From the NCBI GenBank assembly GCA_963667765.2, contig CAXXON010000001.1:1151722-1215721 (forward strand): a DNA stretch of 64,000 bases. The letters run 5' to 3'. The DNA is from Dehalococcoidia bacterium (GTDB lineage: Bacteria; Chloroflexota; Dehalococcoidia; Lucifugimonadales; UBA3495). A model generated the notes under the pieces. It worked only from the letters and a program-made list of their open reading frames with translations, was not told where the DNA came from and made no database searches. Shown in pieces: positions 1 through 64,000 of this stretch. Made by a program: the position numbers and the translations under genes. Every line of letters begins with the position of its first letter. The first letter of the stretch is position 1.

Positions 1-411
1 GCAGACACCCTGACCCGGCGGGGGCTGCTGGGCCGGTCCTGGCGTCCCCTGTGGGAGTCTCGCTCCCCGAGGCTGGCGCTGTCGGGGCTGCGGGCGTACC
101 AGTGGGACTCCCTGCGGCACCGGATGCGTCCGATAGAGGGGGTTATGTGATGGGGCAACTGGCGCGGCCCCATCTGCTCTCTACGCTCGCTGGGTGTCCA
201 AAATTGTCCCGGGAGGCCCAAAACCCGTGGTCCGGGGAGGCCGGAAAAGGCCCGAAATAGGTTGGTTCCAGCTACGAAATGGGGTTGACGCATCGCTTGA
301 ACGGTCAAGAGCAAAAATGAAAAGCGGGACTAAAATACCGGGGGTACAATGTACCGGAATTGGACAACTTGCAACCCCCCGACGTGTCAGCCGATAGCGA
401 GGTGAAGAGCG

Positions 412-591
412 ATGTCAGAGCAAGTCCGCTGGGTGTCCAAGGCGGAGGCAGCGGAGGAGCTGGAGGTATCCATGTCCACCCTGGACCGGTTGATCCGGCG
501 TGGCGAGGTCGAGGTTCGCCGGGAGGGGCGGCGGGTGTACGTGCGGATGGAAGGGCCGGAGTGTCATTTTCCGGCATCTATGATCCAGTAG
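412..591 (+). CDS. small excisionase/MerR-like HTH DNA-binding protein (59 aa, below ORF-track cutoff)
   Basis: Own translation from ATG 412: MSEQVRWVSKAEAAEELEVSMSTLDRLIRRGEVEVRREGRRVYVRMEGPECHFPASMIQ*. The EELxVSxxTLxRLIRRGEV...GRRVYV layout is the usual excisionase-family HTH pattern. It stops 10 bp before the IS21 left end. Confidence 0.4.
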   Translation: MSEQVRWVSKAEAAEELEVSMSTLDRLIRRGEVEVRREGRRVYVRMEGPECHFPASMIQ

Positions 592-698
592 AGCGAGGAA
601 TTTTCGCCAACTATATACCGGTTTAACCGGCAACATTGACCCACCCTGGGGAGCCAGTCGGCGACCATTGCCGCACTTCAGTAAAGAGGAGAGCGGCG

Positions 699-2294
699 AT
701 GGCGCACCGGGAGGTGACCAGAGTGGAAATAGAAGAAGTGCTGCGACGTTGGCAGGCGGGAGAAGGCCTGAGACGGATCGCGTCAGGCACGGGCATATCG
801 CGGATCACGGTGCGCAAGTACGTGGCTGCGGCCGAGGAGATGGGTCTTTTCCCTGGCGGACCCAGCCCTGAGGAGGAGCAGCTGAGCCGACTGGCCGGCA
901 TAAGCCAGGCGGGGCCTCGGCAGGCGCAGATCCCTTCGGAAGAGATCCTGGCCCCCTGGGAAGACCAGATTTACCAGTGGATCACCCAGGACAAGCTGCA
1001 GTTCACGCGCATTCAGGAGTTGCTGGCCCAGCGAGGCTGCCGGATCTCCTATTCGGCGCTGTACCGATGGCTAAGCCGTCGGCACTGGCAGCGCCGCCAG
1101 GCCAGAACGGTGCGGATGGAGCAGAGCGTCCCTGGGGAAGTAGCCGAGCTGGACTTCGGCCGCCTGGGATTCATCCAGGACCAGGAATCTGGCAAAAGGC
1201 AGGCAGTATGGGCGCTGTTGGTGGTGCTGGCCTACTCCCGGCACAGCTTCGTGTGGCCCGCCTACGGCCAGAAGCTGGAGGACGTGATCGTTGGCCTGGA
1301 GGCGGCCTGGGCCTTCTTCGGCGGCATTCCCAAGTACCTGGTCGTCGACAACTTCCCCGCCGCGGTGGCCGGAGCGGACGCCCTGCACCCCCGCCTGACC
1401 CGCGGCTTCCTGGAATACTCCCAGCACCGGGGCTTCATCACCGATCCGGCCCGGGTGCGTCACCCCAAGGACAAGCCCATAGTGGAGCGGAGCGTCCAGT
1501 ACGCCAGGGAGCGGTTCTTCAAGGGCGGGGAATTCAGGGACCTGGCCCACCTCCGTTCTGAAGCGGCCCGCTGGTGCCGCGATGTCGCCGGAATGCGCAT
1601 CCACGGCACCACCCGCCGTCAGCCCCTGCAGGTCTTCCTGGACGAGGAGCGAGGAGCTCTGACTCCCTGGGACGGCGCGCCCTACGAGGTCACCCACTGG
1701 CGCACCGCCAAAGTTCACCCCGATCACCACGTGGCCTGCCAGTACGCCCTTTACTCCGTGCCTTCCACCCTGTGCCCGCCGGGGCAGCAGGTGGAAGTCG
1801 GCCTGGGCTCGAAGCTGGTGCGCATCTTCTACCGGGGCCAGCTGGTCAAGGTGCATTCTCGCCAGCCCAAGGGCGGCCGCTCCACCGACACTGCCGACTA
1901 TCCGGCCGAGCTGAGCGCCTACACCCTGCGGGCGCCCGACGGCATCAAGCGCAGCGCCGCCGAGCAGGGCCCCGCGGTGGGCGAGTTCGCCGACCGGCTC
2001 TTCGACGGCGCCCTGCCTTGGTCCCGAATCCGGCAGGGCCACAAGCTCATCCGCCTGGGCCAGCGCTACACCCCGGAGCGCCTGGATGCCGCCTGCCGTC
2101 GGGCCCTGGAGGTGGATCTCATCGACGTGGGCCGCGTCGAGCGCATCCTGGTGCAGGCCCTGGAGCAACAGGAGACTCCGGAGCATCCCCCACCCCTGCC
2201 CACAGGCCGCTTCGCCCGCCCGGGCGAGGTCTTCGCCCATGCCAAAGGCCAGCGCCATCAGCCAACCGAGTCAACCGAAGGAGGTCAACCATGA
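699..2294 (+). CDS. istA: IS21-family transposase IstA
   Basis: ORF-track protein 636..2294. It has an N-terminal HTH (GLRRIASGTGISRITVRKYV) followed by an integrase-type catalytic core and the long C-terminal region typical of IstA. ATG 699 is preferred because AGAGGAGAG lies just upstream. Confidence 0.9.
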   Translation: MAHREVTRVEIEEVLRRWQAGEGLRRIASGTGISRITVRKYVAAAEEMGLFPGGPSPEEEQLSRLAGISQAGPRQAQIPSEEILAPWEDQIYQWITQDKLQFTRIQELLAQRGCRISYSALYRWLSRRHWQRRQARTVRMEQSVPGEVAELDFGRLGFIQDQESGKRQAVWALLVVLAYSRHSFVWPAYGQKLEDVIVGLEAAWAFFGGIPKYLVVDNFPAAVAGADALHPRLTRGFLEYSQHRGFITDPARVRHPKDKPIVERSVQYARERFFKGGEFRDLAHLRSEAARWCRDVAGMRIHGTTRRQPLQVFLDEERGALTPWDGAPYEVTHWRTAKVHPDHHVACQYALYSVPSTLCPPGQQVEVGLGSKLVRIFYRGQLVKVHSRQPKGGRSTDTADYPAELSAYTLRAPDGIKRSAAEQGPAVGEFADRLFDGALPWSRIRQGHKLIRLGQRYTPERLDAACRRALEVDLIDVGRVERILVQALEQQETPEHPPPLPTGRFARPGEVFAHAKGQRHQPTESTEGGQP

Positions 2295-3058
2295 CCCGAG
2301 TCACCGAACTTACGCCATTGCTCAAGCGGCTCCAGCTGGGGCCTATGGCCGCCACCCTGCCCGAACGCATCGCCCTGGCCCGCCGGGACCAGCTGGACTA
2401 CGCCTCCTTTCTGGAGATCATCCTCTCCGACGAGGTCAACCGCCGCGCCGACCGCCGTCTGGAATTGCGGCTGCGCAACGCGGGCTTCGAGGAGACCTGC
2501 CGCCTGGAGGACTTCGACTGGACGGCCGCCATTACATTGGACCGCCGGCTCCTGGACGCCGTCTTCTCCCTGGAGTTCCTCTCCAAGCACGAACACGTCC
2601 TGCTGGTGGGGCCCGCCGGTGTCGGCAAGACCTTCCTGGCCCAGGCCCTGGGCTACGCTGCGGTCAGGGCCAGCCACACCGTCCGCTTCTGCCACGCCGA
2701 CGACTTCTTCCGGAGCATGACCCAGGCCCGGGTCGACAACTCCGTCGACCGGATCTTCCGTTCCTTTCTCTCCCCGGACCTGCTCATCCTGGATGACCTG
2801 GGTCTCCACCGGCTCACCACCCAGCAGTCGGCCGACCTCTACGAGCTGATCATTGGCAGACATCGGGTCTCCAGCTTCATCATCACCAGCAACCGCAGCG
2901 TCGAGGAATGGCTCAGCCTCTTCGACGATCCCATACTGGGGAACAGCGCCCTGGACCGGCTGGCCAATGCCAGCTTCCAGATCGTCATCGAGGGGGCCAG
3001 CTACCGAGAGAAACTGTCGCCTCACCGGAAACTACTGGGTGACAGGGGAGGTGATTGA
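2291..3058 (+). CDS. istB: IS21-family helper ATPase IstB
   Basis: In-frame part of ORF 1574..3058 starting MTRVTELTPLLKRL. Walker A is GPAGVGKTF and Walker B is LLILDDLG. There is an ATGA overlap with the istA stop. Confidence 0.9.
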   Translation: MTRVTELTPLLKRLQLGPMAATLPERIALARRDQLDYASFLEIILSDEVNRRADRRLELRLRNAGFEETCRLEDFDWTAAITLDRRLLDAVFSLEFLSKHEHVLLVGPAGVGKTFLAQALGYAAVRASHTVRFCHADDFFRSMTQARVDNSVDRIFRSFLSPDLLILDDLGLHRLTTQQSADLYELIIGRHRVSSFIITSNRSVEEWLSLFDDPILGNSALDRLANASFQIVIEGASYREKLSPHRKLLGDRGGD

Positions 3059-3232
3059 CCCTTCGGCTGAAACCTGATAAAAGTCTAAATCACGGCCCCC
3101 AAGGGGTGGGTCAATGACCGCGAAAACCAGTGGTATATAGTTCCCGAAAAACGACAGGAGTATCTGAGCGATGAGGAACTGCTGCTCCGGTCCCTCGCCA
3201 GGGAGGAGGAGCTTCGGCGGACCCTGCGGGAG

Positions 3233-3475
3233 TTGGAGCAGAGCGTATTGGAATGGCAACTCCGGGCATCCGAGCTGGAGCGGGAGCGGGACGAGGCCAG
3301 GGAGTCCGCCGCCACCGCCAACCGGCCTTACTACGAGCTTGAAATGGAGCACCGAAAGGAGGTCGATGCGCACAGGGATACGAAAGAGGCGCTCATGGCA
3401 TCTCGCGTAGGAGCCCTGGTGCTGCTTGTATTGCTGGTGGGCCTCGTTCTCCTGTGGTGGTTCGTGCTGAGGTAA
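3233..3475 (+). CDS. coiled-coil protein with C-terminal transmembrane anchor, probably 5'-truncated by the IS21 insertion
   Basis: ORF-track 80 aa with a charged heptad-like region (ELERERDEARE) and then VGALVLLVLLVGLVLLWWFVL. The reading frame is open upstream to 3089 inside the IS21 end, with no start codon other than TTG 3233. Confidence 0.3.
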   Translation: MEQSVLEWQLRASELERERDEARESAATANRPYYELEMEHRKEVDAHRDTKEALMASRVGALVLLVLLVGLVLLWWFVLR

Positions 3476-3926
3476 GGACGGACTGGTTCCACCATGTCTA
3501 AACCGATGCCAATGTGAGAACTACATTTGGGCGACGATTAAACCATATCGGAATCGTTCCGATTCCTTGTCCCCGGCTTGTATGGGAGAAAGTGGAATTG
3601 GCGGACGGGGCAAAATGCACATCCCACTTTGGCTTTAGTTTAGGATTAGTCGTCGCCCGAACGCGTTCGGGCATTAAGGAAACTCGCCGCATCCGTTCAT
3701 AGGATACTATGAGCCACATAGCGCCTGACCGGGACTGACTTGAAAACACAAAACCGCATTACAGCCAGGAGTTCCAGACTCCGTCGCCTGTTCACTCTGG
3801 GCGTCCTACGTGTAATTGATGGTAGGTTCGGCTTATTCTGGGGCTGCACAGAGTACGGAGGCCAACAATCCTGCGGCTATACCAGAAACATCGTTGAGTG
3901 GCAACAACATCAAGTGAGAGGGGATC

Positions 3927-5234
3927 GTGGCCAACTCTGAACACATCAAGTGGCTCCTCGAAGGCGTCGAGTCGTGGAACGAGCGGCACCAGAACGTTCC
4001 GGGCAAAGGATATCTGTTTACTCCCGATTTTGAGGGAGCGCCTCTGTATTGGACATTTCTCGAAACTGGCAAGCTGGACGGCCGGGGAAGAATCCCCCTG
4101 GCTGGCGTGGACCTTTCTGGTGCCGACCTCACCAAGGCAGACCTGAACTTAGCTGACCTCTCTGGCGCGAACTTGGAACTTGCCACTCTCACCGAATCTA
4201 AACTGTGGCAGGCAGACCTGACCGACGCAAATCTTCATTTTGCTGACCTTACCGGAGCCAACCTGACTGCCTCGGAGCCTTGGAAAGCAGACCTCTACCC
4301 AGCAGTGATAAAGTCGCCGGAGCAACATCCTGACAGGTCGAGACCAGTTACCAACATCAAAGACTTGCTACCGAAGATACAGAGAATCAAGGATTACTAC
4401 GATCCGACGGTCTTCCTCTACTTTCGTGGTGAGTCCGAATGCGGATGGGAATTGCGCCCTTACGTGATGAGAAGCGACCTCGCCGTATATGAGAGTGAAA
4501 TGTTGACGGACCTTGTGTCGCGGCGACCCGAAGAATTTAATGATATGACATCCGTGCTCGCTCAATGGGTTCTGGCCCAGCACCATGGTCTAAAGACACG
4601 TTTCTTGGATGTCACCAGGAATCCTCTGGTTGCTCTGTTCCATGCCTGTGACAATACTGGCCAAGAGGAACAAGACGGGCGTCTTCATGTGTTCGCGGTA
4701 CCGAGGGCGTTGATTAAGACCTTCGATAGTGATGCGATAAGTATAGTCTCAAACGCCGCTAGGTTGTCCCGCTTCCAAAGAGACGCACTTCTGGGCAAAC
4801 ACTTCTCCTTGGGCAACAACAGAATCCATCGGGAAATTGAGCACTCGGAAGCCATGCGCATCCTCTACCAGTTGGTTCGACAAGAAAAACCATATTTTGA
4901 GGAGCGGATTGACCTGAGAGATTTCTACCAGGTCTTTGTCGTCGAGCCGCAGCAGTCCTCTGAGCGTCTTAGGGCACAAGCCGGGGCCTTTCTGGTATCG
5001 GCGTTTCACGAGCGGTTCGAGCGTCAAGAGATTCTGCGGTGGAATGATGGGATTCCAGTCTATGCCCACTACAAGTTGACCATATCCGGTAGGCATATGA
5101 ATCGCATCAAGGAAGACTTGCAACTGCTAAACGTCACGAGGGAGAACCTTTTCCCCGGGCTTGACTCCTCGGCCAAGTCGGTCAGTGATACCTACGATGC
5201 CTTCCTGAAGTTTGATAAGGGAGGACGACCGTAG
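3927..5234 (+). CDS. pentapeptide-repeat + FRG-domain protein
   Basis: The N-terminal segment contains about 12 A(D/N)LXX pentapeptide repeats (GVDLSGADLTKADLNLADLSGANLELATLTESKLWQADLTDANLHFADLTGANL). The C-terminal half has the eponymous FRG motif (FLYFRGESECGWELRPYVMR). GTG start with GAGAGGGGA upstream. Lies in a low-GC patch. Confidence 0.7.
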   Translation: MANSEHIKWLLEGVESWNERHQNVPGKGYLFTPDFEGAPLYWTFLETGKLDGRGRIPLAGVDLSGADLTKADLNLADLSGANLELATLTESKLWQADLTDANLHFADLTGANLTASEPWKADLYPAVIKSPEQHPDRSRPVTNIKDLLPKIQRIKDYYDPTVFLYFRGESECGWELRPYVMRSDLAVYESEMLTDLVSRRPEEFNDMTSVLAQWVLAQHHGLKTRFLDVTRNPLVALFHACDNTGQEEQDGRLHVFAVPRALIKTFDSDAISIVSNAARLSRFQRDALLGKHFSLGNNRIHREIEHSEAMRILYQLVRQEKPYFEERIDLRDFYQVFVVEPQQSSERLRAQAGAFLVSAFHERFERQEILRWNDGIPVYAHYKLTISGRHMNRIKEDLQLLNVTRENLFPGLDSSAKSVSDTYDAFLKFDKGGRP

Positions 5235-5303
5235 GTAGACTACCGCCCCACTAATCACTGAGTCCAAGTAGAGTTGCCTTGACAACGCACCATCGTATGA
5301 TCG

Positions 5304-5555
5304 ATGATGTCAAGGGTAAGACAGCTTATGACCAACCGGCTCATCAACAGGAACACCAAGACGATCACCTTCTCCCTGCCGCCTGACATGGCAGAGCAGG
5401 TGCAGGACGTGATGCGCGACGAGGGTCGCACCATGAGCGAGCTCATCCGGGAGGCCCTTCGCAACTACATGGAGGAGCGGGAGTGGCTTAGGACCATCCG
5501 GTACGAGAGGGTACGCGCTCGCCATGCTGAGCAGGAAGACTCACGAGGAGATTGA
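5304..5555 (+). CDS. ribbon-helix-helix (CopG/Arc-like) protein coupled to LSR rec1
   Basis: KTITFSLPPDMAEQVQDVMRDEGRTMSELIREALRNYMEEREW is a classic RHH beta-strand plus two helices. Paralogs precede every LSR copy in the window. The start may be ATG 5328. Confidence 0.75.
   Translation: MMSRVRQLMTNRLINRNTKTITFSLPPDMAEQVQDVMRDEGRTMSELIREALRNYMEEREWLRTIRYERVRARHAEQEDSRGD
5316..5323 (+). promoter_or_regulatory. GTAAGACA core of the motif shared by all four RHH-LSR modules (partial copy)
   Basis: GGGTAAGACAGCTTATGA. The same GTAAGACA core followed by a TAT-rich hexamer is seen at 8970-8981, 21580-21591 and 54149-54160. Here it lies inside or at the start of the RHH ORF, so its role is unclear. 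Confidence 0.25.
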
Positions 5556-5566
5556 AGGAGGACAAA

Positions 5567-7231
5567 ATGAAGCAACAGTTCCAACCCCTGACCCCGGCGG
5601 CCCTCTACGCCCGGGTGTCCAGCGACCGCCAGGACGTGGACCTTTCCGTGGCTGCCCAGCTTAGAGCACTGCGAGACTACGCCAAGAGCAACGGCTACTC
5701 CGTGGTCCGCGAGTACGTGGACGAGGCCGAGAGCGGCCGCATCGCCGACCGGCCCCAGTTCCGCCAGATGATCGACGAGGGCGGCAAGGCCACGGCTCCG
5801 TTTGAGGTGATTCTTGTCTGGAAATTCAGCAGATTCACCCGCAAGCGGGAACACGCTGTCGCTTTCAAGTCCATGCTCCGGCGCAAGGGCATCCGGGTCG
5901 TCTCCATTACCGAGCACGCCGACGACTCCCCCACCGGCAAGCTGATGGAGGCCATCATCGAGTCGGTGGACGAGTTCTACTCGGAAAATCTTGGCGAAGA
6001 AGTAAAGCGGGGAATGCGGGAGGCCGCCTCTCGCGGCTATTTCCTTGCCTCCAAGGCCCCCTTCGGCTACAACCGCATCAAGGTCAGCGACGGAGTGAAG
6101 GACCGTCCCACCCTGGAAATCGACCCGGCGGCCGCGCCAATAGTCAAGGAGATATTCGAGAGTTCCCGTCGGGGCAACGGGCTCGCCGAAATCTGCAAGG
6201 AACTGAACGGCCAGGGCATCACCAACCGGGGCAAGCGCTGGCAGAAGAACGTGGTCCACTACCTGCTCACCAACGAAGCATACACAGGGACGGCAGTGTG
6301 GGGCGTCAAGAGCAAGGACGAGAAGAACCCGGACCCGGTTCGGGTGGAGAACGCCTGGCCCGCCCTGGTGTCAAGGGAGTTGTTTGACGAGGTGCAGCAG
6401 GGACTCCACCAGCGGGCGCCCACGGTGCAACGGCCCGGACGGGTGGGCAGCCAGTACTTGCTGAGCGGACTGCTCCGCTGCGGGGTGTGCGGCAAGCCCT
6501 ACTCGGCCCAGGGGGCCAAGAGCGGCCGATTCGCCTACTACGTCTGCGCCAGCCTGTTCCGCGAGGGAGCGGGAGCGTGCAGCAACGGGCGATACCTGAA
6601 CGCAACCAAGGTTGAGGACCTGGTAATCGAGAAGGTCAGGGAGCGGATTCTCACCGAGGAGACCATCACCGAGCTGGTGACACTGGTGGCCGAGGAGATC
6701 GACAACCTGGCCGGGGAGGTCAACGGGAGGCTGACCGCAATCAACAGCGAGCTGTCCGACGTGGAGACCCGGTTGGAGAACCTCTACCAGGCCCTGGAGA
6801 CCAAGCAGTTGCCCATCGAGGTGATCTCGCCCCGCATCCTGTCCCTGAAGAGCCGCCAGGACCAGCTTGTGGCGGCGCGGGAGGGGGCCGAGGCCCAGTT
6901 GGAGCAGCGTCGGGCCGAACTGCCCACGTCGAAGGAGATCAAGGGGTACGTGGCGGACTTCCGGGAGTTGTTCCAGGAAGGGACGTTCCCGGAGCGGAAG
7001 GCCCTCATCCGCAACTTCGTGCAGGGCATCGAGGTCGTGGCAGACGAAGCGGTTCTGACGTACACTATCCCCATGCCCCAGGATGGTGTAACGTCGGAAG
7101 CGGCCTCAGTTCTTGATTTTGTCCAGTCAGGCCCACCAGACTTGACGGTAGACAGTACCGGGGCGTCCAGGTATACCTCCTCGGCGTCTTTTCCCCCTAT
7201 TGGACTATCTTGGGGCGTAGGTATTGTGTAA
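5567..7231 (+). CDS. large serine recombinase (rec1)
   Basis: Resolvase catalytic N-terminus AALYARVSSDRQDVDLSVAAQLRAL, then a recombinase domain, a Cys-rich zinc ribbon (CGVCGKPYS...YYVCAS...GAC) and a coiled coil. ATG 5567 is preferred because AAGGAGG lies 6 nt upstream. The last ~25 codons are the antisense image of rec2. Confidence 0.9.
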   Translation: MKQQFQPLTPAALYARVSSDRQDVDLSVAAQLRALRDYAKSNGYSVVREYVDEAESGRIADRPQFRQMIDEGGKATAPFEVILVWKFSRFTRKREHAVAFKSMLRRKGIRVVSITEHADDSPTGKLMEAIIESVDEFYSENLGEEVKRGMREAASRGYFLASKAPFGYNRIKVSDGVKDRPTLEIDPAAAPIVKEIFESSRRGNGLAEICKELNGQGITNRGKRWQKNVVHYLLTNEAYTGTAVWGVKSKDEKNPDPVRVENAWPALVSRELFDEVQQGLHQRAPTVQRPGRVGSQYLLSGLLRCGVCGKPYSAQGAKSGRFAYYVCASLFREGAGACSNGRYLNATKVEDLVIEKVRERILTEETITELVTLVAEEIDNLAGEVNGRLTAINSELSDVETRLENLYQALETKQLPIEVISPRILSLKSRQDQLVAAREGAEAQLEQRRAELPTSKEIKGYVADFRELFQEGTFPERKALIRNFVQGIEVVADEAVLTYTIPMPQDGVTSEAASVLDFVQSGPPDLTVDSTGASRYTSSASFPPIGLSWGVGIV

Positions 7232-8715
7232 CGCACCAGAGCTCCTCCGGGCTGCACCACGATTTCCTTGACGAAAGACTCGATGAAGCCCCGCCGCTCG
7301 GTGAGTTCGCTCTCGTTCAGAAACTTGCTCAGGTCCTCACAATAAGCGGTGATGGTTTCCACATCGTCCAAGACGACCCGCCGCTGGGACAGTATCACCC
7401 TGGCCTCCGCCGCCGTGGCCTCAAGACACTCCTGTCGCTCCCGGTGGTCCTTGATGCGGGGCTTGAAGTCCTCGATGTCCAGGTCGGTGGTCTCCGCCAA
7501 GTTGTAGAGGCGCTCCAGCCGCCGCTTCACGTCAGCCAGTTCCGACTCGGCGGTCTCCAGCCGCTGGCGCTGCTCCCGGGCGATGCCGTCCATCTCCTCG
7601 TCCACCAGCTTGACAAGCTCCCGTATGTTGGACTCGGTGAGCACATTCTCCCGGATCTTGCCGACGACCATCTCCTCAAACCTGCGGGCGTTCAGTCTGG
7701 GACAGTCGCAAGCCCCGCTTCCCCGTTTCATCAATGACTGGCAGACGTAGTAGGCGAACTTGCCTCCCTTGGAGTCCTGGCCGGACATGGCCCGGCGGCA
7801 GGCGCGGCACTTGACCAGCCCGCTGAGCAGGTAGGAGCTGCCAACCCGGCGGGGATGGACCTTCCTGGGGGCGCGGGAACTCATCTGCTTGTTGACCTTG
7901 CGGAACTGCGTCTGGGTGACTACACCGGGGAACGCCTTCTCCACCCTGACCGGGTCGCCCTTGTCCCTCGCGCCTCCGCCCCAGAGCAAAGTGCCGGTGT
8001 AGGCCTCGTTTCTGAGGATGATATGGACGCCGTTCTTGGACCAGGGCCTGCCGGTGGGGTTGGCGATGCCCTCGCCGTTCAGGGTGCGGGTGATCTCCAG
8101 GATGCCTTTCCCCGACTCCGCCAGGTTGAAGATGCGCTGGACCACGGGAGCGGTGTCCGGGTCCGGTTCCAGGGTGGGCCGCTTTTTTCCCCCGTCCTGG
8201 ACCATCAGCTTGCGGTAGCCGTAAGGGACCCGGCTGGCGACCCAGAAGCCCCTTGAGGCGGCCTCGCGCATACCACGCCGAACTTCTTCGGCAAGATTTT
8301 CCGAGTAAAATTCGTCCACGGACTCTATGATGGCCTCCATCAGCTTGCCGGTGGGTGAGTCGTCGGCGTGCTCGGTGATGGAGACGACGCGGATTCCCTT
8401 GCGCCGGAGCATGGACTTGAAAGCCACGGCGTGCTCCCGCTTGCGGGTGAATCTGGAAAACTTCCAGACCAGAATTTCGCCAAAAGGCGATTCCGGCTTG
8501 CTGGCCTCGTCCAGCATCCTGCGGAACTGGGGCCGGTCGGCGATTCTACCGCTCTCGGCCTCGTCGACGTACTCGCGGGCGATGGAGTAGCCGTTGCGCT
8601 CGGCGTAGTCGCGCAGCGCCCGCAGCTGGGCGGCGACTGAGAGGTCCACGTCCTGGCGGTCGCTGGAGACCCGGGCGTAGAGAGCCGCCGGGGTCAACTC
8701 GGTATTCTTACTCAT
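6784..8715 (-). CDS. large serine recombinase (rec2); native C-terminus replaced by read-through antisense to rec1
   Basis: MSKNTELTPAALYARVSSDRQDVDLSVAAQLRAL plus recombinase, zinc-ribbon and coiled-coil regions. Family similarity ends at ...VLSTVKSGGPD (about 7125). The remaining ~113 codons down to 6784 run antisense through rec1. Confidence 0.85.
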   Translation of the reverse strand: MSKNTELTPAALYARVSSDRQDVDLSVAAQLRALRDYAERNGYSIAREYVDEAESGRIADRPQFRRMLDEASKPESPFGEILVWKFSRFTRKREHAVAFKSMLRRKGIRVVSITEHADDSPTGKLMEAIIESVDEFYSENLAEEVRRGMREAASRGFWVASRVPYGYRKLMVQDGGKKRPTLEPDPDTAPVVQRIFNLAESGKGILEITRTLNGEGIANPTGRPWSKNGVHIILRNEAYTGTLLWGGGARDKGDPVRVEKAFPGVVTQTQFRKVNKQMSSRAPRKVHPRRVGSSYLLSGLVKCRACRRAMSGQDSKGGKFAYYVCQSLMKRGSGACDCPRLNARRFEEMVVGKIRENVLTESNIRELVKLVDEEMDGIAREQRQRLETAESELADVKRRLERLYNLAETTDLDIEDFKPRIKDHRERQECLEATAAEARVILSQRRVVLDDVETITAYCEDLSKFLNESELTERRGFIESFVKEIVVQPGGALVRYTIPTPQDSPIGGKDAEEVYLDAPVLSTVKSGGPDWTKSRTEAASDVTPSWGMGIVYVRTASSATTSMPCTKLRMRAFRSGNVPSWNNSRKSATYPLISFDVGSSARRCSNWASAPSRAATSWSWRLFRDRMRGEITSMGNCLVSRAW

Positions 8716-8917
8716 TGCTGTGTCCTCCCTGATTATCTTCCCGTTCAGCTTGTCGGGGGCGCAGCGGTTCCAACCTTGCCTAGCGGCACAGTCCCCCGTC
8801 CTCCATGTATAGGCGCAGAGCCTCGGTCACCAACTCGCTCATGTCGCGGCCCTCTTCCTCCTTCGACCGCTGCACCTCCTCGAACATCTCCGGCGGAAGC
8901 GAAAAGGTAATAGTCAC
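8708..8917 (-). pseudogene. decayed RHH gene upstream of rec2
   Basis: Own translation: (GTG 8917)TITFSLPPEMFEEVQRSKEEEGRDMSELVTEALRLYMEDGGLCR, then an in-frame TAG (8780-8782), then ARLEPLRPRQAEREDNQGGHSNE*. The TAG aligns with a Gln codon of the intact copy at 53887-54117. The conserved upstream ATG (8928-8930) is out of frame by 1 nt. Confidence 0.7.
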
Positions 8918-8969
8918 AGATTACCAGCATGGCGGTATGGTCTCTCGTCTTGATTACTAGTATATTAGA

Positions 8970-8981
8970 TTGTCTTACTAT
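8970..8981 (-). promoter_or_regulatory. conserved TTGTCTTACTAT (rc ATAGTAAGACAA) operator/promoter motif of the RHH-LSR module
   Basis: On the gene strand: GTATAGTAAGACAATCTAATAT. The motif sits just upstream of a -10-like TAATAT. An identical 12-mer occurs at 21580-21591 and 54149-54160. Confidence 0.4.
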
Positions 8982-9872
8982 ACATCATCCCATCTCCAGC
9001 TTGCCCGGTCAACGCGGTGCGGTCACCACACCTTCCCCAGAACCGCCTCCAGAGGCCGCGCCGACCCTGCGCCGCCTTCAATTCGTCTACCAACACGGCA
9101 TTGTGCGCCGTTCCTGATCGAGTTGCTCTTGCACCAAGGCCACCAGATACGGTAGGTTTCATTTAGCCTTGTAGTCAGTGGTGCGCCGCGCCTCCGACGT
9201 AATCAGCGCCCAGACCTGCCGGTAAAGGACTGGGTTGGTGAGCCCCTGTCGGCAGGGCAGGGGTATTTGCATTAGCTCTGAGAATACCCTCTGCGGCCTG
9301 AACCGCCGTGCATTGGGTCATCTTCTATGAGGTTTGCGACCCTCAGGGGCCGGCTAGGGCTAATCAGTCCTGATCCTATATTCGTCGATGCGCTGGCGAC
9401 ATTTGGAGGACTGGTCCTTGACTGTGCGGTCATTGACAGTCCTGTAAAATGTTATGCCAATCGAGTGATTGGTCCAGCTGAGTGCTGGTATAACTAAAGA
9501 TTACTCTCACGTTCTACGGCAGGTTTTACATTGCCTACCGGGGAAGGGAATTCACGAGCGCGCCACGGTTGACTTAGCCCGGTCGATGAGCGCTTTCGCA
9601 CAAAACTGCAGCAAGTACTTGCGCCAAATATGGCTTAATCGCTACTCTGTCCTCAGAACACTTCCAGGGTAATCTCACCTGCCTCAATACTGCCTGAGCA
9701 AGGGAACGATTCTCGTATTTTGACTCGGTTGAGTGACCCCATCAAGGCGAACGGCCGCGGCACGGCCCATGGCGATGTTACCTCTACGAGGAAGGTGCCT
9801 TTTGTGGCGGCAATGTGTTGTGGCTTCCCCGGCTGATCCTCTGTAACTATTGGGAACGAAGTGGAGGAAAGG

Positions 9873-10676
9873 ATGAGCACCTTTGAAGAAGGATTCGACG
9901 CGACTGAAAGAGCTGTGGACTCGGTGTTACAGGCATTGGGCGATGTTTCCAAGCTGGCGCGCCAATTACAACGAGACGCGCGGGCGGGCAACATCGCAGC
10001 TATCAGGAGAGGGACCGCCAGGCTGGAGGAAAGCCTGAGCCTGATTCGTCAACAGATCGGCAACGCAACCCAAGCCTGGCCCTTCGCCCCGGAGGAAGAA
10101 CTGGCATACTTGGAAGGCCAATACGCCAGCGAATTGCAGGGAGAAGCCAAAAGGAAGGGACTTCAACTGTTTGAGAGGGACGGCAGGTTGATTGCTCACC
10201 CTTCAGTCCTCCGGGTCTTGCCTGGGGAGCGAGCAGTGCGGATTGACCGGCGCCAAAGTTCATCCATCAGACCGACGAAAATAATGGCAGACCTGGCGAA
10301 GCTGCAAAATACGCCACCTCGTTCCAATCCGCAACAGTTTTTGCAATCCCTTTACGATGCCTACATAGAGTTGAGCGACCGCAGCACGGCCGACCAATTG
10401 AAGTTGGGCCAGCTAGGCCAGTTGGTCCGGCTGGACCGCATCTACAGCTTGTGGACAGGTCGCCCGGGAACTCGAGGAGATTACAGCCAGTTGGACTTCG
10501 CCCGGGACCTGTACAGCCTGGAAAACAGCGGTGTTAATGAAGTTCGTTCAGGAGCTCGGGTGTCCTTCCCGTCATCCACGGGCACCAGGAATCCCAGGGG
10601 AACCATATCCTTCGTAGGACCAAACGGCGAAGCGGTGCTCTACTACGGGATCCAATTCAGTGGAGTCAGCCGATGA
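9873..10676 (+). CDS. hypothetical protein A of the SNF2/BrxD-like operon
   Basis: ORF 9861..10676. ATG 9873 is preceded by GGAGGAAAGG. No motif recognised. N-terminal half is helical; C-terminal half is Gly/Ser/Arg-rich. The stop overlaps the next start (ATGA). Confidence 0.6.
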   Translation: MSTFEEGFDATERAVDSVLQALGDVSKLARQLQRDARAGNIAAIRRGTARLEESLSLIRQQIGNATQAWPFAPEEELAYLEGQYASELQGEAKRKGLQLFERDGRLIAHPSVLRVLPGERAVRIDRRQSSSIRPTKIMADLAKLQNTPPRSNPQQFLQSLYDAYIELSDRSTADQLKLGQLGQLVRLDRIYSLWTGRPGTRGDYSQLDFARDLYSLENSGVNEVRSGARVSFPSSTGTRNPRGTISFVGPNGEAVLYYGIQFSGVSR

Positions 10677-11653
10677 CCAGCACGATTTGTGTCCAGGAAT
10701 GGCTGGAGGTAATCAAGGACGAGTATTTGGATGGATTCGTAAGGGATGGTGGCTCGTCCATCAAGTTTCTCGTACCGGTCAAGGAAGCCCTAGCGCCGTT
10801 GGTAAAGAGCCGTCTTGATGATATTGGTTCCAGCTTGGACTACCTAGTGGTCTGCGTGGATTCGGGAGGTACCCGGGTCCATATGCCCCAGGAGATTTTC
10901 TTCCGCATCGCCCAGCAAGTCGATTGGCGACTTATGGCCCGCAGGGTAATTCTGAGGCTGTGCGAAGACTTGCCCTATCAAACCAATACCATAGACCCTG
11001 TCGCCGATACCCCGATTCTTGGGGCTATCAGTGCGGCAAACGATGTGGAAGAAAGCCAGGTAGCTCTAGACCTGCGCCGCAGGATGCCTAGGGCTGTCAC
11101 TCAAAACCGAGAGATGTCTCGCGATTTCAGACTGGCGATGACCCATCTGTGTCTTGCGGAAATGGACGGAGACGCGGAGAGCCAACAAGGGGAGGAATTG
11201 ATTGAATGGTTAACCGGGCGCAATAGAAGGGTGTCCAACGTCCGGCGATACTCCATTTACAACAGCATCGTCCGTACCAATGCCCGCCATTTCCTGGAAT
11301 CCCTCTTTAACTGGGTGAAGTTCGTTGGATATGCAGGAACACTGATCTTGCTGGACAATAGTCGAGTGACCCTGCGGCGGAATCCGAGAGATGGCCTGTT
11401 CTTTTATTCCCGCCCGGCGACCATGGACCACTATGAACTGATGCGGGAACTCATTGACAGTACGGACCGGTTGGAAGGCGTTCTCATGGTGGTGCTGGCC
11501 GATGAAGACTTCCTGGACCAGGAATTGCGCGGAAAAGGATTCTTTATCTATCAAGCACTCTACGCAAGAATCAGCGATGAAGTCCAGGACCGGAACCAGG
11601 CCAATCCCTTTTCTACTCTGGTCCGGTTGGCGGACACTACTGTCCAGGAGTGA
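10673..11653 (+). CDS. degenerate P-loop NTPase-like protein B (inactive paralog of gene C?)
   Basis: It has DGGSSIKFLVP where a Walker A would sit and AGTLILLDNS where a Walker B would sit. Both flanking genes overlap by 4 nt. Confidence 0.5.
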   Translation: MTSTICVQEWLEVIKDEYLDGFVRDGGSSIKFLVPVKEALAPLVKSRLDDIGSSLDYLVVCVDSGGTRVHMPQEIFFRIAQQVDWRLMARRVILRLCEDLPYQTNTIDPVADTPILGAISAANDVEESQVALDLRRRMPRAVTQNREMSRDFRLAMTHLCLAEMDGDAESQQGEELIEWLTGRNRRVSNVRRYSIYNSIVRTNARHFLESLFNWVKFVGYAGTLILLDNSRVTLRRNPRDGLFFYSRPATMDHYELMRELIDSTDRLEGVLMVVLADEDFLDQELRGKGFFIYQALYARISDEVQDRNQANPFSTLVRLADTTVQE

Positions 11654-12999
11654 TCGGAATGGGAATCGGGGCAACAGAAACATCCTCCAGGTTAGCGAAC
11701 CGCCGCGCTCTGGAAGCCCTGAGAAACGGGGTGCCCAATGGCGACGCAGTGGCGGTCTTGGGATGCAACCAACCTTCCGTTGAGCGTGAGTTCAACTCCA
11801 TGCTCGCCCGCGTTTCCGGCGAATCCGGTAAGGCAGACGCCGGCTTGGGGATGCTGGTTGCAGGGGAGTTTGGCGCTGGCAAGTCTCACTTGCTAAGTTA
11901 CCTGGAAACCCAAGCCCTGCAACGGAACTTCGTCTGCAGCCGGGTGGTCATCAGCAAGGAAACGCCACTGTTCGACGTGGAAAAGGTTTTCAAAGCCGCC
12001 GTAGCCAACGGCAGGGTCCCCGGGATTACCGGCCACATGGTGGAGGAAATTGCCCAGACGCTAGAATACAACTCCCAAAGCTACGCCGATTTTTCCGTGT
12101 GGGCTAACCGGGAGGACAACGGCCTGCATCGCATTCTGCCGGCAACCCTGTTGATTCATGAAAAGGAAACCGACCCCGAGCTACTGAATGAAATCAATTG
12201 GTTCTGGGCCGGTGAGAAGATTCAGCTTAAGAGCGTCCGAGACGGGCTGACTCATATCGGCGAACGCCAAGCCTATTCCTTCCGGGCGCCGATAGCAAGG
12301 AACATGCCCCCGCAAAAGTTGCGGTTCCTCTTGGAACTAATCAAAGCTGCCGGTTACCGCGGTTGGGTTATACTCATGGACGAAATTGAGTTGATCGCCA
12401 ATTACAGCGTTCTCCAGCGCGCCCGGTCCTATGGGGAGTTGACCCGTTGGCTGGGTCAGGCGACCGACGAAAAATACCCGGGCCTGGTAGTCGTTGGAAC
12501 CGTCACCGCCGGTCTTGCCGAATTGGTTCTCGATACCAAGGAAGACCGGGACAAGGCAGCCCCTCGCCTGCGGGCTAGGGGAAGAGACACCGACAATTTG
12601 ATTGCGGCGCGGGCAGAAACCGGGATGCGCCTCATTGAACGAGGGATTCTCCCGCTGGATGATCCTGACGACGCGACCCTTTCCGTCCTGTATGACAAGC
12701 TAAAGGATATTCATTCCCAGGCATACAGCTGGGACGCACCGGACATTGACCGCAGAATCGCTCAGACGAGACGGCCCAGAATCCGCTCCTTCGTCCGGCG
12801 ATGGATTAACGAGTGGGACCTCCGCCGCCTGTATCCTGAATTGGAACCAGACATTGAGGTGACGGAAGTGAAGTTCAGGTACGAGGAAGATACCGCGCTG
12901 GAACACCCTGCTTCGGACGATCCGGGCTCCGCCACCATCAATGAGGCGGACGTATCTGTCCATGGGCCTGAATCCCATCCCGTCCATCGCCAGGATTAA
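11650..12999 (+). CDS. P-loop ATPase, DUF2791/BrxD-like
   Basis: Walker A GEFGAGKSHLLSYLE and Walker B-like GWVILMDEIE. The N-terminal ALEALRNGVPNGDAVAVLG segment and the size (~449 aa) fit what I recall of BrxD-type ATPases. The family call needs an HMM check. Confidence 0.6.
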   Translation: MIGMGIGATETSSRLANRRALEALRNGVPNGDAVAVLGCNQPSVEREFNSMLARVSGESGKADAGLGMLVAGEFGAGKSHLLSYLETQALQRNFVCSRVVISKETPLFDVEKVFKAAVANGRVPGITGHMVEEIAQTLEYNSQSYADFSVWANREDNGLHRILPATLLIHEKETDPELLNEINWFWAGEKIQLKSVRDGLTHIGERQAYSFRAPIARNMPPQKLRFLLELIKAAGYRGWVILMDEIELIANYSVLQRARSYGELTRWLGQATDEKYPGLVVVGTVTAGLAELVLDTKEDRDKAAPRLRARGRDTDNLIAARAETGMRLIERGILPLDDPDDATLSVLYDKLKDIHSQAYSWDAPDIDRRIAQTRRPRIRSFVRRWINEWDLRRLYPELEPDIEVTEVKFRYEEDTALEHPASDDPGSATINEADVSVHGPESHPVHRQD

Positions 13000-13010
13000 G
13001 GACTGCTGCG

Positions 13011-13550
13011 TTGCCCATACCGTTCCGTGACCTGGGCGAGGACGAACCCTCCGGCGTAGCCGGTTTCCTGCGTTTCATTGACGAACCGGATGGAAGGGGA
13101 ATACGCGGCGCTTTATTCATCATGTCGGCTCGCGGAGAACCGATTGAGTTCACTTTCACCAGGATCAACCTTCGCTCCGGAGTTCTGTGGCGGCCGGGAC
13201 ACGCCCGGAGTCGTTCCATATCCGCCTTGACCAAGGCATTGTTTGAGTCAGCCAGCAACCAGGCCTACGTAGTATTTTCGCTGGCGGAGGAAACGCCTCC
13301 AGCGGTATTTTCCGATAACATACGCCCGGAAATCCCCCTGTGCCGCGTGGCATCCAAAGACTCCACGGCTGTGGTCCCATCGGAAAAAGCACAACGATTA
13401 TCCGAGTCCTTAATCCTGTATTGGACTAACGGCTTGCCCCATCCCGGTTCAGTGACAGCCCAGACCATGGAACTCCTTGGGCAGCGCCAACTGCTGATTG
13501 AACCCTTTGAGCGCGCCGCCTTGGGAATTCAGGAGGCGTTCGACTCGTGA
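13011..13550 (+). CDS. hypothetical protein D of the operon (179 aa)
   Basis: TTG start 11 nt after the gene C stop. The stop overlaps the gene E start (GTGA). No recognisable motif. Confidence 0.5.
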   Translation: MPIPFRDLGEDEPSGVAGFLRFIDEPDGRGIRGALFIMSARGEPIEFTFTRINLRSGVLWRPGHARSRSISALTKALFESASNQAYVVFSLAEETPPAVFSDNIRPEIPLCRVASKDSTAVVPSEKAQRLSESLILYWTNGLPHPGSVTAQTMELLGQRQLLIEPFERAALGIQEAFDS

Positions 13551-15340
13551 AGCTGCTGCCAAACTGGCTGACCGGCGCTCCGACGTCGCACCGGCGAGAA
13601 TGGACTCCGTTGCGACGTCAATTGCGGCCGCAGCCAGTTCGCACTGCCCCGCTGCCCCCGATCCAGCAGCCGAGCGCGCGGCATACGCCATGTAGCATTG
13701 ATTTGCCAACTGACGTGGTTTCCCTTTTCCCCGAGGCGGAAGCCGTCCCGGAGACAGTTACATCGGTAGTTCTGGCTCCGGCGGCGGGTGCCCAGGGAGA
13801 TATGCCATCCGGTTCCGGCCCGCGAAGCCGCTCCGAGTCTGCCAACGTCAATAATCCTCCAGCCACAAGCCCACGAACTAGCATATCCCTTGCCTCCCGT
13901 CTGCGGCTGGTTCTCTCACCTTCTCTCAACTCGTTGCTGCCCGGTCCACATTCGGTCTTGTCCTGGGCCGGTGAGTTAATGCCGTTCCAACTGGACGGAG
14001 TCCGAACGCTGATCAGCAGTGACAAGTTGCTGCTGGCCGATGATATGGGGTTAGGTAAGACCATCCAGGTAATCGCGGCGTTGAGGATTCTGATGGTGAT
14101 GCGGGTTTTAGAGACTGCGCTGGTAGTTGCTCCCGCGTCGGTCTTAGACCAATGGCGACAGGAATTGCTCAAGTGGGCACCGGAGCTTAGGGTGATGGTC
14201 ATTCGGGGCGGTCCCGGTGACCGGGCCTGGCAATGGATAAGCGAAGTACATGTCGGGATAGTCAGCTACGACACGCTTAGGGCGGATTTCACCGACAATT
14301 TACAGTCTCCGGTACGAAAGAAGACCTGGGGCGTCCTGGTTGCGGACGAAGCCCAGCGTATCAAGAACCGCAACCCTACCAGCGTTGCCGTAAAGGAACT
14401 GAAGCGTAACCGCTCATGGGCGCTGACGGGCACCCCGCTGGAGAACAATGAAGAAGAGCTGGCGTCCATCATAGAGTTTGTGGACCGCGGGGAACTGACT
14501 TCTCAAGGCCACTACTCCCCCGGTCTCAATCTGCGGGAGAGACATCGTGAATTGCAAATGAGGCGGAAGAAGGCCGATGTGCTTGAAGACCTTCCGCCCA
14601 AGCTGACCACCAAGCTGTCCATCGAACTGCTGCCCAACCAGCGGCGCAGCTATGACCGGGCGGAACGGGAAGGAATCGTATATCTGAGGGAGTTAGGGGC
14701 CGATGTAAGGGTGCAGCACGTTTTGGAGCTGATCCAGCGGCTGAAACAGATTTGCAACGCCGAGCCGGAAACCAGAGAGTCCAGCAAGTTTGAAGATATT
14801 CGGCGAAGAATGGAGTCCCTGTCCCTACAGGGTCACAGGGCCATAGTTTTTTCTCAGTACGTCAGCAACGGGTTTGGTGTTGACGCCATGGCGGGTGTAT
14901 TGCGCGAGTTCGACCCTTTGACATTCACCGGGGAGCTTTCGCCGGAGGACAGGCGAGAGGTCCTACGTCGTTTTCGAAATGGCGACCGGCACAAGGTGCT
15001 GATCGTTTCACTAAGGGCCGGCGGGGTGGGCCTTAACCTCCAGGAAGCCTCCTACGTATTTCACGTTGACCGTTGGTGGAACCCGGCGGTGGAGCGCCAG
15101 GCCGAAGACCGCAGCCATCGTTATGGGCAGTCGCTGCCGGTTCACGTGTTCAAGTATTCCTGCATAGACACGATAGAGGAGCGCATTGACAGGATATTGG
15201 AAAGCAAGCAGGAATTGTTTGACGAACTCGTCGACGATGTAACCATCGACCTAGGTAAGTCTCTGTGTGCTGATGAACTGTTTGGCCTGTTCGGGTTGGA
15301 AGATTTCTGCCAATATCGTGGTAGTCAGGCCGCGTCATAA
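13547..15340 (+). CDS. SNF2-family (SWI2/SNF2) helicase/translocase
   Basis: Motif I LLADDMGLGKTIQ, motif II LVADEAQRIKN, motif III ALTGTPLENN, and C-terminal helicase motifs LRAGGVGLNLQEAS and RWWNPAVERQAEDRSHRYGQ. The first ~130 aa are P/S/R-rich low complexity, so the true start could be downstream. Confidence 0.85.
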   Translation: MKLLPNWLTGAPTSHRREWTPLRRQLRPQPVRTAPLPPIQQPSARHTPCSIDLPTDVVSLFPEAEAVPETVTSVVLAPAAGAQGDMPSGSGPRSRSESANVNNPPATSPRTSISLASRLRLVLSPSLNSLLPGPHSVLSWAGELMPFQLDGVRTLISSDKLLLADDMGLGKTIQVIAALRILMVMRVLETALVVAPASVLDQWRQELLKWAPELRVMVIRGGPGDRAWQWISEVHVGIVSYDTLRADFTDNLQSPVRKKTWGVLVADEAQRIKNRNPTSVAVKELKRNRSWALTGTPLENNEEELASIIEFVDRGELTSQGHYSPGLNLRERHRELQMRRKKADVLEDLPPKLTTKLSIELLPNQRRSYDRAEREGIVYLRELGADVRVQHVLELIQRLKQICNAEPETRESSKFEDIRRRMESLSLQGHRAIVFSQYVSNGFGVDAMAGVLREFDPLTFTGELSPEDRREVLRRFRNGDRHKVLIVSLRAGGVGLNLQEASYVFHVDRWWNPAVERQAEDRSHRYGQSLPVHVFKYSCIDTIEERIDRILESKQELFDELVDDVTIDLGKSLCADELFGLFGLEDFCQYRGSQAAS

Positions 15341-15580
15341 GCCCGAATCCACCGAAAGGCTGGCATTTGGGTTCTTGCATGAGAGATTAGTGGGAGTGGA
15401 GGGTCAATGATTCCGCTCATCCGCCGACGGATAGGGCCAATGGTGGCTCGGAGTGGGCCTGGGGAATCCAGGCTGTGGGACGACGGTCAGCAGAGGACCC
15501 TCGCTGGCCTGGTCGCCGCGAGTGGGGAGAGATCTTCAAATGTTTGGTGGGAGAAACAGTTTCCTTCGGTGGGGATGGCG

Positions 15581-15785
15581 TCAAGCGAGCAGTGGAATGG
15601 CCCGCAGCCGTGCCAGAGCAGAGACAAACCCGGTTTCCCAAGGCCAGCGCCGGGGGTAGGTGCAGGGTGAGTTGGCGGGCCTCGCGGGTGATCCTTCCAG
15701 CTAGGGAAAGAAAGCGTCTGCGAAGGGTCTTGATGGTCGCCACCGTCTCTCCCAAAGCGATGCGCTGGGTCCAGCGGGCCAGCAA
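15581..15785 (-). pseudogene. frameshifted C-terminal fragment of a DDE transposase (IS1380/IS4-like)
   Basis: ETVATIKTLRRRFLSLAGRITREARQLTLHLPP, then after a 1-nt frame change WPWETGFVSALARLRAIPLLA*. This is the characteristic 'RLTLHLP..WPW' transposase tail. Confidence 0.55.
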
Positions 15786-15858
15786 CTGTCTTTGAAGTCA
15801 AGAAGGACGGACAATTTCAGCTGGGTACGAACTGCACCATGGAGCCTCATTCTTGACC

Positions 15859-16008
15859 ATGGCGTTTAGGCTGCTGGCGTCCGGCAAGCCAAAGAAGCTG
15901 GCGTTGGTCGCGTGCATGCCCAAACTGCTGGTCATATTCAACTCCATGCTCAAAAACGGCTCCCCTTGGCGCGACATGACTCAGCTGGAAATCGGTCACT
16001 CCTCTTGA
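15859..16008 (+). pseudogene. C-terminal fragment of an IS110-family transposase
   Basis: Own translation MAFRLLASGKPKKLALVACMPKLLVIFNSMLKNGSPWRDM... matches the conserved IS110 tail (GKPKKVALVACMRKLL..LN.ML). No catalytic N-terminal part is present. Confidence 0.6.
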
Positions 16009-16120
16009 CATTCAAGACAGTTGCTTGGGTGCTCCTTGTTTCTGATCGGTTTTCTCTCTCGAAAACCATTATCCCAGATGCAAAGGAGCACTTTCTTACC
16101 CCTCCACCTCCTCGCAAGAC

Positions 16121-16430
16121 TCATCTCTTCGGTGGATTGGAGTTTAGCCGCGACAGCTGTCGCTGGAGATTCAGCAGCCGTCTTTCGTCCCGGCCCTCGC
16201 TCAGTTCGTGGACCAGGCCGGCGATGAGGTTCTCTCGGCGCTGGACATTTTCGCAGTGGGCCAACTCGATGATCAGTGCCTTGTTCACCGAAGGGATGGC
16301 TGGGAAGTCGAAGGTGTCCATATTCTTTACCGCAGGGAATCGGGAGGCGCGGACCCGCCGCTCCACCATGCGCTGTTGCGGTCGATGAGTTCCAGTTCGG
16401 CGAGGCGAAGTTGACCTCGCCCTGCGGGAA
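16121..16430 (-). pseudogene. IstB-like remnant with internal deletion
   Basis: RFPAVKNMDTFDFPAIPSVNKALIIELAHCENVQRRENLIA is fused directly to LVHELSEGRDERRLLNLQRQLSRL. The Walker A segment that normally lies between them is missing. Confidence 0.55.
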
Positions 16431-16671
16431 GAAACGGGGAAATACGTGCCTCGGAATGTTGCAGCCCCTCTGGTTCAGAATTTATGATAGAGACTATCAA
16501 AATATAAAATCACTTGGATGGATGATCCAGCAACAGGATTCCCGACAGTAGTTCGCTGACCCACCCGGCCTAATCATTCGAACAGATTTGCGGCACAGCT
16601 TTCTCCGGCGGCCCACAGACCAAGGAGTCAAATCTGGGTAGTGCAGTATTTCTAATTTTCGAGGTGGCGAT

Positions 16672-16872
16672 ATGAGAATCTACTATCGCGGCTACGTCAT
16701 CATTGAGGAATACCCGAGGGAGGAGTGCGCGGTGCAGGGGAGGCGGCCGGAACGGGAGACACTGTCCCACGAGGGCAGCCCCCGGGCTGCGATGCGCTGG
16801 GTCGACCACGACATCATCCGGCAGCGGGTGGCAGCCGCCGGCTGGCTCAACCCCCGGCCGGTGTCGGCATAG
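16672..16872 (+). CDS. small hypothetical protein (66 aa)
   Basis: ATG preceded by GAGGTGG. A strong hairpin follows at 16944-16973. No homolog recognised. Confidence 0.3.
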   Translation: MRIYYRGYVIIEEYPREECAVQGRRPERETLSHEGSPRAAMRWVDHDIIRQRVAAAGWLNPRPVSA

Positions 16873-16943
16873 CAGCGCCAAAGGCAATGCAATGCTTCAC
16901 CGCCGACGACGGTGCTAATGAGAAAATCGAGGGGGACAAACAG

Positions 16944-16973
16944 GAATCGGCCTCGAATTATCGAGGCCGATTC
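16944..16973 (+). terminator. 13-bp perfect stem hairpin (GAATCGGCCTCGA-ATTA-TCGAGGCCGATTC)
   Basis: Read directly from the sequence. There is no clear U-tract after it (TACACAC), so it may be a terminator or an RNA-stability hairpin. Confidence 0.45.
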
Positions 16974-17375
16974 TACACACAAGAATGGTGAGACATGAGC
17001 CATACTCTATCGCCGGGGACGCTGCGCTGGTTGGGGGTTTCCTATCCCGGGTCAGGCCCGCTTACCGTCAGGCGCCGCTCGGCAGGATAGAACAGTCAGA
17101 GGGAAATGGCAGGGCGCATGGCCCGGTGCCGGTCAGCATTGCCGCCAAGCTGAGTCACCTGGGCAAAGGGCCTCATGCCGGACCGCGGTGGAAACGACAT
17201 TGGCCTGGCCCCGTTCCACAGTGCCTTGGCGGGCCCGGCGGTTGCCAGCAGCACTACAGCCGTAGATTTAGGGAAGGTCGAATTGAGTTAGTCAACGGAG
17301 GAGGTGAGCCAGCGACGGGTGCAGTTTATGAGATCGTGGGAGTGTCCAGGTGGGCCGGAGCGGTATTGAGGTAGC

Positions 17376-18608
17376 ATGAGTGCAACGCAGAACGCCTCAG
17401 AAGGTGGAAGCCCCGCCAGCGATTATTTGACTCTCAGGAGAAACTTGCCAGCCACGTGGCGCGCAGGAAGAGTGGACAAGTCCCAAATGGCCGTGAAAAT
17501 CGCCGATGAGTCTGAAGGCATTGCTATCAACAAGCACTGCGGGAGTGCCAGGCTGCCTGCCCTGGCGTTGCTATGCTTCGCAACCCTCTGGTTCCTGGCC
17601 TCCTGTGGAGGCGAACAGCCCGCGCCGCTGGCGGATACGCCGATTCCAGGGGTACCGACGGAAACCCCGTCCCCGGCGCCAACGACACCAGTGAACCCGT
17701 CTCCCACCCCTGTGCCGACGCCGACTACGGGACCTCCGCCTGCCGCCACGGAGGTTGCGACGCTTGCTGCTACCGTAGAGTCCGATGTCAAGATGGACAG
17801 AGATGACAACACCAAGGTAGCAGTCCAGCAGCTTTTCGATACTTGGAAACGGGCGCTCCGAGAAGATGACGCTGCCCTTTTCCATTCGCTCTTGACGCGG
17901 GAGTTGGCCGGAAGCTGCGGGTTGGACGAGTTGCGTTCGTGGCTGGAACAGGACGCGGAGTTCCTCTCGGAACCTGTGGTGAACGCCGTGTTTCTGGACG
18001 TGACCGACCCCACCCGGGCCTATGCTGAAATCGCCGCCGGGCAACCCGCCGGGCAGCCACAGGAGTCCATATCCTTTCCGTGGCCTGTGGCGCTGGAAGA
18101 AGGAGAATGGCGGGCAGGATTCCATGTCGCCGGATTCACCGCCAATAGATGCCCGTTCGTCGTATCGAGTCCATCCTCGGGACCGGACGGCAGCGAGCCC
18201 GAATTCCCACAAATCCCCGGCCTTGATTTGAAACGAAGAGAGGCTATTCTTGCCGCAGTGCCTGGAACCAGGGTCCTACACAGCAACTACAGGACAGATA
18301 GTTTCGGCTCCAGCTTCAGCACCGGCGGCTCCATGTCGCCCTACGACAACAATGTCAACATTTACGCCGAAGTGGAGACAGAGTCAGATGCCGCCGAGCT
18401 GGTAAGCCTCTACCGCGACGGCCTGAATCATCCAAATTGGGATAATGTCGCCGACGGTTCTTCGGGCGACTTTGGCTGGTTCTCATGGACCGTCCTTGAT
18501 GACGAGGGGCGGTTGTGGCACGGGAGGCTGGTGGTGGTGCCGTCGCACGAGGGTTGGAAGCAGGTGTGGTTATCGGTATTTTCCGATGATGCGGACGACA
18601 GCCGGTGA
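17376..18608 (+). CDS. lipoprotein with Pro/Thr-rich linker, function unknown
   Basis: Lipobox LWFLASCGG followed by PAPLADTPIPGVPTETPSPAPTTPVNPSPTPVPTPTTGPPPA. The start is probably the internal Met at 17487. Confidence 0.6.
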   Translation: MSATQNASEGGSPASDYLTLRRNLPATWRAGRVDKSQMAVKIADESEGIAINKHCGSARLPALALLCFATLWFLASCGGEQPAPLADTPIPGVPTETPSPAPTTPVNPSPTPVPTPTTGPPPAATEVATLAATVESDVKMDRDDNTKVAVQQLFDTWKRALREDDAALFHSLLTRELAGSCGLDELRSWLEQDAEFLSEPVVNAVFLDVTDPTRAYAEIAAGQPAGQPQESISFPWPVALEEGEWRAGFHVAGFTANRCPFVVSSPSSGPDGSEPEFPQIPGLDLKRREAILAAVPGTRVLHSNYRTDSFGSSFSTGGSMSPYDNNVNIYAEVETESDAAELVSLYRDGLNHPNWDNVADGSSGDFGWFSWTVLDDEGRLWHGRLVVVPSHEGWKQVWLSVFSDDADDSR

Positions 18609-18792
18609 AGAGTGTTCCCGGCTGCCCTGGGAACAGTAAATACGATTGCCCATAGGGGAGACCAGTCCGCAATCGGTCCTCGCCCCTCCCCGTCCTCCGG
18701 CTCTCGGTGCAATACGACAATATAGGATGAACTTCATTGCATGACCGGAGGTTGCAGCGACGTTAATTTCTTGACGCAGTCAGAGGTTCAAG

Positions 18793-20106
18793 ATGGCGGA
18801 GAAAAAGAGTTTCCGAGTCGCTCCAATCGTTCTGCTTATAGCGGCACTTAGCATGCTGTCCGTAGTCCTCGCTTGCGGCCCGACTCAGACCGCCCCGGCG
18901 CCGACCGACGTTGAAGAGCCCACACTCACGCCATCATCCACGCCCGACCCAACGTCGCCTGGCGTACCAGAGACCGCGCCAACGCCGGCTGATCCCGAAG
19001 AACCCACACTGACGGCCGCCCCGACGCCGACCGTGGCTGAGAGACCCACGCCGACGGCAGCCCCTGGGCCAGGGTTCAAGAGGGTGGAACTCGACCCGGA
19101 TTACTGGCCGTCCGGCGCCATCGGCGATGAGTACGTCGCCACCGGCCCTGACGGCGAGGTGTATCTGCTGAACATCATCACCGGGGAGCGGCGCCAGCTG
19201 ACCGATGACGGACACCCGAAGAGATGGCCCGTCATATCCGGGAATTACGTGGCCTGGACCGATCAGCGCAGGCAGATTGAGATACCTGACCGCAACTCGG
19301 TTCGCCCTGCCTTGACCTTTGCCGACGACATATTCGTGCTGGACTTGACCACTGGGGAACAGCGGCGAATTACCGAGGTCCCCGCCAACCGCTACGGCTT
19401 GGGTATTTCCGGCCACCGGCTGGCATGGTCGGACACGAGAAATGAGCTGGAAGAGGAGTATTACGATTTCGACGTGTACGCCTACGACCTTGAAACAGAC
19501 CAGGAAATACCCGTCGCCGTCCGGCGGGGTTCGCAGCGAAGTCCGGTGATCTATGGCGACACCGTGGTGTGGGCGGACAACCGGAACAATCCCTTGCTGG
19601 ATGCGCCTGATTCGGACGAGATGCATTTCGGCTGCGGCGATTGCCCTGAGAACCGTTTCGACATCTACGCCTACGATTTCAGCACCGGCGAGGAGAAGCC
19701 ACTAGTTCAGACGGGGTACTACAACCTGTATGCCATAGTTCACGGCGACAACCTGATATGGAAGTCCTATCACCCGGAACAACCCTTGGTCGTGAAACTG
19801 CTGAACCTGGTCACCGGGGAAGAGCAGGTAATCATCGACGACCACCACGTTGGCTATCTTTCCCTTTCAGATAGTTACCTGGTCTGGACGGTGGGCTTTC
19901 CTTGCGACGTAGTCACCAAAGAGGGACAGCCGCTTGGCACGGGCGCGTTTGCCCGCAGCCTGGAGACAGGCGAGGTGTGGCAGTTGTCGGACTATGTGGA
20001 GCCTGTCGCCAGGGTCTTCGGCAAGACGGCAATTATTGCCGAGGGCTGCCACTGGTTTCCCAATAGCGGGCTGCGAAGGGACCTGTACGCTGTCTTGCTT
20101 GATTGA
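18793..20106 (+). CDS. lipoprotein with repeated beta-propeller-like blades
   Basis: Lipobox SVVLACGP, a PT-rich linker, then 5-6 repeats of the type ISGNYVAWTDQR / ISGHRLAWSDTRN / IYGDTVVWADNRN / VHGDNLIWKS / LSDSYLVWTV. Confidence 0.6.
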   Translation: MAEKKSFRVAPIVLLIAALSMLSVVLACGPTQTAPAPTDVEEPTLTPSSTPDPTSPGVPETAPTPADPEEPTLTAAPTPTVAERPTPTAAPGPGFKRVELDPDYWPSGAIGDEYVATGPDGEVYLLNIITGERRQLTDDGHPKRWPVISGNYVAWTDQRRQIEIPDRNSVRPALTFADDIFVLDLTTGEQRRITEVPANRYGLGISGHRLAWSDTRNELEEEYYDFDVYAYDLETDQEIPVAVRRGSQRSPVIYGDTVVWADNRNNPLLDAPDSDEMHFGCGDCPENRFDIYAYDFSTGEEKPLVQTGYYNLYAIVHGDNLIWKSYHPEQPLVVKLLNLVTGEEQVIIDDHHVGYLSLSDSYLVWTVGFPCDVVTKEGQPLGTGAFARSLETGEVWQLSDYVEPVARVFGKTAIIAEGCHWFPNSGLRRDLYAVLLD

Positions 20107-20558
20107 AGAACGAAACGGCACTGTTAGCAGAGCGCGGGCTGTTGAAGTAGGGATTCAGTATCACAACCGCAGAGAGATCTCAGAATTGAGGATGCCTCCC
20201 AGAGATGAGGTTTGGTTCTGTTTGCGGCGAATCATAGAATTGCGGAAGCCGGACGGTTCCGGGATCGGGAACTTGTGTCGGCTTTAGAGCATCGGTTGTA
20301 TTGTAGGAAAGGCACTCTCAGGGTGTGATTGATGTGTGCTCGGAGTGGCCTCCTGGCTACGAAGGACTCCAGCTATGCGGATGTGGCACACGCCGGCGAT
20401 GTCCCGGGCCGCAGCGACGGCAATCTTCAACGAAATGCCCATCCTCAGAGACCCAGATGGTCGCGGGTATCCCTGCCCCCATCGTTCGATTCTCGCCGCT
20501 GGCCGTGGGAGGTTGGTAACGCGGCGTGGCCCATCCAGCGTACTCGGAGGTGAGACCT

Positions 20559-20831
20559 ATGGTGTTTATTATTGCGTTGGTCATCCTGGTCGGTTTCGCG
20601 GTGGCGCTATGGCTCCTTTTTGGTGGAAGGAACTCCCGGCGGAGGGCGACAGGACATGACTCTATGGAATTGCGCCGTGCGGAGAACAAGGTCAAGGTGT
20701 CGGACCCGATTCTGCGAGTGGACATCGACATCTTGGAGCGTTATGGTTCCGGTCTGTTGGATGACGCGATAACCTTGCGCCGAGCACAAATACAGCGGGG
20801 CGACAGCCCAGAAAGTCCAGGCCCACGTTAA
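20559..20831 (+). CDS. small single-pass membrane protein (paralog of 24964-25236)
   Basis: GGAGGTGAG RBS then ATGGTG. MVFIIALVILVGFAVALWLLFGG... then ELRRAENKVKVSDPILRVDIDILERYGSGLLDDAITLRRAQ. About 65% of residues look identical to the 24964 copy by eye. Confidence 0.55.
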   Translation: MVFIIALVILVGFAVALWLLFGGRNSRRRATGHDSMELRRAENKVKVSDPILRVDIDILERYGSGLLDDAITLRRAQIQRGDSPESPGPR

Positions 20832-21049
20832 GTGAAAGCGCCTCTATGATTTGTCATCTGCGACTGGCCTGGAAAGTTGTTCGGTGTCTCGTCGCGACTG
20901 AAGTCGTCATCGTTGGCGTGAGGAGGTCAAACGGCATCCGTGAGAATGAGTTATGGCTATTGCCGTCGGCAGAGGAAACTAAGGCAACAGTAGCGGCTGA
21001 GTGTGACGAATACCCCGACGCCAATTGGCCTTGTTCGGTTGTGAACTCT

Positions 21050-21322
21050 TCAGCGACCTGGCGCTCCTCGCAATCGAGAGGTTGACCTTGAAGTGAGCGG
21101 TGGCTTTGCCCACTCGTCGATCATCCGGCGGAACTGGGGACGGTCGGCGATACGGCCGCTCTCGGCCTCGTCCACGTACTCGCGGGCAACGGAGTAGCCG
21201 TTGCGTTCGGCGTAGTCGCGCAGCGCCCGCAATTGGGCGTGTACGGACAGGTCAACGTCCTGGCGGTCGCTGGAGACCCGGGCGTAGAGGGCCGCCGGTG
21301 TCAAATCAGCATTCCTATTCAT
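21050..21322 (-). pseudogene. truncated large serine recombinase (rec4; N-terminal ~68 codons only)
   Basis: MNRNADLTPAALYARVSSDRQDVDLSVHAQLRALRDYAERNGYSVAREYVDEAESGRIADRPQFRRMIDE, then unrelated sequence and a stop. Confidence 0.8.
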
Positions 21323-21545
21323 CGCTGTGTCCTCCGTCTTCCTCTGACTGATGGGCCTGGCGGGAACGCCGCTGCATCCGCTCCTTGATCCGCCACTCCC
21401 GCTCCTCCATGTATAGGCGGATGACCTCCCTCAGCAACGCGCTCACGCTGCGGTTCTCCTCCCCCGCCACCTGCCGCAGGCCCTGGGCCATCTCCGGGTG
21501 CAGCGAGAAGGTGATGGTCTCGGTGTTCCTGGATAATATGGGGGC
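21315..21545 (-). pseudogene. RHH gene of the truncated rec4 module; no canonical start codon found
   Basis: Own translation ...TETITFSLHPEMAQGLRQVAGEENRSVSALLREVIRLYMEEREWRIKERMQRRSRQAHQSEEDGGHSDE*. The stop overlaps the rec4 ATG. The frame opens right after a TAG, with no ATG/GTG/TTG before the beta-strand. Confidence 0.5.
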
Positions 21546-21579
21546 TATGAGCGCACCTTGTGTGGACTATTATAACACT

Positions 21580-21591
21580 TTGTCTTACTAT
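21580..21591 (-). promoter_or_regulatory. conserved TTGTCTTACTAT motif (RHH-LSR promoter/operator)
   Basis: On the gene strand: CATATAGTAAGACAAAGTGTTATAAT. The motif lies immediately upstream of a consensus TATAAT. Confidence 0.4.
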
Positions 21592-22016
21592 ATGACGCCC
21601 CGCAACCTGCGTTCCATCGGCCCCCGTCGCCGCGGTCCGCCGGGTCCGCGACCTGCAACAATTCGTACATTTCGACCTGTTGCACGCAGACACAGAAGGT
21701 GTAGGGAACTCCATTTTGTGCAATATGGGAACCCCAGGGAACGGCTCCGCCCACTCCGTGGAACACTCCTCTCCTCCCCGCTGAGTGGTTGTCCATAGCC
21801 AGTGGCATTGTGCCTGTCGCTGGGAATCGTAGCTGTATGGCGTACCTGGTGGATGGCGCATTGCTCACCAGCGATGACGGCCTGACGCATCAGCTCTGCA
21901 ACATATTGCAATCTTGCGTCCACGCAGGGAATCAGGGCCTGCAAGTTGCTGCAAATTTGTCCCATTTGCCCTTACGGGACGCCCCTACAGGAATCCCCCG
22001 GCACGGCGAATTGCAT

Positions 22017-24074
22017 TTATGCAACCGGGTACAACGAGGCCAGGGAACGCCGGTCCAGGGAATGCGGCGGCGGCAGTATCCAAGCCTCGCCCAGGATGCC
22101 CCGTTCCGCCAGGGTCTCCGCGTTGGAGGTGATCACGTCCAGTCCCTCCGTCCCGTCGGCTATGTCCAGGAAGGCGCTCTCGCTGTCCGAGGTCTCGAGG
22201 ACGAACAGCACCTGGGGAGCCTGTCCCCCGTGGTCCCGCCTGGCCCAGCCTGAGCCGAGGTAGCGCTGGTAGGACGCCAGACGCTGGGGGATGCGCTTGG
22301 GAGTGGTGGCCCGGCGCTCGAACTCCAGCAGAAAGGGCAGCCAACAGCCCTGGTACTCCAGGGTGAACGAGGCGTCGGGATGTATCACGTAATTGGTCCC
22401 CCGGCATCGGTAGCCGATGCTGGAGCGGTGGGTGGGCAGCAGGTCGAGGAGGTCGTGGTCCGGGGAGCGGGCCACCTCGGCGGTCAGGGCGGCGGCGAAT
22501 CCGGTTACGCCTCCGTGGTGGCGCATCTGCGAGGCCAAGGCGCGCAGGGCGCTACCGGCGTAGGCCCGGGAGTTGGAGACGGCGGGCTGGGCGGTCCAGC
22601 GGTCCAGCGTGAGTCCCACGGCGGCCCGGTCCCGGCGGGACAGGCAGGTCAGCCCCCGGTCGGTGAGCATCAGTAGGGATCCGTCCTCCCGCACCAGATC
22701 GTGCTGCCGTAGTGAGCGCAGCACCTGGTTGACCCGGCGCAGGGTGACGCCGCCCATCAGCCCGGCCAGCTGCTCCCGGGTGCACAGCGGCCAGGCGCCC
22801 AGCAGGTCCAGGGCCTGCTTCCCGGCGCGGGTCAGTTGGGTAGCCGGGGCCAAAGCCAGCTGACGGGCCGGTCCCGGCATGGATGCCTGCACGTCGGAGG
22901 GATAGAGGGCGTCAGCGTCGGGCCTGGGGTCGTCGCGCAGGGACTTGTAGGACGACTCCAGCAGGCGTTCCGCCCACGCCAGGATGCCCGGCAGGGAGGT
23001 ATCGGGGGAGATTTCCACCGGCGGGTCCTCGCCCAGGCCGCCCCCGCACTGCTGCCATACCACGCCGGCGTGGTCTCCGGCCAGCAGCTCACCCTCGGTG
23101 GCGACAAAGGTCCGGCGGTGCTCCGTGGGGTCGCCCAGGGAACGGACGGCCCGGCGGGTGGCCTGGTCGGCGTGGGTCAGCACCAGGGTGATGAAGGGCC
23201 TCTCGCTGGCTGGGAGACGCTCGATGCTCCGTAGTCGGTAGCGCAGGTTGGAACCGGGCAGGGCCGGACCCTGGCGGATCAAGCAAATGGTGCGTCCTCC
23301 GGACAGTGTGAGCAGCAGGTCGTAGGGGCCCCTGCGGTAGTGGTCCACCCGCACGGGTTTATCGTGCGGGTCGGCGTCGGCGATCATGGCGGCGATGCGG
23401 TAGAGCACGGCCACCGCGTCCAGCCGCTCGGCCAGCAGCCGGAACCACTGCCGGGACAGCGGGTAGGCCCGCAGCATGTGCTCGCGGCCCTGGGTGGCGG
23501 CGCCTGCGGCAATTACGCCCTGCTCCGTGGGGAAGTAGCGGCGCTGGGGACGGGAGCCCAGGGCGCCCAGGTTGTGGGATACGGAGTCCACCAGACCGCG
23601 CTCTGCCAGCTTGTCCAGCCGTTCGCGGAGAGTGGATGCGGGAACACGCCCGAGGCGGGCCAGCTCGTCGACGGTGGTCAGGGGCGCGGCGCACAGCAAC
23701 AGCAGCCCGTCCTCCAAGCCGTCGCGCAGGGGGCGCAGGGCCGGGTCGGGACGCAGGCCCTCCAGGTCGATGATGAGTTCCAGCGTGGCCGCCTCGATCT
23801 CCCGGACGCTCTTTCCCACGGAGTTCAGGACGGCGGCGGGCACGGCACGCCCGGTGTGGCCTCGCTCCAGGAAACGCCATAGGGTATGACGAGATACCCC
23901 CAGGGCCTCCGCGGTCTTCCCCTGCCCGTGCCGTCGTTGGTGGGCGCGCACGTAGTCTCCAGTGGCGTTGGTCAGGGCCTTGTTGTTCCTCGCCGCGTGT
24001 GCCGCCGGCTCCGGCGGTGCCGGTTTTGTTATGGTCAAAGCATTTCCTCCTTGGGCGACTGTCCAACGCTCCAT
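22017..24074 (-). CDS. replication-relaxation family protein with N-terminal HTH/winged-helix repeats
   Basis: Paralog of 60995-62632 (shared blocks LDAVAVLYRIA, RRY.PT, DA.F...). The C-terminal part, HPDASFTLEYQGCWLPFLLEFERRATTPKR, is the pattern I associate with Replic_Relax proteins of conjugative/mobilisable elements. Confidence 0.6.
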   Translation of the reverse strand: MERWTVAQGGNALTITKPAPPEPAAHAARNNKALTNATGDYVRAHQRRHGQGKTAEALGVSRHTLWRFLERGHTGRAVPAAVLNSVGKSVREIEAATLELIIDLEGLRPDPALRPLRDGLEDGLLLLCAAPLTTVDELARLGRVPASTLRERLDKLAERGLVDSVSHNLGALGSRPQRRYFPTEQGVIAAGAATQGREHMLRAYPLSRQWFRLLAERLDAVAVLYRIAAMIADADPHDKPVRVDHYRRGPYDLLLTLSGGRTICLIRQGPALPGSNLRYRLRSIERLPASERPFITLVLTHADQATRRAVRSLGDPTEHRRTFVATEGELLAGDHAGVVWQQCGGGLGEDPPVEISPDTSLPGILAWAERLLESSYKSLRDDPRPDADALYPSDVQASMPGPARQLALAPATQLTRAGKQALDLLGAWPLCTREQLAGLMGGVTLRRVNQVLRSLRQHDLVREDGSLLMLTDRGLTCLSRRDRAAVGLTLDRWTAQPAVSNSRAYAGSALRALASQMRHHGGVTGFAAALTAEVARSPDHDLLDLLPTHRSSIGYRCRGTNYVIHPDASFTLEYQGCWLPFLLEFERRATTPKRIPQRLASYQRYLGSGWARRDHGGQAPQVLFVLETSDSESAFLDIADGTEGLDVITSNAETLAERGILGEAWILPPPHSLDRRSLASLYPVA

Positions 24075-24217
24075 TGTCCGGTAGAACCTGGTCGAACATA
24101 AGGCCTTGCAAGGGATTACATTCGGGCGAGTTTTGTGGTATTGGGCGAGCCACGCAACGACGGCTGGGGAACACGGGATGGCGGTGGTGTCGCACGGAGC
24201 ACTGGTTGATAAGCGGT

Positions 24218-24430
24218 TCAGCCGGCAGGGCCTTTGCCGGGTGGAGGCTCGTCAGGCAGGGGTACTGACCGGTCGGCTGTTTTCCGCAGGTGGGCGCGGA
24301 CGATCATGCGGGCCAGGATGCGCAGCCCCCGTTGCAGCTGCTCTCGCTGCTCTTTCGTATAGGTGGCCGATGACTTTTTCGTCGGTCCGTGGATGCGCGT
24401 TGACTTGCTCCCTCTCTCGGTCTTTCTCAT
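24218..24430 (-). CDS. small basic protein with conserved GLRILARMIVRAHLR helix (family of 3 in window)
   Basis: MRKTERGSKSTRIHGPTKKS...EQREQLQRGLRILARMIVRAHLRK. Paralogs lie at 30616-30852 and 55797-55973. Confidence 0.5.
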   Translation of the reverse strand: MRKTERGSKSTRIHGPTKKSSATYTKEQREQLQRGLRILARMIVRAHLRKTADRSVPLPDEPPPGKGPAG

Positions 24431-24504
24431 CCCGATCCTCGCCCTGGGTCTCGGCGGGAGTGTGGACTGCCCCTTCCGCCTTTACCTACAGGCTTCTGAC
24501 GTTT

Positions 24505-24790
24505 AGGGACAGTCTGCTGACCTGGAATGGCGAGCGTTATCCCTCAGAAGGGATTTCATCGATGAAACCGTATTGGAGATCCCTTGATGTATCAGACTCC
24601 TCCAGGCAATTGTCCCGATTCTCTCTCTTGGGACGTAAGGGGGCCGTACAGGGAATCGATGTCGCTGCAAGTTGCAGATTTGGGGAATTTCAAAGCTGGG
24701 GCGGCGGCAAATCAGTCCTCTCAGTCCGCAGACAGCAAACACTTTCGTTCAGGGGCCGGTTGCGGGAAAACGCAAGTTGCGTGAGGAATG
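24505..24790. repeat. conserved non-coding module, copy 1 (partner at 31145-31500)
   Basis: Shared blocks include AGTCTGC(T/G)GACC(T/G)GGAA and AGCGTTATCCCTC..AAGGGATTTCAT.GATG, which holds a 6-bp stem hairpin. Also shared are GCAAGTT(T)GCAGAT, TTTCAAAGCTG and GGGCCGGTTGCGG. No reading frame is conserved between the copies. Confidence 0.6.
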
Positions 24791-24963
24791 TTGGCCCTGG
24801 GCAACACGGAATGTATGATATGGGGACGGGGTGGAGGCAGGGGAGGCTCTCGGGCATTCGGCCGATGCGGTCTGACAGGTTGCTTGAGCAGCGGGAACCG
24901 TCCTCTAATTGCCCAAAATAGCTGTTGCCTGTGCCCTCGATGGCGAGAATGGAGGTGAGACCC

Positions 24964-25236
24964 GTGGTGTTCGTTCTGGGTCTGGCCGTCCTGGTCGCCT
25001 TCGCAGCGGCGTTTTGGTTCCTGTTTGGGGCGGGTAAGTCAAAGCCAAGGGCAACCGGCACTGACCTGATGGAATTGCGCCGGGCCGAGACCAAGGTCAA
25101 GCTGTCCGACCCGATTACACGGTTGGACATCGACATCCTGGAGCGTTACGGCTCCGATCTTGTGGATGACGCCATCGACCTACGCCGCGCGCAACTGTTG
25201 CGGGGAGACCACCCGGACGGTCAGCGCCCAAGTTAG
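24964..25236 (+). CDS. small single-pass membrane protein (paralog of 20559-20831)
   Basis: GGAGGTGAG RBS then GTGGTG. VVFVLGLAVLVAFAAAFWFLFGAG... then ELRRAETKVKLSDPITRLDIDILERYGSDLVDDAIDLRRAQ. Confidence 0.55.
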   Translation: MVFVLGLAVLVAFAAAFWFLFGAGKSKPRATGTDLMELRRAETKVKLSDPITRLDIDILERYGSDLVDDAIDLRRAQLLRGDHPDGQRPS

Positions 25237-25397
25237 CTAGCGGGCGAGGGGCGCCGGGTCCCCCATTGTGAGATGTGTTGGATTGGATCATGGCTACAGC
25301 CAGCGGAGCATCCCGGTGAACAACCGCGGTTCGTTGCTCGGGCTGTTGGAAAGCGGGTGGCGCGGTTGTCGGCAGCGCCCATGAGAACGGAGGCCTG

Positions 25398-25811
25398 ATG
25401 GTTGCGTTGAAGAAACTTCTTGGTGTGTACCTGATCGCCGTGGGCGCCTTTGTGGCGGCCTGGTTCGTCGTCAACCCCTTCTTTGACGCGCCCGCCTTCT
25501 GGGACGTGGCGAATTACCTGATGGCCGCTGCCCTGGTGACGGCCCTGCCACTCATTGTCAACCGTATTTTCAAGGAGGCGAGAGAGATTGAGCCCAGAGC
25601 CAGCCGGCGGCTCGTGGAGGTCAATCCAGGCCTGTGCCTGACCGCTGGGGTAGCGATTCTCTTCTTCCGAAACTGGTTCCTGGAAATCTCCGGCCAGGGG
25701 GACGATATCTCTGTTACGACAGGGATGGTCTGGATAGTCGTTAACGTCCTGTTTCCCCTGGTCGCCGGGACTGCCGGACTTTCCCTGTGTCGCGACTCTG
25801 CGCAAAGGTGA
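25398..25811 (+). CDS. integral membrane protein (about 4 TM), unknown function
   Basis: Hydrophobic segments LLGVYLIAVGAFVAAWFVV, LMAAALVTALPLIV, LCLTAGVAILFF and MVWIVVNVLFPLVAGTAGL. Confidence 0.5.
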   Translation: MVALKKLLGVYLIAVGAFVAAWFVVNPFFDAPAFWDVANYLMAAALVTALPLIVNRIFKEAREIEPRASRRLVEVNPGLCLTAGVAILFFRNWFLEISGQGDDISVTTGMVWIVVNVLFPLVAGTAGLSLCRDSAQR

Positions 25812-25983
25812 CGACCATGAAACGCAGGGTGTTCGCCCGGGCTACGCATTCCAATGGCGGCGCCAAGGGTCGGATTCGCCACACATGGCAAAGCTGTGAG
25901 AGAGTCCTGCACGCAAGCTTGGCAGGCCAGTTGCGGGACATCCAGGGATTCGATGAAATACGCATACTCAGGAAAGACGGGGA

Positions 25984-26736
25984 TTGGCGTTGAACAACCG
26001 GATCAAGCGAACAGGCTGCCCATTTCTACTGGCGGTAGTCCTGCTGTTGCTGGCCGCCTGCGGCGGAGCGAACTCGGTGACCATAGCCACCGGCGGCGAC
26101 TATCACCCGTTCAATTTCGTCAACGACCAGGGCGAGGTAGACGGCTTGGAGTGGGAAATAGGGGAAGAGTTGTGTCGGCGCGCCGGGTTGCAGTGCCGGT
26201 GGGAGCTGAATGATTGGGAAAAGATGATTCCTGACCTGTTGTCGGACGAGTTCGACGTAATTCTCGCCGGCATGAGCATCACCGACGAGCGAGAGGAGCA
26301 GATTGACTTCACCCAAGCCTACTACCCTCCGACTCCTTCGGTGTACCTGGCCAGGGCCGGTGAGGGCGGCGTGGCGACTGAAGGCAGGATCGGAGTTTCG
26401 GCCAACACCATATATTCCGACTACCTGACCGAACTGGGTAGGCCCTACCTGTCGCTGGATCACGCTGCGAACCATGTGGACGCGCTGTTGGGTGGGGATG
26501 TAGACGCCGTCCTGGTGGACCACGGCTACGCGGTGCAGAAACTGGCCCAGTACGAAAGCCAACTGGAGATTGTGGGGCCGTCGGTGCTGTTGGACCGGGG
26601 CCTCGGCATGGGAGTCCGTCCCGGCAGTGAACTGAAGGGCAAGCTGGATGCCGCGCTGGATTCCATGAAAGTCGACGGAGTGCTGAATGCTCTCATCCTC
26701 AAATGGCTGGGAGAGAAGGCATCGACCTTCGAATAG
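25984..26736 (+). CDS. ABC-transporter substrate-binding lipoprotein (family 3, amino-acid type)
   Basis: Lipobox LLLLAACGG. Also GGDYHPFNFVNDQGEVDGLEWEIGEELCRRAG, DVILAGMSITDEREEQIDFTQAYY and the LIVGP..LD..G block typical of polar amino-acid SBPs. Confidence 0.8.
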   Translation: MALNNRIKRTGCPFLLAVVLLLLAACGGANSVTIATGGDYHPFNFVNDQGEVDGLEWEIGEELCRRAGLQCRWELNDWEKMIPDLLSDEFDVILAGMSITDEREEQIDFTQAYYPPTPSVYLARAGEGGVATEGRIGVSANTIYSDYLTELGRPYLSLDHAANHVDALLGGDVDAVLVDHGYAVQKLAQYESQLEIVGPSVLLDRGLGMGVRPGSELKGKLDAALDSMKVDGVLNALILKWLGEKASTFE

Positions 26737-27120
26737 CAAGTCGATGCAACAGGACCGAAATGGCGTAGGTGTGGTTGCGATCCTGGTTCAGAGGTGGCAG
26801 TCCGGGTCAGAGGGACCATTGGCTAACGCGGCCTGGAATCCGCCCGCGCCAACGAGGTAGAGTCAACCCCTTGCCGCATCCGTGAGGCCCAACCAACCGG
26901 GCAATTCGTGAACCGGATGCACCGAGCTTATATCCCGTCCTATCCTCCTCGATGCCGGGAATCTAGTTAACATCTTGATGGATTCTCAAGGTCGCCAAGA
27001 GAACCGGCGGCACCACCCGGCGCCATCCCTTTCGGTACGTCAGAAGCGCCAGCCCTAACCCAACCACGTCGTAGCCCGGTGACCGACCCCGCGCGGCTAC
27101 AGAGCCAACGGGGTTGGAGG

Positions 27121-27441
27121 CTATGCTCCAGGCGGGCGATAGGTAACCGTCTTGCCGCAGGCGTCGTCAATCTCCTCGGCAGTGATTAGCTGAACGGTGC
27201 TGATGTTCAGCGCTCCGCCCGCCCCGATGGACAGAGAGATTGCGGCGGCGGTCGCCACATCCGGCAGGTCGAAGGTCAGGTACAGGTCCGCTCCTCCGAA
27301 GGCGTAGTAGAAGGACTCCAGGGTTCCTCCCTGCTCTTGGGCCATTTCCTCGAAAACCCGGCGGCGCGAGGTGCCGCCTTCTTGCAACAAACCTTGGAAA
27401 CCCTGGCTGGTGTAGTTGGCTTGAAAGAGATACTTGGGCAT
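27121..27441 (-). CDS. GYD-domain protein
   Basis: MPKYLFQANYTSQGFQGLLQEGGTSRR...FYYAFGGADLYLTFDLPD matches the GYD family signature (the G-Y/A-D motif appears here as GGADLY). Confidence 0.7.
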   Translation of the reverse strand: MPKYLFQANYTSQGFQGLLQEGGTSRRRVFEEMAQEQGGTLESFYYAFGGADLYLTFDLPDVATAAAISLSIGAGGALNISTVQLITAEEIDDACGKTVTYRPPGA

Positions 27442-27674
27442 CTCCGCAACTCCTGAATTCTATTTCTGTGTTTTCGGCTTATGTCGGAAGCTCATCATCC
27501 CGAAGCGCCGGGATATCAGCGCCTCTCCGGCGGGAAACGCGCCCGTCCCGGTCGGAGGCGCGCTCGACACCTTGGACGGCGCGCAGAAAGAGCGACTCAA
27601 TGGCCGTCCGTCCGGTTCGACGGAGGGAAGGGACACAAGGCCGGAACCGGTTCAGCAATCCTTCTCCGGACAGT

Positions 27675-28073
27675 TCAAGCCGCGCCGTCCAGCGAATCCG
27701 CCATTGCCGACCGCAGAAGGTCAAAGTCAACGGGCTTCACCACAAACCCGGACGAACCGCGCTCGCGGGCGGCGGACATCCGGCCCGAGTCGCCATAGGC
27801 GGAAACTACCAGCGACGGCACGTTCGGCCACGCCTCAGTCAGGCAATCCAGCAGCGTCAATCCGTCCATTTCCGGCATGTTCAGGTCCGTGATCACCAGG
27901 CATACGTCCGGGTGATCCGCCAGCACCTCCAGGGCGTGTATGCCGGAACGCGCAAAGACAAACTCGTAGCGGCCACTCCGTATGTCCCGCCGCATCCGCT
28001 GGCGAAACATCACCTCGACGTCGGGCTCATCGTCAACCACCAAGACCTTCAGGGCATCTCGGAACTCGTCCAT
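27675..28073 (-). CDS. stand-alone response-regulator receiver domain protein
   Basis: MDEFRDALKVLVVDDEPDV...LVITDLNMPEMDG...VVSAYGD...GFVVKP contains the canonical DD, D and K receiver residues. ATG 28073 chosen within ORF 27675..28184. Confidence 0.8.
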   Translation of the reverse strand: MDEFRDALKVLVVDDEPDVEVMFRQRMRRDIRSGRYEFVFARSGIHALEVLADHPDVCLVITDLNMPEMDGLTLLDCLTEAWPNVPSLVVSAYGDSGRMSAARERGSSGFVVKPVDFDLLRSAMADSLDGAA

Positions 28074-28412
28074 GCTGCCTCCTGTTGCTGGCAGTATAGC
28101 GCGGCGAGTTTCACCTGCCAAACCTCCCTTGACGGCGAACCGAATGGGGGGTGGCAACGTCGCAGAGGTCAGCCCTTTCCCCATCGAGGTCCTGCCCTGA
28201 TGTGTCAGACTGCAATCCTCTCCGGCGGTTTCCCGCAGTGGGCGCCCTGAAAGGAGAAATGAAAGGGATTGCAGAATACAATCCAGTGGGATTTCCTACG
28301 GGGAAAGGGGCATTGGGGGCGGCATTCCAGTGATTACGGGGCGATCAAATTACTGCGGGTCTATAATCACTTTATTGCAGAAATTGCAGTGCGGAGATTG
28401 CAGTTCTGACCC

Positions 28413-28913
28413 ATGGTGAGGACCGTGAACGACCGCGACGAACACGCTTTCGAGGTTGACCATGACCCCGGGGAGGAGCCTGACACGCCCCTATCGGACG
28501 ACGCCCTTCTGGACCTGCTGAACGTCTTGGTGGCGGAACGGGGCCGGGTGTCTGCCGCCCGGGTCCTGACGCTGAACTACCCCACCCTTGCGCTTTGCTG
28601 CGACTCCCGGGAGGTGTCCCGGCGGATGCGGCAGGCGCTGGTGGACTTCCGGGATGCGGGCGCCGCCGACGAGGGCGGGGACGTTGCGCCGGAGGTGGGT
28701 GACGGTAATGCTGGGGAGCTAGACGGCGACGCCCTGGAGCGACGGGTGGCTAGGCTGGATACGGAGAACGCCCGGTTTCGGGAATTTGTGGACAGCCAGG
28801 CGCGCCGGTTGGAGGAGTTGGAGCGGCGCGTGGCCGCGATGGAGGGAGATGCGCAGCAGCGCCGCGGCGTTGGACGCTGGCCGGCACGGCGCTGGCGATG
28901 GGCACGTGGATGA
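28413..28913 (+). CDS. hypothetical acidic/coiled-coil protein; possibly continues by frameshift into 28786..29328
   Basis: Two overlapping same-strand ORFs in different frames (28413-28913 and 28786-29328), both with coding-like composition. The upstream region carries a TATAAT and repeated ATTGCAG motifs. Confidence 0.35.
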   Translation: MVRTVNDRDEHAFEVDHDPGEEPDTPLSDDALLDLLNVLVAERGRVSAARVLTLNYPTLALCCDSREVSRRMRQALVDFRDAGAADEGGDVAPEVGDGNAGELDGDALERRVARLDTENARFREFVDSQARRLEELERRVAAMEGDAQQRRGVGRWPARRWRWARG

Positions 28914-29623
28914 TCAGGGCCAAGACCCGAACAGGGACTGGCGGCCTCCCCGGCGCGGGCCCGGTTTGCCCGACGCCGGCGTCGTTACGCTGGATGAACA
29001 GCCAGACGAGGAACACGCATTGGGACCGGCGGCGCCCCAGGTGGCCGAGTGGAGGAAACTGCGAACTGGCGGTGATCAGGTGGGCAGCCGTGTCGACCGG
29101 GCCGCTGCTAGGGTACGCCGTTGGGACCTGGAGACGGAGATGTTGCGGGACTTCCAATTGACGCTGCCGCCTGAGACGGACCCGCTGGACGAGTCGCGGC
29201 GTAAGGACCACGTACGCTGGCGGCGGGAGGCGTTGTCGGAGGCGCAGAGGGAATTGGGCAGGGCCAAACGGACGCGGGTGCTCAGGCGGTTGCTGACGCT
29301 CGGCTTGTCGCGAACGTCATTTGTATGATCATCCTTAGCGTTTTCTGCCTGAACGCGGATGAGCTTGCGAATGCGGTCCACTCTCCAGATATGACTCGTG
29401 GGGAAAGTGTGAATACCCTGCGTGCGACGACACGCCGGACGGAGCGGAATGGCTGAGGTGGTAGATGCGGCTGGACGACAGTGCTTTCCCCGAACTGCTG
29501 GCTGGCTGCGGACAGCGACACAGGACCGGCCGCCCTGCGGACAATATCGTGATTGTATGCACTATTTTGACTTTTGACAGCGGAGGCTGGGACACTGGCC
29601 GCAACTCCACAAGGAGGTGCGAG

Positions 29624-29830
29624 ATGAACTACCTGGTCTTGGAGGAAAGGCCCCAGGGGAGCGCAGTGGTGCACCGGGTGGGATGCAGCAAGGCGAGGGA
29701 CCAAGAGCGGCGGGCCCCCAGAGGAGGAATGTGGCACGGCCCCTTCCCCACGGAGGTGGCCGCCCTGGCGGCGGCGAAGAGGAAGAGGCCCCGTGTGGTC
29801 CGCTCCTGCCATTGCTGCCTGGCACGGTGA
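29624..29830 (+). CDS. small Cys-containing protein, VHRxxC...WHGP...CxxC family (68 aa)
   Basis: AGGAGG RBS. MNYLVLEERPQGSAVVHRVGCSKARDQERRAPRGGMWHGPFPTEVAALAAAKRKRPRVVRSCHCCLAR. Paralogs lie at 36317-36517 and 36530-36745, with a fragment at 35377-35466. Confidence 0.5.
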   Translation: MNYLVLEERPQGSAVVHRVGCSKARDQERRAPRGGMWHGPFPTEVAALAAAKRKRPRVVRSCHCCLAR

Positions 29831-29881
29831 TGCTGCACGCTGCGGCTAGAGAGCAGTCCTGATCTCATCCGGGAGACGGCG

Positions 29882-30262
29882 ATGGCGATATTCGTGGCAA
29901 TGCTCATCCTGGTACTGCTGTTCACAGCGGGGCTGACGCTATGGCTCCGGCTCAGAAAGTGGCGACCCGTCGGGGCTCTGCTGCTGCTGCTGCCTATGGC
30001 AATCTGCGGCAATGTGGCGTTCAGCATGGCCACGTCCTCCAGCACCACCGAGGCCGTCGCCTTGGTTAACCCGGACTCGACCGACTCCCGGGGAGAGTCC
30101 GTGGTGGCGATGGAGACCCGGACGGAAGTGGAAACGCAGGGCGTGGTCATTGTCGCCTGCTTGGGGGTACTGTTTATTTCGGGGCTGCTTGTATGGGGCA
30201 CGATGTTCCTGGCGTGCCTGCTGCGGCGAGGCGGACCGCAGACCCCGCAGGTTCAAGTGTAG
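29882..30262 (+). CDS. membrane protein (3-4 TM), unknown function
   Basis: Hydrophobic segments MAIFVAMLILVLLFTAGLTLWL, VGALLLLLPMAICGNVAF and VVIVACLGVLFISGLLVWGTMFLACLL. Confidence 0.45.
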   Translation: MAIFVAMLILVLLFTAGLTLWLRLRKWRPVGALLLLLPMAICGNVAFSMATSSSTTEAVALVNPDSTDSRGESVVAMETRTEVETQGVVIVACLGVLFISGLLVWGTMFLACLLRRGGPQTPQVQV

Positions 30263-30615
30263 GTAGAAGCGTTTGATAACCAGTGCGGCGACGACGGTCC
30301 TGCGGGATTCCGCGAATGGTTTGATCCTGGGAGTCTTCCTGTTCCTTATGGCCGTCTACCACCTGTCGCTGTGCTACGTGATCGCCGCACTCCTGAACAG
30401 GGACTTCTGGGCAGGGCTCTTGCCTTCGAGGCTGGGTACTCACTGCTCATGCTGCAGTCTCTTGACAGGGGCTGCGTGACGGGGCGTCAAACGGCCCCGG
30501 CGTGGGGAAACGCCCCAAAATCGTCGGCGATATGCCGGTGCGTTACGTCCGGCGCCGGCGGAATGCTATGCGTTTTTGTGTTGGTGCTGGCGACACTGCC
30601 GTTTTCACGAATTGC

Positions 30616-30852
30616 TCATCCGCCATCCCCATGATCCGTTGGCGACGCTGATGGGTTCCCCAATACCTCCCGTCTCAGGTGGGCGCGGGCGATGATCCGG
30701 GCCAGGATGCGCAGTCCCGCCTGAATCTGCTCCCGCTCATGGGCAGTGCGCTGCGGGGATGTTCCACTTGGCGTCTTCCTGCCGGCGGGCCCGGATTTCC
30801 GGTTGCTCCCGGAAGGACGCGGCTTTCCGTTTGCTCTTGTCTTGTCTCGCAT
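30616..30852 (-). CDS. small basic protein with GLRILARIIARAHLR helix
   Basis: MRDKTRANGKPRPSGSNRKSGPAGRK...HEREQIQAGLRILARIIARAHLRRE. Paralog of 24218-24430. Confidence 0.5.
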   Translation of the reverse strand: MRDKTRANGKPRPSGSNRKSGPAGRKTPSGTSPQRTAHEREQIQAGLRILARIIARAHLRREVLGNPSASPTDHGDGG

Positions 30853-31144
30853 AGCCTCTCGTTGGGGGACTGTGATTGGGCTTCAGTGTCGAGCTGGGTT
30901 ACCGGATTCAGGATCATGTCATTCACCTCGGTTCCGTATGGGTGGGATTGGGCCACCGGCATCGTCTCCAGCTCCGCTATTGAGTGTGCGTCACCGGGAC
31001 GCCGGAAAGAACCTCTCACAGGGGGCCGCACGGGTGCGGGTACTTACACGCCCTATCAATTCCGTCTCTCTTTCGTTCCTACAGCAGGGTCTTGGCGGGA
31101 TGGAATACCGATTCCCTGCGGTTGTCTGGGGCACTGTGGTGTTC

Positions 31145-31500
31145 AGCGACCAGTCTGCGGACCGGGAAAACCCAGCGTTATCCCTCGAAAGGGATTTCAT
31201 TGATGTAGTGGGCCTCGCGCTCCCTGATGCCTCGGTCCCTTCTCCAGGGCGATGCTGGGAAAGTGCGTTGCGAGGTCAGGGGGATGTACAGGAAAGTGGT
31301 TAGGACGCAAGTTTGCAGATGCGGGCAGTTTCAAAGCTGAATCGCGGGTAAATCGCTCCCTAACGGACCGAAACAGCGAACATTTTCTGTCAAGGGCCGG
31401 TTGCGGCGAGCGAGCAAGGCCCACATTGGAAAACGACAAGTTTGCGGTCGTCGGAGCTGCCCCGGCTGGCAGGCCCCCAGCCGAAAACGACAAGTTTGCA
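31145..31500. repeat. conserved non-coding module, copy 2 (partner at 24505-24790), with 17-nt direct repeats
   Basis: It carries the same ordered blocks as copy 1, with a hairpin ATCCCTCGAAAGGGAT at 31180-31195. GAAAACGACAAGTTTGC occurs twice (31429-31445 and 31483-31499). Confidence 0.6.
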
Positions 31501-32466
31501 GGGGGTTGAGGATCGTACAACGGATCTACAGGGCCTGGGCCGCAGACAGCGGCGAACGGCCGGACCTGCGGCCGATGACCCTGCCCCCGGAGACGGCGCC
31601 GCCGTGGGACTGGACCGCAACGGGCGGTTGTACTGGCGGTTGGGGGAACTGGCCAAACTCCGGCGTAGGCGCGCCAGTCTGGAAATGCTGCTCCTGGCTG
31701 GCGGTGGGTCATCCCGGGGGCTGTGGCGGCGGTAGCGGCCTGAGGTGAGGATAACGACGACGCCTTGCCGGTGGCATTGGCTATGGTCAACGTCGTCGCG
31801 GGCCCGTGCTTAGACTTCAGCGAACAGTTTCAGCCGTATGACGCCAAACCCCTTGCGTCAGTGCTGCCGGTGCCGGATACTGGATAGTGTGTTCGGGCTT
31901 TTGCCAGTGATTCCTGCCGAGAAAACTGGAGGGTCCCGTCCCAGGACCCGGGATTGGCCGCATAGGATTGAGCCTAGCTCTCCGAACGGCCGCCCATGCC
32001 GGACCGGCCCAGAGGGATTGAGCATTGCGCTCTCCCGATGGGTGTTCGCGAGGGACATTAACCCGGGCGCGCGGTGCGTCTCACATCGTTTCCCTACTCA
32101 AGTTGGATTCCCTGCCGAACGGACTGAATTTTAAGGAGGTGGCAGCCGGAAACAGCACGGCGTCCATTTCCCTATCGGTTTACCAGGCGTAGCAGATGAC
32201 CTGCTTCGCCCCTTTCTCACGCTCCGGTTGGGGTGATCACCAACTCTGACCGTCCCCTCACGACCGCGGCCTGGATGCTGACCCTCAGCACTCGGACCGT
32301 TGGTATTACGTGCTCCGGGTGTTTGCCAACGACAGGCCGGACGCTCACGATTGCGACGCAGTTCCCAACGGTGAGCTGGCTGGCAGAGTGGCGGCTGGCA
32401 TGACTGTGTTCCTCCCCCATACCCGCTCACGCATTTCCCCGAACGCCAGTTACCCGGCAGGCTTGA

Positions 32467-32720
32467 CCCTGGGCAAACTGCGCCTTTCGCCAGTCCCCAA
32501 CATTAGCGCTCTACGTTGCACCGACATCCCCTGGGCGGAGTGCGTCCGGCACCGGGCGGTCGGACCGAAATTGAGCGGCTGACCTCCACCCTGGGTGAGT
32601 TGCGTCCTGCGTCAACGCCTCAACCGCCGTTTCCTGTGGCATTGCCCGGCCCTTGGCGTAGTGCGCGTTCCGCAGAGACTGGCTTGATCCGCTGACCACC
32701 ACCCTGGGCGCAGTGCGTCT
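32467..32720. repeat. five iteron-like repeats, consensus CCCTGGGCNNAGTGCGTC, about 60-bp period
   Basis: Copies start at 32467, 32529, 32589, 32650 and 32702, giving spacings of 62, 60, 61 and 52 bp. They sit in a ~1.3 kb stretch without a convincing ORF, upstream of the triple-HTH gene. Confidence 0.55.
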
Positions 32721-33325
32721 TGCGCCGGATGGCGTGAGCCGGCGTCCGTTGCGGCGTCAGGAGCCAAGAACATCTCCTGGCTGTCGCTTGCCGACGTCCC
32801 CAGGATGGTTCGGGCGCGCAACGGCGTCGTCTACAGAGTGGCGCAGCGGGTGCCAGGAATCGGGGTCAAGCGACAGGCACAGCTTGTCGTGCAAATTACC
32901 AGCGCAGCAGCCGCCGTCGACAACCAGGTCAGCAACTGGCAAAACGTCAGCGACAGCGGCGACAACTACAATTAGATTCACGTCAAGGAGGTAATCGACA
33001 GCAAGAACAAAGATCATCATGAGTTCCCCGACATCAAGGGCCGGTTGCAGCAACCGGTGAACCGGCAGTGACCCTTGGCCCGCCGCCCGAAACGCGGCGG
33101 GGCCAACCGGGGCGGCTTAATGGGCCGCCAATGACAATCGAATAGGCGCCAACGAGCGGGGTCGTCTCTCCCAAACGGGGGGAGGCGGCCCCGCTCTTCG
33201 TGTTTCGCGCTTGGCGGACACCACAGCGGCTGAATGGACCGCACCCAACGACCTGCATTTTTAACCGGAAAGCGGGGTCGGTCCATTCGGGCCGGCCTCG
33301 CTTTCTACCTTTCGGAGGAAGTGAC

Positions 33326-34303
33326 ATGAAGGCTACTACCAGCATCGACAAGACGGAGATCACCCACATCCAAAAGGCCACACTCAACGCCTACAGCGAT
33401 ATTGACACCCTACAGGACACCAAGACGCACGCCCAGGCGGGGCAAGAGACGGCGCACCGGGGCAAGCCCGAGAGCGAACTGCGGGCGGCGGCCCGGCGCA
33501 AGGGCCTCACTCTCAAGGAACTAGCCCACCTGATGGGCGTCAACTACAGCTACCTCTCGCAGGTCAGCAGCGGCCGCAGGCCCTGGACCCCCATGCTGCG
33601 GGAAAGAGCAATGGCAGTGCTGGGCGAGGTCCCGGGCACTGGCGTCGTCTACCGCCAGGGTGGCGTGATTCAGGGCGGTGAAAGCAGCTACATCCGGGAG
33701 CGGGCCCGGGAGAAGGGCCTGAGCATGGGGGAATTGGCGGACTTGGTCGGACTGTCTCGCGGCTACTTAACTCAGGCATCCAGGGGCGAGAGGTGTCTGA
33801 GTCCGTCGGCCCAGGCGAGGGTGGAGGATGTCCTGGAGGCCCCGGTCAAGGTGGAACCGGCCCAGCTACCCACCGTGGACCCGCAAGCCCTGTGGGAGCG
33901 AATGGATGCTCACGGCTGGAGCCAGAACGAGGTGGCCCGGCGGGCGGGCATCAGTGTCTCCTATCTCTCCCAGATCATGAACGGCCAGCGCACACCGTCG
34001 GGACCCGTGCTGCGGCGCCTGCACGAGGTGCTGTATGCGCCGTCGGCGGCAGAACTGGTGGCGCCGGTGGAGCTCAAGGTAATGGCCTGGAAAAAGGGCG
34101 AGAAGAGCGGCGTGGTGGTCAAGGGCGCCGGTGGACCGGGCGGGGACAGCATCCGCTCCGGCGGCAAAGTACCCTGGGGGGCCGAGGTCGTGTTCGCCTA
34201 CACCAGCGGCTATGACAACCGCGGCCGGGTCTCGGTCAATCACATCGTCGACGAGCGGGGCTATTCGGTGATGTTGAAAAGGCGGGAGCCGGAGGGCGTT
34301 TAG
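33326..34303 (+). CDS. protein with three tandem XRE-type HTH domains
   Basis: Three repeats: LKELAHLMGVNYSYLSQVSSGRRPWTP, MGELADLVGLSRGYLTQASRGERCLSP and QNEVARRAGISVSYLSQIMNGQRTPSG. ATG 33326 follows GGAGGAAGTGAC. Confidence 0.7.
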   Translation: MKATTSIDKTEITHIQKATLNAYSDIDTLQDTKTHAQAGQETAHRGKPESELRAAARRKGLTLKELAHLMGVNYSYLSQVSSGRRPWTPMLRERAMAVLGEVPGTGVVYRQGGVIQGGESSYIRERAREKGLSMGELADLVGLSRGYLTQASRGERCLSPSAQARVEDVLEAPVKVEPAQLPTVDPQALWERMDAHGWSQNEVARRAGISVSYLSQIMNGQRTPSGPVLRRLHEVLYAPSAAELVAPVELKVMAWKKGEKSGVVVKGAGGPGGDSIRSGGKVPWGAEVVFAYTSGYDNRGRVSVNHIVDERGYSVMLKRREPEGV

Positions 34304-34557
34304 CTCACGGGACGCCAAGCCTGCTGACTGTTCAGATGGAACCGTGCGGCAGCCGCCATATAGGGACAAGCGAGCCGGGAGTCGTTACCCTCTCGGCTTT
34401 CGACTCGTTCCTGTTCTGAAGTCCAGTGATTTCGCCCACCGATGACGACCGGTGTCCTATAATCCATTGCCAAGACGTGGTGGCGCTGCAACGCCGCCGG
34501 GATGGACGCTGACCAAGGCAGCCGCCAGCCTTCAACTCGCATCAGGAAACTGGGAAC

Positions 34558-35367
34558 ATGCTCAAGGACAATAACAGAGAAGCAATCTACGACGCCGTAG
34601 CCGGGATCGGAACCATCTCCGCACTGGAAGACCTGGACGTCAGCAGCGGAAAGCTGGGCGTGGTGCTCCGGCTGCTGAACGCCGCCGGCTGGGACGTCTT
34701 CGACGTTTCCCAGGTTGTACCGGACTACCCGACCGGCAATGGCCGGGCCGATTTCACCCTCATGTCAGCCTCCACCCGGGGAGTGGGCAGTCCGGTCACT
34801 CCCCGGGGGCTCGTGGAGGTAAGGCCCTTCAGCGAGGATCTCGACGGCGGCAGGTGTGAGCGCCGGTTGGTGGCCCAGTGTTCCAGGGTGGGCGCGCCGC
34901 TGGCGGCAATCACCAACGGACGGCGGTGGCTGCTGCTGTTCCAGGCCCCCGACCTCCAGGGGGCCAGCCATCGGTTTTGCCAGGTGGACCTTGCCGGAGA
35001 CTCCGTAGCGGCAGCAGAGGGACTGAACAGGTACCTCTCTCGGGACAGGGTCTCCAGCGGCCGGGCGGCACGGTCGGTGGAAAGGACGCTCCGGGACCAG
35101 AGCAGGGAGACGGTTACCCGCCAAACCATCCTCGACGGCTGGCGGCAGGTGGTGCTGGGCCTCCAGGATGGGCTGCTGGACCTCGTGGCTACCGCCGCCG
35201 AGCAGAGAACCGGCTACCGGCCCGAAATACGGCAGGTCAGGCGGGTGCTAACAGACAGAAGGGCTGAACTGTTGCCCCTGGCTAAGGGCCAAATGTCCCG
35301 CGTCAACCATAATTGCCGGTTCACCTCCTCTGCGTGGCCCGGTTGCTGGGCTGCATCCGTCCGGTAG
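34558..35367 (+). CDS. hypothetical protein, possible HsdR_N / PD-(D/E)xK-like N-terminal domain
   Basis: VPDYPTGNGRADFTLMS...GLVEVRPF resembles the 'gRaDy.l ... vE.K' core of restriction-endonuclease-fold N-terminal domains. Weak evidence. Confidence 0.3.
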   Translation: MLKDNNREAIYDAVAGIGTISALEDLDVSSGKLGVVLRLLNAAGWDVFDVSQVVPDYPTGNGRADFTLMSASTRGVGSPVTPRGLVEVRPFSEDLDGGRCERRLVAQCSRVGAPLAAITNGRRWLLLFQAPDLQGASHRFCQVDLAGDSVAAAEGLNRYLSRDRVSSGRAARSVERTLRDQSRETVTRQTILDGWRQVVLGLQDGLLDLVATAAEQRTGYRPEIRQVRRVLTDRRAELLPLAKGQMSRVNHNCRFTSSAWPGCWAASVR

Positions 35368-35376
35368 CTGGGGACG

Positions 35377-35466
35377 TCAAACTCGAGGATGAATGACCCA
35401 ATCGCAGTCCTCCCGGTGGACAATGGCCACCTCGTGCGCCGTGTCATCGTCGATATAGAATCCCAT
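35377..35466 (-). pseudogene. truncated copy (29 codons) of the small VHRxxC protein family
   Basis: Own translation after an AGGAGG RBS: MGFYIDDDTAHEVAIVHREDCDWVIHPRV*. Compare MEFYVDEDTAHDVAIVHRETCGWVQDREG... at 36317-36517. Confidence 0.45.
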
Positions 35467-36316
35467 CGCTTTGCCTCCTGATTTTCAATCAATCAATGAA
35501 TAGCAATCTGTGCTACGGTAACGGATAATCGTCGGATATCGAAGGAGCAAGTAGAATGAGGTTACCACCCAAACAGTGGCTGCAGTAGCCTTGGCTATCG
35601 CGAGGGCCGTCCTTATCGCTGTGGGCGCTTACTACTTCTCCCAGGACCTGCAGGCCTCGGAAACTCAAACCACCACAGACGTCAAAGCCTTATTCGATCA
35701 GAACCCTGAGCTAGAAGAAATTATGTGGTTCAACAACGAGCCTAAAGGTTGGCTGGTCTACGTCCGAACACTCGAGCCCAAAAGCCTGCTCTAAATGGAG
35801 CCTGGTCAGCCATACCTCATTGTGGTCAATGCAACCCTGACTATGAACGGCCTGTCGTTAAGCTGCAGAACCAAGGAGGGGACCGGGCGTGTGTGTTTTA
35901 ATCTAGTTACCTCGCCAGGAACGTAACTGCATGTACCCTGGTCAGCGACCGCCAAAGTGCCGATACACATATACTTGGACGAATACAGTCTGCAATGAGA
36001 ACACATTGCAGGGGAGTGAGTTTTGTCATGTTCATAAAGATCAAGAACCGACGAACCATACTCAGGAAAATGTCCTCGGGTGGGTTCGCATTGGTTCCGC
36101 GATTCTAATTGCGTTCCTCGTGATCATTGCTTTTACTGGTATTTGCGAAAGCCAGGATTCCCGGTGCATCGATACCTATTTCTACTCCAAGGACAATTCT
36201 TTGCCTTTATCTGAGTGGCAGAAGGCCAGTCGGTATTTGCAAGACAACTGCACACTCGACCAGTTTGGCTTCCCTTCAGGAAAGTAATTTGCCGTCCTAC
36301 ACATAGCAGTTAGAAT

Positions 36317-36517
36317 TTAAGGCTTACAGGCCAGGCAGACCCGGGTCACGGGCATGCCCGTATTTCCCGCCGCAACCAGCGCCAGGTCTGCCGTAAGGTA
36401 CGGCCCCCACCATCGCCCCTCTTTGATGCGTCCCTCCCGGTCCTGCACCCAACCGCAGGTCTCCCGGTGAACGATGGCAACATCGTGCGCCGTATCCTCA
36501 TCGACGTAGAACTCCAT
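36317..36517 (-). CDS. small Cys-containing protein, VHRxxC...WWGP...CxxC family (66 aa)
   Basis: MEFYVDEDTAHDVAIVHRETCGWVQDREGRIKEGRWWGPYLTADLALVAAGNTGMPVTRVCLACKP. Confidence 0.5.
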   Translation of the reverse strand: MEFYVDEDTAHDVAIVHRETCGWVQDREGRIKEGRWWGPYLTADLALVAAGNTGMPVTRVCLACKP

Positions 36518-36529
36518 GGTCCTCCTGTC

Positions 36530-36745
36530 TCACGGTCGGCAGATCTCGCAGTTTCGGATTAATTCAAAACTCAACTGCCCCGCCAAGGTCAACGCCTGGG
36601 CCGCGTCGGTGAGCGGACCGTGCCATATATCACCCTCCGGCACTATCAACCACTTCTCGGTGTAAACGCAGTCCTCCCTATGGATGACGACGGCATTCTC
36701 GCTCCAACCCTCCGCTATCCGAAAATCCATATTCGCCTGGCTCAC
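36530..36745 (-). CDS. small Cys-containing protein, same family (71 aa)
   Basis: ...AVVIHREDCVYTEKWLIVPEGDIWHGPLTDAAQALTLAGQLSFELIRNCEICRP. Lies in tandem with 36317-36517. Confidence 0.5.
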   Translation of the reverse strand: MSQANMDFRIAEGWSENAVVIHREDCVYTEKWLIVPEGDIWHGPLTDAAQALTLAGQLSFELIRNCEICRP

Positions 36746-37032
36746 TTAGAACGTACCTTCCAGACCCAGTATCCATTACGAATGACGACTAGCGCATTTC
36801 CTGTCGGGTAAATGCGGGCTGCGAGCATATACATGAAGCCTGCCTCAAGAAAGGCGCCCAACAACACTATGGCACCCGCGATAAAAGGCACACAAATTCC
36901 TATCGAGACACCCCGGCCGGCGATCTCGCCCTTGTTCTCTAACCCGAGGATCGTGGCTAAGACGAGTTCTACGAGGAATGCCAAAATAGTCGTTATGAGT
37001 ACGCCCACAACCATTAGTGAGGTGGACCCCAC
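36742..37032 (-). CDS. small membrane protein (3 TM)
   Basis: Hydrophobic segments LMVVGVLITTILAFLVELVLATILG, GVSIGICVPFIAGAIVLLGAFL and FMYMLAARIY. There is a 4-nt overlap with the downstream gene. Confidence 0.4.
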   Translation of the reverse strand: MGSTSLMVVGVLITTILAFLVELVLATILGLENKGEIAGRGVSIGICVPFIAGAIVLLGAFLEAGFMYMLAARIYPTGNALVVIRNGYWVWKVRSK

Positions 37033-37045
37033 GGGTCGGATAGGA

Positions 37046-37135
37046 TCAGGCTAACACGTACTGGTCGTGCCAGTCCATGATTACGACCAGGTAGACGAAT
37101 CGCCGGGCCGTGGGTATGTGTGATGTCGTTGGCTC
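37046..37135 (-). pseudogene. fragment of an rve-type (IS3/IS481-like) integrase core
   Basis: Own translation EPTTSHIPTARRFVYLVVIMDWHDQYVLA*. This is the 'TDITyIpt..g..YL..vmD..Sr.vl.w' block around the first catalytic Asp. Confidence 0.5.
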
Positions 37136-37196
37136 AAACCTTTTTCGTCCGTGGGATCGTCAGATCCCACAGCAGAAAGCGATTACCTCATCCACG

Positions 37197-37403
37197 TCAG
37201 CGGCTAACCCGGTCCAGTTCCGCTAGAAGTCGGCCATCGGCGCGATGGGCAAGTTGGATTAGTGGATTCCATACGCTTCCGAAGAATGCATTACGAGCAT
37301 ATCCTCGGGAACTAGGATTATGGTCCTCGGGCAGCCACTCCTGCAACGCCAGTGGCAGCAGCAGGGGTTGGTCGGGATCGTAGGGAAGGTAGGTCTTGCT
37401 CAC
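37197..37403 (-). pseudogene. N-terminal fragment of an IS1182/IS5-like transposase
   Basis: MSKTYLPYDPDQPLLLPLALQEWLPEDH is the conserved N-terminus of this transposase group. The frame then degenerates. Confidence 0.5.
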
Positions 37404-37629
37404 CGATCGGCTCCGTTGGCTGAATGCTCACCCCATCATACCCGCAACGGCCGGCCACCGGTGTTCCTCGGACAGGCTACCAGAGAGAGGAGCTGCCAAG
37501 TTGCGATACCTCTCTCCAGACCCAGGGCTGCCCTCAGATCCCTCTGGTTATCTCATCCACCTGTGCATAATTCGGTAAGACTCATGAATCGTGGACAATT
37601 GTGTAAGTCCTGTCCCGATTCAGACGGTT

Positions 37630-38082
37630 TCATCTGTGGCGGCGGCGCAGCCGCAGGGATACATAGGTGATGGCTGATGACGTGATCAGGCTCAGCACGC
37701 CGCCGATTAGAATGTCGATGGGCACCAGTGCCCCAGGCCAAGTTTTAGTCATCATGTAAATGGGCACCACGTAGGTGGCATAGGCGGCGCAGCCGAATGT
37801 GAAGCTGTTTCTCGCCGCTTTCAGCAGGCTATCCTCGCGCAAGGCCGGTTCGATGGCCAGGACGCTGTTCGCCAAACCGATGAGCAGGAAGAATACCAGC
37901 GCGGCCAACAGCACGGTGCCGCCCAGCTCGTCCAGCGGCCTGCCGAACTGGTCCAGCAGCACATCGTGGCCGCTGGATTCGTAGAAGTTCTCGTACATGC
38001 CCCGCACTGGAGGAGAGAGGTTCCACGCTATGTCAATGATGGCGTAGACCAGGAACGCCGCTATGAACCTCGCGTATTGCAT
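37630..38082 (-). CDS. membrane protein, possibly DUF2177 family
   Basis: The internal Met of ORF 37630..38313 gives MQYARFIAAFLVYAIIDIAWNL... with four hydrophobic segments. The family assignment is from memory only. Confidence 0.35.
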   Translation of the reverse strand: MQYARFIAAFLVYAIIDIAWNLSPPVRGMYENFYESSGHDVLLDQFGRPLDELGGTVLLAALVFFLLIGLANSVLAIEPALREDSLLKAARNSFTFGCAAYATYVVPIYMMTKTWPGALVPIDILIGGVLSLITSSAITYVSLRLRRRHR

Positions 38083-38509
38083 CGTCACTCTGCCTTTGTG
38101 ATGGTCATTGGTTCTCCTTGTCCATTTGTCCGAACTGTGATTTTGATCATTGATTCGATAATCATGGCAATCAAATGAATCAAGGGAATCACAACTCAGA
38201 CAATTACAACTCCGCTGTCGATTTTCAGCGTCATTGACCGAGATATTCACGGTCATTGACCACCTCGAGAGCGGAGCGATCAGACAAATATCAGGTTGTC
38301 GTTTGCCAGTCAATCACCTCCTTCGTTGCTGTCATTGTAGCGGAAGTCGGCTTTCACGGCCTTGTAGTCCTGGTTGTACGACTCGTGGCCGAGGCCTCTG
38401 GTAGCTGAGCACAGCGCGCCGGGCCATTACGCCCCGTCTGGTCTGGGTACATTCCTGCCAGTTATCCGTGTCGTCCTGCTCGAAGGTTCCCAAGGGGCCG
38501 AAGCCCTGG

Positions 38510-38787
38510 ATGGGGTTCTGTTGCATTTTGCAGGGTAGTCTCACTAGCCCAACCAACATCCAAATATGAATCCGCACAGAAATCCCGGTTCTGAATGGCG
38601 TGCACGAGGGCATTTCTCTTCATACCGCGGGCCGTGCCAGTAAAGCTGGCACGGCCCACAATAGTGCTCTGTTACAACCAGATCTCGCCCCGGCTCTCCA
38701 ATGATAATTTTGAAAAGACGGCTATCTTTCCTGAAGTGTTTGAGCACGTTTGTCTCCTTTACCCTGCAAAATGCAACAGAACCCCAT
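38510..38787. repeat. 28-bp perfect inverted repeat flanking a 222-bp insert (MITE-like or long hairpin)
   Basis: ATGGGGTTCTGTTGCATTTTGCAGGGTA at 38510-38537 has its exact reverse complement at 38760-38787. Confidence 0.7.
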
Positions 38788-38858
38788 TCCCTAATTTTCA
38801 CCAAAAGTGCAGAAGGGTCGACTCATGGGATCCATCTCACGCCAGTGAATGCCCTCCG

Positions 38859-39317
38859 TTAGTCTTCATCGGCAGTCGAGATATAATCCCCCCACTCTTC
38901 GATGCGGGCCGGGTCCAGCCTTTGTATGCCATCCAGGCGGTCGAAGTCGGTGTCTGCCGAGATGATGCGGCTAACTCCCACCCGTTGCATCACCGCAGTG
39001 TGGACCAGGTCCCGGGCGCTTACCCCCGGATGGCGGTCGGCCAACTCCACCGCCAAGATAACGTCTTCCCCGTGGACGGGTACAATACGCCCACGCATGG
39101 CCTCGGCGAAAGCCCGCACCACCTCCCGGCCCAAGGCCCATCGCCCAGAGGCCAGATAGCGGTGCAGAATTTCCTGGAGGACCTCCGAGTCGGTTACGAA
39201 AGACTGAGGGTCGTCCGGCAGTACGCGAAGAACCCGGGCGCATGGCTCTTTATAGGGATGGTCCCTGCCAGCGGCGTAGATGGGAATGTTGGCGTCAATG
39301 AAGACCGCCGGGTTCAT
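38859..39317 (-). CDS. vapC: PIN-domain toxin VapC
   Basis: MNPAVFIDANIPIYAAG...TDSEVLQEILH...SARDLVHTAVM...IISADTDFDR shows the four acidic PIN positions (D, E, D, D). Confidence 0.8.
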   Translation of the reverse strand: MNPAVFIDANIPIYAAGRDHPYKEPCARVLRVLPDDPQSFVTDSEVLQEILHRYLASGRWALGREVVRAFAEAMRGRIVPVHGEDVILAVELADRHPGVSARDLVHTAVMQRVGVSRIISADTDFDRLDGIQRLDPARIEEWGDYISTADED

Positions 39318-39546
39318 GGGCGGCCTCCAATTCTCGGGAGAGAGTGTCCGGTTCCGGTGGGTCTTCCACGTTCAATCCGATCAGCCGTTCAATCGCCTGT
39401 TTCCGGCGCGCTCGCACAATATCCTCATATGCGCCGTCGATGAGGCGCCGCACGACTTCGGAGATGGGTACTCCATTCTCCTGGGCTAATTCCTCCAATC
39501 GTCGCCGATGTTCTACGTCAAGCCGTACGTCTAGCCGGTTTGTCAT
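39295..39546 (-). CDS. vapB: RHH antitoxin VapB/CopG-like
   Basis: MTNRLDVRLDVEHRRRLEELAQENGVPISEVVRRLIDGAY is an RHH fold pattern. It overlaps the vapC start. Confidence 0.7.
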   Translation of the reverse strand: MTNRLDVRLDVEHRRRLEELAQENGVPISEVVRRLIDGAYEDIVRARRKQAIERLIGLNVEDPPEPDTLSRELEAAHEPGGLH

Positions 39547-39659
39547 ATAACCCTTCCCGTACGGAATCATTAGTGTGGCGTCGATTATCTCCGTGGGGTT
39601 TGCTGCCGGTCAAGGGTCTATCCCCGCGTGGGGGGAACCGGCACATCTTTCAGAGCAGC

Positions 39660-42459
39660 GCTTCAATGGGGGCACCGCCTTTCGGCGATGGAAAGATGGT
39701 CGATTTCCCGCTGGCCCCAGGCTCCTGCTCCATGCTTCAATGGGGCCACCGCCTTTCGGCGATGGAAACGGGATGTCGGTGCAGCTGAACCGGCGTTTGA
39801 CGTCACGCTTCAATGGGGCCACCGCCTTTCGGCGATGGAAAGGTCCGCCGCCAGTCCCATGAAAACGTGGGCCTCGTCGATGCTTCAATGGGGCCACCGC
39901 CTTTCGGCGATGGAAAGCATGCCCATGCTGGCCGCCGCCATCGATGCCGACGCGCTTCAATGGGGCCACCGCCTTTCGGCGATGGAAAGCTTTCGACCGG
40001 GACGTGGAGGTGAACATCAACGGACAGCTTCAATGGGGCCACCGCCTTTCGGAGATGGAAACTTTCGACGATCGTTGCCAGCAGTACCTGGACCAAGAGC
40101 TTCAATGGGGCCACCGCCTTTCGGAGATGGAAACTTTCGACGATCGTTGCCAGCAGTACCTGGACCAAGAGCTTCAATGGGGCCACCGCCTTTCGGCGAT
40201 GGAAAGCTACTCACCCGCATAGGCTAGGAGGCCAGACGTGGAGCTTCAATGGGGCCACCGCCTTTCGGCGATGGAAAGTGCACAGCCTCATACCGGTGGT
40301 CCTCTCCCTGTTGACGCTTCAATGGGGCCACCGCCTTTCGGCGATGGAAAGCATCGCCGCGGGCGACTACCTCCGCGCCAAAAATGCCGAGCTTCAATGG
40401 GGCCACCGCCTTTCGGCGATGGAAAGGCCAGCGGCTGCAGATCCGGATGTCCGAGATCCGGGAGCTTCAATGGGGCCACCGCCTTTCGGCGATGGAAAGG
40501 TCTGCCCGGACCTCCAGCTCCTCATCGAGAGGAAGGCTTCAATGGGGCCACCGCCTTTCGGCGATGGAAAGCTTCCATAAAGCCGTTGGTGAGGGCCACG
40601 GAGATATTGCTTCAATGGGGCCACCGCCTTTCGGCGATGGAAATCCTGATAACCTGTCTGATGGCTTCCTGTGGAACGGTGCTTCAATGGGGCCACCGCC
40701 TTTCGGCGATGGAAAGCGTCTGGTAATGGCAGAAATGTCGGCGTCAGGAGTACCGCTTCAATGGGGCCACCGCCTTTCGGCGATGGAAACGGCGAGTATT
40801 CGGCTGACCATTGACTGCGACATCCCGCTTCAATGGGGCCACCGCCTTTCGGCGATGGAAAGCTCGCCGTCGCGGATCTCGCCTGTCTGGTCAACCTTGC
40901 TTCAATGGGGCCACCGCCTTTCGGCGATGGAAAGTTCCGGATCCGCCTCAGGGGTTGGAATGCGCCAGCCCTGCTTCAATGGGGCCACCGCCTTTCGGCG
41001 ATGGAAAGATGGCCAGGGTCATTCCATCGCCCTCCTCAAATTTGCTTCAATGGGGCCACCGCCTTTCGGCGATGGAAAGACGAATCCGAGCGCGCCCTTG
41101 ACTCGCCGATTCTCGCGGCTTCAATGGGGCCACCGCCTTTCGGCGATGGAAAGTCCCGAAAGTGGAGAGAATTGGGCCCTGCACACGTTGCTTCAATGGG
41201 GCCACCGCCTTTCGGCGATGGAAAGAACGGCCATCGACACAATATCGAGTGATCTTGGAGTAGCTTCAATGGGGCCACCGCCTTTCGGCGATGGAAAGTA
41301 CGTCAACGACCCGTGTGTGCCATTGGTCAAACCCGCTTCAATGGGGCCACCGCCTTTCGGCGATGGAAAGCAGCAGGCTCCGAGATCGACACCATCGAAC
41401 AACTGAGGCTTCAATGGGGCCACCGCCTTTCGGCGATGGAAAGTTCTCGACGGACTCGGCAAGCGTGTCGCTCTTGCGCGCTTCAATGGGGCCACCGCCT
41501 TTCGGCGATGGAAAGAGAATGAGCTGCAGGAGCAGCAGGTCCTGGACGGCGCTTCAATGGGGCCACCGCCTTTCGGCGATGGAAAGCGTCCAGTCGGACC
41601 CGGCCGGGAACGCAAAAATCTCGCTTCAATGGGGCCACCGCCTTTCGGCGATGGAAAGGGCGTGGGCCTCTCCGGAGATGACCCCGGTCTCCATGCTTCA
41701 ATGGGGCCACCGCCTTTCGGCGATGGAAAGAGTCTGGCTCTTGTGAGGTCAACTCTCAGGCGTTCGGGCTTCAATGGGGCCACCGCCTTTCGGCGATGGA
41801 AAGATTCATGCTTGCCACGGCCGCCGACGACCTGATGAGCCGGCTTCAATGGGGCCACCGCCTTTCGGCGATGGAAAGATGGATCATCCCCACGTTTCCG
41901 TCCATCGACCCGACGCTTCAATGGGGCCACCGCCTTTCGGCGATGGAAATACAGTACGCCACCATCGCAGCCCAGCGCATACCAGCGCTTCAATGGGGCC
42001 ACCGCCTTTCGGCGATGGAAAGACTGATGCAGCAACGTAGGTACCTGGACGTGAAACATGCTTCAATGGGGCCACCGCCTTTCGGCGATGGAAAACGGTT
42101 ATTTCCTGGTACTGCTGGAGCCACTTAAAATGCTTCAATGGGGCCACCGCCTTTCGGCGATGGAAACCGGTGAGGATTTTAGCCTGTCCTCGCAGCAGTC
42201 CGAGCTTCAATGGGGCCACCGCCTTTCGGCGATGGAAAGAGGAATATCGGACGGGGCGCGGCTCTGAAATACTGAGGCTTCAATGGGGCCACCGCCTTTC
42301 GGCGATGGAAAGGGTAACGTAATCGCCATCGTCAAAAGGCCGCAGTCGATGCTTCAATGGGGCCACCGCCTTTCGGCGATGGAAAGTTCGGCGGCTTCCA
42401 AGTCCCCAGCGTCGATGAATGCTTGCTTCAATGGGGCCACCGCCTTTCGGCGATGGAAA
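39660..42459 (-). CRISPR. CRISPR array, 39 repeats / 38 spacers; transcribed on the minus strand
   Basis: The 35-nt repeat on the minus strand is TTTCCATCGCCGAAAGGCGGTGGCCCCATTGAAGC. It ends in an ATTGAAGC handle and has a central CGCC-GAAA-GGCG hairpin. Spacers are about 36-39 nt. The far repeat (39660-39694) carries a C>G change at 39672, marking the trailer end. The leader side abuts cas2. Confidence 0.97.
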
Positions 42460-42653
42460 GGCTATTTGCAAACGCCTTCCGTCGCATCATTATGTTAAAG
42501 TGCGGATTTTCACAAGAAACGGTTAGCAATCCAGTGGGGCGCCCAAGGTGTCGCGGCTCTGTTCCTTCGACCGCTAGCTGGGAGGCTGCGAGCGGTTCAG
42601 CTTGGTAGCTGCACCCTCCTACCTCTCGCAGAGCGCGGTCTACCTGCGCTCCA
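42460..42653 (-). promoter_or_regulatory. CRISPR leader
   Basis: Non-coding interval between the cas2 stop and the first (newest) repeat. It is AT-richer next to the array (TTAACATAATGATGCGACGG on the minus strand). No promoter is mapped. Confidence 0.55.
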
Positions 42654-42944
42654 TCATACTACCACTGCCGCCCGGCGGGGCAAATCCCGGGCCTTTCCCA
42701 GAAAGGTCAAGCTCTTGGGGCCCCTGCCCTCCGAGGGTCCCAGGTCGACAATCAAGGCCCGGTCCTCCTTCAGGTTGAGGACTTCCGCAAGGGCCTCCTC
42801 CAGCAGCACCCTTTCCTTGGGAGAGAGGTCGCAGATGAACACGGAATATTGGGCTGGGTTACCAAACCCGTTCATCTTCCTGTATGTGCGGGCCAGCCGC
42901 TTGGAATCGGAGACGTCATAGCACACGAGAAAACGGTTGCGCAT
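42654..42944 (-). CDS. cas2: Cas2
   Basis: MRNRFLVCYDVSDSKRLARTYRKMNGFGNPAQYSVFICDLS is the canonical Cas2 N-terminus. 96 aa. Confidence 0.95.
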   Translation of the reverse strand: MRNRFLVCYDVSDSKRLARTYRKMNGFGNPAQYSVFICDLSPKERVLLEEALAEVLNLKEDRALIVDLGPSEGRGPKSLTFLGKARDLPRRAAVVV

Positions 42945-42946
42945 AT

Positions 42947-44704
42947 CTACCTCGTCCTGAATTCCGGATAGGATGTCAGTTCGCCGAGCAGGTGCCTGGA
43001 CAACAGACGAGCCTGCATTTCCAGCACGCGGCGATAGCTGACCGGGTAGCCGAACAGGGGGTGGGTGACCAGGGTGTCCATCCGGCGTTCGTAGGCCTCG
43101 ATGACCCTGCGGCGGCCGTTCTGGGTGAGGGCCGTTGCGTTTCCCCGGGTGATGAAGTGCTCCGGCCCCAGTTCCCCGTTGTTGATGAGGGTCAGGCAGA
43201 CCGAATCGGCAATCAGGGGACGGAACTCTTCCACCAGGTCCAGGGCCAGAGCTGGCCTGCCGTACCTGGGCTGGTGATAGAAGCCCAGATACGGGTCGAA
43301 GCCCACCGTGAGCGCCGTGATGGTCGCCTGTTTGATCAGCATCGCGTAGAGAAAGGAGAGGACGGCGTTCACCGGGTCCTTGGGAGGACGCCGGTTTCTC
43401 CCTCGAAAGTCGAAGTCCAGGGTCTCGTTCTTGACCATTCCGCTAAACTCGGAGAAGTAACTGCGCGCGGCGGCTCCTTCGATTCCCAGGAGAGTCTCCG
43501 GGGACGAGGCGAAGAGCGCCTTTTCCGCCAGGCGGTTGAGTTCCTGCAGGATGGCTGGCGGAGCCTCTCGGTGATTGCGGCGGAGCATGGTGCGGGAGTT
43601 TTTGATCTTGCCGAACACCATCCGGCGGGAGATGCGCAGGGCCGACTCCGGAGCCATCGCTGCCAGGTATTGCTGGCGGCGCAGTTCTATATTCTTGTGG
43701 CCCATGCCGCTGGTGATGCCCCGGAACCAGCCCCCGTAGCTGAAATGGCAGATGGGGATGTCCCGGTCGCACAGTTCCTGAAGCGCTTGGGCGGTGACTT
43801 GGACGTTGCCGAAGAGGGCCAGGTGGGAAATTTCCATCAGGCGGACCCTCTGGAGCACCTCTCCCTTCTGTTTAATCTCCAGCTGGCCGCCGGCTTTGCC
43901 GACGACCGCGCCCTGGGTCTGTACATAGACTGGGACGGTTTCGTCCCTGGCGGGGTACATTCGGCGAACGTCCTCCGGCTTTATAGACGGTCCATCAGGC
44001 GAGAGAAAGTTCACCTCGTCGGGGAGGCAGATGCCCGCCAGGGAGCACCTGGGGCACTTGGGACTGTCTACCAGGGGTTCTGGGATTCGCCCGGAGGCGG
44101 CCATGCCGCGAAGGCTGGTCAGCAGGTCCAGCGTGCGCGATACGAGGGCGTCGTCGAAGGGCACGGCCACCCGCTGGCGGGACTCCACGAAATAGAGCAT
44201 TCCCTGGGTGCAGGTGTAGCCGTTGGCACGGAGCAGCAAGCCTTGGATGCAGACCTGAACTCGCTCCGGCTCCCAGGCCCCCTCCGGGACGTCGGGAGCG
44301 GTGCCGTGCTTGTAGTCCACAGGGGTCGCCGCGTCGCCCTGGCCCTCGATGAGGTCGATGCGGGCGATGGCACCCAGAGAATCGTCGGAGATCAGCACTG
44401 AGCGAGCGTGTATGGGTTCCGGGGGCTCGCCGTCCTTCTCTTCCTCCGTGTCCGCAGCGTCGCTGCTAGATAGAGAGGGCAGCTTGCCGGAAGGGCGGTC
44501 AACCCTGCGGTGCTGGAATCTGCCCTCGACGGTGTCGACGCTGTCGGCGAATTCGCCCTGCACCCACTCCAGGTATGCCAGGCGGGGACAGTAGGCATAC
44601 TCGTTGAGCATCCGGGCGGGCACCAGTTCCGGCGCTGTACCGACGGATTGTCCGATTTCATGGTTGGCGGGCCCTTGCGCTGTCTCGACTCCTTCAATCG
44701 CCAT
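42947..44704 (-). CDS. cas4-cas1: Cas4-Cas1 fusion
   Basis: The N-terminal Cas4 part has YCPRLAYLEW, IDLIE...VDYK and CPRCSLAGIC. The C-terminal Cas1 part has NAVLSFLYAML and GFYHQPRYGRPALALDLVEEFRPLIAD. This fusion is typical of type I-G/I-U. Confidence 0.95.
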   Translation of the reverse strand: MAIEGVETAQGPANHEIGQSVGTAPELVPARMLNEYAYCPRLAYLEWVQGEFADSVDTVEGRFQHRRVDRPSGKLPSLSSSDAADTEEEKDGEPPEPIHARSVLISDDSLGAIARIDLIEGQGDAATPVDYKHGTAPDVPEGAWEPERVQVCIQGLLLRANGYTCTQGMLYFVESRQRVAVPFDDALVSRTLDLLTSLRGMAASGRIPEPLVDSPKCPRCSLAGICLPDEVNFLSPDGPSIKPEDVRRMYPARDETVPVYVQTQGAVVGKAGGQLEIKQKGEVLQRVRLMEISHLALFGNVQVTAQALQELCDRDIPICHFSYGGWFRGITSGMGHKNIELRRQQYLAAMAPESALRISRRMVFGKIKNSRTMLRRNHREAPPAILQELNRLAEKALFASSPETLLGIEGAAARSYFSEFSGMVKNETLDFDFRGRNRRPPKDPVNAVLSFLYAMLIKQATITALTVGFDPYLGFYHQPRYGRPALALDLVEEFRPLIADSVCLTLINNGELGPEHFITRGNATALTQNGRRRVIEAYERRMDTLVTHPLFGYPVSYRRVLEMQARLLSRHLLGELTSYPEFRTR

Positions 44705-44761
44705 AACATGCCTCTCTCTGCCTGGTCCGGCTGTTTTGGATCATGACCTGGCTGACATGGG

Positions 44762-45706
44762 TTAAACCGGAGTGGACGGGGTGAAGTTGCGGTAGCGGCC
44801 GTTGTTTATGCGCTGGGTCCTGAACACTTCCTGTATGCCCATGGCGGCCAGTCGGCGTCGGTTTGGGGCAGTTTCCTGCAGGACCCGCAGAGCCAGCAGG
44901 GAGCGGACCATATCCAGGTCTGCGGCGGGGTCCCAGACGGGCCAGGTAAAGAAGGCATCGCGGCTGCGATTTCCGGAGAACCCGGTGGTGATGGCCGTGC
45001 TGCGCACGGGCATTACCGGGAATAGGGGGAGTGCCTCAAAGGCCAGGCGGTTGGCGCCCCACTCGGTCCTGGGTTGCTCGCCCGACGCCGTCGGGTCGCG
45101 CCACCTGTGGGCATAGCGGCGGTCGTCCTCCGGGTCCCAGCGCAGCGACAGGCGGGAGTCGCCCCGTTTCCACGGAGCAAACAGACACTTACGGAGATGA
45201 TCCCGGGTGGTTTTCTGCGCAAGGTCGCGCATGGATCTGAGGAACTGTGTCTGTCCGGCTCCCAGAGTGCGGAAGGCAGTTTCCTGAGTCTGCCCCTTCC
45301 GGTCGGCGGACTGGGCGGAGTCGCAGCCGAAGGCCGCGATGAAATCCGCCGCTGCCCGTGATTCGGGGGCCGAGTCCGCAGCTTCCGCAGCGCTCAGTGC
45401 GTGGCCGCGGAACGCATCCGCGGGGACCGGAAGGTTGTCTCCGATTTCCAGGGCGTCATGCCCCGGTCGCATCCTCAAGAAACTCTCCAGCCCGTCCAGC
45501 GCCTGTTCCTCAGTGGGTTGGCCGCCGGCGGCGTGCAGCATGGGACGCCAGGTATCCCGCAGGGTCCAGGAGAGGCTGACCGGACGATCCGGCCAGGTCA
45601 GTGTGAGACCCCGGAGTACCCCCAGGGCCGCCAGGAAGGCCAGCGGGTTGGCCCCGTCCAGTCCTGGCATGAGCAGGCCGCCATGGGGATGTTCAAGTTC
45701 GGTCAT
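44762..45706 (-). CDS. csb3: type I-G/I-U associated protein Csb3
   Basis: The position between cas3 and cas4-cas1, the size (314 aa) and the N-terminus GLDGANPLAFLAALGVLR fit what I recall of Csb3. The family call should be confirmed by HMM. Confidence 0.6.
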   Translation of the reverse strand: MTELEHPHGGLLMPGLDGANPLAFLAALGVLRGLTLTWPDRPVSLSWTLRDTWRPMLHAAGGQPTEEQALDGLESFLRMRPGHDALEIGDNLPVPADAFRGHALSAAEAADSAPESRAAADFIAAFGCDSAQSADRKGQTQETAFRTLGAGQTQFLRSMRDLAQKTTRDHLRKCLFAPWKRGDSRLSLRWDPEDDRRYAHRWRDPTASGEQPRTEWGANRLAFEALPLFPVMPVRSTAITTGFSGNRSRDAFFTWPVWDPAADLDMVRSLLALRVLQETAPNRRRLAAMGIQEVFRTQRINNGRYRNFTPSTPV

Positions 45707-48700
45707 GCTCCCTCTCCTGACTGCTTGTCACGGGTTTTCTGCTCGTCTTCGCTGCAGCGGTGGTCGGCCAGACGCATCAGCGCCTCCAGCCAAGCGAGGC
45801 CCCACCACCCGTACCGGCGGACCAGCCGCCAGAAGCGTTCCGGCACGCCGCTGTCCAGCCGTTCGAGCCCGGTGGCGCTGCAGGCCGACATGTGATGGCC
45901 AAAGGTTGCGTGTTCCACGTGGACCGGTTCATCGTCCGACACCACCGGAGCGAAGGGGCGGCAGAACCCGTGGTGGCTGGCCACCAGGTGAAGCACCAGT
46001 TCTGGGTCGTGGGCCGACCGCAGCATACCGGGGACGCTCTCAATCAGCCGGACGGAGAGGAGCTCGTGTCGGCCTGCCACGGGATACCCGCTCTCCCGGC
46101 GGGCACGCCGTACTTCTCCCCGGCCGGTGGGCAGGGCGTCAGATTTTGCGAGGAGCAAACCGGCGGTCCGGGCCGTCCACGGATTGCCGCCGTAGAGCAT
46201 GGCCTGGAACCTGGGGTCTGATTTGCCCACATCGTGCAGACGGGCGGCAAGAGCCAGATCATCAGTCAGGAAAGCCGGGAGGCCGGCTCCCGCTGCGAAG
46301 TTCCTGGTCCACTCTTCAACGCCATGCAGGTGATCTTCCAAGGGCACCCGCACCGTGGCCGAATAGGAATCGTCCTCGCTGGTGGGAGTTGAGGCCGAGA
46401 CCAGGTACTGCTGTACACGGCGGGATCCCTGTAGCACGAAACCCGCACCGGTCTCCTCATCATCGCGACCGGGATAGGGAGTCACCCTGGGACGGCGACG
46501 GCTACCGTATTCCCCGGCCAGGGCGTGGGCTGCGTCCTTCAGCCACTGCCATTGGGGTGCGGCGTCAATTTCCGAAGCCAGCCTTTCGAAGGCTGCCGGG
46601 ATTTCCGACTCCAGTTCCTCCCAGTCCTCGGAGGAGGCCCGGGTCCGGGCAGCCTTTTCGAAGAACGTCCGCGCCGGCACTTCCGGCCATTGTGCCACCG
46701 TTCGGGAGTGGATGCGCAGGAGCGGTTTGGCCTTGGCCTGAAGGTGGGCTCGGTCCCCGAGGTCGATGACCGGCTCGCCGTTGTCGGGGCCTGGTGGTAT
46801 GTGCCCGAAGACCTCGAAGCCCCCCTGATCAGCGGGAATTACGACGGTATCGCCGGGGCGCAGGTCTCTGAGTTCCGTTTGACCGACGATAAGATAGCTC
46901 TCTTCCGGTCCGCGCCAGCACAGGACCTTGCGTCGGACCTGGCGGTCATTCCTCGGATCTCCTTCGGTGGGAGCAGGGTTGCCCTCCAGGTCGCTGTCGT
47001 CGACACTGGAGTTGATCCCGGATCCTTCGAACCAGCGACGAAGGACGTGAATGGGCGTCGCGATGCACTCCGAGGATACGGGCGGGCAGAGGCTCACGAC
47101 GTCGACCTGCCGGCCTTCGTTCATGTCTCCCTGTAGATCGGCCCGCCAGCAGACCTGCGCCTCCGGCGCGCCGCGGTGTGGGCCGTGCAGAAACAGGGAA
47201 ATTTCCGGATCAGGCGACGGTGCGGGCGAGGTCTGCACCCAGGCGTCGACGTGGGCCGGCAGCATCACTGGGGCGTCCGCCGCCCGCTGCCGCAGCCTGT
47301 CCAGCTCCTCCGGATCATCGGGAAGGGTCTCGTCCATGGCGGCGTATCCGAAGTCGAACCAGCCCCCATCGGCTCTCTCCTTGAGCCACTGCCACGTCTC
47401 CGCCAGGGCCGTGCCGTAAATTGGATCGTCACCCGTTCTGGTCTTGGGATCGGTCTGGTCAGCCCGAACGACGATTGTGGCCCGCGCTTCTACGTTGTCC
47501 CGCCCACCCCGGTTCAAGCGTCCGAAGCGTTGCCGCAGGGCGTCGAGACTGGCGCACTCGGTGACCAGGCCGTCGAAGTCCAGGTCTGCGCCAACCTCCA
47601 GGCACTGTGTGGCGACGACGAAACGTGGAAGTCCATTCCCTGGGTCCGGTTCTGCCGGATGGCCCTTCGCGGGCTGCGACACCACCTTCTGCCGGGATCC
47701 GGTCTTCAGGGACTCGAGATGCCGTACAGTGTCGTCCCGGTCAAGTGCCCTCATCCGTCCGGTGAGCAGGATGGCGTCCTGTCCGGCAGCGGCCAACCGT
47801 TTATGGACCAGGCGCGCCGTGGCAACCCTGTTGACCATTATCCCTATGGCCCGGCGCTGGTCATTCACCAGCTTTACGGCTTCCTCCGCGATCCGCACAG
47901 ACAGGTGCTGCAGTACGTCATCGCCTCTGGTGTCCCCGGCAACGACCAGGCTGGTCGGCTTGGCAGCCTTTATGCGGAGGCCCAGGACCGGGTGGTTGTA
48001 GTCTTCGGCCGCGGCGGTGAAGGTTCCACTGACGCCCGGTGGGGGGGTGGCTGACACCAGTGTCAGGTGGAAGGGAACGCTGCCGGGCTGTAGAGCCCAA
48101 CTGCGATACCGCTGCACTGCGGTCACAGTCTGGCGGAAGGGATTGGCGCAGTGGGCTTCGTCCAGGAATACCAGTGCATCGTTGGCGGCAAGCCCGGCAT
48201 GTACGGGCCGCATGCCAGTGCTGGTCCCGTAGCCGCGGAACAACAGCCTGGAGGCGAACTGGTCAACCGTGGTGACAACCACGGTGGGCTGAAGGGGCGA
48301 CCGGGCCCAGGCGTCATCGCGGTACATCCCGCCGCGGAGTTGAAAGCACGCCAGTGGAGGCTCGTCGGGGCTGGGATCCCCGGCCAGCAGCCGCAGCCGG
48401 CCAGCCACCTCCTCCAGGATTCCGCCCTGGGCTTGATGCAATTGACGCGCCAGTTCCCGGGACCGCTCGAAGGTGGCATCGACTATCACGCGGCGGTCCA
48501 CCACGAAGAATATGCGGCGGGGAGCTGTGCGATCAGCCGGGAGAAGGTCAGCCTGGCAGGCCAGGGCGAAGACCGCCATGTCAATGCAGGCGGTCTTGCC
48601 GGCTGACGTGGGCAGCGCCAGTGCCTCCGGCCAGGGGGCGACGCCCCCTCGAGCATCTGCGACCCGGCGGGCCAGCCGTTCCTGCCAGGGGAATGGTCCA

Positions 48701-48756
48701 TATCCGTATAGGGCCTGGAAGAAATCGGCAAACTGTCCTGAAGTCAACTCGCTCAT
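45703..48756 (-). CDS. cas3: Cas3 helicase with C-terminal HD nuclease domain (type I-G architecture)
   Basis: Motif I LPTSAGKTA, motif II VFLDEAH, and a C-terminal HD region HLHGVEEW...AARLHDVGKSDPRFQ. ATG 48756 (MSELTSGQF) overlaps the csb2 TAA by 1 nt. An upstream alternative start lies at 48777. Confidence 0.93.
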   Translation of the reverse strand: MSELTSGQFADFFQALYGYGPFPWQERLARRVADARGGVAPWPEALALPTSAGKTACIDMAVFALACQADLLPADRTAPRRIFFVVDRRVIVDATFERSRELARQLHQAQGGILEEVAGRLRLLAGDPSPDEPPLACFQLRGGMYRDDAWARSPLQPTVVVTTVDQFASRLLFRGYGTSTGMRPVHAGLAANDALVFLDEAHCANPFRQTVTAVQRYRSWALQPGSVPFHLTLVSATPPPGVSGTFTAAAEDYNHPVLGLRIKAAKPTSLVVAGDTRGDDVLQHLSVRIAEEAVKLVNDQRRAIGIMVNRVATARLVHKRLAAAGQDAILLTGRMRALDRDDTVRHLESLKTGSRQKVVSQPAKGHPAEPDPGNGLPRFVVATQCLEVGADLDFDGLVTECASLDALRQRFGRLNRGGRDNVEARATIVVRADQTDPKTRTGDDPIYGTALAETWQWLKERADGGWFDFGYAAMDETLPDDPEELDRLRQRAADAPVMLPAHVDAWVQTSPAPSPDPEISLFLHGPHRGAPEAQVCWRADLQGDMNEGRQVDVVSLCPPVSSECIATPIHVLRRWFEGSGINSSVDDSDLEGNPAPTEGDPRNDRQVRRKVLCWRGPEESYLIVGQTELRDLRPGDTVVIPADQGGFEVFGHIPPGPDNGEPVIDLGDRAHLQAKAKPLLRIHSRTVAQWPEVPARTFFEKAARTRASSEDWEELESEIPAAFERLASEIDAAPQWQWLKDAAHALAGEYGSRRRPRVTPYPGRDDEETGAGFVLQGSRRVQQYLVSASTPTSEDDSYSATVRVPLEDHLHGVEEWTRNFAAGAGLPAFLTDDLALAARLHDVGKSDPRFQAMLYGGNPWTARTAGLLLAKSDALPTGRGEVRRARRESGYPVAGRHELLSVRLIESVPGMLRSAHDPELVLHLVASHHGFCRPFAPVVSDDEPVHVEHATFGHHMSACSATGLERLDSGVPERFWRLVRRYGWWGLAWLEALMRLADHRCSEDEQKTRDKQSGEGA

Positions 48757-50215
48757 TACGGGTAGCCCCCTTCCCACCGGAGTGGCCGAAACATCCCATA
48801 GCCCCGGTAACGGCCAGCCCCCAGGATGACCGGGCCGGCCACCGGCTCGGCGAAGGTGACCACCGCATGCAGATGCTGCAGCCGTCCGTTGTCGGGCTTG
48901 CGGCGTATGCAGGGGAACGACCGGCTGTGGGGAACGCCCAGATGCAGGCTCACCTGACTGAGCATCACGTCCAGGGGGCGTGGCAGGCCAATCCTATCGC
49001 AGGCTTCCTCCACCATTCGGACTGCCTTGCCCTCTTGGTCGGGGGCCTTGGGATGGCGGTCGAAGGCGATGGGGGTAACCGTGGCCCACCTGCGGGCGGG
49101 GCCAGTCCATGTCCGGGCCTGCAGGGCGGCCGTTGGCGAGTGCCCCTCATCCATCTGCAGACGCCAGTCGAAGTTGGCTCCGTCGTAGACATGGACCTGG
49201 CGTGGGGATCCGTCTGTTTCTAAGCCCAGGACCGGGTTGAGGCACCGACCCACTTCGGCCTGCTCAACGTGCCTCGGTACGGCCAGGGCGAAGCCAAGCA
49301 GGTGGCCGTCGGCGTGTTGACTGCCGACAAAAGGTAGGGGCAGATAGGCGAGATGGGGCATCTGGGAGGGCCAACCGTCCCCGGTATGGCCACTGACCCA
49401 TTCCGGGACCGGTTCGGGGCAGTGCTTGACCACCGCGTTGCGCAATTTCTCGCCGAGCATCAATGTGCTTTCCAGGCCCATCCTCCTTCCCTGTACCCGT
49501 CTCAGCGCCAGCAGGCGTTCGTGAAAGACGCCGTGAGGCGTCGGCGGCGGGTTTTCCGGTTGTGGCGGCGAGTAGGCGACCCACCGTGATCGCTCGGGTC
49601 TACGATTGCTCTGGTGCTGGGCCGTCAGGTGATCCAGCCGGCCGGGACCGGATACCCGCAGCGGACGCTGGGCCACTCCTTCATCCGGTACCAGGTCGGG
49701 CTGGGGTGGGGCGTCTTCCACCCAGGCCTGGACCAGAGAAGCCGAGTGCCCCACCCGGATTACCTTGCTGCAGAGGGACTCCAGTCCACTCCGAACCCCG
49801 GACGGAGGGTCGGATGGCCAAGCCAGGTACACCGTGGGGTCCCGAGGAATGGCCACCGGAAACTGCCGGGCCTGCCGGGAGCGGTTCTCAGGAAGAAGTT
49901 GCAGTCCGGCGCGAACCTGCTGAGCCGAAGGTGTCCTGCCTGCCCTGCGATTGAGGGTGGGAGAGTCATTGACCGGAACGTAAGTGGTCACCGTCTCTCG
50001 TCGCGTTGCTTCGCTGGCGTGGATACTGGGAGCTCCCTCCTGTTCCAGCCACAGTAAAGCCTCCATTTCCGTGTCGTCGCCATTGGTCTCGAAATGGGCG
50101 TCGGCCAGTGCCATGAAGATGCGGTCCGGATGGGGCGGCCACTCGGGGCGGTTCCGGTCGGCGGAGTCGGTGGCCATTGACCACCCGGTAAGGTAGCGTA
50201 TGCCGATGGCAATCA

Positions 50216-50216
<1 letters not shown>
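48756..50216 (-). CDS. csb2: Csb2 (Cas5/Cas6-like fusion of type I-G)
   Basis: MIAIGIRYLTGWSMAT...RPEWPPHPDRIFMALADAH is the characteristic Csb2/GSU0054-family N-terminus. Confidence 0.8.
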
Positions 50217-51412
<1,196 letters not shown>

Positions 51413-51452
51413 GGCGTCAATCCTCCATTTGTTAGAATCGGTTTCGGCAGCA

Positions 51453-51629
51453 TCAGGCTGTGCGGGTGTGTGGCAGTAATCTAGGACGAACGCCGCCCGT
51501 TCTCAGGAATTTGACATGGGCTATGAGGGCGTCCAGATCCGTGCAGGACATCCGACCGGAAGCAGCGGCTTTCAGCAACAGTTCGTCGGCGACATCGTTC
51601 GTGGGAGGATGGGGAGGGGGCGGGTTCAT
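51453..51629 (-). CDS. possible 58-aa ORF between the predicted promoter and csb1
   Basis: Own translation MNPPPPHPPTNDVADELLLKAAASGRMSCTDLDALIAHVKFLRTGGVRPRLLPHTRTA*. The RBS is weak and there is no homolog in memory. It may simply be 5'-UTR. Confidence 0.2.
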   Translation of the reverse strand: MNPPPPHPPTNDVADELLLKAAASGRMSCTDLDALIAHVKFLRTGGVRPRLLPHTRTA

Positions 51630-51705
51630 TGTTCAACTTCTTGCTACCCATTGCTACCCAACAAATCTACAAGTATTATAATAAATTCCTATGAACTGAT
51701 TTCAA

Positions 51706-51733
51706 TCTATATGATACCCACGACTCATGTCAA
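51706..51733 (-). promoter_or_regulatory. predicted sigma70-type promoter facing the cas operon
   Basis: The minus strand reads TTGACA (51733-51728), then 16 nt, then TATAGA (51711-51706). It lies in the AT-rich gap upstream of csb1. Not experimentally supported. Confidence 0.4.
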
Positions 51734-51772
51734 CCTCGCTGTAGTACTATATGCCTCAATGTCGTCTTAGCA

Positions 51773-51867
51773 TTTCCGCTGCGGCCCAATTGAAGGATAG
51801 GCATTTAGTATTAGACGCACAGTTCCTAGTGCGTTTCCATCGCCGAAAGGCGGTGGCCCCATTGGCG
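51773..51867 (+). CRISPR. one-spacer mini-array (degenerate repeat - 37-nt spacer - near-perfect repeat), divergent from the cas operon
   Basis: psi-R1 is TTTCCGCTGCGGCCCAATTGAAGG (51773-51796). It keeps the 5' TTTCC and 12/14 of the 3' end, including the handle ATTGAAGG. The repeat copy at 51834-51864 is identical to the array repeat over 31 nt and then diverges (GCGA instead of AAGC). Both read in repeat orientation on the plus strand. Confidence 0.75.
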
Positions 51868-52149
51868 ATCAGTCTCAGAGCACACCTTGCCTTGGAAAGG
51901 CGCTCGACAAAAATATTCCTGCTCGCTCCGCTTTGGCAGCGGTGCCGGCGCACTTGGGGATTCTGTTTAGTGGCCCTAAAATTCGCGGGGCACACCCGCA
52001 TTCCCCACGGTAAAGGCGTTCATTGGGATTTCGGTGAATTTCGCCACTTCTTTGCCATGATCACACATTGTGTTCGGGGTTAGGCCGAGAAGAAAATCTC
52101 GGAAATGGGAACCTCATCGTCATTCTTCTCGCGCCCGATTAGCTCCGCT

Positions 52150-52314
52150 GGTAAATGTAGGCTTATGCCATATGCTGGGACTGAGGTGGAGTTCATTATT
52201 CGGACAGGCTGGGAGGCTGGATTGCGCAAGGTCGAGTTTACCTTGATCATTAAACGACCTCACAACCCCATCCACATCTCAAATACGGTACTGCCTACCG
52301 TCAAGTCAGGCCCA
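52150..52314 (+). pseudogene. possible 3'-terminal remnant of a plus-strand LSR gene abutting rec3
   Basis: The plus-strand frame reads ...RKVEFTLIIKRPHNPIHISNTVLPTVKSGPP, which resembles the ...YTIP....VLSTVKSGGP end of rec2. GTCAAGTCAGGCCCACCA matches rec1 7121-7138 in 17 of 18 nt, in the same orientation. Confidence 0.3.
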
Positions 52315-53894
52315 CCACCATGTCCAATACTGCGAACTCCGCCATTCAAGGCGATTTCGGCGGCGTCCGCTCCCCCTATGGGACTATCTTCCGGCGTGGG
52401 GATCGTATAGACAATCGTCGCTCCGCCGGGCCTCACCAGCACCTCCTTGACGAATGACCGCACGAAGGCTTTGGTCTCGGTCAGTTCGCTGGTCTTGAGG
52501 AACTCGCTCATGTCCTGGGCGAAGGCTGCGATGATGTCGGCGCTATCCAGCAGTTCCCGACGCTGGGACAGGACGGCCCGGGCTTCCTCGGCGGCGGCTT
52601 CCAGCTGCTCCCGGCGGTGGCGGTGCTCCAGGATGCGTTCCGAGGCGTCGGCCATGTCCAGGTCGGTGCTCTCCACGAAATGCCAGATGCGGTCCAGCTT
52701 CCGCTTGACCTCTTCCAGCTCGGCCTCGATGGTCTCCAGGTGTTGCCGCTGTTCACGGGCCAGCCCGTCCATCTCCTCGTCCACCAGCCTAACTAAGTCG
52801 CGGACGCTGGACTCGGTGAGGATATTGTCCCGGAGGTTGGAGACGATGATCTCCTCGAAGTTCCTGGCGTTGAGCCTGGGGGTGTCGCAGGTCCCGCTGC
52901 CCTGCTTGAGCAGGGACTGGCAGACGTAGTAGGTGTACTTCCCGCTCTTGGCTTCGGATGCGGTAAGGGCCTTGCCGCAAGTCTCGCACCTGGCCAGGCC
53001 GCTGAGCAGGTAGGGGCTGGCGGCGCGGCGGGGGTGGGTGACCTTGGGCGCCCTGGCTTCCAGCAGCTTCCTGACCCGCTGGAACTCCTGCTGGGAGACA
53101 ATGGCGGGGAAGGCGTTCTCCACCCGCACCGGCTCCTGTCCGTCCCTTGCCTTCTGACCCCAGACCAAAGTGCCGGTGTAGGCTTCGTTGGTGAGGAGCT
53201 TGTGGACGGTGGTCTTGCGCCACTGCTTGCCGTTGGGGGAGGGAATGCCCTCGCTGTTCAGGGTCTTGAGGATGTCCAGGGAGGTCTTGCCCTGTAGGGT
53301 CAGGTCGAAGATGCGGCGGACCACGGCGTCGTGGGGCGGGTTGAGTTCCAGGCGGGGGCGCTTCTTGGCCCCGTCCTGGACATAGACCCGCTGGTAGCCG
53401 TAAGGGGCGCTGGCGTTCATCCAGAAGCCCCGGGAGGCGGCCTCGCGCATCCCCCGCGTCACCTCTTGCGCAAGATTCTCCGAGTAAAATTCGTCCACGG
53501 ACTCGATGATGGCCTCCATGAGCTTGCCGGTGGGGGTGTCGTCGGCGTGCTCGGTGATGGAGACGACGCGAATGCCTTTCTTGCGGAGCATGGACTTGAA
53601 GGCCACGGCGTGCTCCCGCTTGCGGGTGAACCTCGAAAACTTCCAGACCAAGATTTCCTGGAAGGGAGAGTCGGGCTTGGATGCCTCGTCCAGCATCTTA
53701 CGGAACTGGGGCCTATCGGCGATCCTGCCACTCTCGGCCTCGTCGATGTACTCGCGGACGACCAGGTAGCCGTTCTTCTCGGCGTAGTCCCTGAGCGCCC
53801 GGAGCTGGGCGGCCACGGAGAGGTCCACGTCCTGCCGGTCGCTGGACACCCGGGCGTACAAAGCCACCGGGGCCAGGTCGGTGTTCTTACTCAT
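52260..53894 (-). CDS. large serine recombinase (rec3)
   Basis: MSKNTDLAPVALYARVSSDRQDVDLSVAAQLRAL plus recombinase, zinc-ribbon (CETCGK...YYVCQS...GTC) and coiled-coil regions. ATG 53894 overlaps the RHH stop (ATGAGTAA). Confidence 0.92.
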   Translation of the reverse strand: MSKNTDLAPVALYARVSSDRQDVDLSVAAQLRALRDYAEKNGYLVVREYIDEAESGRIADRPQFRKMLDEASKPDSPFQEILVWKFSRFTRKREHAVAFKSMLRKKGIRVVSITEHADDTPTGKLMEAIIESVDEFYSENLAQEVTRGMREAASRGFWMNASAPYGYQRVYVQDGAKKRPRLELNPPHDAVVRRIFDLTLQGKTSLDILKTLNSEGIPSPNGKQWRKTTVHKLLTNEAYTGTLVWGQKARDGQEPVRVENAFPAIVSQQEFQRVRKLLEARAPKVTHPRRAASPYLLSGLARCETCGKALTASEAKSGKYTYYVCQSLLKQGSGTCDTPRLNARNFEEIIVSNLRDNILTESSVRDLVRLVDEEMDGLAREQRQHLETIEAELEEVKRKLDRIWHFVESTDLDMADASERILEHRHRREQLEAAAEEARAVLSQRRELLDSADIIAAFAQDMSEFLKTSELTETKAFVRSFVKEVLVRPGGATIVYTIPTPEDSPIGGADAAEIALNGGVRSIGHGGGPDLTVGSTVFEMWMGL

Positions 53895-54117
53895 CGCTGT
53901 GTCCTCCTTGATCATCTTCCCGGTCAGCCCGTCGGGAGCGCAGCCTTTCCAGGCGTTGCTCACGGCGCAGTTCTCTTTCTTCCATGTACAGGCGGAGGGC
54001 TTCCCGCACCAACTCGCTCATGTCGCGGCCCTCCTCGTCCTTCACGCGCTGCACCTGGTCGAACATCTCCGGGGGCAGGGAGAAGGTGATGGTCCTGGAT
54101 TTCCGGCGTGGGGGCAT
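53887..54117 (-). CDS. ribbon-helix-helix protein coupled to rec3
   Basis: MPPRRKSRTITFSLPPEMFDQVQRVKDEEGRDMSELVREALRLYMEERELRREQ... This is the intact reference copy of the RHH family. Confidence 0.8.
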   Translation of the reverse strand: MPPRRKSRTITFSLPPEMFDQVQRVKDEEGRDMSELVREALRLYMEERELRREQRLERLRSRRADREDDQGGHSDE

Positions 54118-54148
54118 GTTCTCTCTTTTTGCCAGCTGTGATAATAGG

Positions 54149-54160
54149 TTGTCTTACTAT
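54149..54160 (-). promoter_or_regulatory. conserved TTGTCTTACTAT motif (RHH-LSR promoter/operator)
   Basis: On the gene strand: CTGATAATAATAGTAAGACAACCTATTAT. The motif fills the spacer between a -35-like CTGATA and a -10-like TATTAT, 23 nt upstream of the RHH ATG. Confidence 0.45.
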
Positions 54161-54186
54161 TATTATCAGCCGTCCGGCCCGGTCCG

Positions 54187-55113
54187 TCAAGGCGCGGCGG
54201 TCACCACCCTGGCGTGGTTACGGGGATAGTGCCGCCAATCCCGCCGGCCCAACTGCGGCTCCAGGACGCTGCGATGTTCCCAGGGCGCCGCCACGACGAT
54301 CACCTTGGCCAGGCGACCCTTCCACAGGATGGGCGTGGCCATGGCGACGATGCCGTCTCCCTCGGCGTACTCCGGCCGGCCGCTGTGGGCCGCTGCCTCG
54401 GCCAACGATCCTTCGGGGACGGGACGGCGCGGGTTGGGCATTCCGCCCCGCCATCCGCCCAGCAGCCGGGACCGGCGGGGCCGGAAGCCCGCCGTCCGCT
54501 TCACCACCTTGGCCCACAGCACGGGCGGCTCGGTCCAGCCCGCCGGGTCGCCCCGCTCCTCCCGCTCGTACAGGACCACCATCAGGGGTTGGTCCCGCAG
54601 CACCTCGGCCAGCCGCAGGGCTGCCGAGGCGTAGGAACAGCCGAACTGGTCGTGGAGTACCGCCACGTCCAGCCCGCTGGCCCGGGCGTAGGGGATGAAG
54701 ATGTCCGGCTGCATCAGCACCGCCGCCGCGAAGCGTTCCGCCTGGGGGCACACGCTCCGGTCCCACGGGCCGTTGGAATCGGTTTCAGCCATGTTCTCCA
54801 GGACGATCTCGTACAGCTCGTGGAGCACGGTCTGGGTCTTGGCGCCCTCCCACAGGTCCTCCCGGTGGTAGATGTGGTACTCGCCCCCGGGCTGGCCCAC
54901 GTGGGCGCCCTTCAACCCATCCATCTGTTCCTCCCGCACTTCGCCGAACCCGGCTCGCTGCGCCAGACAGGTCAGCTCCTCCAGGGTGGGACGGGCCGAC
55001 AGCCCGAAATAGTCCACGAAACGGGCGGCCACCTTCTCCGGGTCCAGGGCCTGCCGGCAGGGGTCGTCGTCCAGCAGGTGGCGGCAGAAGCCGCCCAGGG
55101 TCTTCGTCATCAT
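54187..55113 (-). CDS. ImmA/IrrE-like (DUF955) domain protein; metal-binding motif not intact
   Basis: The gene overlaps the stop of an XRE-type HTH gene, which is the ImmR/ImmA arrangement. The expected HExxH position reads VLHELYEIV (HELYE), so peptidase activity is doubtful. Confidence 0.35.
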   Translation of the reverse strand: MMTKTLGGFCRHLLDDDPCRQALDPEKVAARFVDYFGLSARPTLEELTCLAQRAGFGEVREEQMDGLKGAHVGQPGGEYHIYHREDLWEGAKTQTVLHELYEIVLENMAETDSNGPWDRSVCPQAERFAAAVLMQPDIFIPYARASGLDVAVLHDQFGCSYASAALRLAEVLRDQPLMVVLYEREERGDPAGWTEPPVLWAKVVKRTAGFRPRRSRLLGGWRGGMPNPRRPVPEGSLAEAAAHSGRPEYAEGDGIVAMATPILWKGRLAKVIVVAAPWEHRSVLEPQLGRRDWRHYPRNHARVVTAAP

Positions 55114-55550
55114 TCCAACAGCCTCTTGCCGGTGAACTTCTCGTACATCTCCACGATGAACCGCTTGGCGCTCAGGGTCATGGGGCCGTCGGGCCGGGTG
55201 CCCACCCGGAATGCCGGGTCGTCCAGCACGAAGCGGTAGGCCCTTTCCACGTCCTGGGCCTCGTCGCCGTAGGGGTCAGGCTGCGGCCCGTGGCCGGCCC
55301 GGTGGAGCAACCGCTGGACGTCCACCCGGTAAAGTTCGGCCAGCTTGCGGACCACGTTGGCGCCGGGCTGTTTATCCCCTCTCTCAATCTGGGACAGGTA
55401 GGAGCTGGAGACGCCGGTGCGCCGGGTCACCTCCCGCAGGCTGACCCGTCCCCGCAGCCGCTTGAGCAGGGCGCCGATCTCCTCGTAGTCCTCCGCTTCC
55501 CGCCGTTCCTCGACTTCCAGGCTGTCCTCTGGTTGGTCCATGATTGGCAC
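55110..55550 (-). CDS. XRE-family HTH regulator
   Basis: LREVTRRTGVSSSYLSQIERGDKQPGANVVRKLAELYRV is a canonical Cro/C1-type HTH. Confidence 0.8.
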   Translation of the reverse strand: MPIMDQPEDSLEVEERREAEDYEEIGALLKRLRGRVSLREVTRRTGVSSSYLSQIERGDKQPGANVVRKLAELYRVDVQRLLHRAGHGPQPDPYGDEAQDVERAYRFVLDDPAFRVGTRPDGPMTLSAKRFIVEMYEKFTGKRLLE

Positions 55551-55796
55551 TCCCCCGTCCGTCGGTGTTGGGGCCGAACAGGTGTTACGTTTCTGCGAGT
55601 TGATTGTTACATAACAGTAAACACTTTGTCCATATACGCCGGTGCAGCCCTTCTGTCCATTGCCTGTTGTGGAGGGAGATTGCTACACTCAGACCCGCAG
55701 AACGGGCTATCTAAAGCCCAGGCCGAGTATAACGCACCGGCACCCTCCGGGCTACCCCCGGAGGGTCAGGCCGGACGCCAGCGAGAGACGCAGTCT

Positions 55797-55973
55797 TTGA
55801 GCAAGCAGCGAAAACTCACCAGGAACCAGGAGCGCCAGCGCATGGAAGGGCTGCGCGTCCTGGCCCGCATCATCGCCCGCCACTACCTGGAACATCCCGA
55901 GGCGTATCCCGTTGCCGCCGACCCCGACATCGAGGTTGACGGCAACCGGCGTCCGGGGCAGAAGGAGGAATAG
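55797..55973 (+). CDS. small basic protein with GLRVLARIIARHYL helix (third family member)
   Basis: TTG 55797 is proposed because conservation (ERQRMEGLRVLARIIAR versus EREQIQAGLRILARIIAR) extends upstream of the first ATG (55842). Confidence 0.4.
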   Translation: MSKQRKLTRNQERQRMEGLRVLARIIARHYLEHPEAYPVAADPDIEVDGNRRPGQKEE

Positions 55974-55975
55974 CC

Positions 55976-56218
55976 GTGAAGCGCACCAAGCCCGTCTTCC
56001 GGGCCCGGCTGCACCAGCGCAAGGCCTGGGAACGGCTCAACGTGCTCAACATGAGCCAGAACGATCTGTCCCGGCGCATCGGCCGGTCCCCGGGCTTCGT
56101 CTCCGACATCTTCAACGGCCGGCGCTACGCCTCCGGCGAGACCCGCCAGCTTTTCATGGACGCCCTGGGCGTCACCCGCTTCGATGACCTTTTCATCCTG
56201 GAGGAGATAGATGAGTGA
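55976..56218 (+). CDS. XRE-family HTH protein (80 aa)
   Basis: GTG follows GGAGGAATAGCC. MSQNDLSRRIGRSPGFVSDIFNGRR is an HTH. Confidence 0.7.
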   Translation: MKRTKPVFRARLHQRKAWERLNVLNMSQNDLSRRIGRSPGFVSDIFNGRRYASGETRQLFMDALGVTRFDDLFILEEIDE

Positions 56219-56507
56219 GGAACGCCAACCGCCCGGCTACCGCCCGGTCCCGCCGGGCGTCGCCCTGATGCCCGATGACTTCCCCCGGCGGCTGGAGGCT
56301 CTCAAGGAGCTGACCGGTCTCACCTGGGAGGGGATGGCCGACGCCCTGGGGGTGGACCCCCGCCAGCTGTTGCGCTGGCGCACGCAAGGCGGCGAACCCA
56401 ACGGCGGCGCCATGCTGGCCCTGGTGCGCCTCGCGGTGCGGGTGCCCGGTGGGTTGGACCTGCTCCTGGACGAGGACCTGATCGTGATTTACAAACCGAG
56501 GAGGTAA
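56211..56507 (+). CDS. small HTH-like protein, tandem paralog 1 of 4
   Basis: DFPRRLEALKELTGLTWEGMADALGVDPRQLLRWRTQGGEPNGGAMLALVRLAVRVPGGLDLLL. Confidence 0.6.
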   Translation: MSEERQPPGYRPVPPGVALMPDDFPRRLEALKELTGLTWEGMADALGVDPRQLLRWRTQGGEPNGGAMLALVRLAVRVPGGLDLLLDEDLIVIYKPRR

Positions 56508-56511
56508 CTGC

Positions 56512-56829
56512 ATGACGTTGGCAGAGCGGAACCTGTTGGCGGAGTTCCGTCCGCCGGCCTGGCCCGATGACTTCGGGCGGCGGCTGGAGGGCCTGAAGGT
56601 CCTGGCCGGACTGACCTGGCAGGAGATGGCCGCCTTGCTGGGCGTGACCGACCGGGCCATCCTGCTGTGGCGGCGGGGCGAGCGAAAGCCCTCCGCCGCC
56701 AACATTTTGGCGCTCACCGAACTGGCCCGCAGCATCCCCGGCGGGACCGAGGTGTTGTGCCAGGGCGACGCCGGTGCCTTGACCCTATGGGTCAGGGGCG
56801 GGGAAGGCGGCGGCGAGATTGGTAGGTAG
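56512..56829 (+). CDS. small HTH-like protein, tandem paralog 2 of 4
   Basis: DFGRRLEGLKVLAGLTWQEMAALLGVTDRAILLWRRGERKPSAANILALTELARSIPGGTEVL. Confidence 0.6.
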   Translation: MTLAERNLLAEFRPPAWPDDFGRRLEGLKVLAGLTWQEMAALLGVTDRAILLWRRGERKPSAANILALTELARSIPGGTEVLCQGDAGALTLWVRGGEGGGEIGR

Positions 56830-56833
56830 GCAC

Positions 56834-57115
56834 ATGAGCGGAACGGAGCGGGACCGGTTCTTGCGGTTCCCGGCGCCGTCCTTGCCCCAGGACTTCCCGG
56901 TGCGGTTGGCTCGGCTGGAGGACCGCTCCGGCGTGTCGCTGGAAGAGGTCGCCCTGGCCGCAGGATTGCCCGCCCGCCGGGGATCCCTGTGGCGCATCGG
57001 GCGGCCCCCCAGCGATGACGAGCTGCGGGCCATCGTGGAGTTCGCCTGCTCCGTGCCCGGCGGCGTGGCGGTATTGCTGCTGGACGCATCCCAGCCCTGG
57101 CCGGTGCGGGAGTAG
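56834..57115 (+). CDS. small HTH-like protein, tandem paralog 3 of 4
   Basis: DFPVRLARLEDRSGVSLEEVALAAGLPARRGSLWRIGRPPSDDELRAIVEFACSVPGGVAVLL. ATG 56834 chosen within ORF 56819..57115. Confidence 0.55.
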   Translation: MSGTERDRFLRFPAPSLPQDFPVRLARLEDRSGVSLEEVALAAGLPARRGSLWRIGRPPSDDELRAIVEFACSVPGGVAVLLLDASQPWPVRE

Positions 57116-57119
57116 TTCT

Positions 57120-57404
57120 GTGGGCCGCCGCCAGCAGTGGGTCTATCACATCGAGCCGGAGGAGTTCCCCCCGGACTTCCCGGACCGGCTGGACGCTTTC
57201 CGGCAGGCCGCCGGGCTGAGCTGGCGGGGCCTGGCCCGGCGGCTCAAGGTCAACGCCCGGACCGTGTGGCGCTGGAAGGCCGGGGCCACCCCGGGTTCCG
57301 GCCACTTGGTGTCGCTGTTCAGATTGGCTGCTGGAATGGGGCTGCTCCATCTGCTCTTGCCGGAGTTGGGGGAGCCGGAGGACGGTAGCGAAGCGCTGGG
57401 GTAG
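57120..57404 (+). CDS. small HTH-like protein, tandem paralog 4 of 4
   Basis: GTG 57120 within ORF 57015..57404. DFPDRLDAFRQAAGLSWRGLARRLKVNARTVWRWKAGATPGSGHLVSLFRLAAGMGLLHLLL. Confidence 0.55.
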   Translation: MGRRQQWVYHIEPEEFPPDFPDRLDAFRQAAGLSWRGLARRLKVNARTVWRWKAGATPGSGHLVSLFRLAAGMGLLHLLLPELGEPEDGSEALG

Positions 57405-57568
57405 TTGGCGCAGATTATCTGAAATCACCGCATCGCAGGGCCGGACGGGTTATTCCGTCCGGCCTTTTCGCGTGTTTGGCGGCGCCGGCCTGGAAGAAGC
57501 TCAGGCTGAGCTGCCCAAGGGTGACGCTTGGACAACGAGGAAGGAGTACGCCGTGGTTTTCCGAGTGT

Positions 57569-58081
57569 TCACCGCGTTCTGGTCAGGGTGATTATAGCTA
57601 TTGCGGCGCGTTCGCTTTGGATGGTCTGAAGGAAATCCACGATGGCGGCTTCGGCTTTGTTCAACCAGGTGGTCGCCGTCCGAGCGGTGAAAATTGCCCG
57701 CGGGTTGTAGTCCGCGTTATGCCGCTCGTTCTGGAGGTCGCGGAACAGGTCGGCGAATATCTGGGCATCGGATGACAGGTAGGCGCGGTTCTGTTGGAGT
57801 TGAGCTTTGGCATGGTTGTGGTTCAGGCCACGGTAGATACGAATCCAGGCCTCGGCTGTCAGTTGGTCATGGGCGGGACCGATGAGCGCGTCGGCGTTGC
57901 TGGCGGCCAGGGCATGGAACGCCGCGTAGTAGGCGGTGCTGATGGCCCGTCGGACGGCTCCAGGCGCGGGCTGCGCGGTCGGCGGTTGCGGGATGAGGGT
58001 TGACCGACCAGCGGCAATGAGTTCTACCCAGTTGACCGGGACCGGGGGTTGAAAGGCCGGCTGGACGGCCCCGGTGGTCAT
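57569..58081 (-). CDS. HEPN-like domain protein
   Basis: RRAISTAYYAAFHALAASNA and LQNERHNADYNP resemble the HEPN helix and its R-x4-(H/Y) region. ATG 58081 overlaps the upstream stop (ATGA). Confidence 0.4.
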   Translation of the reverse strand: MTTGAVQPAFQPPVPVNWVELIAAGRSTLIPQPPTAQPAPGAVRRAISTAYYAAFHALAASNADALIGPAHDQLTAEAWIRIYRGLNHNHAKAQLQQNRAYLSSDAQIFADLFRDLQNERHNADYNPRAIFTARTATTWLNKAEAAIVDFLQTIQSERAAIAIITLTRTR

Positions 58082-58365
58082 GCTGGAATCTCGCTCCGGT
58101 CCGCGTAGGCGATGGTCGGCCGGTCGAAGCCTCGTTCCTTGCACAGTGGGTCTATGTGGAGAGCGAATTTGTTGAGAGCGCGGGGGTCGAGTTCGGGATG
58201 GTCGTCTTCGAGGATGACAGTGGTTCTGATGTAGTCGTCGCCGTCAGGTCCCGGCAGCAGTTCCGAGGTCACTTCGGCGATGACGAAAGCATTGGATAGG
58301 TATCCGGTAATCTCGGTGTGCACGAGGTCGGAAACGTGGGCCAGAGTTGCGTAAGAGGCTGTCAT
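58078..58365 (-). CDS. 95-aa acidic protein, partner of the HEPN-like gene
   Basis: MTASYATLAHVSDLVHTEITGYLSNAFVIAEV... It has no nucleotidyltransferase (GSxxxG...DxD) motif and no recognised family. Confidence 0.4.
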   Translation of the reverse strand: MTASYATLAHVSDLVHTEITGYLSNAFVIAEVTSELLPGPDGDDYIRTTVILEDDHPELDPRALNKFALHIDPLCKERGFDRPTIAYADRSEIPA

Positions 58366-58541
58366 GGCGTTTGCCTCCTTGCCTAATTTGTACTCAAATG
58401 TTATGGCTGCCGTGGCCGCAGCGTCAAGCGGGAAGCGTGGATTGGTGCATACCTGCTGGACTATGGAGCAAATGCCCTTGGTCGGGCTCCCTCGCGTTCC
58501 AGTTCATTTCGACACTTTGTCCAAGCGGGAACCCCATCCAG

Positions 58542-59366
58542 TTACCAATTCAACAGTGCGGGCGTGTGCAGGACTGCAATGGGGAAATAGTTGAGGATAT
58601 TGAGGGTTATCACCGGACCGTTGAAGGCGAACATCAACAGTTCCAAAGTCATCGTTGGATAATTGTCAAGTAAATCGGCGATGAGCGTCTGGTCCCGGCG
58701 TGTTGAAAGCCTGAACTCCGAACCGGTCGGGTCATCGGTGTCGAGCCACATGGTCACTGAAGAGGCCCCCGGGTGCGTCAGGTCGCACAAATCGCTGTAG
58801 CATTGCTTTATGCTGTGGGCGTTCTGGTCCCCAAAGATTGTCAGGTATTCCTGCACTTGACGCACCTTGTGGGTCGGTGGCGCATTGGCCCGCTCCGGTG
58901 CCTTGAGACTCCGTGCGTGGGAGTAGTGAATAAGTTCGTCCTCTAACACTGAAGAGAACAGCAAGGAGGTGGCGCGGCCTTCCAGGGATTCAGTAATCGC
59001 AGCATGGCGATGTGCTAGGGTCAACGGAGTGCCGATGAGGGCGGTGGAGGCATCGGCGGCCGATTCCATGAGACCTCGAAGGGCAGCGGCGAAAAGGACA
59101 AGATTGTTCTGGGCCCAGGCTTGCTCAACACCGGAAAGCCAACGTCGGCTTCTCAAAATAGCTGTAGCAGAGGCGAGATGCGCCCTGCCGAGGGTTTCGC
59201 TCCAGTAGACCCGCATTGCTTCGCTTAGATCGTGTTCAAGTAGCTCCTTGTATTCTTTGTCGTCCATGATCGTGTACCGCGTTTCCAATCGGTCCAGGCC
59301 CAAGTCATCGACGATTTCAACAAAGCGAACCCCGTCCGGATTAAGCACCGATTCCAATCCCGCCAT
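58542..59366 (-). CDS. hypothetical protein (274 aa), lower-GC cargo
   Basis: Long ORF with coding-like composition in a low-GC patch. No motif recognised. Confidence 0.45.
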   Translation of the reverse strand: MAGLESVLNPDGVRFVEIVDDLGLDRLETRYTIMDDKEYKELLEHDLSEAMRVYWSETLGRAHLASATAILRSRRWLSGVEQAWAQNNLVLFAAALRGLMESAADASTALIGTPLTLAHRHAAITESLEGRATSLLFSSVLEDELIHYSHARSLKAPERANAPPTHKVRQVQEYLTIFGDQNAHSIKQCYSDLCDLTHPGASSVTMWLDTDDPTGSEFRLSTRRDQTLIADLLDNYPTMTLELLMFAFNGPVITLNILNYFPIAVLHTPALLNW

Positions 59367-59569
59367 TTCGCTAACTCCGTATTTCTTTGCTCTGATAGAC
59401 TATTGTATCCACTGTGTATATCCCCGGTGCCTCTTGAATTGGCACTTCCTACCGGAATCTACGGGCGGTGCCGACGTTGGTAAATAATGGCCTGCTCCCC
59501 TATTGAAATGGATCGGTGCGTCTAAAAACTTGCGCGGTGCAACAGCGGCGAGGGCAATAAAGGAGGACG

Positions 59570-59989
59570 ATGATGTGGCTCTTGGCTAGGTGGTGGATCA
59601 CAGCAGCCGCGATAGTTGCGGTTTTGGCATTCATTCAGGCCGGAATTGAAAAAGAGGTAACGATGCAAGACGGCTTGGTTGCGCTGTGCGTGGCAACCGT
59701 CTTTTTGATCGAGGCCATTAGGGCACGCCAGGGCCTGATGATTCTAGGCGGCATAGGAGGCATCGCCAGTTCGTATCTGTGGGTTGCCAATGGCGCTGAA
59801 GCATCACCGTTTGACCTTCCGTTCCTAGTTATTTTGGGGCTGCTCTTCATAGTGGCGATGTTGGCGGCTTTCGGGTTTATGCTCCCCTTTATAGGGTCCA
59901 ATCAAAGTAGGGGCGGGCTCCTGATGATTGGTGTATTCGGCCTGTTAGTCTTGGCAGTCTGGGCGATTTTCAAGTTCCTGTTGCCTTAG
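59570..59989 (+). CDS. integral membrane protein (4 TM)
   Basis: Hydrophobic segments WWITAAAIVAVLAFIQAGI, LVALCVATVFLIEAI, LMILGGIGGIASSYLWV, FLVILGLLFIVAMLAAFGFMLPFI and LLMIGVFGLLVLAVWAIF. Confidence 0.5.
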   Translation: MMWLLARWWITAAAIVAVLAFIQAGIEKEVTMQDGLVALCVATVFLIEAIRARQGLMILGGIGGIASSYLWVANGAEASPFDLPFLVILGLLFIVAMLAAFGFMLPFIGSNQSRGGLLMIGVFGLLVLAVWAIFKFLLP

Positions 59990-60232
59990 TCACCCATCAA
60001 AGTAGGGATTCCTCATCCCTCTCACCTTGGATAACGTCAGCGGTTATTGAGCCGTTCTCGTACGAAGACACAGACGGCCTTTGCGGGCGGTCTCAACCCT
60101 ACCAGCGAGGGGCAGGGTGGTAGCCAATGCCTAGCGTGATCCGCTACCGCCGTCAATTGTCGTTGCAGCGTTCAGTGGCATAATACGGAGCAGCCAGGCG
60201 GAGCTCCGCCCTGTCCGGTCCGAGCTTCCTGC

Positions 60233-60967
60233 TCATTTCCTGACCACTCCCCGGGAATCGTTCCTCGACGCCCTCCGGTTCAGGGCGCGGTCCAGAACGG
60301 CAAAAGCGCCGGAGTCCACACCGGCGCCGGGTTCCTCCCGCCACAGCAGGGTCTGGGCCACCAGTCCGGCAATTTGGAGCAGGCAGTCGGTATCGGGATT
60401 GCGGAAGACGGGTCCGCCGATTATCCGTTCAATGGGCAGGTTGCGGGTGTGCCAACCGTCGCCGCCGTCGCGGACGGGAACCGGGTTGTAGCTGCGCAGG
60501 CGCTCGTAGGTGCGGACCACCGTATCGTCCGGTTCCTGCCCGAAGATGAGCAAGGCGTAACCACCGTCCCGAGCGGCGGTGGCGTTGACTCGGTTGAACA
60601 GGCGGTCCAGGGCGACCCGGCGGTGGGCTGGCGCTTCGTCCATGTCCAGGCAGGCGTTGATTATCTGGACGCCGCCGGTCTCCACGGCGAGGTCCTCGAT
60701 GACGCGCAGCCCCTGGGCCACGATCTCCGCCGCTTGTAGCGACGCCGGTTGGTCGTGGCAACCACAACCGCAGGACGACGCTGGGTTGGTCAGCAGGTCG
60801 CTGGGGTAGAGGCAAGCGTCGGCGGGGATGCCGTGGCTTTGTTCCATCTGGCGGCGCCACTCACGGACGCGGCGGTAAAGCCGGTTCCAGGCCCGGGCGT
60901 CCACGCCCAGAGCGGTGCGGACGTGGCAGCGTCGGCCCTGGGTCTCCATCACGTAGTAGATTCTCAT
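60233..60967 (-). CDS. possible DUF3800-like protein
   Basis: GGAGGAAACA RBS then ATG 60967. The C-terminal block DTDCLLQIAGLVAQTL resembles the DUF3800 '...S..s.llQlADl.a' motif. The N-terminal YYVMETQG sits where DESG is expected. Weak evidence. Confidence 0.3.
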   Translation of the reverse strand: MRIYYVMETQGRRCHVRTALGVDARAWNRLYRRVREWRRQMEQSHGIPADACLYPSDLLTNPASSCGCGCHDQPASLQAAEIVAQGLRVIEDLAVETGGVQIINACLDMDEAPAHRRVALDRLFNRVNATAARDGGYALLIFGQEPDDTVVRTYERLRSYNPVPVRDGGDGWHTRNLPIERIIGGPVFRNPDTDCLLQIAGLVAQTLLWREEPGAGVDSGAFAVLDRALNRRASRNDSRGVVRK

Positions 60968-60994
60968 TGTTTCCTCCAAGATTGGCGTGGGTGT

Positions 60995-62632
60995 TCAGCG
61001 GGGTTGAAAGGCGTAATCCGGCGGGTCGCCGCTGCGGGCAATCCAGGCCGGTCCCAAAGGCCCGGCGCTCTCCACCAGTTCCCTGTGAGAGGCCAGGAGC
61101 GGCACCCGCACGCGGGCGCGTGCCATCTCGCGGGCGGCGACTTCCAGGAAGTGGGTCAGGGCGATGGGGTCGTCGAAGACCACCAGGACCAGGGGTTGAT
61201 TGCCGTGGTCGTCGGTGGGCCTGGTAGTGGTGTAATAGCGCAGGTAGGGAGCGACGCGGGCGGCCATGGTTGCCGGCCGCACCGCCCGGCGCTCCCACTC
61301 CAGGAAGAAGGGCCAGGTATTTTCGCCTCGCCGGACGATGCCGAAGGCGTCGGGATGGACCGAGCGCAGCACTCCCTGGTGACGGAAGTAGCGCGACGCC
61401 CGGCGGGGCGGGTCCAGCTGCACGATCTCCCGGGAGCGGGAACGGGCCTGGCGGGCCAGGGCGGCGGCGAAGGCGTGGACGGCGGCGGTGTGCTCGACGT
61501 TGCGGAGCAACTGGCGGGTCCGGGCTCCGGCGACGTTGCGCCAGTCCAGGGGAGCGCCGGGGTCGAGCAGGGCGGCGCTCCACCGCCGGCGGGCGTCGCC
61601 CACGGAGGAACGGTCCCGGCGCGCCAGCATCACCAGCCCCCTATCGGACAGGGCCAGTCGGCGCTCCCCGTCAACGCCGGTGTCAATCAACAGCTTCAAC
61701 TCGTGCAGCCGCCGCGTCACCTGGGACAAACGCGAGCGTTTTACGCCCAGCAATGCGCCCAGGTGTTGGGGCGAAAGCCAGGGCCAGTCGGCCAGCAGGT
61801 CCACGGCCCGCTTCTCCACCGGCTTGAGCCGGGACGGCAGGAGGCAGTCGGCCCCCGTGTCCAGATCATCGGGCATGGCGGCCCGTTTTGGCGGCTTCCG
61901 CAGGGGCCAGGACCGGGGCGGCCCGGTGTGGGCCAATGCCGTTTGCAGGTCCAGGGGCGCGGGACCGGAGGGGGTGCGCCAGACAGCGGACCCGGACCCG
62001 GCGGAAGCGGCGTCGCTCTCCAGGGCCAGGAAAACCGGGCCGGACAATGCCGCCGCCAGCCTTCGGGCCTGGCGCAGGCGCACCTCGTCGGGCAGCAGGA
62101 TCAGGACGGCGCTGGTGGGCGGCAACTGCCCCAGCCGCCAGACGCGCTTGCCGAAGGCGGTGCGGTCGGCCGTGTTGCCCTGGCGCACCACGGCCAAAGT
62201 CCGGCCGTCGGGCAGGACAAGGGCGGCGTCCAGGGGCATGGCCCGGTACCAGCGGAATACCAGGGGGTGATAGATCTGGTTTATGGCCGAGGCCAGGCGG
62301 TAGATGACGGCCACACCGTCCAGGCGTTCCAGCAGCCCCCGCCGCCACTGGCGTGAGACGGGCAGCAGGAAAAGCGTTTCGTCAAGGGATACGCCGTCCA
62401 GCTCCGCCAATCGGTCCACCCCGGCGGCGGTGAGGGCGTGGCGGCGGGTGGGGGCTGCCAGGGGCGAGGCGTGGGGGACGGCTCTCACCATCCCCTCGCG
62501 TTCCAGTTTGCCGACGGCCTGGTACACCGCGCCCCGGGACCAGCCGGTGAGGGCGGCCAGTTCCAGCCGGTCCAGGAAGGGCATATCGGCCAGGCGCCGC
62601 AGGGCGTCGGCCTGGCAACGGTTGAATCTCAT
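60995..62632 (-). CDS. replication-relaxation family protein (paralog of 22017-24074)
   Basis: N-terminal winged-helix repeats (LELAALTGWSRGAVYQAVGKLEREGMV; LGALLGVKRSRLSQVTRRLHELKLL). The C-terminal part is HPDAFGIVRRGENTWPFFLEWERRAVRP. Confidence 0.6.
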   Translation of the reverse strand: MRFNRCQADALRRLADMPFLDRLELAALTGWSRGAVYQAVGKLEREGMVRAVPHASPLAAPTRRHALTAAGVDRLAELDGVSLDETLFLLPVSRQWRRGLLERLDGVAVIYRLASAINQIYHPLVFRWYRAMPLDAALVLPDGRTLAVVRQGNTADRTAFGKRVWRLGQLPPTSAVLILLPDEVRLRQARRLAAALSGPVFLALESDAASAGSGSAVWRTPSGPAPLDLQTALAHTGPPRSWPLRKPPKRAAMPDDLDTGADCLLPSRLKPVEKRAVDLLADWPWLSPQHLGALLGVKRSRLSQVTRRLHELKLLIDTGVDGERRLALSDRGLVMLARRDRSSVGDARRRWSAALLDPGAPLDWRNVAGARTRQLLRNVEHTAAVHAFAAALARQARSRSREIVQLDPPRRASRYFRHQGVLRSVHPDAFGIVRRGENTWPFFLEWERRAVRPATMAARVAPYLRYYTTTRPTDDHGNQPLVLVVFDDPIALTHFLEVAAREMARARVRVPLLASHRELVESAGPLGPAWIARSGDPPDYAFQPR

Positions 62633-62634
62633 GG

Positions 62635-64000
62635 TCAGCCCTCCTCCGTCGTCGTGTTCTGGCGGTCAATCAGCAGTTGGCGGTAGGGGCTGAGGTCCTC
62701 ACCCTCGGCTTCACCGCCGCCGTCGCCGGCTTCGCCGCCAGCATCGGACTCCTCACCGTCCGGCTGCGCCCCGCCGGTGGGCGGCTGGAAGTGCTTGCTG
62801 CGCTGCCCGTCCCGTCCCAGGTTCTTGGGCGCTGGCTGCTGCTTCGGGTCCGGCGGGTTCTGGCTCTGGCGGATGCGCTCCACCTCGCGGCGGTACTCGT
62901 GAACCCGCTGGCGGCCCCGCTCCTGCTGGGCGGCGATCTCCGCCTGAGGCGTGACGTAGGCCGCGGCGTCGGCGCGGATGCGGTGGGCAACGGCCAGACT
63001 GCCCGGCTCGGGCTTGCGCACCATCATGGAGAAGGGCGGCATCCGCTCGGCGCCGACGGTGGCGCGCACGTAGCAGTGGTGAACGTCCAGGGACACTATG
63101 TCGTCCTCGGACACCTGGTCCTTGCCCAGCTCCCACACCAGCTGCCTTGCGTCGCTGCCCGCCACCTGGAACACCGCCAGGCAGCCCACGTTGGCCAGGA
63201 CGGTGTCGCGCATGGTGCGGGACAGGTCCTCCAACTTGGCCAGGCTCTGGGTGGCCAGGATGAAACTGGCGCCGAACTTCCCCAGCTCGGACAGCATGGA
63301 CTCGTAATCGACGCCGGGCATGGACTGCATCTCGTCCACCACCACCAGGGCGCCCCTTCGTTCCTCGGGCGGCAGGGCGCCCTGCTCCCGGATCACCGCG
63401 TCCACCAGGTTGAGCAATGACGCGCCCACCAGGGCGGCCACGTCCCGGCCAACAACGCCCTGGGCGGTGGACACCAGCAGCACGCCGCCCTCCCGGATGG
63501 TCTGGCGCAGGTCGATGGTGGAGCGGGGCTGGCCGATGATGGCCCGGGCCGTCTCCGAGGAGGCGTAGTAGGAGAGGCGGGTCTGCACCGGGGCCAGGGC
63601 GTCGCCCTGGTAGTCCCTCCGCCAGCTGGCGAAGTCCCTACCCCACCACTCCAGGATGTAGGGGTCGGAGACCCGGGTGAGTACGCCGGTGCGGTAGTTG
63701 TCGTCGGCCAGGAGGGACAGCCCGTCCAGGAGGGTGAACTGCTCGTCATCGGCGGTGGCCGGGTGGCGATTGGCCTCGTGGAGGCTTTTGACGGTGTGTT
63801 CCAGGATGGACTGCATCCGGGGACCCCACTGCTCCCACAGGCCGTGGGCGATGCGCACGACGGAATCGGCGGTGCGGTCGCGGTCGGCGAAGACGCGGGC
63901 GTCCAGCAGGTTGATGCCGGGGTAGCCCCGGGGGTCGGCCAGGTCGATGAGCTTCACCCGGTCGGCGATGGACTCGGGGACCTGCTCCAGCAGTCCGGCC
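62635..64000 (-). CDS. conjugative coupling-protein-like ATPase (TraD/TraG/VirD4-type), 5'-partial at window edge
   Basis: VVDEMQSMPGVDYESMLSELGKFGASFILATQSLAKLEDLS is the Walker B/sensor region typical of T4CP-type ATPases. The frame stays open upstream of the GTG at 63957 through to position 64000. Confidence 0.6.
   Translation of the reverse strand, partial: AGLLEQVPESIADRVKLIDLADPRGYPGINLLDARVFADRDRTADSVVRIAHGLWEQWGPRMQSILEHTVKSLHEANRHPATADDEQFTLLDGLSLLADDNYRTGVLTRVSDPYILEWWGRDFASWRRDYQGDALAPVQTRLSYYASSETARAIIGQPRSTIDLRQTIREGGVLLVSTAQGVVGRDVAALVGASLLNLVDAVIREQGALPPEERRGALVVVDEMQSMPGVDYESMLSELGKFGASFILATQSLAKLEDLSRTMRDTVLANVGCLAVFQVAGSDARQLVWELGKDQVSEDDIVSLDVHHCYVRATVGAERMPPFSMMVRKPEPGSLAVAHRIRADAAAYVTPQAEIAAQQERGRQRVHEYRREVERIRQSQNPPDPKQQPAPKNLGRDGQRSKHFQPPTGGAQPDGEESDAGGEAGDGGGEAEGEDLSPYRQLLIDRQNTTTEEG

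Follow-up and report, generated by a model that had tools for sequence, protein, structure and literature searches.

A serine recombinase element probably inserted into the tRNA-like end of a sister recombinase gene in a Dehalococcoidia genome

Two large serine recombinase genes, rec1 and rec2, run towards each other in a 64,000-nt stretch of a Dehalococcoidia genome (hereafter the window), and their open reading frames (ORFs) overlap tail-to-tail over 448 nt, which raises the question of how two such genes came to end inside each other. The proteins encoded by rec1, rec2 and a third recombinase gene (rec3) score above the cut-offs for the Resolvase (PF00239), Recombinase (PF07508) and Zn_ribbon_recom (PF13408) families; a YARVSSDRQ motif is found in rec1 and rec2, which are 57% identical over the 556 residues compared. 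The initial annotation had placed the meeting point of the two genes at an imperfect palindrome, GTCCAGTCAGG-CCCA-CCAGACTTGAC (7121–7146), and proposed that an att site is embedded in the coding ends and that elements of this family accrete by integrating into sibling recombinase genes. Its description of the locus is borne out here: the convergent genes lie where it located them, the arms match at 9 of 11 positions around CCCA, the same DNA encodes VQSGPPDLT in rec1 and VKSGGPDWT in rec2 with mirror-image tails beyond, and the rec2 read-through tail comes to 113 codons (643 minus 530). The 26-mer GTCCAGTCAGGCCCACCAGACTTGAC (7121–7146) is present as a single copy in the window with up to 3 mismatches allowed (none expected by chance). 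A tblastn search of the window recovered rec1, rec2, rec3 and one N-terminal remnant, and no other recombinases; the small ORFs upstream of rec2 are without a Pfam match.

When the 3′ ends of homologous large serine recombinase genes are compared, the conserved part ends at the core of this site and unrelated tails follow. In rec1, the family-conserved part stops at 7138 with the C-terminus ...VLDFVQSGPP, the last codons being GTC CAG TCA GGC CCA CCA, and the tail (7139–7231) is antisense rec2. In rec2, it stops at 7133 with the C-terminus ...VLSTVKSGGP, and bases 6784–7132 are antisense rec1. The conserved parts of rec1-type and rec2-type genes overlap in CCACCA. All but a few of 120 homologs of rec1 share ...VLDFVQSGPP and then diverge; rec2-type homologs are conserved to ...VLSTVKSGG, and their tails diverge right after GG(P) into unrelated sequence. 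About 45 of 120 homologs of rec2 are exactly 643 aa long and carry the same antisense-rec1 tail.

The rec2 side of the junction is one edge of a much longer segment (Table 1). Inverted repeats of 21 nt, at 7139–7159 (minus strand) and 52287–52307 (plus strand), match at 20 of 21 positions where none would be expected by chance, and an 18-nt direct repeat, GTCMAGTCAGGCCCACCA, flanks the segment at 7121–7138 and 52300–52317 (17 of 18 positions matched; 0.13 matches expected by chance, with at least two in 1 of 100 shuffles). The core copies are in direct orientation, and recombination between them therefore gives excision or deletion, not inversion. The crossover dinucleotide would be CC in both cores (7133–7134 and 52312–52313), judging from where the symmetry is centred and where conservation breaks off (TGGT-GG). 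Joining the insert ends in silico gives an attP, CGGTACTGCCTACCGTCAAGTC-AGGCCCACCA-GACTTGACGGTAGACAGTACCG, i.e. a 54-bp palindrome with 22-nt arms matched at 21 of 22 positions, and a naturally occurring counterpart is found after a rec2-type gene in a related locus (L085; arms matched at 18 of 22). Joining the flanks instead gives a rec1/rec3 junction in which rec1 reads ...VQSGPP-PCPILRTP...; the tail PCPILRTP occurs in one homolog (P0138), the near-identical PYPILRTP in another (P0141), and the junction DNA also in a related locus (L002). The empty site would read …GTCCAGTCAGGCCCACCACCATGTCC… / …GATTTTGTCCAGTCAGGCCCACCACCATGTCCAATACTG…, the circular junction …GGTACTGCCTACCGTCAAGTCAGGCCCACCAGACTTGACGGTAGACAGTACC… and the native stop context of rec2 …GGPDLTVGSTVFEMWMGL, the free-form protein being 546 aa long.

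These sequence comparisons make it very likely that 7121–7146 is one of two attL/attR-type junctions produced when a rec2-bearing element integrated into the last codons of rec1. The proposal of an att site within the coding ends thus stands, but the 26-bp palindrome is not the native site: it is a hybrid of rec1 arm, core and rec2 arm, and native sites (i.e. the attP rebuilt from the insert ends and the natural L085 site) have arms of ∼20–22 nt.

Table 1. Features of the recombinase junctions and of the inserted segment (window coordinates)
Feature	Position	Strand	Remarks
rec1	5552..7231	+	559 aa; large serine recombinase, rec1-type
rec2	6784..8715	-	643 aa; large serine recombinase, rec2-type
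rec1 arm (P1) GTTCTTGATTTTGTCCAGTC	7109..7128	+	with core, resembles tRNA 3′ end
Shared 10-bp core AGGCCCACCA	7129..7138	+	centre of symmetry
rec2 arm (P2) GGTACTGTCTACCGTCAAGTC (minus-strand reading)	7139..7159	-	left terminal inverted repeat of insert
Inserted DNA, ∼45 kb	about 7135..52312		rec2 at edge; boundaries from repeats
E2a	to about 21100		rec2, BrxC/D-like ATPases, SNF2 helicase
E2b	from about 21100		truncated integrase, Replic_Relax protein, type I-G-like cas operon, 39-repeat CRISPR array
rec2-type integrase remnant	21104..21334	-	first ∼77 codons only; 81–88% identical to rec1 and rec2
Right terminal inverted repeat (P2′) GGTACTGCCTACCGTCAAGTC	52287..52307	+	20/21 match to 7139–7159
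Second core copy AGGCCCACCA	52308..52317	+	direct orientation
rec3, third large serine recombinase	52260..53963	-	62% identical to rec2

Targets were surveyed in 70 loci from Dehalococcoidia genomes that carry a rec2-type gene, and the target distribution, like the sequence anatomy and the recurrence of the arrangement, is directly visible. TGGTGG stands at a fixed position of the gene, the information content staying at 2.0 bits up to its last base and falling immediately afterwards. Beyond it lies an antisense tRNA gene in 33 loci and a convergent rec1-type gene in 25, the remaining 12 having a convergent rec2-type gene (2) or other sequence (10). The tRNA genes are of six identities (Ile, Val, Ala, Met, Lys and Leu). 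Recombinases with 100% identity across 528 residues occur at tRNA-Met and at tRNA-Lys, a 97% identical pair at tRNA-Lys and tRNA-Val, and a 96.6% identical pair at tRNA-Lys and a rec1-type target. The rec1 18-mer matches tRNA 3′ ends at 10–16 of 18 bases, best for tRNA-Ile, and the CC at 7133–7134 equates to tRNA positions 71–72, with the discriminator A and CCA coming next. A scan found no tRNA or tmRNA gene in the window; the connection with tRNAs was made solely through homolog tails and related loci.

Accretion into sibling genes, as first proposed, is therefore only partly right, because tRNA 3′ ends are the general target and the rec1 end only resembles them: the rec2 element does appear in opposite orientation in the last rec1 codons, the arrangement recurs in 25 of the 70 loci and elements do form an array, but the family's own genes are not its specific target and tRNA CCA ends are the commonest (33 of 70).

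The two gene types also occur apart. Rec2-type genes lie without rec1 in 45 of the 70 loci, and two rec1-type genes (L083 and L084) stand alone, adjoining host genes; no tRNA gene was found within the 10-kb flanks of these two loci, which do not reach the far element end. The rec1 arm, too, is found isolated beside tRNA CCA ends. In one locus (L024), tRNA-Lys and an isolated rec1-type arm enclose a rec2-type element of 4.9 kb; past the arm comes backbone homologous to window positions 28–565 and 3157–3479. A metagenome scan for a rec1-type arm, TGGTGG and a T-loop motif returned five matches, all complete tRNA genes (Ala, Glu); in all five the CCA end abuts a rec1-type arm and no integrase gene is nearby. 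The far-side target half-site is variable, being the rec3 3′ end in the window and whatever lies downstream at tRNAs. Large serine recombinases normally read both attB half-sites, and a variable far half-site, being unusual for them, counts against integration as the explanation.

A mechanism that would account for this anatomy places attP within the integrase ORF, at its 3′ end, as two ∼21-nt inverted arms around the 10-bp core TGGTGGGCCT with the crossover at GG/CC mid-core, so that each integration would swap the last codons and the stop for the sequence beyond the target. The usual target would be a tRNA gene 3′ terminus (…CC-A-CCA), with the integrase gene converging on the tRNA. Rec1 would belong to a sister subfamily whose core is the same but oppositely oriented with respect to the gene, its last codons therefore reading like a tRNA 3′ end on the coding strand, and it would be accepted as a target because of this resemblance. 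Elements of the rec1 type seem to be placed downstream of tRNA genes, rec1 being at the end away from the tRNA, an arrangement that would leave a tRNA-like docking site where rec2-type elements land convergently. A co-oriented tRNA gene is predicted upstream of rec1, its CCA end followed by GACTGGAYAAAATCAAGAAC, and the long overlapping tails would be by-products of missing stop codons. The exact crossover, the acting enzyme, the order of events and the present ability to excise are parts of this scheme that we infer. Some rec1-type tails (…TVDTTIFEMWLG…) depart from its simple polarity rule, which counts against it.

The direction of the event could be reversed, with the rec1 element as the newcomer in the attP of a resident rec2 element. 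The junction is symmetric, the conserved parts of both genes ending in the shared CCACCA, and the many different rec1-type tails suggest that rec1-type genes are mobile too. However, P2′ lies 45 kb rightwards on the rec2 side, so that the repeats bracket the rec2 segment and not the rec1 element, and ∼97% identical recombinases occur both at real tRNAs and at rec1 ends, which rec2-type insertion explains without an extra assumption; we regard the reversed order as improbable. A still smaller probability attaches to rec1 and rec2 being a single two-recombinase module like CcrA/CcrB, with the palindrome as a native feature common to both, e.g. a bidirectional terminator or regulatory hairpin. 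Although the pair is present in 25 of the 70 loci with co-varying sequences, and 643 aa is the commonest length of rec2 homologs, the occurrence of each gene type without the other and of near-identical enzymes at tRNAs speaks against such a module, as do tails that diverge exactly at the core; the palindrome itself has no terminator-like site, and as RNA, shuffled sequence folds just as well (z = -0.16). Assembly and amplification artefacts are known to arise from breaks at palindromes, but an assembly chimera, or an inversion or fold-back product, is scarcely credible here, since the same junction recurs in 25 independent genome assemblies, rec1 and rec2 are too dissimilar (57% identity) to be one gene folded back, and recombination between the direct core copies deletes.

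Insertion of a rec2-bearing element into rec1 leaves the make-up of the 45-kb segment to be considered. Since a truncated second integrase gene lies inside it, the segment is more than one simple element. The insert is probably two accreted elements (E2a and E2b) fused by deletion, and its terminal repeats may each derive from a different element; the truncated integrase in E2b is accompanied by its usual upstream backbone. At the right end, the rec3 ORF crosses the second core into the insert, with the tail ...GGGPDLTVGSTVFEMWMGL before its stop. The rec3 element (E3) extends rightwards through genes for a Replic_Relax protein (60995–62632) and a TrwB/TraG-like coupling protein (62635–63957), which together with a second Replic_Relax gene (22017–24074) are the candidate genes of an integrative mobilizable or conjugative element identified in the window. 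The order is thus E1 with rec1 pointing right, the 45-kb insert with rec2 pointing left at its edge, and E3 with rec3 pointing left, and the window contains an array of three such elements at least and probably of four. Both outer ends, on the left for the rec1 element and on the right for the rec3 element, fall beyond the window, in which a search for further core copies marking them found none. A prophage reading found no support, ten unannotated ORFs having no PHROG match. The spacers of the element-borne CRISPR array gave no significant protospacer in the window or in about 80 related loci.

The principle of ORFs that cross att sites in tandem arrays is already known from the DsiB/ssrA islands of Dehalococcoides (PMC3146451). 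DsiB is a CcrB-like serine recombinase of ∼540 aa at the edge of these islands (McMurdie et al. 2011, PMC3146451); its ORF crosses attL and stops in the RNA gene or in an adjacent island, hence its variable C-termini, and in the islands a ∼20-bp stretch of the RNA gene 3′ end is directly repeated, accretion lining the islands up in tandem arrays (PMC3146451). The likeness extends to the bacterial class, the edge-placed integrase, the ORF that overlaps the att junction with its stop outside the island, and accretion; DsiB by description and the rec proteins by score are both CcrB-like. The differences are that (i) DsiB has one target, the tmRNA gene ssrA, and enters it in the T-loop, whereas many tRNA genes are used here, at acceptor positions 71–72 and the CCA end; (ii) the DsiB system has a small partner, DsiA, and a six-gene integration module, neither of which was found here by tblastn and Pfam searches; and (iii) convergent integrase/integrase pairs and a tRNA-end look-alike in an integrase gene are present here and are not described for DsiB islands.

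CcrB is the best NCBIfam match of the recombinases (E = 1e-38 to 1e-48), but the Ccr profiles score 131–166 bits against a family cut-off of 900 bits, i.e. below the CcrA/CcrB/CcrC equivalog threshold. SCC elements, too, use the 3′ end of a conserved gene for insertion and accumulate as composite tandem arrays (PMC3146451); in contrast to the SCCmec CcrA/CcrB/CcrC systems there is no CcrA partner here and the target is different. Integration of serine-recombinase elements at tRNA genes is rare according to Ghinet et al. 2011 (PMC3218068), the cases being phiRSM1 at tRNA-Ser and Mycobacterium AICEs at tRNA-Leu (PMC3218068). As in the tRNA-gene islands of tyrosine integrases, the tRNA 3′ end is used, element sequence restores the gene end and secondary docking sites allow tandem accretion; unlike there, the enzyme family is different, and element and tRNA share ∼6 bases (CCACCA) rather than a 20–50-nt fragment. 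SSV-type archaeal integrases are described as having attP within the int ORF, with integration altering the gene (PMC7253208). These are tyrosine recombinases whose gene is split in halves, whereas here only the last few codons and the stop are exchanged.

Phage-type large serine integrases (e.g. phiC31, Bxb1 and A118/LI) have the same order of Resolvase, Recombinase and zinc ribbon domains. In both cases the att sites take the form of ∼50-bp imperfect inverted repeats centred on a dinucleotide. The inner ∼12 nt (GCCTGACTKGAC) are common to element and target half-sites here and the outer parts differ, in line with the attP/attB logic reportedly described for these enzymes by Rutherford and Van Duyne. 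However, phage-type integrases have one cognate attB and an attP outside the ORF, whereas here one enzyme has six or more tRNA kinds plus sibling genes as targets, and attP lies inside the ORF. No clean rule emerged for the outer (zinc-ribbon-type) half-site motifs, the inner 12 nt alone being clearly common to element and target arms.

Serine integrases are prized for genome engineering, since a single short site is recognised by each and host factors are not needed; to our knowledge, textbook accounts hold that they do not use tRNA genes. By contrast, the near-universal tRNA 3′ end appears to be the target of this widespread Dehalococcoidia family, which has roughly 500 or more genome hits, with identical enzymes at different tRNAs; if this is true, such a natural serine integrase would serve many targets and have a predictable landing site in every genome. 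The finding also explains hundreds of 643-aa ‘recombinase family proteins’, the last 113 residues of which are antisense read-through of a neighbouring integrase gene, and it shows how, in a phylum that has received little study, genes for defence (CRISPR-Cas, BREX-like and CBASS) build up as cargo in arrays. A joint reading, which we offer tentatively, is that one serine integrase recognises a generic tRNA feature (acceptor end and T-arm, ...CC-A-CCA) and lands at many tRNA genes, and that a sister lineage copied the tRNA end into its own integrase codons as a landing pad. Together they would build arrays of defence islands (BREX-like, CRISPR-Cas and CBASS) downstream of tRNA genes, each insertion swapping the C-terminal tail, which might switch between the free and the integrated state.

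rec1 and rec2 are convergent ORFs that overlap by 448 nt and share 57% identity (556 residues compared); both contain Resolvase, Recombinase and zinc-ribbon domains, as in large serine recombinases (see table). The initial annotation had the two genes meeting tail to tail at a palindrome, and this is borne out: their family-like parts meet at GTCCAGTCAGG-CCCA-CCAGACTTGAC (7121–7146), a sequence present as a single copy in the window (chance expectation none), and the junction peptides, mirror-image tails and 113-codon rec2 read-through tail all match its description. The palindrome is symmetric about the final GG of TGGTGG (CC at 7133–7134), from which we infer that this CC is the putative crossover dinucleotide. 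Searches by tblastn with rec1 and rec2 as queries reveal two further relatives in the window, i.e. full-length rec3 and an N-terminal remnant.

Recombinase genes and cargo of the element array in the window
Feature	Position	Strand	Remarks
rec1	5552..7231	+	ORF, 559 aa
rec2	6784..8715	-	ORF, 643 aa
rec3	52260..53963	-	third full-length recombinase gene, tblastn
N-terminal integrase remnant	21104-21334	-	about 77 codons, tblastn
rec1 element (left)			ribbon-helix-helix (RHH) gene, pentapeptide/FRG-domain gene, IS21 insertion
IS21-family insertion	561-3156		in rec1 element
IstA-like rve/Mu transposase	636-2294
IstB	2285-3058
BrxC/BrxD-like ATPase genes	10673-11653 and 11650-12999		adjacent pair near rec2
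SNF2-family helicase	13547-15340		near rec2
CRISPR-Cas locus	39660-42460, 42654-51412, 51832-51864		in 45-kb insert
rec3 element (right)			Replic_Relax gene, TrwB/TraG-like gene

On the plus strand, the rec3 end reads GGTACTGCCTACCGTCAAGTC-AGGCCCACCA-CCATGTCC. Two repeats tie this site to the 7121–7146 junction: (i) the 18-mer GTCMAGTCAGGCCCACCA, with copies in direct orientation at 7121–7138 and 52300–52317; and (ii) just inside these copies, a 20/21 inverted repeat formed by GACTTGACGGTAGACAGTACC (7139–7159) and GGTACTGCCTACCGTCAAGTC (52287–52307), for which the chance expectation is none. No further copy of the shared 10-bp core (7129–7138 and 52308–52317) occurs elsewhere in the window. 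Judged from these repeats, the intervening 45 kb is built like an inserted element whose left edge is occupied by rec2, with the gene facing outwards. Joining the insert ends in silico gives a 54-bp site, CGGTACTGCCTACCGTCAAGTC-AGGCCCACCA-GACTTGACGGTAGACAGTACCG, with arms matched 21/22, on which rec2 would stop after about 546 aa (...VLSTVKSGGPDLTVGSTVFEMWMGL*). The related locus L085 has a naturally occurring site of the same form (arms 18/22) 3' of a rec2-type gene, and similar 'FEMW' tails are also present in other homologs. Joining the flanks instead gives rec1 ...VQSGPP-PCPILRTP..., convergent with rec3; the tail PCPILRTP is found in the homologous protein P0138, the near-identical PYPILRTP in P0141, and DNA corresponding to this rec1/rec3 junction in the related locus L002.

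We then compared targets across the rec2-type family. All 120 best database homologs of rec2 share ...VLSTVKSGG and diverge beyond it; many of their tails (GGAEGIRTPD..., GGPGWTRTNDLGLIRTAL, GGPCGGRTHDTRIKSPVL...) are antisense tRNA genes in translation, and a length of exactly 643 aa with an antisense-rec1 tail is found in about 45 of them. Scanning species-representative genomes yielded 80 loci, every one from Dehalococcoidia assemblies, which were analysed by ARAGORN and tblastn. TGGTGG occurs at a fixed position within the gene in 70 loci. What follows it is an antisense tRNA gene (Ile, Val, Ala, Met, Lys or Leu) in 33 cases, a rec1-type gene in convergent orientation in 25, a rec2-type gene likewise convergent in two, and other sequence in 10. 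Read on the other strand, this motif is CC-A-CCA (acceptor positions 71–72, discriminator base and CCA end), and column information is 2.0 bits up to its end and drops beyond. Integrases at tRNA-Met (L017) and tRNA-Lys (L055) in different genomes are 100% identical over 528 residues, identity is 97% between recombinases at tRNA-Lys and tRNA-Val, and 96.6% when a recombinase at tRNA-Lys is compared with one at the end of a rec1-type gene. Such near-identical recombinases at differing targets show that the rec1 end is one accepted target among several. The proposed recombinase-in-recombinase integration is thus partly supported, as docking on a sibling integrase gene (25/70 loci), but not with the rec1 end as a dedicated target (33/70 are at tRNA genes). 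Two rec2-type genes (L007 and L009, 90% identity to rec2) run into tRNA-Ile fragments comprising the 3' half only, which may be left over from previous insertions at that tRNA.

Insertion of rec1 as the newcomer into a resident rec2 element is disfavoured, since both rec2-type arms bracket the rec2 side and not the rec1 element. With no terminator-like site and a fold z-score of -0.16, the palindrome is not supported as a terminator or hairpin. Independent occurrence of rec1-type and rec2-type genes, together with identical rec2-type enzymes at tRNAs, contradicts a fixed two-recombinase module. Finally, the two cores lie in direct orientation, which excludes an inversion product, and recurrence of the rec1/rec2-type junction in 25 independent assemblies excludes an assembly artefact.

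The rec1 end resembles tRNA ends. Aligned with the final 18 nt of targeted tRNAs, the rec1 18-mer agrees at 10–16 positions, with tRNA-Ile best. Counted from the crossover, the first 12 nt are almost the same in the rec1 arm (GCCTGACTGGAC), tRNA-Ile (GCCTGGATGGAC) and the element's own far arm (GCCTGACTTGAC), and further out the arms differ. Nearly all rec1-type homologs share ...VLDFVQSGPP (GGC CCA CCA) and diverge beyond it into tails that are (i) antisense rec2-type or rec3-type genes, (ii) host DNA (L083, L084) or (iii) the gene's own arm repeated in inverted form (xW[IT]K[ST]RTF...), the mark of an intact palindromic site. The rec1-type site thus shares its core with the rec2-type site, but in the opposite gene-relative orientation, which predicts that rec1-type elements would enter on the 3' side of tRNA genes, pointing the same way as the tRNA and with rec1 at the end distal to it. 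At the related locus L024, tRNA-Lys and an isolated rec1-type arm flank a 4.9-kb rec2-type element, and the backbone on the far side of that arm is homologous to window 28–565 and 3157–3479. In metagenomes, a search for a rec1-type arm adjoining TGGTGG and a T-loop motif returned five matches, all complete tRNA genes (Ala-GGC, Ala-TGC, Glu-CTC) with the CCA end abutting the arm; no integrase gene was found near these five. Both results support the predicted integration; in this array the rec1 element has its left end outside the window. Some rec2-like genes of about 70% identity (L053, L065, L068, L070–L072 and L077) have the 10-bp core reversed (…GTCAAGTCMGGCCCACCA…, as in rec1), so the orientation of the core has switched at least twice within the family. 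A simple polarity rule does not hold for some rec1-type tails (…TVDTTIFEMWLG…).

The Dehalococcoides ssrA islands described by McMurdie et al. 2011 (PMC3146451) are likewise tandem arrays, bounded by 20-bp repeats. They target the tmRNA T-loop, whereas the targets here are the acceptor/CCA ends of tRNA genes of many identities; they have a DsiA partner, none of which was found in the window; and neither convergent integrase/integrase pairs nor a tRNA-end look-alike within an integrase gene, both present here, is described for them. The island integrase is CcrB-like, and the window recombinases likewise have CcrB as their best match, far under the family cut-off. According to the literature, serine-recombinase integration at tRNA genes is unknown or rare (PMC4383910; PMC3218068). 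An att site within an ORF is already known; novel here are the range of tRNA targets that one enzyme uses and the way elements dock on a sibling's integrase gene.

We also analysed the cargo of the array. Sequences flanking the IS21 insertion (1–560 and 3157–3478) are contiguous in the related loci L003 and L004. The region with BrxC/D-like ATPases and the SNF2 helicase (9861–15340) looks like a defence module, and is absent from the related element of L004, which shares 16142–20133 at 98% identity. Although the remnant integrase gene stops early, its upstream region and neighbouring Replic_Relax gene, the usual companions of full-length integrase genes, are intact, which suggests that the 45-kb insert probably arose when a deletion fused two accreted elements. 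Also within the insert is a complete type I-G/I-U-like CRISPR-Cas locus, with a cas operon (Cas2, Cas4-Cas1 fusion, Cas3, GSU0054 and GSU0053), an array of 39 repeats (GCTTCAATGGGGCCACCGCCTTTCGGCGATGGAAAG) and 38 spacers, and, past the far end of the operon, one additional copy of the repeat in inverted orientation (51832–51864). The spacers have no match in the window or in about 80 related loci, and PHROG comparison of ten unannotated ORFs of the window gave no matches to phage families. The array elements resemble integrative mobilizable or conjugative elements with defence genes. A CBASS-like set (patatin and SMODS/DncV-like nucleotidyltransferase) at 375–3025 of L085 is further defence cargo in this element family.

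Follow-up and report, generated by a model that had tools for sequence, protein, structure and literature searches.

A conserved five-gene cassette with paired BrxC/BrxD-family AAA+ proteins and an SNF2 ATPase in Dehalococcoidia, a candidate system against mobile genetic elements

Introduction

Shango is composed of the TerB-domain protein SngA, the ATPase SngB and the helicase SngC, and has neither a methylase nor an obvious nuclease. Sulfolobus SSO1653 (SsoRad54-like) is a dsDNA translocase, and the ORC/Cdc6-type AAA+ proteins include replication initiators. In type 2 BREX/Pgl the SF2 helicase BrxHI stands in tight linkage with BrxD, a stand-alone PF10923 ORC/Cdc6-type ATPase, and a role as helicase loader has been put forward for the pair, in which the ATPase would load or activate the helicase on target DNA (PMC12839542). 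In Hma an SNF2 protein fused to a nuclease domain confers defence, and the nuclease domain of HmaA is required (PMC11232893).

In the present study we have analysed a locus of a Dehalococcoidia bacterium, contained in a stretch of 64,000 nucleotides that is hereafter called the window, in which five genes, A to E, form one compact unit. With BrxD-BrxHI this unit shares the close linkage of a PF10923 ATPase and an SF2 helicase; however, it contains two paralogous ATPases, one of them probably inactive, its helicase is of the SNF2 type and not Ski2/Lhr-like, PglW, PglX, BrxC/PglY and PglZ are absent, and nothing in BREX corresponds to A or D. Shango resembles it in combining a small protein with an ATPase and a helicase, although the present locus counts five genes, a further ATPase and an Endonuclease V (EndoV)-like protein among them. 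The joining of an SNF2 motor to a nuclease-fold domain, by fusion or adjacency, is found in ZorD, HmaA, BrxHII and the BR-system helicases as well as in D-E; ZorD and HmaA have an Mrr or PD-(D/E)xK domain as partner, whereas in D-E the partner is EndoV/PIWI-like, probably inactive, and N-terminal when fused, and neither ZorA/B/C nor an HmaB methylase accompanies it.

Results

Organisation of the locus

The features of the locus are the following:

9370..9872, + strand: stretch upstream of gene A, conserved non-coding leader or promoter region
9873..10676, + strand: gene A, 267 aa, representative of a large unnamed family and marker gene of the system
10673..11653, + strand: gene B, 326 aa, BrxC/BrxD-family AAA+ protein with a degenerate P-loop
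11650..12999, + strand: gene C, 449 aa, BrxC/BrxD-family (ORC/Cdc6-type) AAA+ ATPase, predicted from intact motifs
13011..13550, + strand: gene D, 179 aa, Endonuclease V/PIWI-like (RNase H-type) fold according to the model
13547..15340, + strand: gene E, 597 aa, SNF2 ATPase
13547..13951, + strand: residues 1-135 of gene E, variable Pro/Ser/Arg-rich N-terminal tail
residues 136-597 of gene E, + strand: minimal two-lobe SNF2 core

Genes A to E are a real, tightly packed five-gene cassette. The five same-strand ORFs and the junctions of the preliminary description were all found, namely ATGA at 10673-10676 (A/B), GTGA at 11650-11653 (B/C) and at 13547-13550 (D/E), and an 11-nt gap between C and D that runs from TAA at 12997-12999 to TTG at 13011. 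ATG 9873, with a GGAGG ribosome-binding site just 5' of it, is most plausibly the start of gene A. Gene C has an alternative start at ATG 11659, nine bases past the GTG, with GGAG at 11647-11650 as ribosome-binding site; in many orthologs C starts 10-20 nt past the end of B, so that the overlap itself is not conserved and the tight linkage is kept. The stretch 9370-9872 shows ~80-85% nucleotide identity to those 5' of A in two other loci (L008 and L001), and a 67-aa ORF within it carries a 1-nt indel among relatives that speaks against coding. Neither an Rfam match nor a folding signal (z = -0.73) was obtained for this leader.

Spread of the cassette

The order A-B-C-D-E was kept in 21 out of 21 Dehalococcoidia/SAR202 loci (MAGs) found, in a Peptococcaceae MAG (31-49% identity), in locus L026, where the cassette lies between IS elements, and in 20 of the 22 metagenome contigs of sufficient length, which represent a distant clade of A with at least 582 confirmed matches. 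The order is common to bacteria of at least two phyla, and its recurrence is far beyond chance, since it is the same in all the Dehalococcoidia loci and in unrelated metagenome contigs. The check for synteny elsewhere that had been suggested with the preliminary description has thereby been run, and the proposal of one unit gains from it, A-E being contiguous and ordered alike in Chloroflexota, the Peptococcaceae MAG and many metagenome contigs. A second form consists of A-B-C without D-E. Such loci occupy two conserved chromosomal positions, in two lineages, between housekeeping genes, a setting that suggests stable inheritance rather than cargo of an island. Gene A was absent from 72,556 plasmid records (PLSDB) and from 2.9 million viral contigs (IMG/VR), and from this we conclude that the cassette is not phage- or plasmid-borne. 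Its distribution is wide and patchy.

Genomic context

The cassette had been described as cargo of an island, and the surroundings agree with this. In the window it falls within a low-GC block (~3-21 kb), with two convergent serine recombinases to the left and IS21 debris to the right, and a Replic_Relax gene is found close by at 22017-24074; a similar pair of large serine recombinases stands 5' of the cassette in locus L014. Synteny of the flanks is not kept from one species to another. The gene families met most often in them are transposases, IS elements flank many of the Dehalococcoidia loci, and many loci have metabolic neighbours only. Flanking genes include a CBASS cyclase, SspH and a TIR protein in Dehalococcoidia, and type I R-M genes, other methyltransferases and AAA_21 ATPases on metagenome contigs. 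Locus L032 has MazE/PIN, a TIR_2 protein and an HsdR-like gene as neighbours, together with a trio of DUF6361, PLD-like and helicase genes, and the window itself holds a type I-G CRISPR-Cas locus and the corresponding array. By plain tally, transposases, type I R-M and other defence genes abound in the flanks, the defence calls resting partly on promiscuous HMM matches, e.g. mad2/3 and AriA-like ATPases.

The ATPase pair B and C

Both B (1.2e-12, 48 bits, residues 125-322) and C (3.3e-22, 79.4 bits) exceed the Pfam gathering threshold of 22.2 bits for PF10923 and belong to the BrxC_BrxD superfamily, and BrxD is the best PADLOC name for both. As noted before, gene C has the Walker A motif GEFGAGKSH (K78) and a Walker B motif with D244 and E245, all invariant in 25 orthologs; the consensus among ~25 orthologs is G[ED]FG[AST]GKSH and hhhhDE[IL]E, and these intact motifs predict an active AAA+ ATPase. 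In the corresponding consensus of gene B, GG[ST][SA]xKF and hhLL[DN][NDT], both GK[ST] and the Walker B catalytic Glu are missing, and B is therefore probably non-catalytic. It has 48 invariant columns across orthologs and is therefore under selection, not decaying. The earlier view that B is a catalytically dead paralog of C is upheld by the shared PF10923 membership and by the conservation of the degenerate motifs, with a direct B-versus-C profile similarity that is only weak (hhalign probability 29%).

Gene A

Searches of Pfam, PADLOC, NCBIfam and PHROGs gave no match for gene A, in agreement with its first description, and its structure prediction was also without a significant fold match in PDB or BFVD. 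The model (AlphaFold2, pLDDT 88) has a long N-terminal helical hairpin followed by alpha/beta domains. A profile search recovered 862 clusters at 50% identity (E<=1e-3), nearly all of 250-290 aa, and in the loci examined A is invariably directly 5' of B-C. Gene A founds a large unnamed family.

Gene D

Gene D had likewise been said to match nothing. This holds for its sequence, which has no match in Pfam, PADLOC, NCBIfam or PHROGs, but not for its structure. The six best Foldseek matches in PDB of the AlphaFold2 model (pLDDT 85.6) are EndoV structures (E 1e-6 to 2e-5, probability 1.0, TM 0.5-0.63), followed by pAgo/SPARDA PIWI domains and the C-terminal half of UvrC, and the model thus points to an Endonuclease V/PIWI-like, RNase H-type fold. 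The overall fold is like that of EndoV (E 1e-6, TM up to 0.63), although there is no detectable sequence similarity to the EndoV/PIWI/UvrC clade and D is shorter. In an hhalign register that is not significant, the catalytic Asp35 (beta1), Glu89 and Asp103 of EndoV align with the conserved R21, a variable residue and L91 of gene D, none of them acidic, and in this same non-significant register the EndoV PYIP wedge lines up with a conserved aromatic-x-P-G (L-W60-R-P-G). The only invariant acidic residues of D are E94, E164 and E175. The EndoV carboxylates are apparently absent, and D is probably catalytically inactive.

In locus L032, A-B-C is followed by a single 691-aa D-SNF2 protein, the D part of which is recognised by hhalign (probability 99.4%, E 4.6e-21). 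D has a mean pairwise identity of 64%, which drops to 41-44% in loci with 62-69% for A-C, and is the least conserved and fastest-evolving folded component of the cassette.

Gene E

Gene E has the Pfam domains SNF2-rel_dom (7e-44, 150 bits) and Helicase_C (6e-19, 69 bits), both above threshold, and motifs I, II (DExx), III, V and VI of the SNF2 family, with GLGKT(168), DEAQ(267), TGTP(294), GGVGLNL(492) and QAEDRSHRYGQ(518) all intact. The full motif set reported at first was thus located, behind an N-terminal tail of 135 aa in which Pro, Ser, Arg and Thr combined make up 45% and whose mean pairwise identity is 41%, versus 77% for the core. The best solved relative is the Rad54-like core of SSO1653 (1z63, 1.2e-57), and the alignment spans the whole two-lobe core; in contrast to SSO1653, gene E adds the disordered-looking variable tail and is encoded with, or fused to, D. 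In PADLOC its best names are ZorD and DpdE, with ZorD as top match (2.9e-74).

Comparison with named systems

Searches of PADLOC-DB v2, NCBIfam 20.0, Pfam and the literature yielded no named system for A-E, and the lack of an assignment in the preliminary description stands; A and D are not covered by any model of PADLOC, NCBIfam or Pfam. The placement outside BREX, DISARM and Zorya is likewise borne out by equivalog scores far under the cut-offs, by the sizes of the window ORFs and by the absence of the partners from the conserved loci.

PglZ has ~850 aa in BREX. It is excluded from the window because no unexplained ORF has a suitable size: the only ORFs of at least ~650 aa encode a recombinase, the Replic_Relax protein and Cas3g, and none other is large enough for PglX, BrxC or DrmA, as had been claimed for the defining partners. 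PglZ was also found neither among A-E nor among the genes called in the conserved loci. Gene C (449 aa) is not the large BrxC/PglY (~1200 aa), to which there are only faint P-loop BrxC matches (E 0.03-0.07), nor is it a BrxD equivalog (NCBIfam NF033438), with 69 bits for C and 42 bits for B versus a cut-off of 350. PglX and BrxP were rejected, a methyltransferase being absent from the operon and from the conserved five-gene loci.

For Zorya, the operon has no ZorA/ZorB and the ZorD equivalog gives 134 bits versus a cut-off of 1500. For DISARM, DrmD is matched by the SNF2 core of E only (68-71 bits versus 610-950), and DrmA and DrmB (DUF1998) are absent from the operon and the conserved loci. 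In the Dpd system of 7-deazaguanine DNA modification, DpdE reaches 75.7 bits versus 500, with DpdA and the other Dpd proteins unmatched. For Shango, A has no TerB in Pfam, and the weak PADLOC match to SngB (3e-9) is the P-loop only, residues 69-105 of C. Hma is defined by HmaA (SNF2 with a C-terminal PD-(D/E)xK nuclease), the HmaB methylase and the HmaC ATPase; the HmaA match is partial (5e-19), E ends at the helicase core and the operon has no methylase. We recognised no effector chemistry in A-E, be it an active nuclease, a methyltransferase, a toxin or another activity, as already described for methylases and nucleases, D being EndoV-like but probably inactive.

Discussion

We propose, with a probability of about one half, that A-E is an undescribed, horizontally mobile five-gene system against mobile genetic elements such as phages and plasmids. 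We infer this defence function, and likewise the roles of the proteins and their contacts beyond D-E; the physical coupling of D and E is supported by the L032 fusion. In favour of the proposal are the conserved gene order, this fusion, the intact motifs of C beside a conserved but degenerate B, the signs of mobility, the defence genes in the neighbourhood, the absence of A from the plasmid and viral collections, and the precedents of BrxD-BrxHI and Hma. The lack of recognisable effector chemistry, the apparent lack of the EndoV carboxylates in D and the lack of a fold match for A speak against a defence reading, as do the promiscuous HMM matches behind part of the defence calls and the A-B-C-only loci at conserved positions between housekeeping genes.

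A less probable explanation, to which we give some weight, is a DNA-repair or replication-rescue module not related to immunity, in which D would recognise damaged or deaminated bases or branched DNA, E would remodel stalled complexes like RapA, Mfd or HARP-type motors, and A-B-C would serve as an ORC-like lesion loader. The closest structures to D are indeed Endonuclease V and the C-terminal half of UvrC, E is a generic minimal SNF2 translocase, a toxin and a modification enzyme are absent, and the housekeeping positions of A-B-C in two lineages would suit such a role. However, the distribution is patchy and the flanks differ between species, transposases, recombinases and R-M/CRISPR genes are close by, the window carries a low-GC island signature, D apparently lacks the EndoV catalytic residues, and a fast-evolving D with a hypervariable E tail is a pattern unusual for repair enzymes.

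Somewhat more doubtful still is that A-E serves its carrier element, in maintenance, replication, partition or inter-element competition, and not host protection as such. The serine recombinase pairs adjoining the cassette in the window and in L014, the IS elements around L026 and many Dehalococcoidia loci, the Replic_Relax gene and the replication initiators within the ORC/Cdc6-type class are in favour of this, but carrier genes vary by locus, so that no single element type accompanies the cassette, A is absent from the plasmid and viral collections, and many loci have only metabolic neighbours. A decayed or orphaned, non-functional fragment of a BREX type 2/6-like or Zorya/DISARM-like locus, as might be thought from PF10923 and SNF2 proteins being accessory genes of such systems and from the best PADLOC names, is close to refuted by equivalog scores far under the cut-offs and by dozens of independent loci in which the five genes, all under purifying selection with invariant motifs, occur without a BREX, Zorya or DISARM core.

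For the system against mobile elements that we favour, A and an ORC/Cdc6-type hetero-oligomer of B and C would form the core recognising invading or aberrant DNA, in which B may be regulatory and non-catalytic and C catalytic. ATP turnover by C would then recruit, load or activate the D-E module, in which an Endonuclease V-like DNA-binding (wedge) domain may be coupled to an SNF2 dsDNA translocase, and this module would either disrupt replication of the invader or pass its DNA to a nuclease.

Organisation of the five-gene operon

The five genes, A to E, lie on the same strand at 9873-15340 of the window and are arranged as follows.

Genes of the operon
9873-10676, + strand: gene A, 267 aa, ATG start with GGAGG before it
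10673-11653, + strand: gene B, 326 aa
11650-12999, + strand: gene C, 449 aa, alternative ATG start at 11659, just past the GTG
13011-13550, + strand: gene D, 179 aa, TTG start
13547-15340, + strand: gene E, 597 aa

The junctions read in the preliminary description were all found, with overlaps of ATGA between A and B, of GTGA between B and C and of GTGA between D and E, and a gap of 11 nt between C and D. Since C may start at the ATG at 11659, and since in many orthologs its start lies 10-20 nt past the end of B, tight packing is conserved and the B/C overlap is not. The GC content of the block is 0.556-0.585 versus 0.65-0.72 across large parts of the window. At the D stop codon (13545-13550, TCG TGA / GTG A) the E frame is the -1 frame of D, and no slippery heptamer is visible at this junction, so that we saw no evidence for programmed D/E frameshifting. 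The conserved leader upstream of A gave no Rfam match and no folding signal for an RNA element; a small ORF considered within it was rejected because of a frameshifting indel inside the candidate.

Properties of the encoded proteins

The Pfam search advised in the preliminary description assigned B and C to PF10923 (BrxC_BrxD), each above the gathering score, and E to SNF2-rel_dom plus Helicase_C, with no match for A or D. Among about 25 orthologs the Walker A and Walker B motifs formerly read in C, G[ED]FG[AST]GKSH and hhhhDE[IL]E, are invariant. B keeps GG[ST][SA]xKF and hhLL[DN][NDT] in their place, with a degenerate P-loop devoid of GK[ST] and with the catalytic Glu absent; despite these degenerate motifs its alignment contains 48 invariant columns, indicating that B is kept as a non-catalytic partner and is not in decay. 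The earlier view of B as a dead paralog of C is thus correct as to the motifs, while the paralogy rests on common PF10923 membership, direct similarity being weak (a comparison of the two profiles aligned the Walker B region alone, with a probability of 29%). No link of C to solved structures was found by sequence. At L028 (10801-11749), a locus carrying A-B-C only, and likewise at L029, B is divided between one ORF of 232 aa and another of 98 aa, which suggests a frameshift or a pseudogene.

The statement that A and D resemble nothing described stands for Pfam, PADLOC-DB v2, NCBIfam 20.0 and PHROGs, in which neither protein has a match, but not for the fold of D. Although D could not be linked to solved structures by sequence, the best PDB matches of its AlphaFold2 model (built from 41 homologs; pLDDT 85.6, pTM 0.83) come from Endonuclease V (E about 1e-6, TM 0.5-0.63), followed by pAgo/SPARDA PIWI domains and the C-terminal half of UvrC, and from these matches we assign D to the RNase H-type EndoV/PIWI fold. 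In a non-significant hhalign register with E. coli EndoV, Asp35 falls on the nearly invariant R21, Glu89 on a variable position and Asp103 on L91, and the conserved L-W60-R-P-G lies opposite the PYIP wedge. The catalytic carboxylates of EndoV therefore seem not to be retained in this register, and D is probably a DNA-recognition domain instead of a nuclease.

In E every SNF2 motif is present, and its best solved relative is the core of Sulfolobus SSO1653 (1z63, 1.2e-57), a dsDNA translocase. As originally described, the motif set stands behind a Pro/Ser/Arg-rich N-terminus, here residues 1-135, with a mean identity of 41% versus 77% in the core. Direct genomic evidence that D and E form one unit comes from L032, a locus in which a single 691-aa protein follows A-B-C; the N-terminal 173 residues of this protein align with the D profile (hhalign probability 99.4%, E 4.6e-21) and the remainder is 60% identical to the E core. 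In the window, the variable tail of E is the counterpart of the linker in this fused form.

The model of A is confident (pLDDT 88) and consists of a long N-terminal helical hairpin and subsequent alpha/beta domains, for which Foldseek returned no match with E<0.001 in PDB or BFVD; a profile search of PDB sequences gave no match either. The A profile recovers 862 clusters at 50% identity with E<=1e-3, 273 of them with E<=1e-30, nearly all 250-290 aa long and unnamed. In metagenomes, scanned with a 14-sequence subset of the A alignment, at least 582 matches to a peptide pattern of a distant A clade were confirmed.

Conservation of the gene order

The order A-B-C-D-E, whose conservation elsewhere had been left to be checked, is kept in 21/21 Dehalococcoidia/SAR202 MAG loci recovered with A, in a Peptococcaceae MAG at 31-49% identity, in the locus L026 and in most metagenome contigs: among the 22 returned with at least 5.7 kb beyond the A start, 20 carry A-B-C-D-E and 2 carry A-B-C-E. 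A second clade, located at two conserved chromosomal positions, carries A-B-C without D-E, and what stands just past C varies (no gene, TIR + PemK, an AAA_14/DUF4143 ATPase, or unknown genes). The occurrence of this clade and of the A-B-C-E contigs beside the complete loci indicates that A-B-C is the core and D-E its usual but non-obligatory partner.

Two loci of the second clade, L027 (13090-14387) and L033 (12094-13721), have a CAP12/Pycsar-type TIR protein, with a weak MazE-like C-terminus in L027, and a PemK toxin gene directly after A-B-C. This pair may be a different output wired to A-B-C, or else a toxin-antitoxin module inserted independently. Both loci occupy one chromosomal site of a single lineage, and L022 has that site without the pair; TIR as an alternative effector was rejected, the pair being a single event, and it may be an independent toxin-antitoxin module.

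Defence genes in the neighbourhood

PADLOC matches in the Dehalococcoidia flanks, each at single loci, include a CBASS cyclase (1e-94), SspH (2.5e-57), TIR and others, and several families recur among 136 ORFs flanking the metagenome loci, namely type I R-M subunits, other DNA methyltransferases, AAA_21/SMC_N ATPases and ResIII helicases. L032 clearly represents a defence island: just upstream of A-B-C and the D-E fusion (2334-8685) stand co-directional genes for DUF6361, a 604-aa weakly PLD-like protein and a 1102-aa Helicase_C protein, a trio which may be another defence system, and MazE/PIN, TIR_2 and HsdR-like genes are found in the vicinity. The window itself contains a type I-G CRISPR-Cas locus (39882-42094 and about 42900-51400) with an array in which the 36-nt repeat GCTTCAATGGGGCCACCGCCTTTCGGCGATGGAAAG occurs about 30 times, and with ORFs matching Cas3g (1.5e-242), Cas1g (5e-187), Cas5/6g and Cas8g, which on size grounds are probably the - strand ORFs adjoining the array. 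One window ORF outside 9800-15400 strongly matches the candidate system PDC-S15 in PADLOC (3.7e-70). The apparent richness of the flanks in defence genes, taken from these raw counts, is supportive of a defence function, not decisive; a role of the cassette in repair or replication rescue we consider unlikely.

Genomic context and mobility

Features flanking the operon
636-3058: complete IS21-type istA/istB pair, left end of the window
3927-5234: ORF with pentapeptide repeats and FRG domain, flanked by the IS21 copy and the recombinases
5552-7231, + strand: large serine recombinase, convergent and overlapping with the next
6784-8715, - strand: large serine recombinase, convergent and overlapping with the former
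22017-24074: Replic_Relax + HTH protein, 685 aa, right of the island

The two recombinase genes share a 569-nt inverted repeat of 81% identity, and further copies of the recombinase 5' end or upstream region occur at about 21.1-21.5 kb and 53.9-54.2 kb (21104-21372 and 52263-54207), the operon lying between the direct-repeat copies 8506-8765 and 21113-21372. A comparable recombinase pair is present upstream of the operon in the locus L014. To the right the window has an IstB fragment and repeats and, further on, the Replic_Relax protein. The istA/istB pair, the Replic_Relax gene and the low-GC block at about 3-21 kb suggest an integrated element. Flanks of the cassette are non-syntenic between species, and among 144 flanking ORFs of the Dehalococcoidia loci transposases are the commonest (at least 18 family matches), other families being singletons. 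All this agrees with the island-cargo context first proposed, in the recombinases on the left, the IstB fragment on the right, the low GC and the non-syntenic flanks. A was absent from PLSDB and IMG/VR, and hence no plasmid or phage carriage was detected there. That the cassette serves its carrier element has, in our judgement, a rather small chance of being correct.

A 116-nt segment (16025-16140) recurs in both orientations and often in several copies in many related Dehalococcoidia loci (L003-L007, L009, L011 and L020), at 77-88% identity, and resembles a MITE or the end of an IS. Two copies of the locus in one MAG (L016, L021) show collinearity across 20 kb, with a nucleotide identity of 90-95%; since strain variation or a large duplication is the probable cause, the pair is uninformative on mobility.

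Discussion

We propose that the cassette is an undescribed system against mobile genetic elements, with a probability of about one half. DNA sensing would fall to A and the B/C AAA+ pair, which would also load or activate the EndoV-like/SNF2 module D-E. The observation of the preliminary description is confirmed and its interpretation supported. In function, the closest parallel is offered by the BrxD-BrxHI dyad of type 2 BREX, in which BrxD is proposed to load the helicase (PMC12839542), and the cassette is also close to SNF2-plus-nuclease-domain effectors such as ZorD and HmaA (PMC11232893). Membership of BREX, Zorya, DISARM, Dpd, Shango or Hma was nevertheless rejected on defining features, the core partners being absent, as had been noted for BREX, DISARM and Zorya, and the equivalog scores lying 5- to 15-fold under the cut-offs of the named-system models; that the cassette is the remnant of a decayed BREX- or Zorya-like locus is highly improbable. 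PADLOC-DB v2, NCBIfam 20.0 and Pfam likewise yielded no named system, and the literature searched contains no description of this five-gene set.

The apparent absence of an active nuclease, methylase or toxin, together with an EndoV-like domain on an SNF2 motor, points to an undescribed mechanism. A more tentative proposal is that A-B-C is a general-purpose ORC-like DNA-sensing core with variable outputs, occurring well beyond the five-gene cassette, whose output here would be a non-cutting, non-modifying immune effector: the inactivated Endonuclease V wedge domain D would set the motor E on invader DNA, and E would strip or stall the invader replication or packaging machinery. If true, prokaryotic immunity would have a mode of action that is new, and a family numbering at least 860 protein clusters would gain a function.

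The cassette brings two new protein families, is widespread and mechanistically odd, and has a predicted immune role. Most of its occurrences are in uncultured Chloroflexota and in communities of sediment, soil and sponges, sources poorly sampled by current catalogues. Should it prove protective against phages or plasmids, it would be a widespread addition to the defence catalogue, and the ATPase-plus-helicase pairing of type 2 BREX, isolated in a small operon, could become easier to study biochemically.

Follow-up and report, generated by a model that had tools for sequence, protein, structure and literature searches.

The DNA analyzed here, a 64-kb window, contains a complete type I-G CRISPR-Cas locus with all cas genes on the minus strand. 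The operon spans 42654-51412 and comprises csb1/cas7g (50216-51412), the cas5-cas6 fusion csb2 (48756-50216), cas3g (45703-48777), a gene for a 314-aa NF049934 protein of the "Cas3-extension family" (44762-45706), a cas4g/cas1g fusion (42947-44704), and cas2 (42654-42944), all identified through NCBIfam matches above curated cut-offs. The type I-G signature genes (TIGR02570, TIGR02165, TIGR02621, and NF049935) are all among these matches. Together with the adjoining array, they indicate that the locus belongs to type I-G, as a first-pass annotation of this stretch had assumed. No Csx17/Cas8g ORF is present at the locus, and the NF049934 protein is found there instead. The CRISPR array, at 39660-42460 and transcribed on the minus strand, has 39 repeats and 38 spacers. 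Its repeat, in the orientation of the cas genes, is CTTTCCATCGCCGAAAGGCGGTGGCCCCATTGAAGC, and the mini-array described below imitates this repeat.

In type I-G systems, Csb2 cleaves 4 nt 3' of the repeat hairpin, which leaves an 8-nt 5' handle on the crRNA (PMC9638904). The crRNA has a 5+1 periodicity, with every sixth base flipped out, and this six-base rule is a structural signature of type I Cascade (PMC9638904). The complex has no Cas5 subunit holding the handle; Csb2 remains on the 3' hairpin, and the reported PAM is TTN (PMC9638904). A Bifidobacterium Csb3-type I-G system has TAT, not TTN, as its PAM (PMC12915315). The first-pass annotation had suggested deriving the PAM from protospacers of the array spacers. 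That route yielded nothing: 961 array spacers, from the window and all comparison loci, had no protospacer in the 1.6 Mb of DNA fetched, and 3 leader-proximal spacers of the window had no match in viral_contigs.

Outside the array, about 360 nt upstream of csb1 and divergent from the cas operon, a mini-array lies on the plus strand (51773-51869). It is a degenerate one-spacer CRISPR adjoining the type I-G operon, and its anatomy is that of the CreR elements known from other subtypes. The degenerate first repeat (psiR1, 51773-51796; TTTCCGCTGCGGCCCAATTGAAGG) keeps the 4-nt linker CCCA followed by the 8-nt handle ATTGAAGG (51789-51796), which is identical to the array handle ATTGAAGC at 7 of 8 positions. 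Next comes a 37-nt spacer-like guide (psiS, 51797-51833; ATAGGCATTTAGTATTAGACGCACAGTTCCTAGTGCG) and then a near-intact repeat (R2, 51834-51869), in which 31 of 36 nt are those of the array repeat (51834-51864). R2 keeps the hairpin CCATCGCC-GAAA-GGCGGTGG and, with it, the position at which Csb2 cleaves. The final 4 nt of its handle have diverged (GCGA vs AAGC in the array repeat), and a like pattern is seen in relatives. All three parts, including the diverged end of the repeat copy, are in the sequence as the first-pass annotation had described them. About 35 related elements show the same asymmetry, psiR1 retaining the handle and R2 the hairpin with its cleavage site.

Within psiS, the complementarity to the predicted target described below sits in positions 1-18 (51797-51814), and positions 20-37 (51816-51833) could form a small hairpin, CGCAC-N8-GTGCG. 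What is left of the psiR1 hairpin in the window is a 3-bp remnant (CCG-CTG-CGG) that does not rise above shuffles, which leaves Csb2 processing on the 5' side in doubt. Of 35 related psiR1 sequences, 18 have a stem of 5 bp or more, 14 of them 4 nt before the handle. We considered a psiR1 hairpin as a conserved processing signal and set it aside, since the stem is significant in some loci and not in the window. Rfam gave no match in the 64-kb window or in the region 51400-52300.

To locate a target, psiS positions 1-18 were scanned over both strands of the window. The best non-self match lies on the minus strand at 51692-51675 (ATAGGAATTTATTATAAT) and pairs at 14 of 18 positions, with mismatches at 6, 12, 16, and 18. 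Positions 19 and 20 (51674-51673) pair as well, and the complementarity ends there. The match is flanked by 5'-TTC-3' (51695-51693, minus strand), a PAM of the TTN type. No other site in the window has the PAM, the seed, and 13 or more matches out of 18 together. The pattern TTN-ATAGGNATTTANTAT likewise occurs once, vs 0.00 expected by chance, and the shuffle p for the match between psiS and this site is about 0.0005.

This site lies next to a predicted cas promoter on the minus strand (P1, 51706-51733) with the arrangement TTGACA (51733-51728)-16 nt-TATAGA (51711-51706). The first-pass annotation had named the same promoter, which is present at 51733-51706 and gains support from its conservation in relatives; a promoter scan tool reports it as TTGACA-18-TAGATT. 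Upstream regions of 18 related loci with the window's layout (class A, below) were read by eye. Most of them have a TTGAC(A/T)-like -35 element followed 16-18 nt on by a -10-like hexamer, located 0-17 nt upstream of the PAM, so P1 is probably the true cas promoter (Pcas). Because the PAM starts 10 bp downstream of the P1 -10 box, the predicted target would cover roughly +5 to +25 and thus, probably, the transcription start. The scan also found a second promoter-like site, P2 (TTGAAA-16-TATTAT; 51678-51705, minus strand), and the target extends over its spacer and -10 box. P2 is not conserved, being absent from the close relatives L081 and L083.

Relatives were used to ask whether guide and target change together. 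Csb1 has thousands of relatives, and the closest named genomes are Dehalococcoidia MAGs. The comparison set consisted of 80 genome loci, 80 metagenome loci, and six contigs of close relatives. The first-pass annotation had asked for the same mini-array in related I-G loci, and it was found there. All six Dehalococcoidia loci with csb1 as the first gene of the operon have this divergent mini-array, and in these six the best psiS match is TTN-flanked, about 90-140 nt upstream of the spacer start, and on the csb1 coding strand. In L081, whose Csb1 is 91% identical, psiS is the same as in the window and the target matches at 17 of 18 positions, with the sole mismatch at position 12; the window's own match (14/18) is weaker than this one. 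In L083, psiS begins ATAGGCTTTTT and the target reads TTC-ATAGGCTTTT, and in L002, L164, L165, and L167, psiS begins ATAGGGGTATCC and the targets begin ATAGG(N)GTA. At positions 7-9, guide and target read ATT/ATT in the window and L081, GTA/GTA in L002, L164, L165, and L167, and TTT/TTT in L083. Close relatives thus carry compensatory changes, and psiS and its predicted target co-vary.

The fair control for this pairing is a cross-locus comparison of 14 loci using TTN-flanked sites. On average, 13.3 of 18 positions matched between a psiS and the upstream region of its own locus, vs 8.6 for the regions of other loci, and in 12 of the 14 loci no other region matched as well as the own one. Counting over 38 pairs gave 82% paired positions, vs 46% for shuffled and no more than 43% for slid controls, and a covariation score of 0.885 vs 0.207, although targets in this set had been chosen as best matches and the pairing is there partly by construction.

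The search was extended to all loci by looking for ATTGAAG handles outside arrays and then for a spacer with a partial match nearby. This gave about 37 credible I-G mini-arrays from Dehalococcoidia, Caldilineaceae, Nitrospira, Latescibacterota, Acidobacteriota, Gammaproteobacteria, and metagenomes. They fall into two layouts. In class A, to which the window belongs, the target lies 60-175 nt upstream of where the spacer starts and on the opposite strand. In class B, the element is oriented as csb1 and the target is on the same strand, 90-340 nt upstream, apart from one element (L019) whose target is 124 nt downstream.

Many of the 37 examples were first chosen with a TT filter, a bias that was addressed with an unconstrained re-scan and with a subset of 13 elements. 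In the re-scan (±600 nt, both strands, no PAM requirement), the best psiS match was TTN-flanked in 34 of 37 elements, and the third base of these TTN flanks was C in 10, T in 10, A in 10, and G in 4. Among the 13 elements found without a PAM criterion, 12 have the TT flank (local TT frequency 0.063; binomial P about 5e-14).

Mismatches in 35 pairs are unevenly distributed. The share of pairs with a mismatch is 66% at position 6, 80% at position 12, and 63% at position 18, close to the 75% expected of an unconstrained base. Positions 3, 9, and 15 are mismatched in 26%, 31%, and 37%. The remaining positions within 1-12 are mismatched in about 4%, and positions 1, 2, 5, and 7 in none of the 35. 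A weaker three-base periodicity was reportedly observed by Jung and colleagues for binding by I-E Cascade. A coding origin of the 3-nt periodicity was also considered, since one pair shares the peptide MAIVG between guide and target; it was rejected because other pairs have stops or non-synonymous changes. With its PAM, its paired seed, its mismatches at 6, 12, and 18, and its co-variation with psiS, the site at 51692-51675 is a credible target.

The breadth of these elements bears on whether the mini-array could be a dead remnant, the decayed end of a former second array upstream of csb1, with matches due to chance or shared ancestry. Full arrays do lie upstream of csb1 in three loci and a two-spacer intermediate in another, psiR1 is degenerate, and array decay is a plausible origin of mini-arrays. 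Decay would not, however, keep a handle and an R2 hairpin across phyla, nor place a PAM-flanked, seed-matched promoter site in about 37 loci. It would also not confine mismatches to positions 6, 12, and 18 (and 3, 9, and 15), nor make psiS and a site roughly 100 nt from it change in compensating ways. We regard a dead remnant as very unlikely; the comparative evidence for purifying selection on the mini-array is already strong.

The first-pass annotation had proposed a different target, an inverted match between psiS and a site upstream of the -35 element. That match (AGGCATTTAGTATTAGA vs AGGCATATAGTACTACA) is real, pairs at 14 of 17 positions, and is the only such match in the window, but its coordinates are 51740-51756 (minus strand), one base off from the proposed 51741-51757. 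Whole-window shuffles give an expectation of 0.01, although in this locally AT-rich region the match is somewhat more likely to arise by chance than that. Numbered along the spacer, its mismatches are at positions 9 and 15, as had been stated, and also at 18, and not at 6 or 12. If this site were the operator, Cascade carrying the mini-array RNA would repress Pcas or the mini-array's own promoter from there. In addition to the uniqueness of the match, L081, with the same psiS, has a counterpart at 13 of 17, and moving the register by two bases would put a TTG directly beside the matched part.

Other observations speak against 51740-51756 as an operator. In the register set by the 8-nt handle, the flank is CAT rather than TTN and positions 1 and 2 are unpaired; in none of the 35 natural pairs are these two positions mismatched. 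Three unrelated places in the window also reach 13/18 in this register. Nor is there co-variation of the site with psiS: GTAGTA(C/T)(T/G)AT is kept in L083, L002, L164, L165, and L167 though psiS has changed, and the best psiS match to this upstream motif in these loci is only 10-11 of 17, in other registers. The site was therefore ruled out as the Cascade target on its CAT flank, its unpaired positions 1-2, and its lack of co-variation, and we consider it highly improbable that repression acts there. The co-variation looked for was found at 51692-51675. The conserved motif that the site overlaps (GTAGTACTATAT, plus strand, 51741-51752) is more likely the -10 element (TACTAT/TATGAT) of a candidate creR promoter within about 51720-51760, although a consistent creR promoter motif was looked for across class A loci and not found.

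The same inverted repeat could instead act as an RNA or DNA structure, as the first-pass annotation had also raised, with 51740-51756 pairing with psiS in the precursor so that a hairpin around psiR1 controls processing or stability. Its arms are complementary at 14 of 17 positions and 42 nt apart. An RNA fold of 51755-51935, however, gave local hairpins only and overall was no better than shuffles (z = -1.4). The 51740-51756 arm probably lies upstream of or within the creR promoter, with its conserved TACTAT/TATGAT, and so may not be transcribed, and it shows no co-variation with psiS. A structural role of this kind seems extremely unlikely.

The first gene downstream of the predicted regulated promoter is a 58-aa ORF (51453-51629, minus strand). 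The ORF and its ribosome-binding site are conserved in 12 Dehalococcoidia I-G loci, and the protein is predicted to form two helices. It had no Pfam match and no PDB sequence match, and only three relatives were found in databases; its AlphaFold model, with a pLDDT of 63, is too low in confidence for a fold search. Its position invites an explanation by CreTA-type addiction, in which the mini-array RNA would be a CreA antitoxin and the ORF a toxin freed when Cascade is lost or inhibited. CreTA modules lie inside cas loci and use the same RNA logic (PMC9458426), and in all 12 close Dehalococcoidia mini-array loci the repressed promoter's first gene would be this small ORF. The ORF is absent, though, from other I-G loci that have both element and target (e.g., L008, L023, L027, L065, and L074), so the RNA circuit is independent of it. 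It also appears to be co-transcribed with csb1, so derepression would raise Cas proteins and the supposed toxin together. The protein has no toxin-like features, its N-terminal proline run is not conserved, and it lacks any family or structure match. An addiction module built on this ORF is quite unlikely, in our judgment.

The reading we consider likely is that the mini-array is a creR-type gene, encoding a crRNA-like RNA through which the adjacent type I-G system represses itself. The class of function proposed in the first-pass annotation, CreR/CreA-like self-regulation, is strongly supported by the comparative evidence, although with a target other than the one it had proposed. Beside the complementarity, PAM, position, and co-evolution observed, we infer the following course of expression, processing, binding, and repression. 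Transcription of the plus strand would start from the candidate creR promoter. Csb2 would cleave at R2, and the 5' end would be set at psiR1 with the handle ATTGAAGG, giving an RNA of roughly 73 nt. This RNA would be loaded into a Cascade of seven Csb1 subunits, Csb2, and the large subunit. The complex would then read the TTC PAM and pair with the template strand of the cas operon through spacer positions 1-5, 7-11, 13-15, 17, and 19-20. Since pairing would end after about 20 of 37 nt, the R-loop would be incomplete, Cas3 would not be licensed, and no cutting would follow.

By analogy with CreR in types I-B, I-E, and V-A, the promoter would thus be blocked without cleavage. A complex held just downstream of P1 would block the 58-aa ORF, csb1, csb2, cas3, and the rest of the operon. 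The arrangement would provide negative feedback. The promoter would open whenever Cascade ran short, was titrated by crRNAs, or was inhibited by an anti-CRISPR protein.

CreR logic has been shown experimentally for types I-B, I-E, and V-A (Liu et al., bioRxiv 10.1101/2023.03.10.532045). As in those systems, the element described here is a degenerate mini-CRISPR adjoining the effector genes. It keeps the 5' handle in psiR1 and the 3' handle or hairpin in the second repeat (bioRxiv 10.1101/2023.03.10.532045), and it has partial, PAM-proximal complementarity (10-20 nt) to a PAM-flanked site in or beside the cas promoter. No cleavage is expected and autorepression is predicted. It differs from CreR of I-B, I-E, and V-A in belonging to subtype I-G, in which no Cas5 subunit holds the handle and the 3' hairpin remains bound by Csb2, and in the almost perfect R2 of the window. 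The complementarity in I-G is also longer, up to 18-20 nt, and broken at 6, 12, and 18 and often at 3, 9, and 15, whereas Salmonella I-E CreR has 15 consecutive nt.

The element also shares its RNA architecture, and Cascade-mediated repression through a partial match as its predicted mode, with CreA of CreTA modules (Haloarcula hispanica I-B and others). The gene that CreA represses, creT, is a dedicated toxin gene, whereas the predicted I-G target promoter drives the cas operon itself, and the only candidate toxin in the window, the 58-aa ORF, is missing from most I-G loci with the element. The mini-arrays of Shmakov et al. (bioRxiv 10.1101/2023.03.03.530964) are similar in having two repeats, a location between cas genes, a seed beside one repeat, a canonical PAM, and a target in the promoter of the first effector gene, and a mismatch at position 6 was noted there. 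[quoted passage not shown] Their main text covers I-B, I-D, I-E, and I-F1 cases and does not mention I-G/I-U (bioRxiv 10.1101/2023.03.03.530964). Like tracr-L (II-A) and scaRNA (Francisella II-B), the predicted RNA would be a natural guide-like RNA whose partial complementarity turns an effector into a repressor of its own or a host promoter; tracr-L and scaRNA differ in their class 2 single-protein effectors, RNA scaffold, and PAM logic.

CreR-type elements are thus already known, including one mention without analysis for this subtype: Figure S7 of the CreR paper includes manually identified creA-like elements for I-U, as I-G was formerly called (Liu et al., bioRxiv 10.1101/2023.03.10.532045). 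Our literature search found no paper linking I-G with CreR or crRNA-like regulatory RNAs. What we take to be new is the predicted target site, the breadth of the elements across phyla, and a putative natural tolerance map for binding by I-G Cascade. A joint reading goes further. The natural pairs may together map the binding needs of I-G Cascade, with positions 6, 12, and 18 free, 3, 9, and 15 half-free, and the rest essential. The interrupted 18-20-nt match may have been selected to hold Cascade without licensing Cas3. The Dehalococcoidia circuit may in addition control the 58-aa protein, as a Cascade accessory, a regulator, or a CreT-like toxin, in a combined autoregulation and addiction module. 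This joint reading is speculative, and we think it unlikely to hold.

Among type I subtypes, I-G is to our knowledge the least studied, and we know of nothing on how its expression is controlled. It is also under development for genome engineering. The approximately 37 natural guide-target pairs amount to a free "mutational scan" and suggest how I-G guides might be designed to bind without cutting (CRISPRi). If the reading of the mini-array as a creR-type gene is true, many I-G systems, in at least six phyla, would throttle their own promoter with a built-in guide RNA, which would affect the cost of these systems, their risk of autoimmunity, and their response to anti-CRISPRs.

Mismatches between psiS, the 37-nt spacer-like guide of the mini-array, and its target were tallied over 35 psiS-target pairs, drawn from the window and from the related type I-G loci, numbered L001-L167. 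Beyond positions 6, 12 and 18, mismatches were enriched at psiS positions 3, 9 and 15 (26-37%), while their share elsewhere in positions 1-12 was about 4%. Several pairs are mismatched at every third base. This pattern suggests a 3-nt component in the binding requirements of type I-G Cascade.

The 3' half of psiS, which does not pair with the target, tends to fold into a small hairpin whose end coincides exactly with the boundary to R2, the downstream repeat. In the window, this hairpin is CGCAC-N8-GTGCG (51816-51833, plus strand), and such hairpins also occur in L001, L002, L035, L074, L079, L083, L119 and L144. The mean folding energy was -4.2 kcal/mol, compared to -3.3 kcal/mol for 947 array spacers (p = 0.02), despite a lower GC content. 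The hairpin could act by restricting how far the R-loop grows, or it could influence the loading of Cas7. Directly 3' of R2 lies GCCTTGGAAAGGCGCTCGACAA (window 51870-51900), which three of four close relatives conserve; in L081 and L002 it is found at the same relative position. A short hairpin without a T-run is possible within it, and the transcript of creR, the gene for the proposed crRNA-like RNA, may end in this region.

Between the predicted regulated promoter and csb1, the first gene of the cas operon, is a 58-aa ORF (51453-51629, minus strand) with a ribosome-binding site. Its occurrence was limited to 12 I-G loci of Dehalococcoidia, at the same position in every one, with the conserved core D..VD.LLL.AA.SGRIS..DLDALIAYV..LR. 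Its product is predicted to form two helices, and searches of Pfam and PDB gave no family or structure match. The window's operon has no gene for a Csx17/Cas8g-like large subunit. A 314-aa protein encoded after cas3 (44762-45706, minus strand), whose sole match is NCBIfam NF049934 ('Cas3-extension family'), may be the large-subunit equivalent of a Csb3-type I-G variant. In the CRISPR array, two neighboring repeat-spacer units (40026-40169; spacers 40063-40098 and 40135-40170) are identical and represent a tandem duplication.

About 400 nt past the mini-array is a gene for a large serine recombinase (52260-53963, minus strand), overlapped by the third of three paralogous segments that are 73-85% identical (7979-8925, 21113-21529 and 53158-54104). 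Mobile DNA may thus adjoin or even enclose the CRISPR locus.

Possible evolutionary intermediates include a mini-array with two spacers and a third, decayed repeat (L003, 9450-9640), full arrays upstream of csb1 in L005, L052 and L080, and one psiS lineage (L002, L164, L165 and L167) in which the degenerate first repeat, psiR1, has a partial internal duplication (GGCCCCATTGGCTACGGCCCCATTGAAGG).

A second layout was seen in L016, L021, L031, L042, L064 (9858-9990, as an example), L077, L091, L092, L096, L097, L101, L102 and L110. Here, the mini-array is directly upstream of csb1 in the same orientation, and the TTN-flanked target is on the same strand, 90-280 nt upstream of the mini-array. In these loci, the regulatory RNA may be excised from the 5' leader of the very cas mRNA that it represses.
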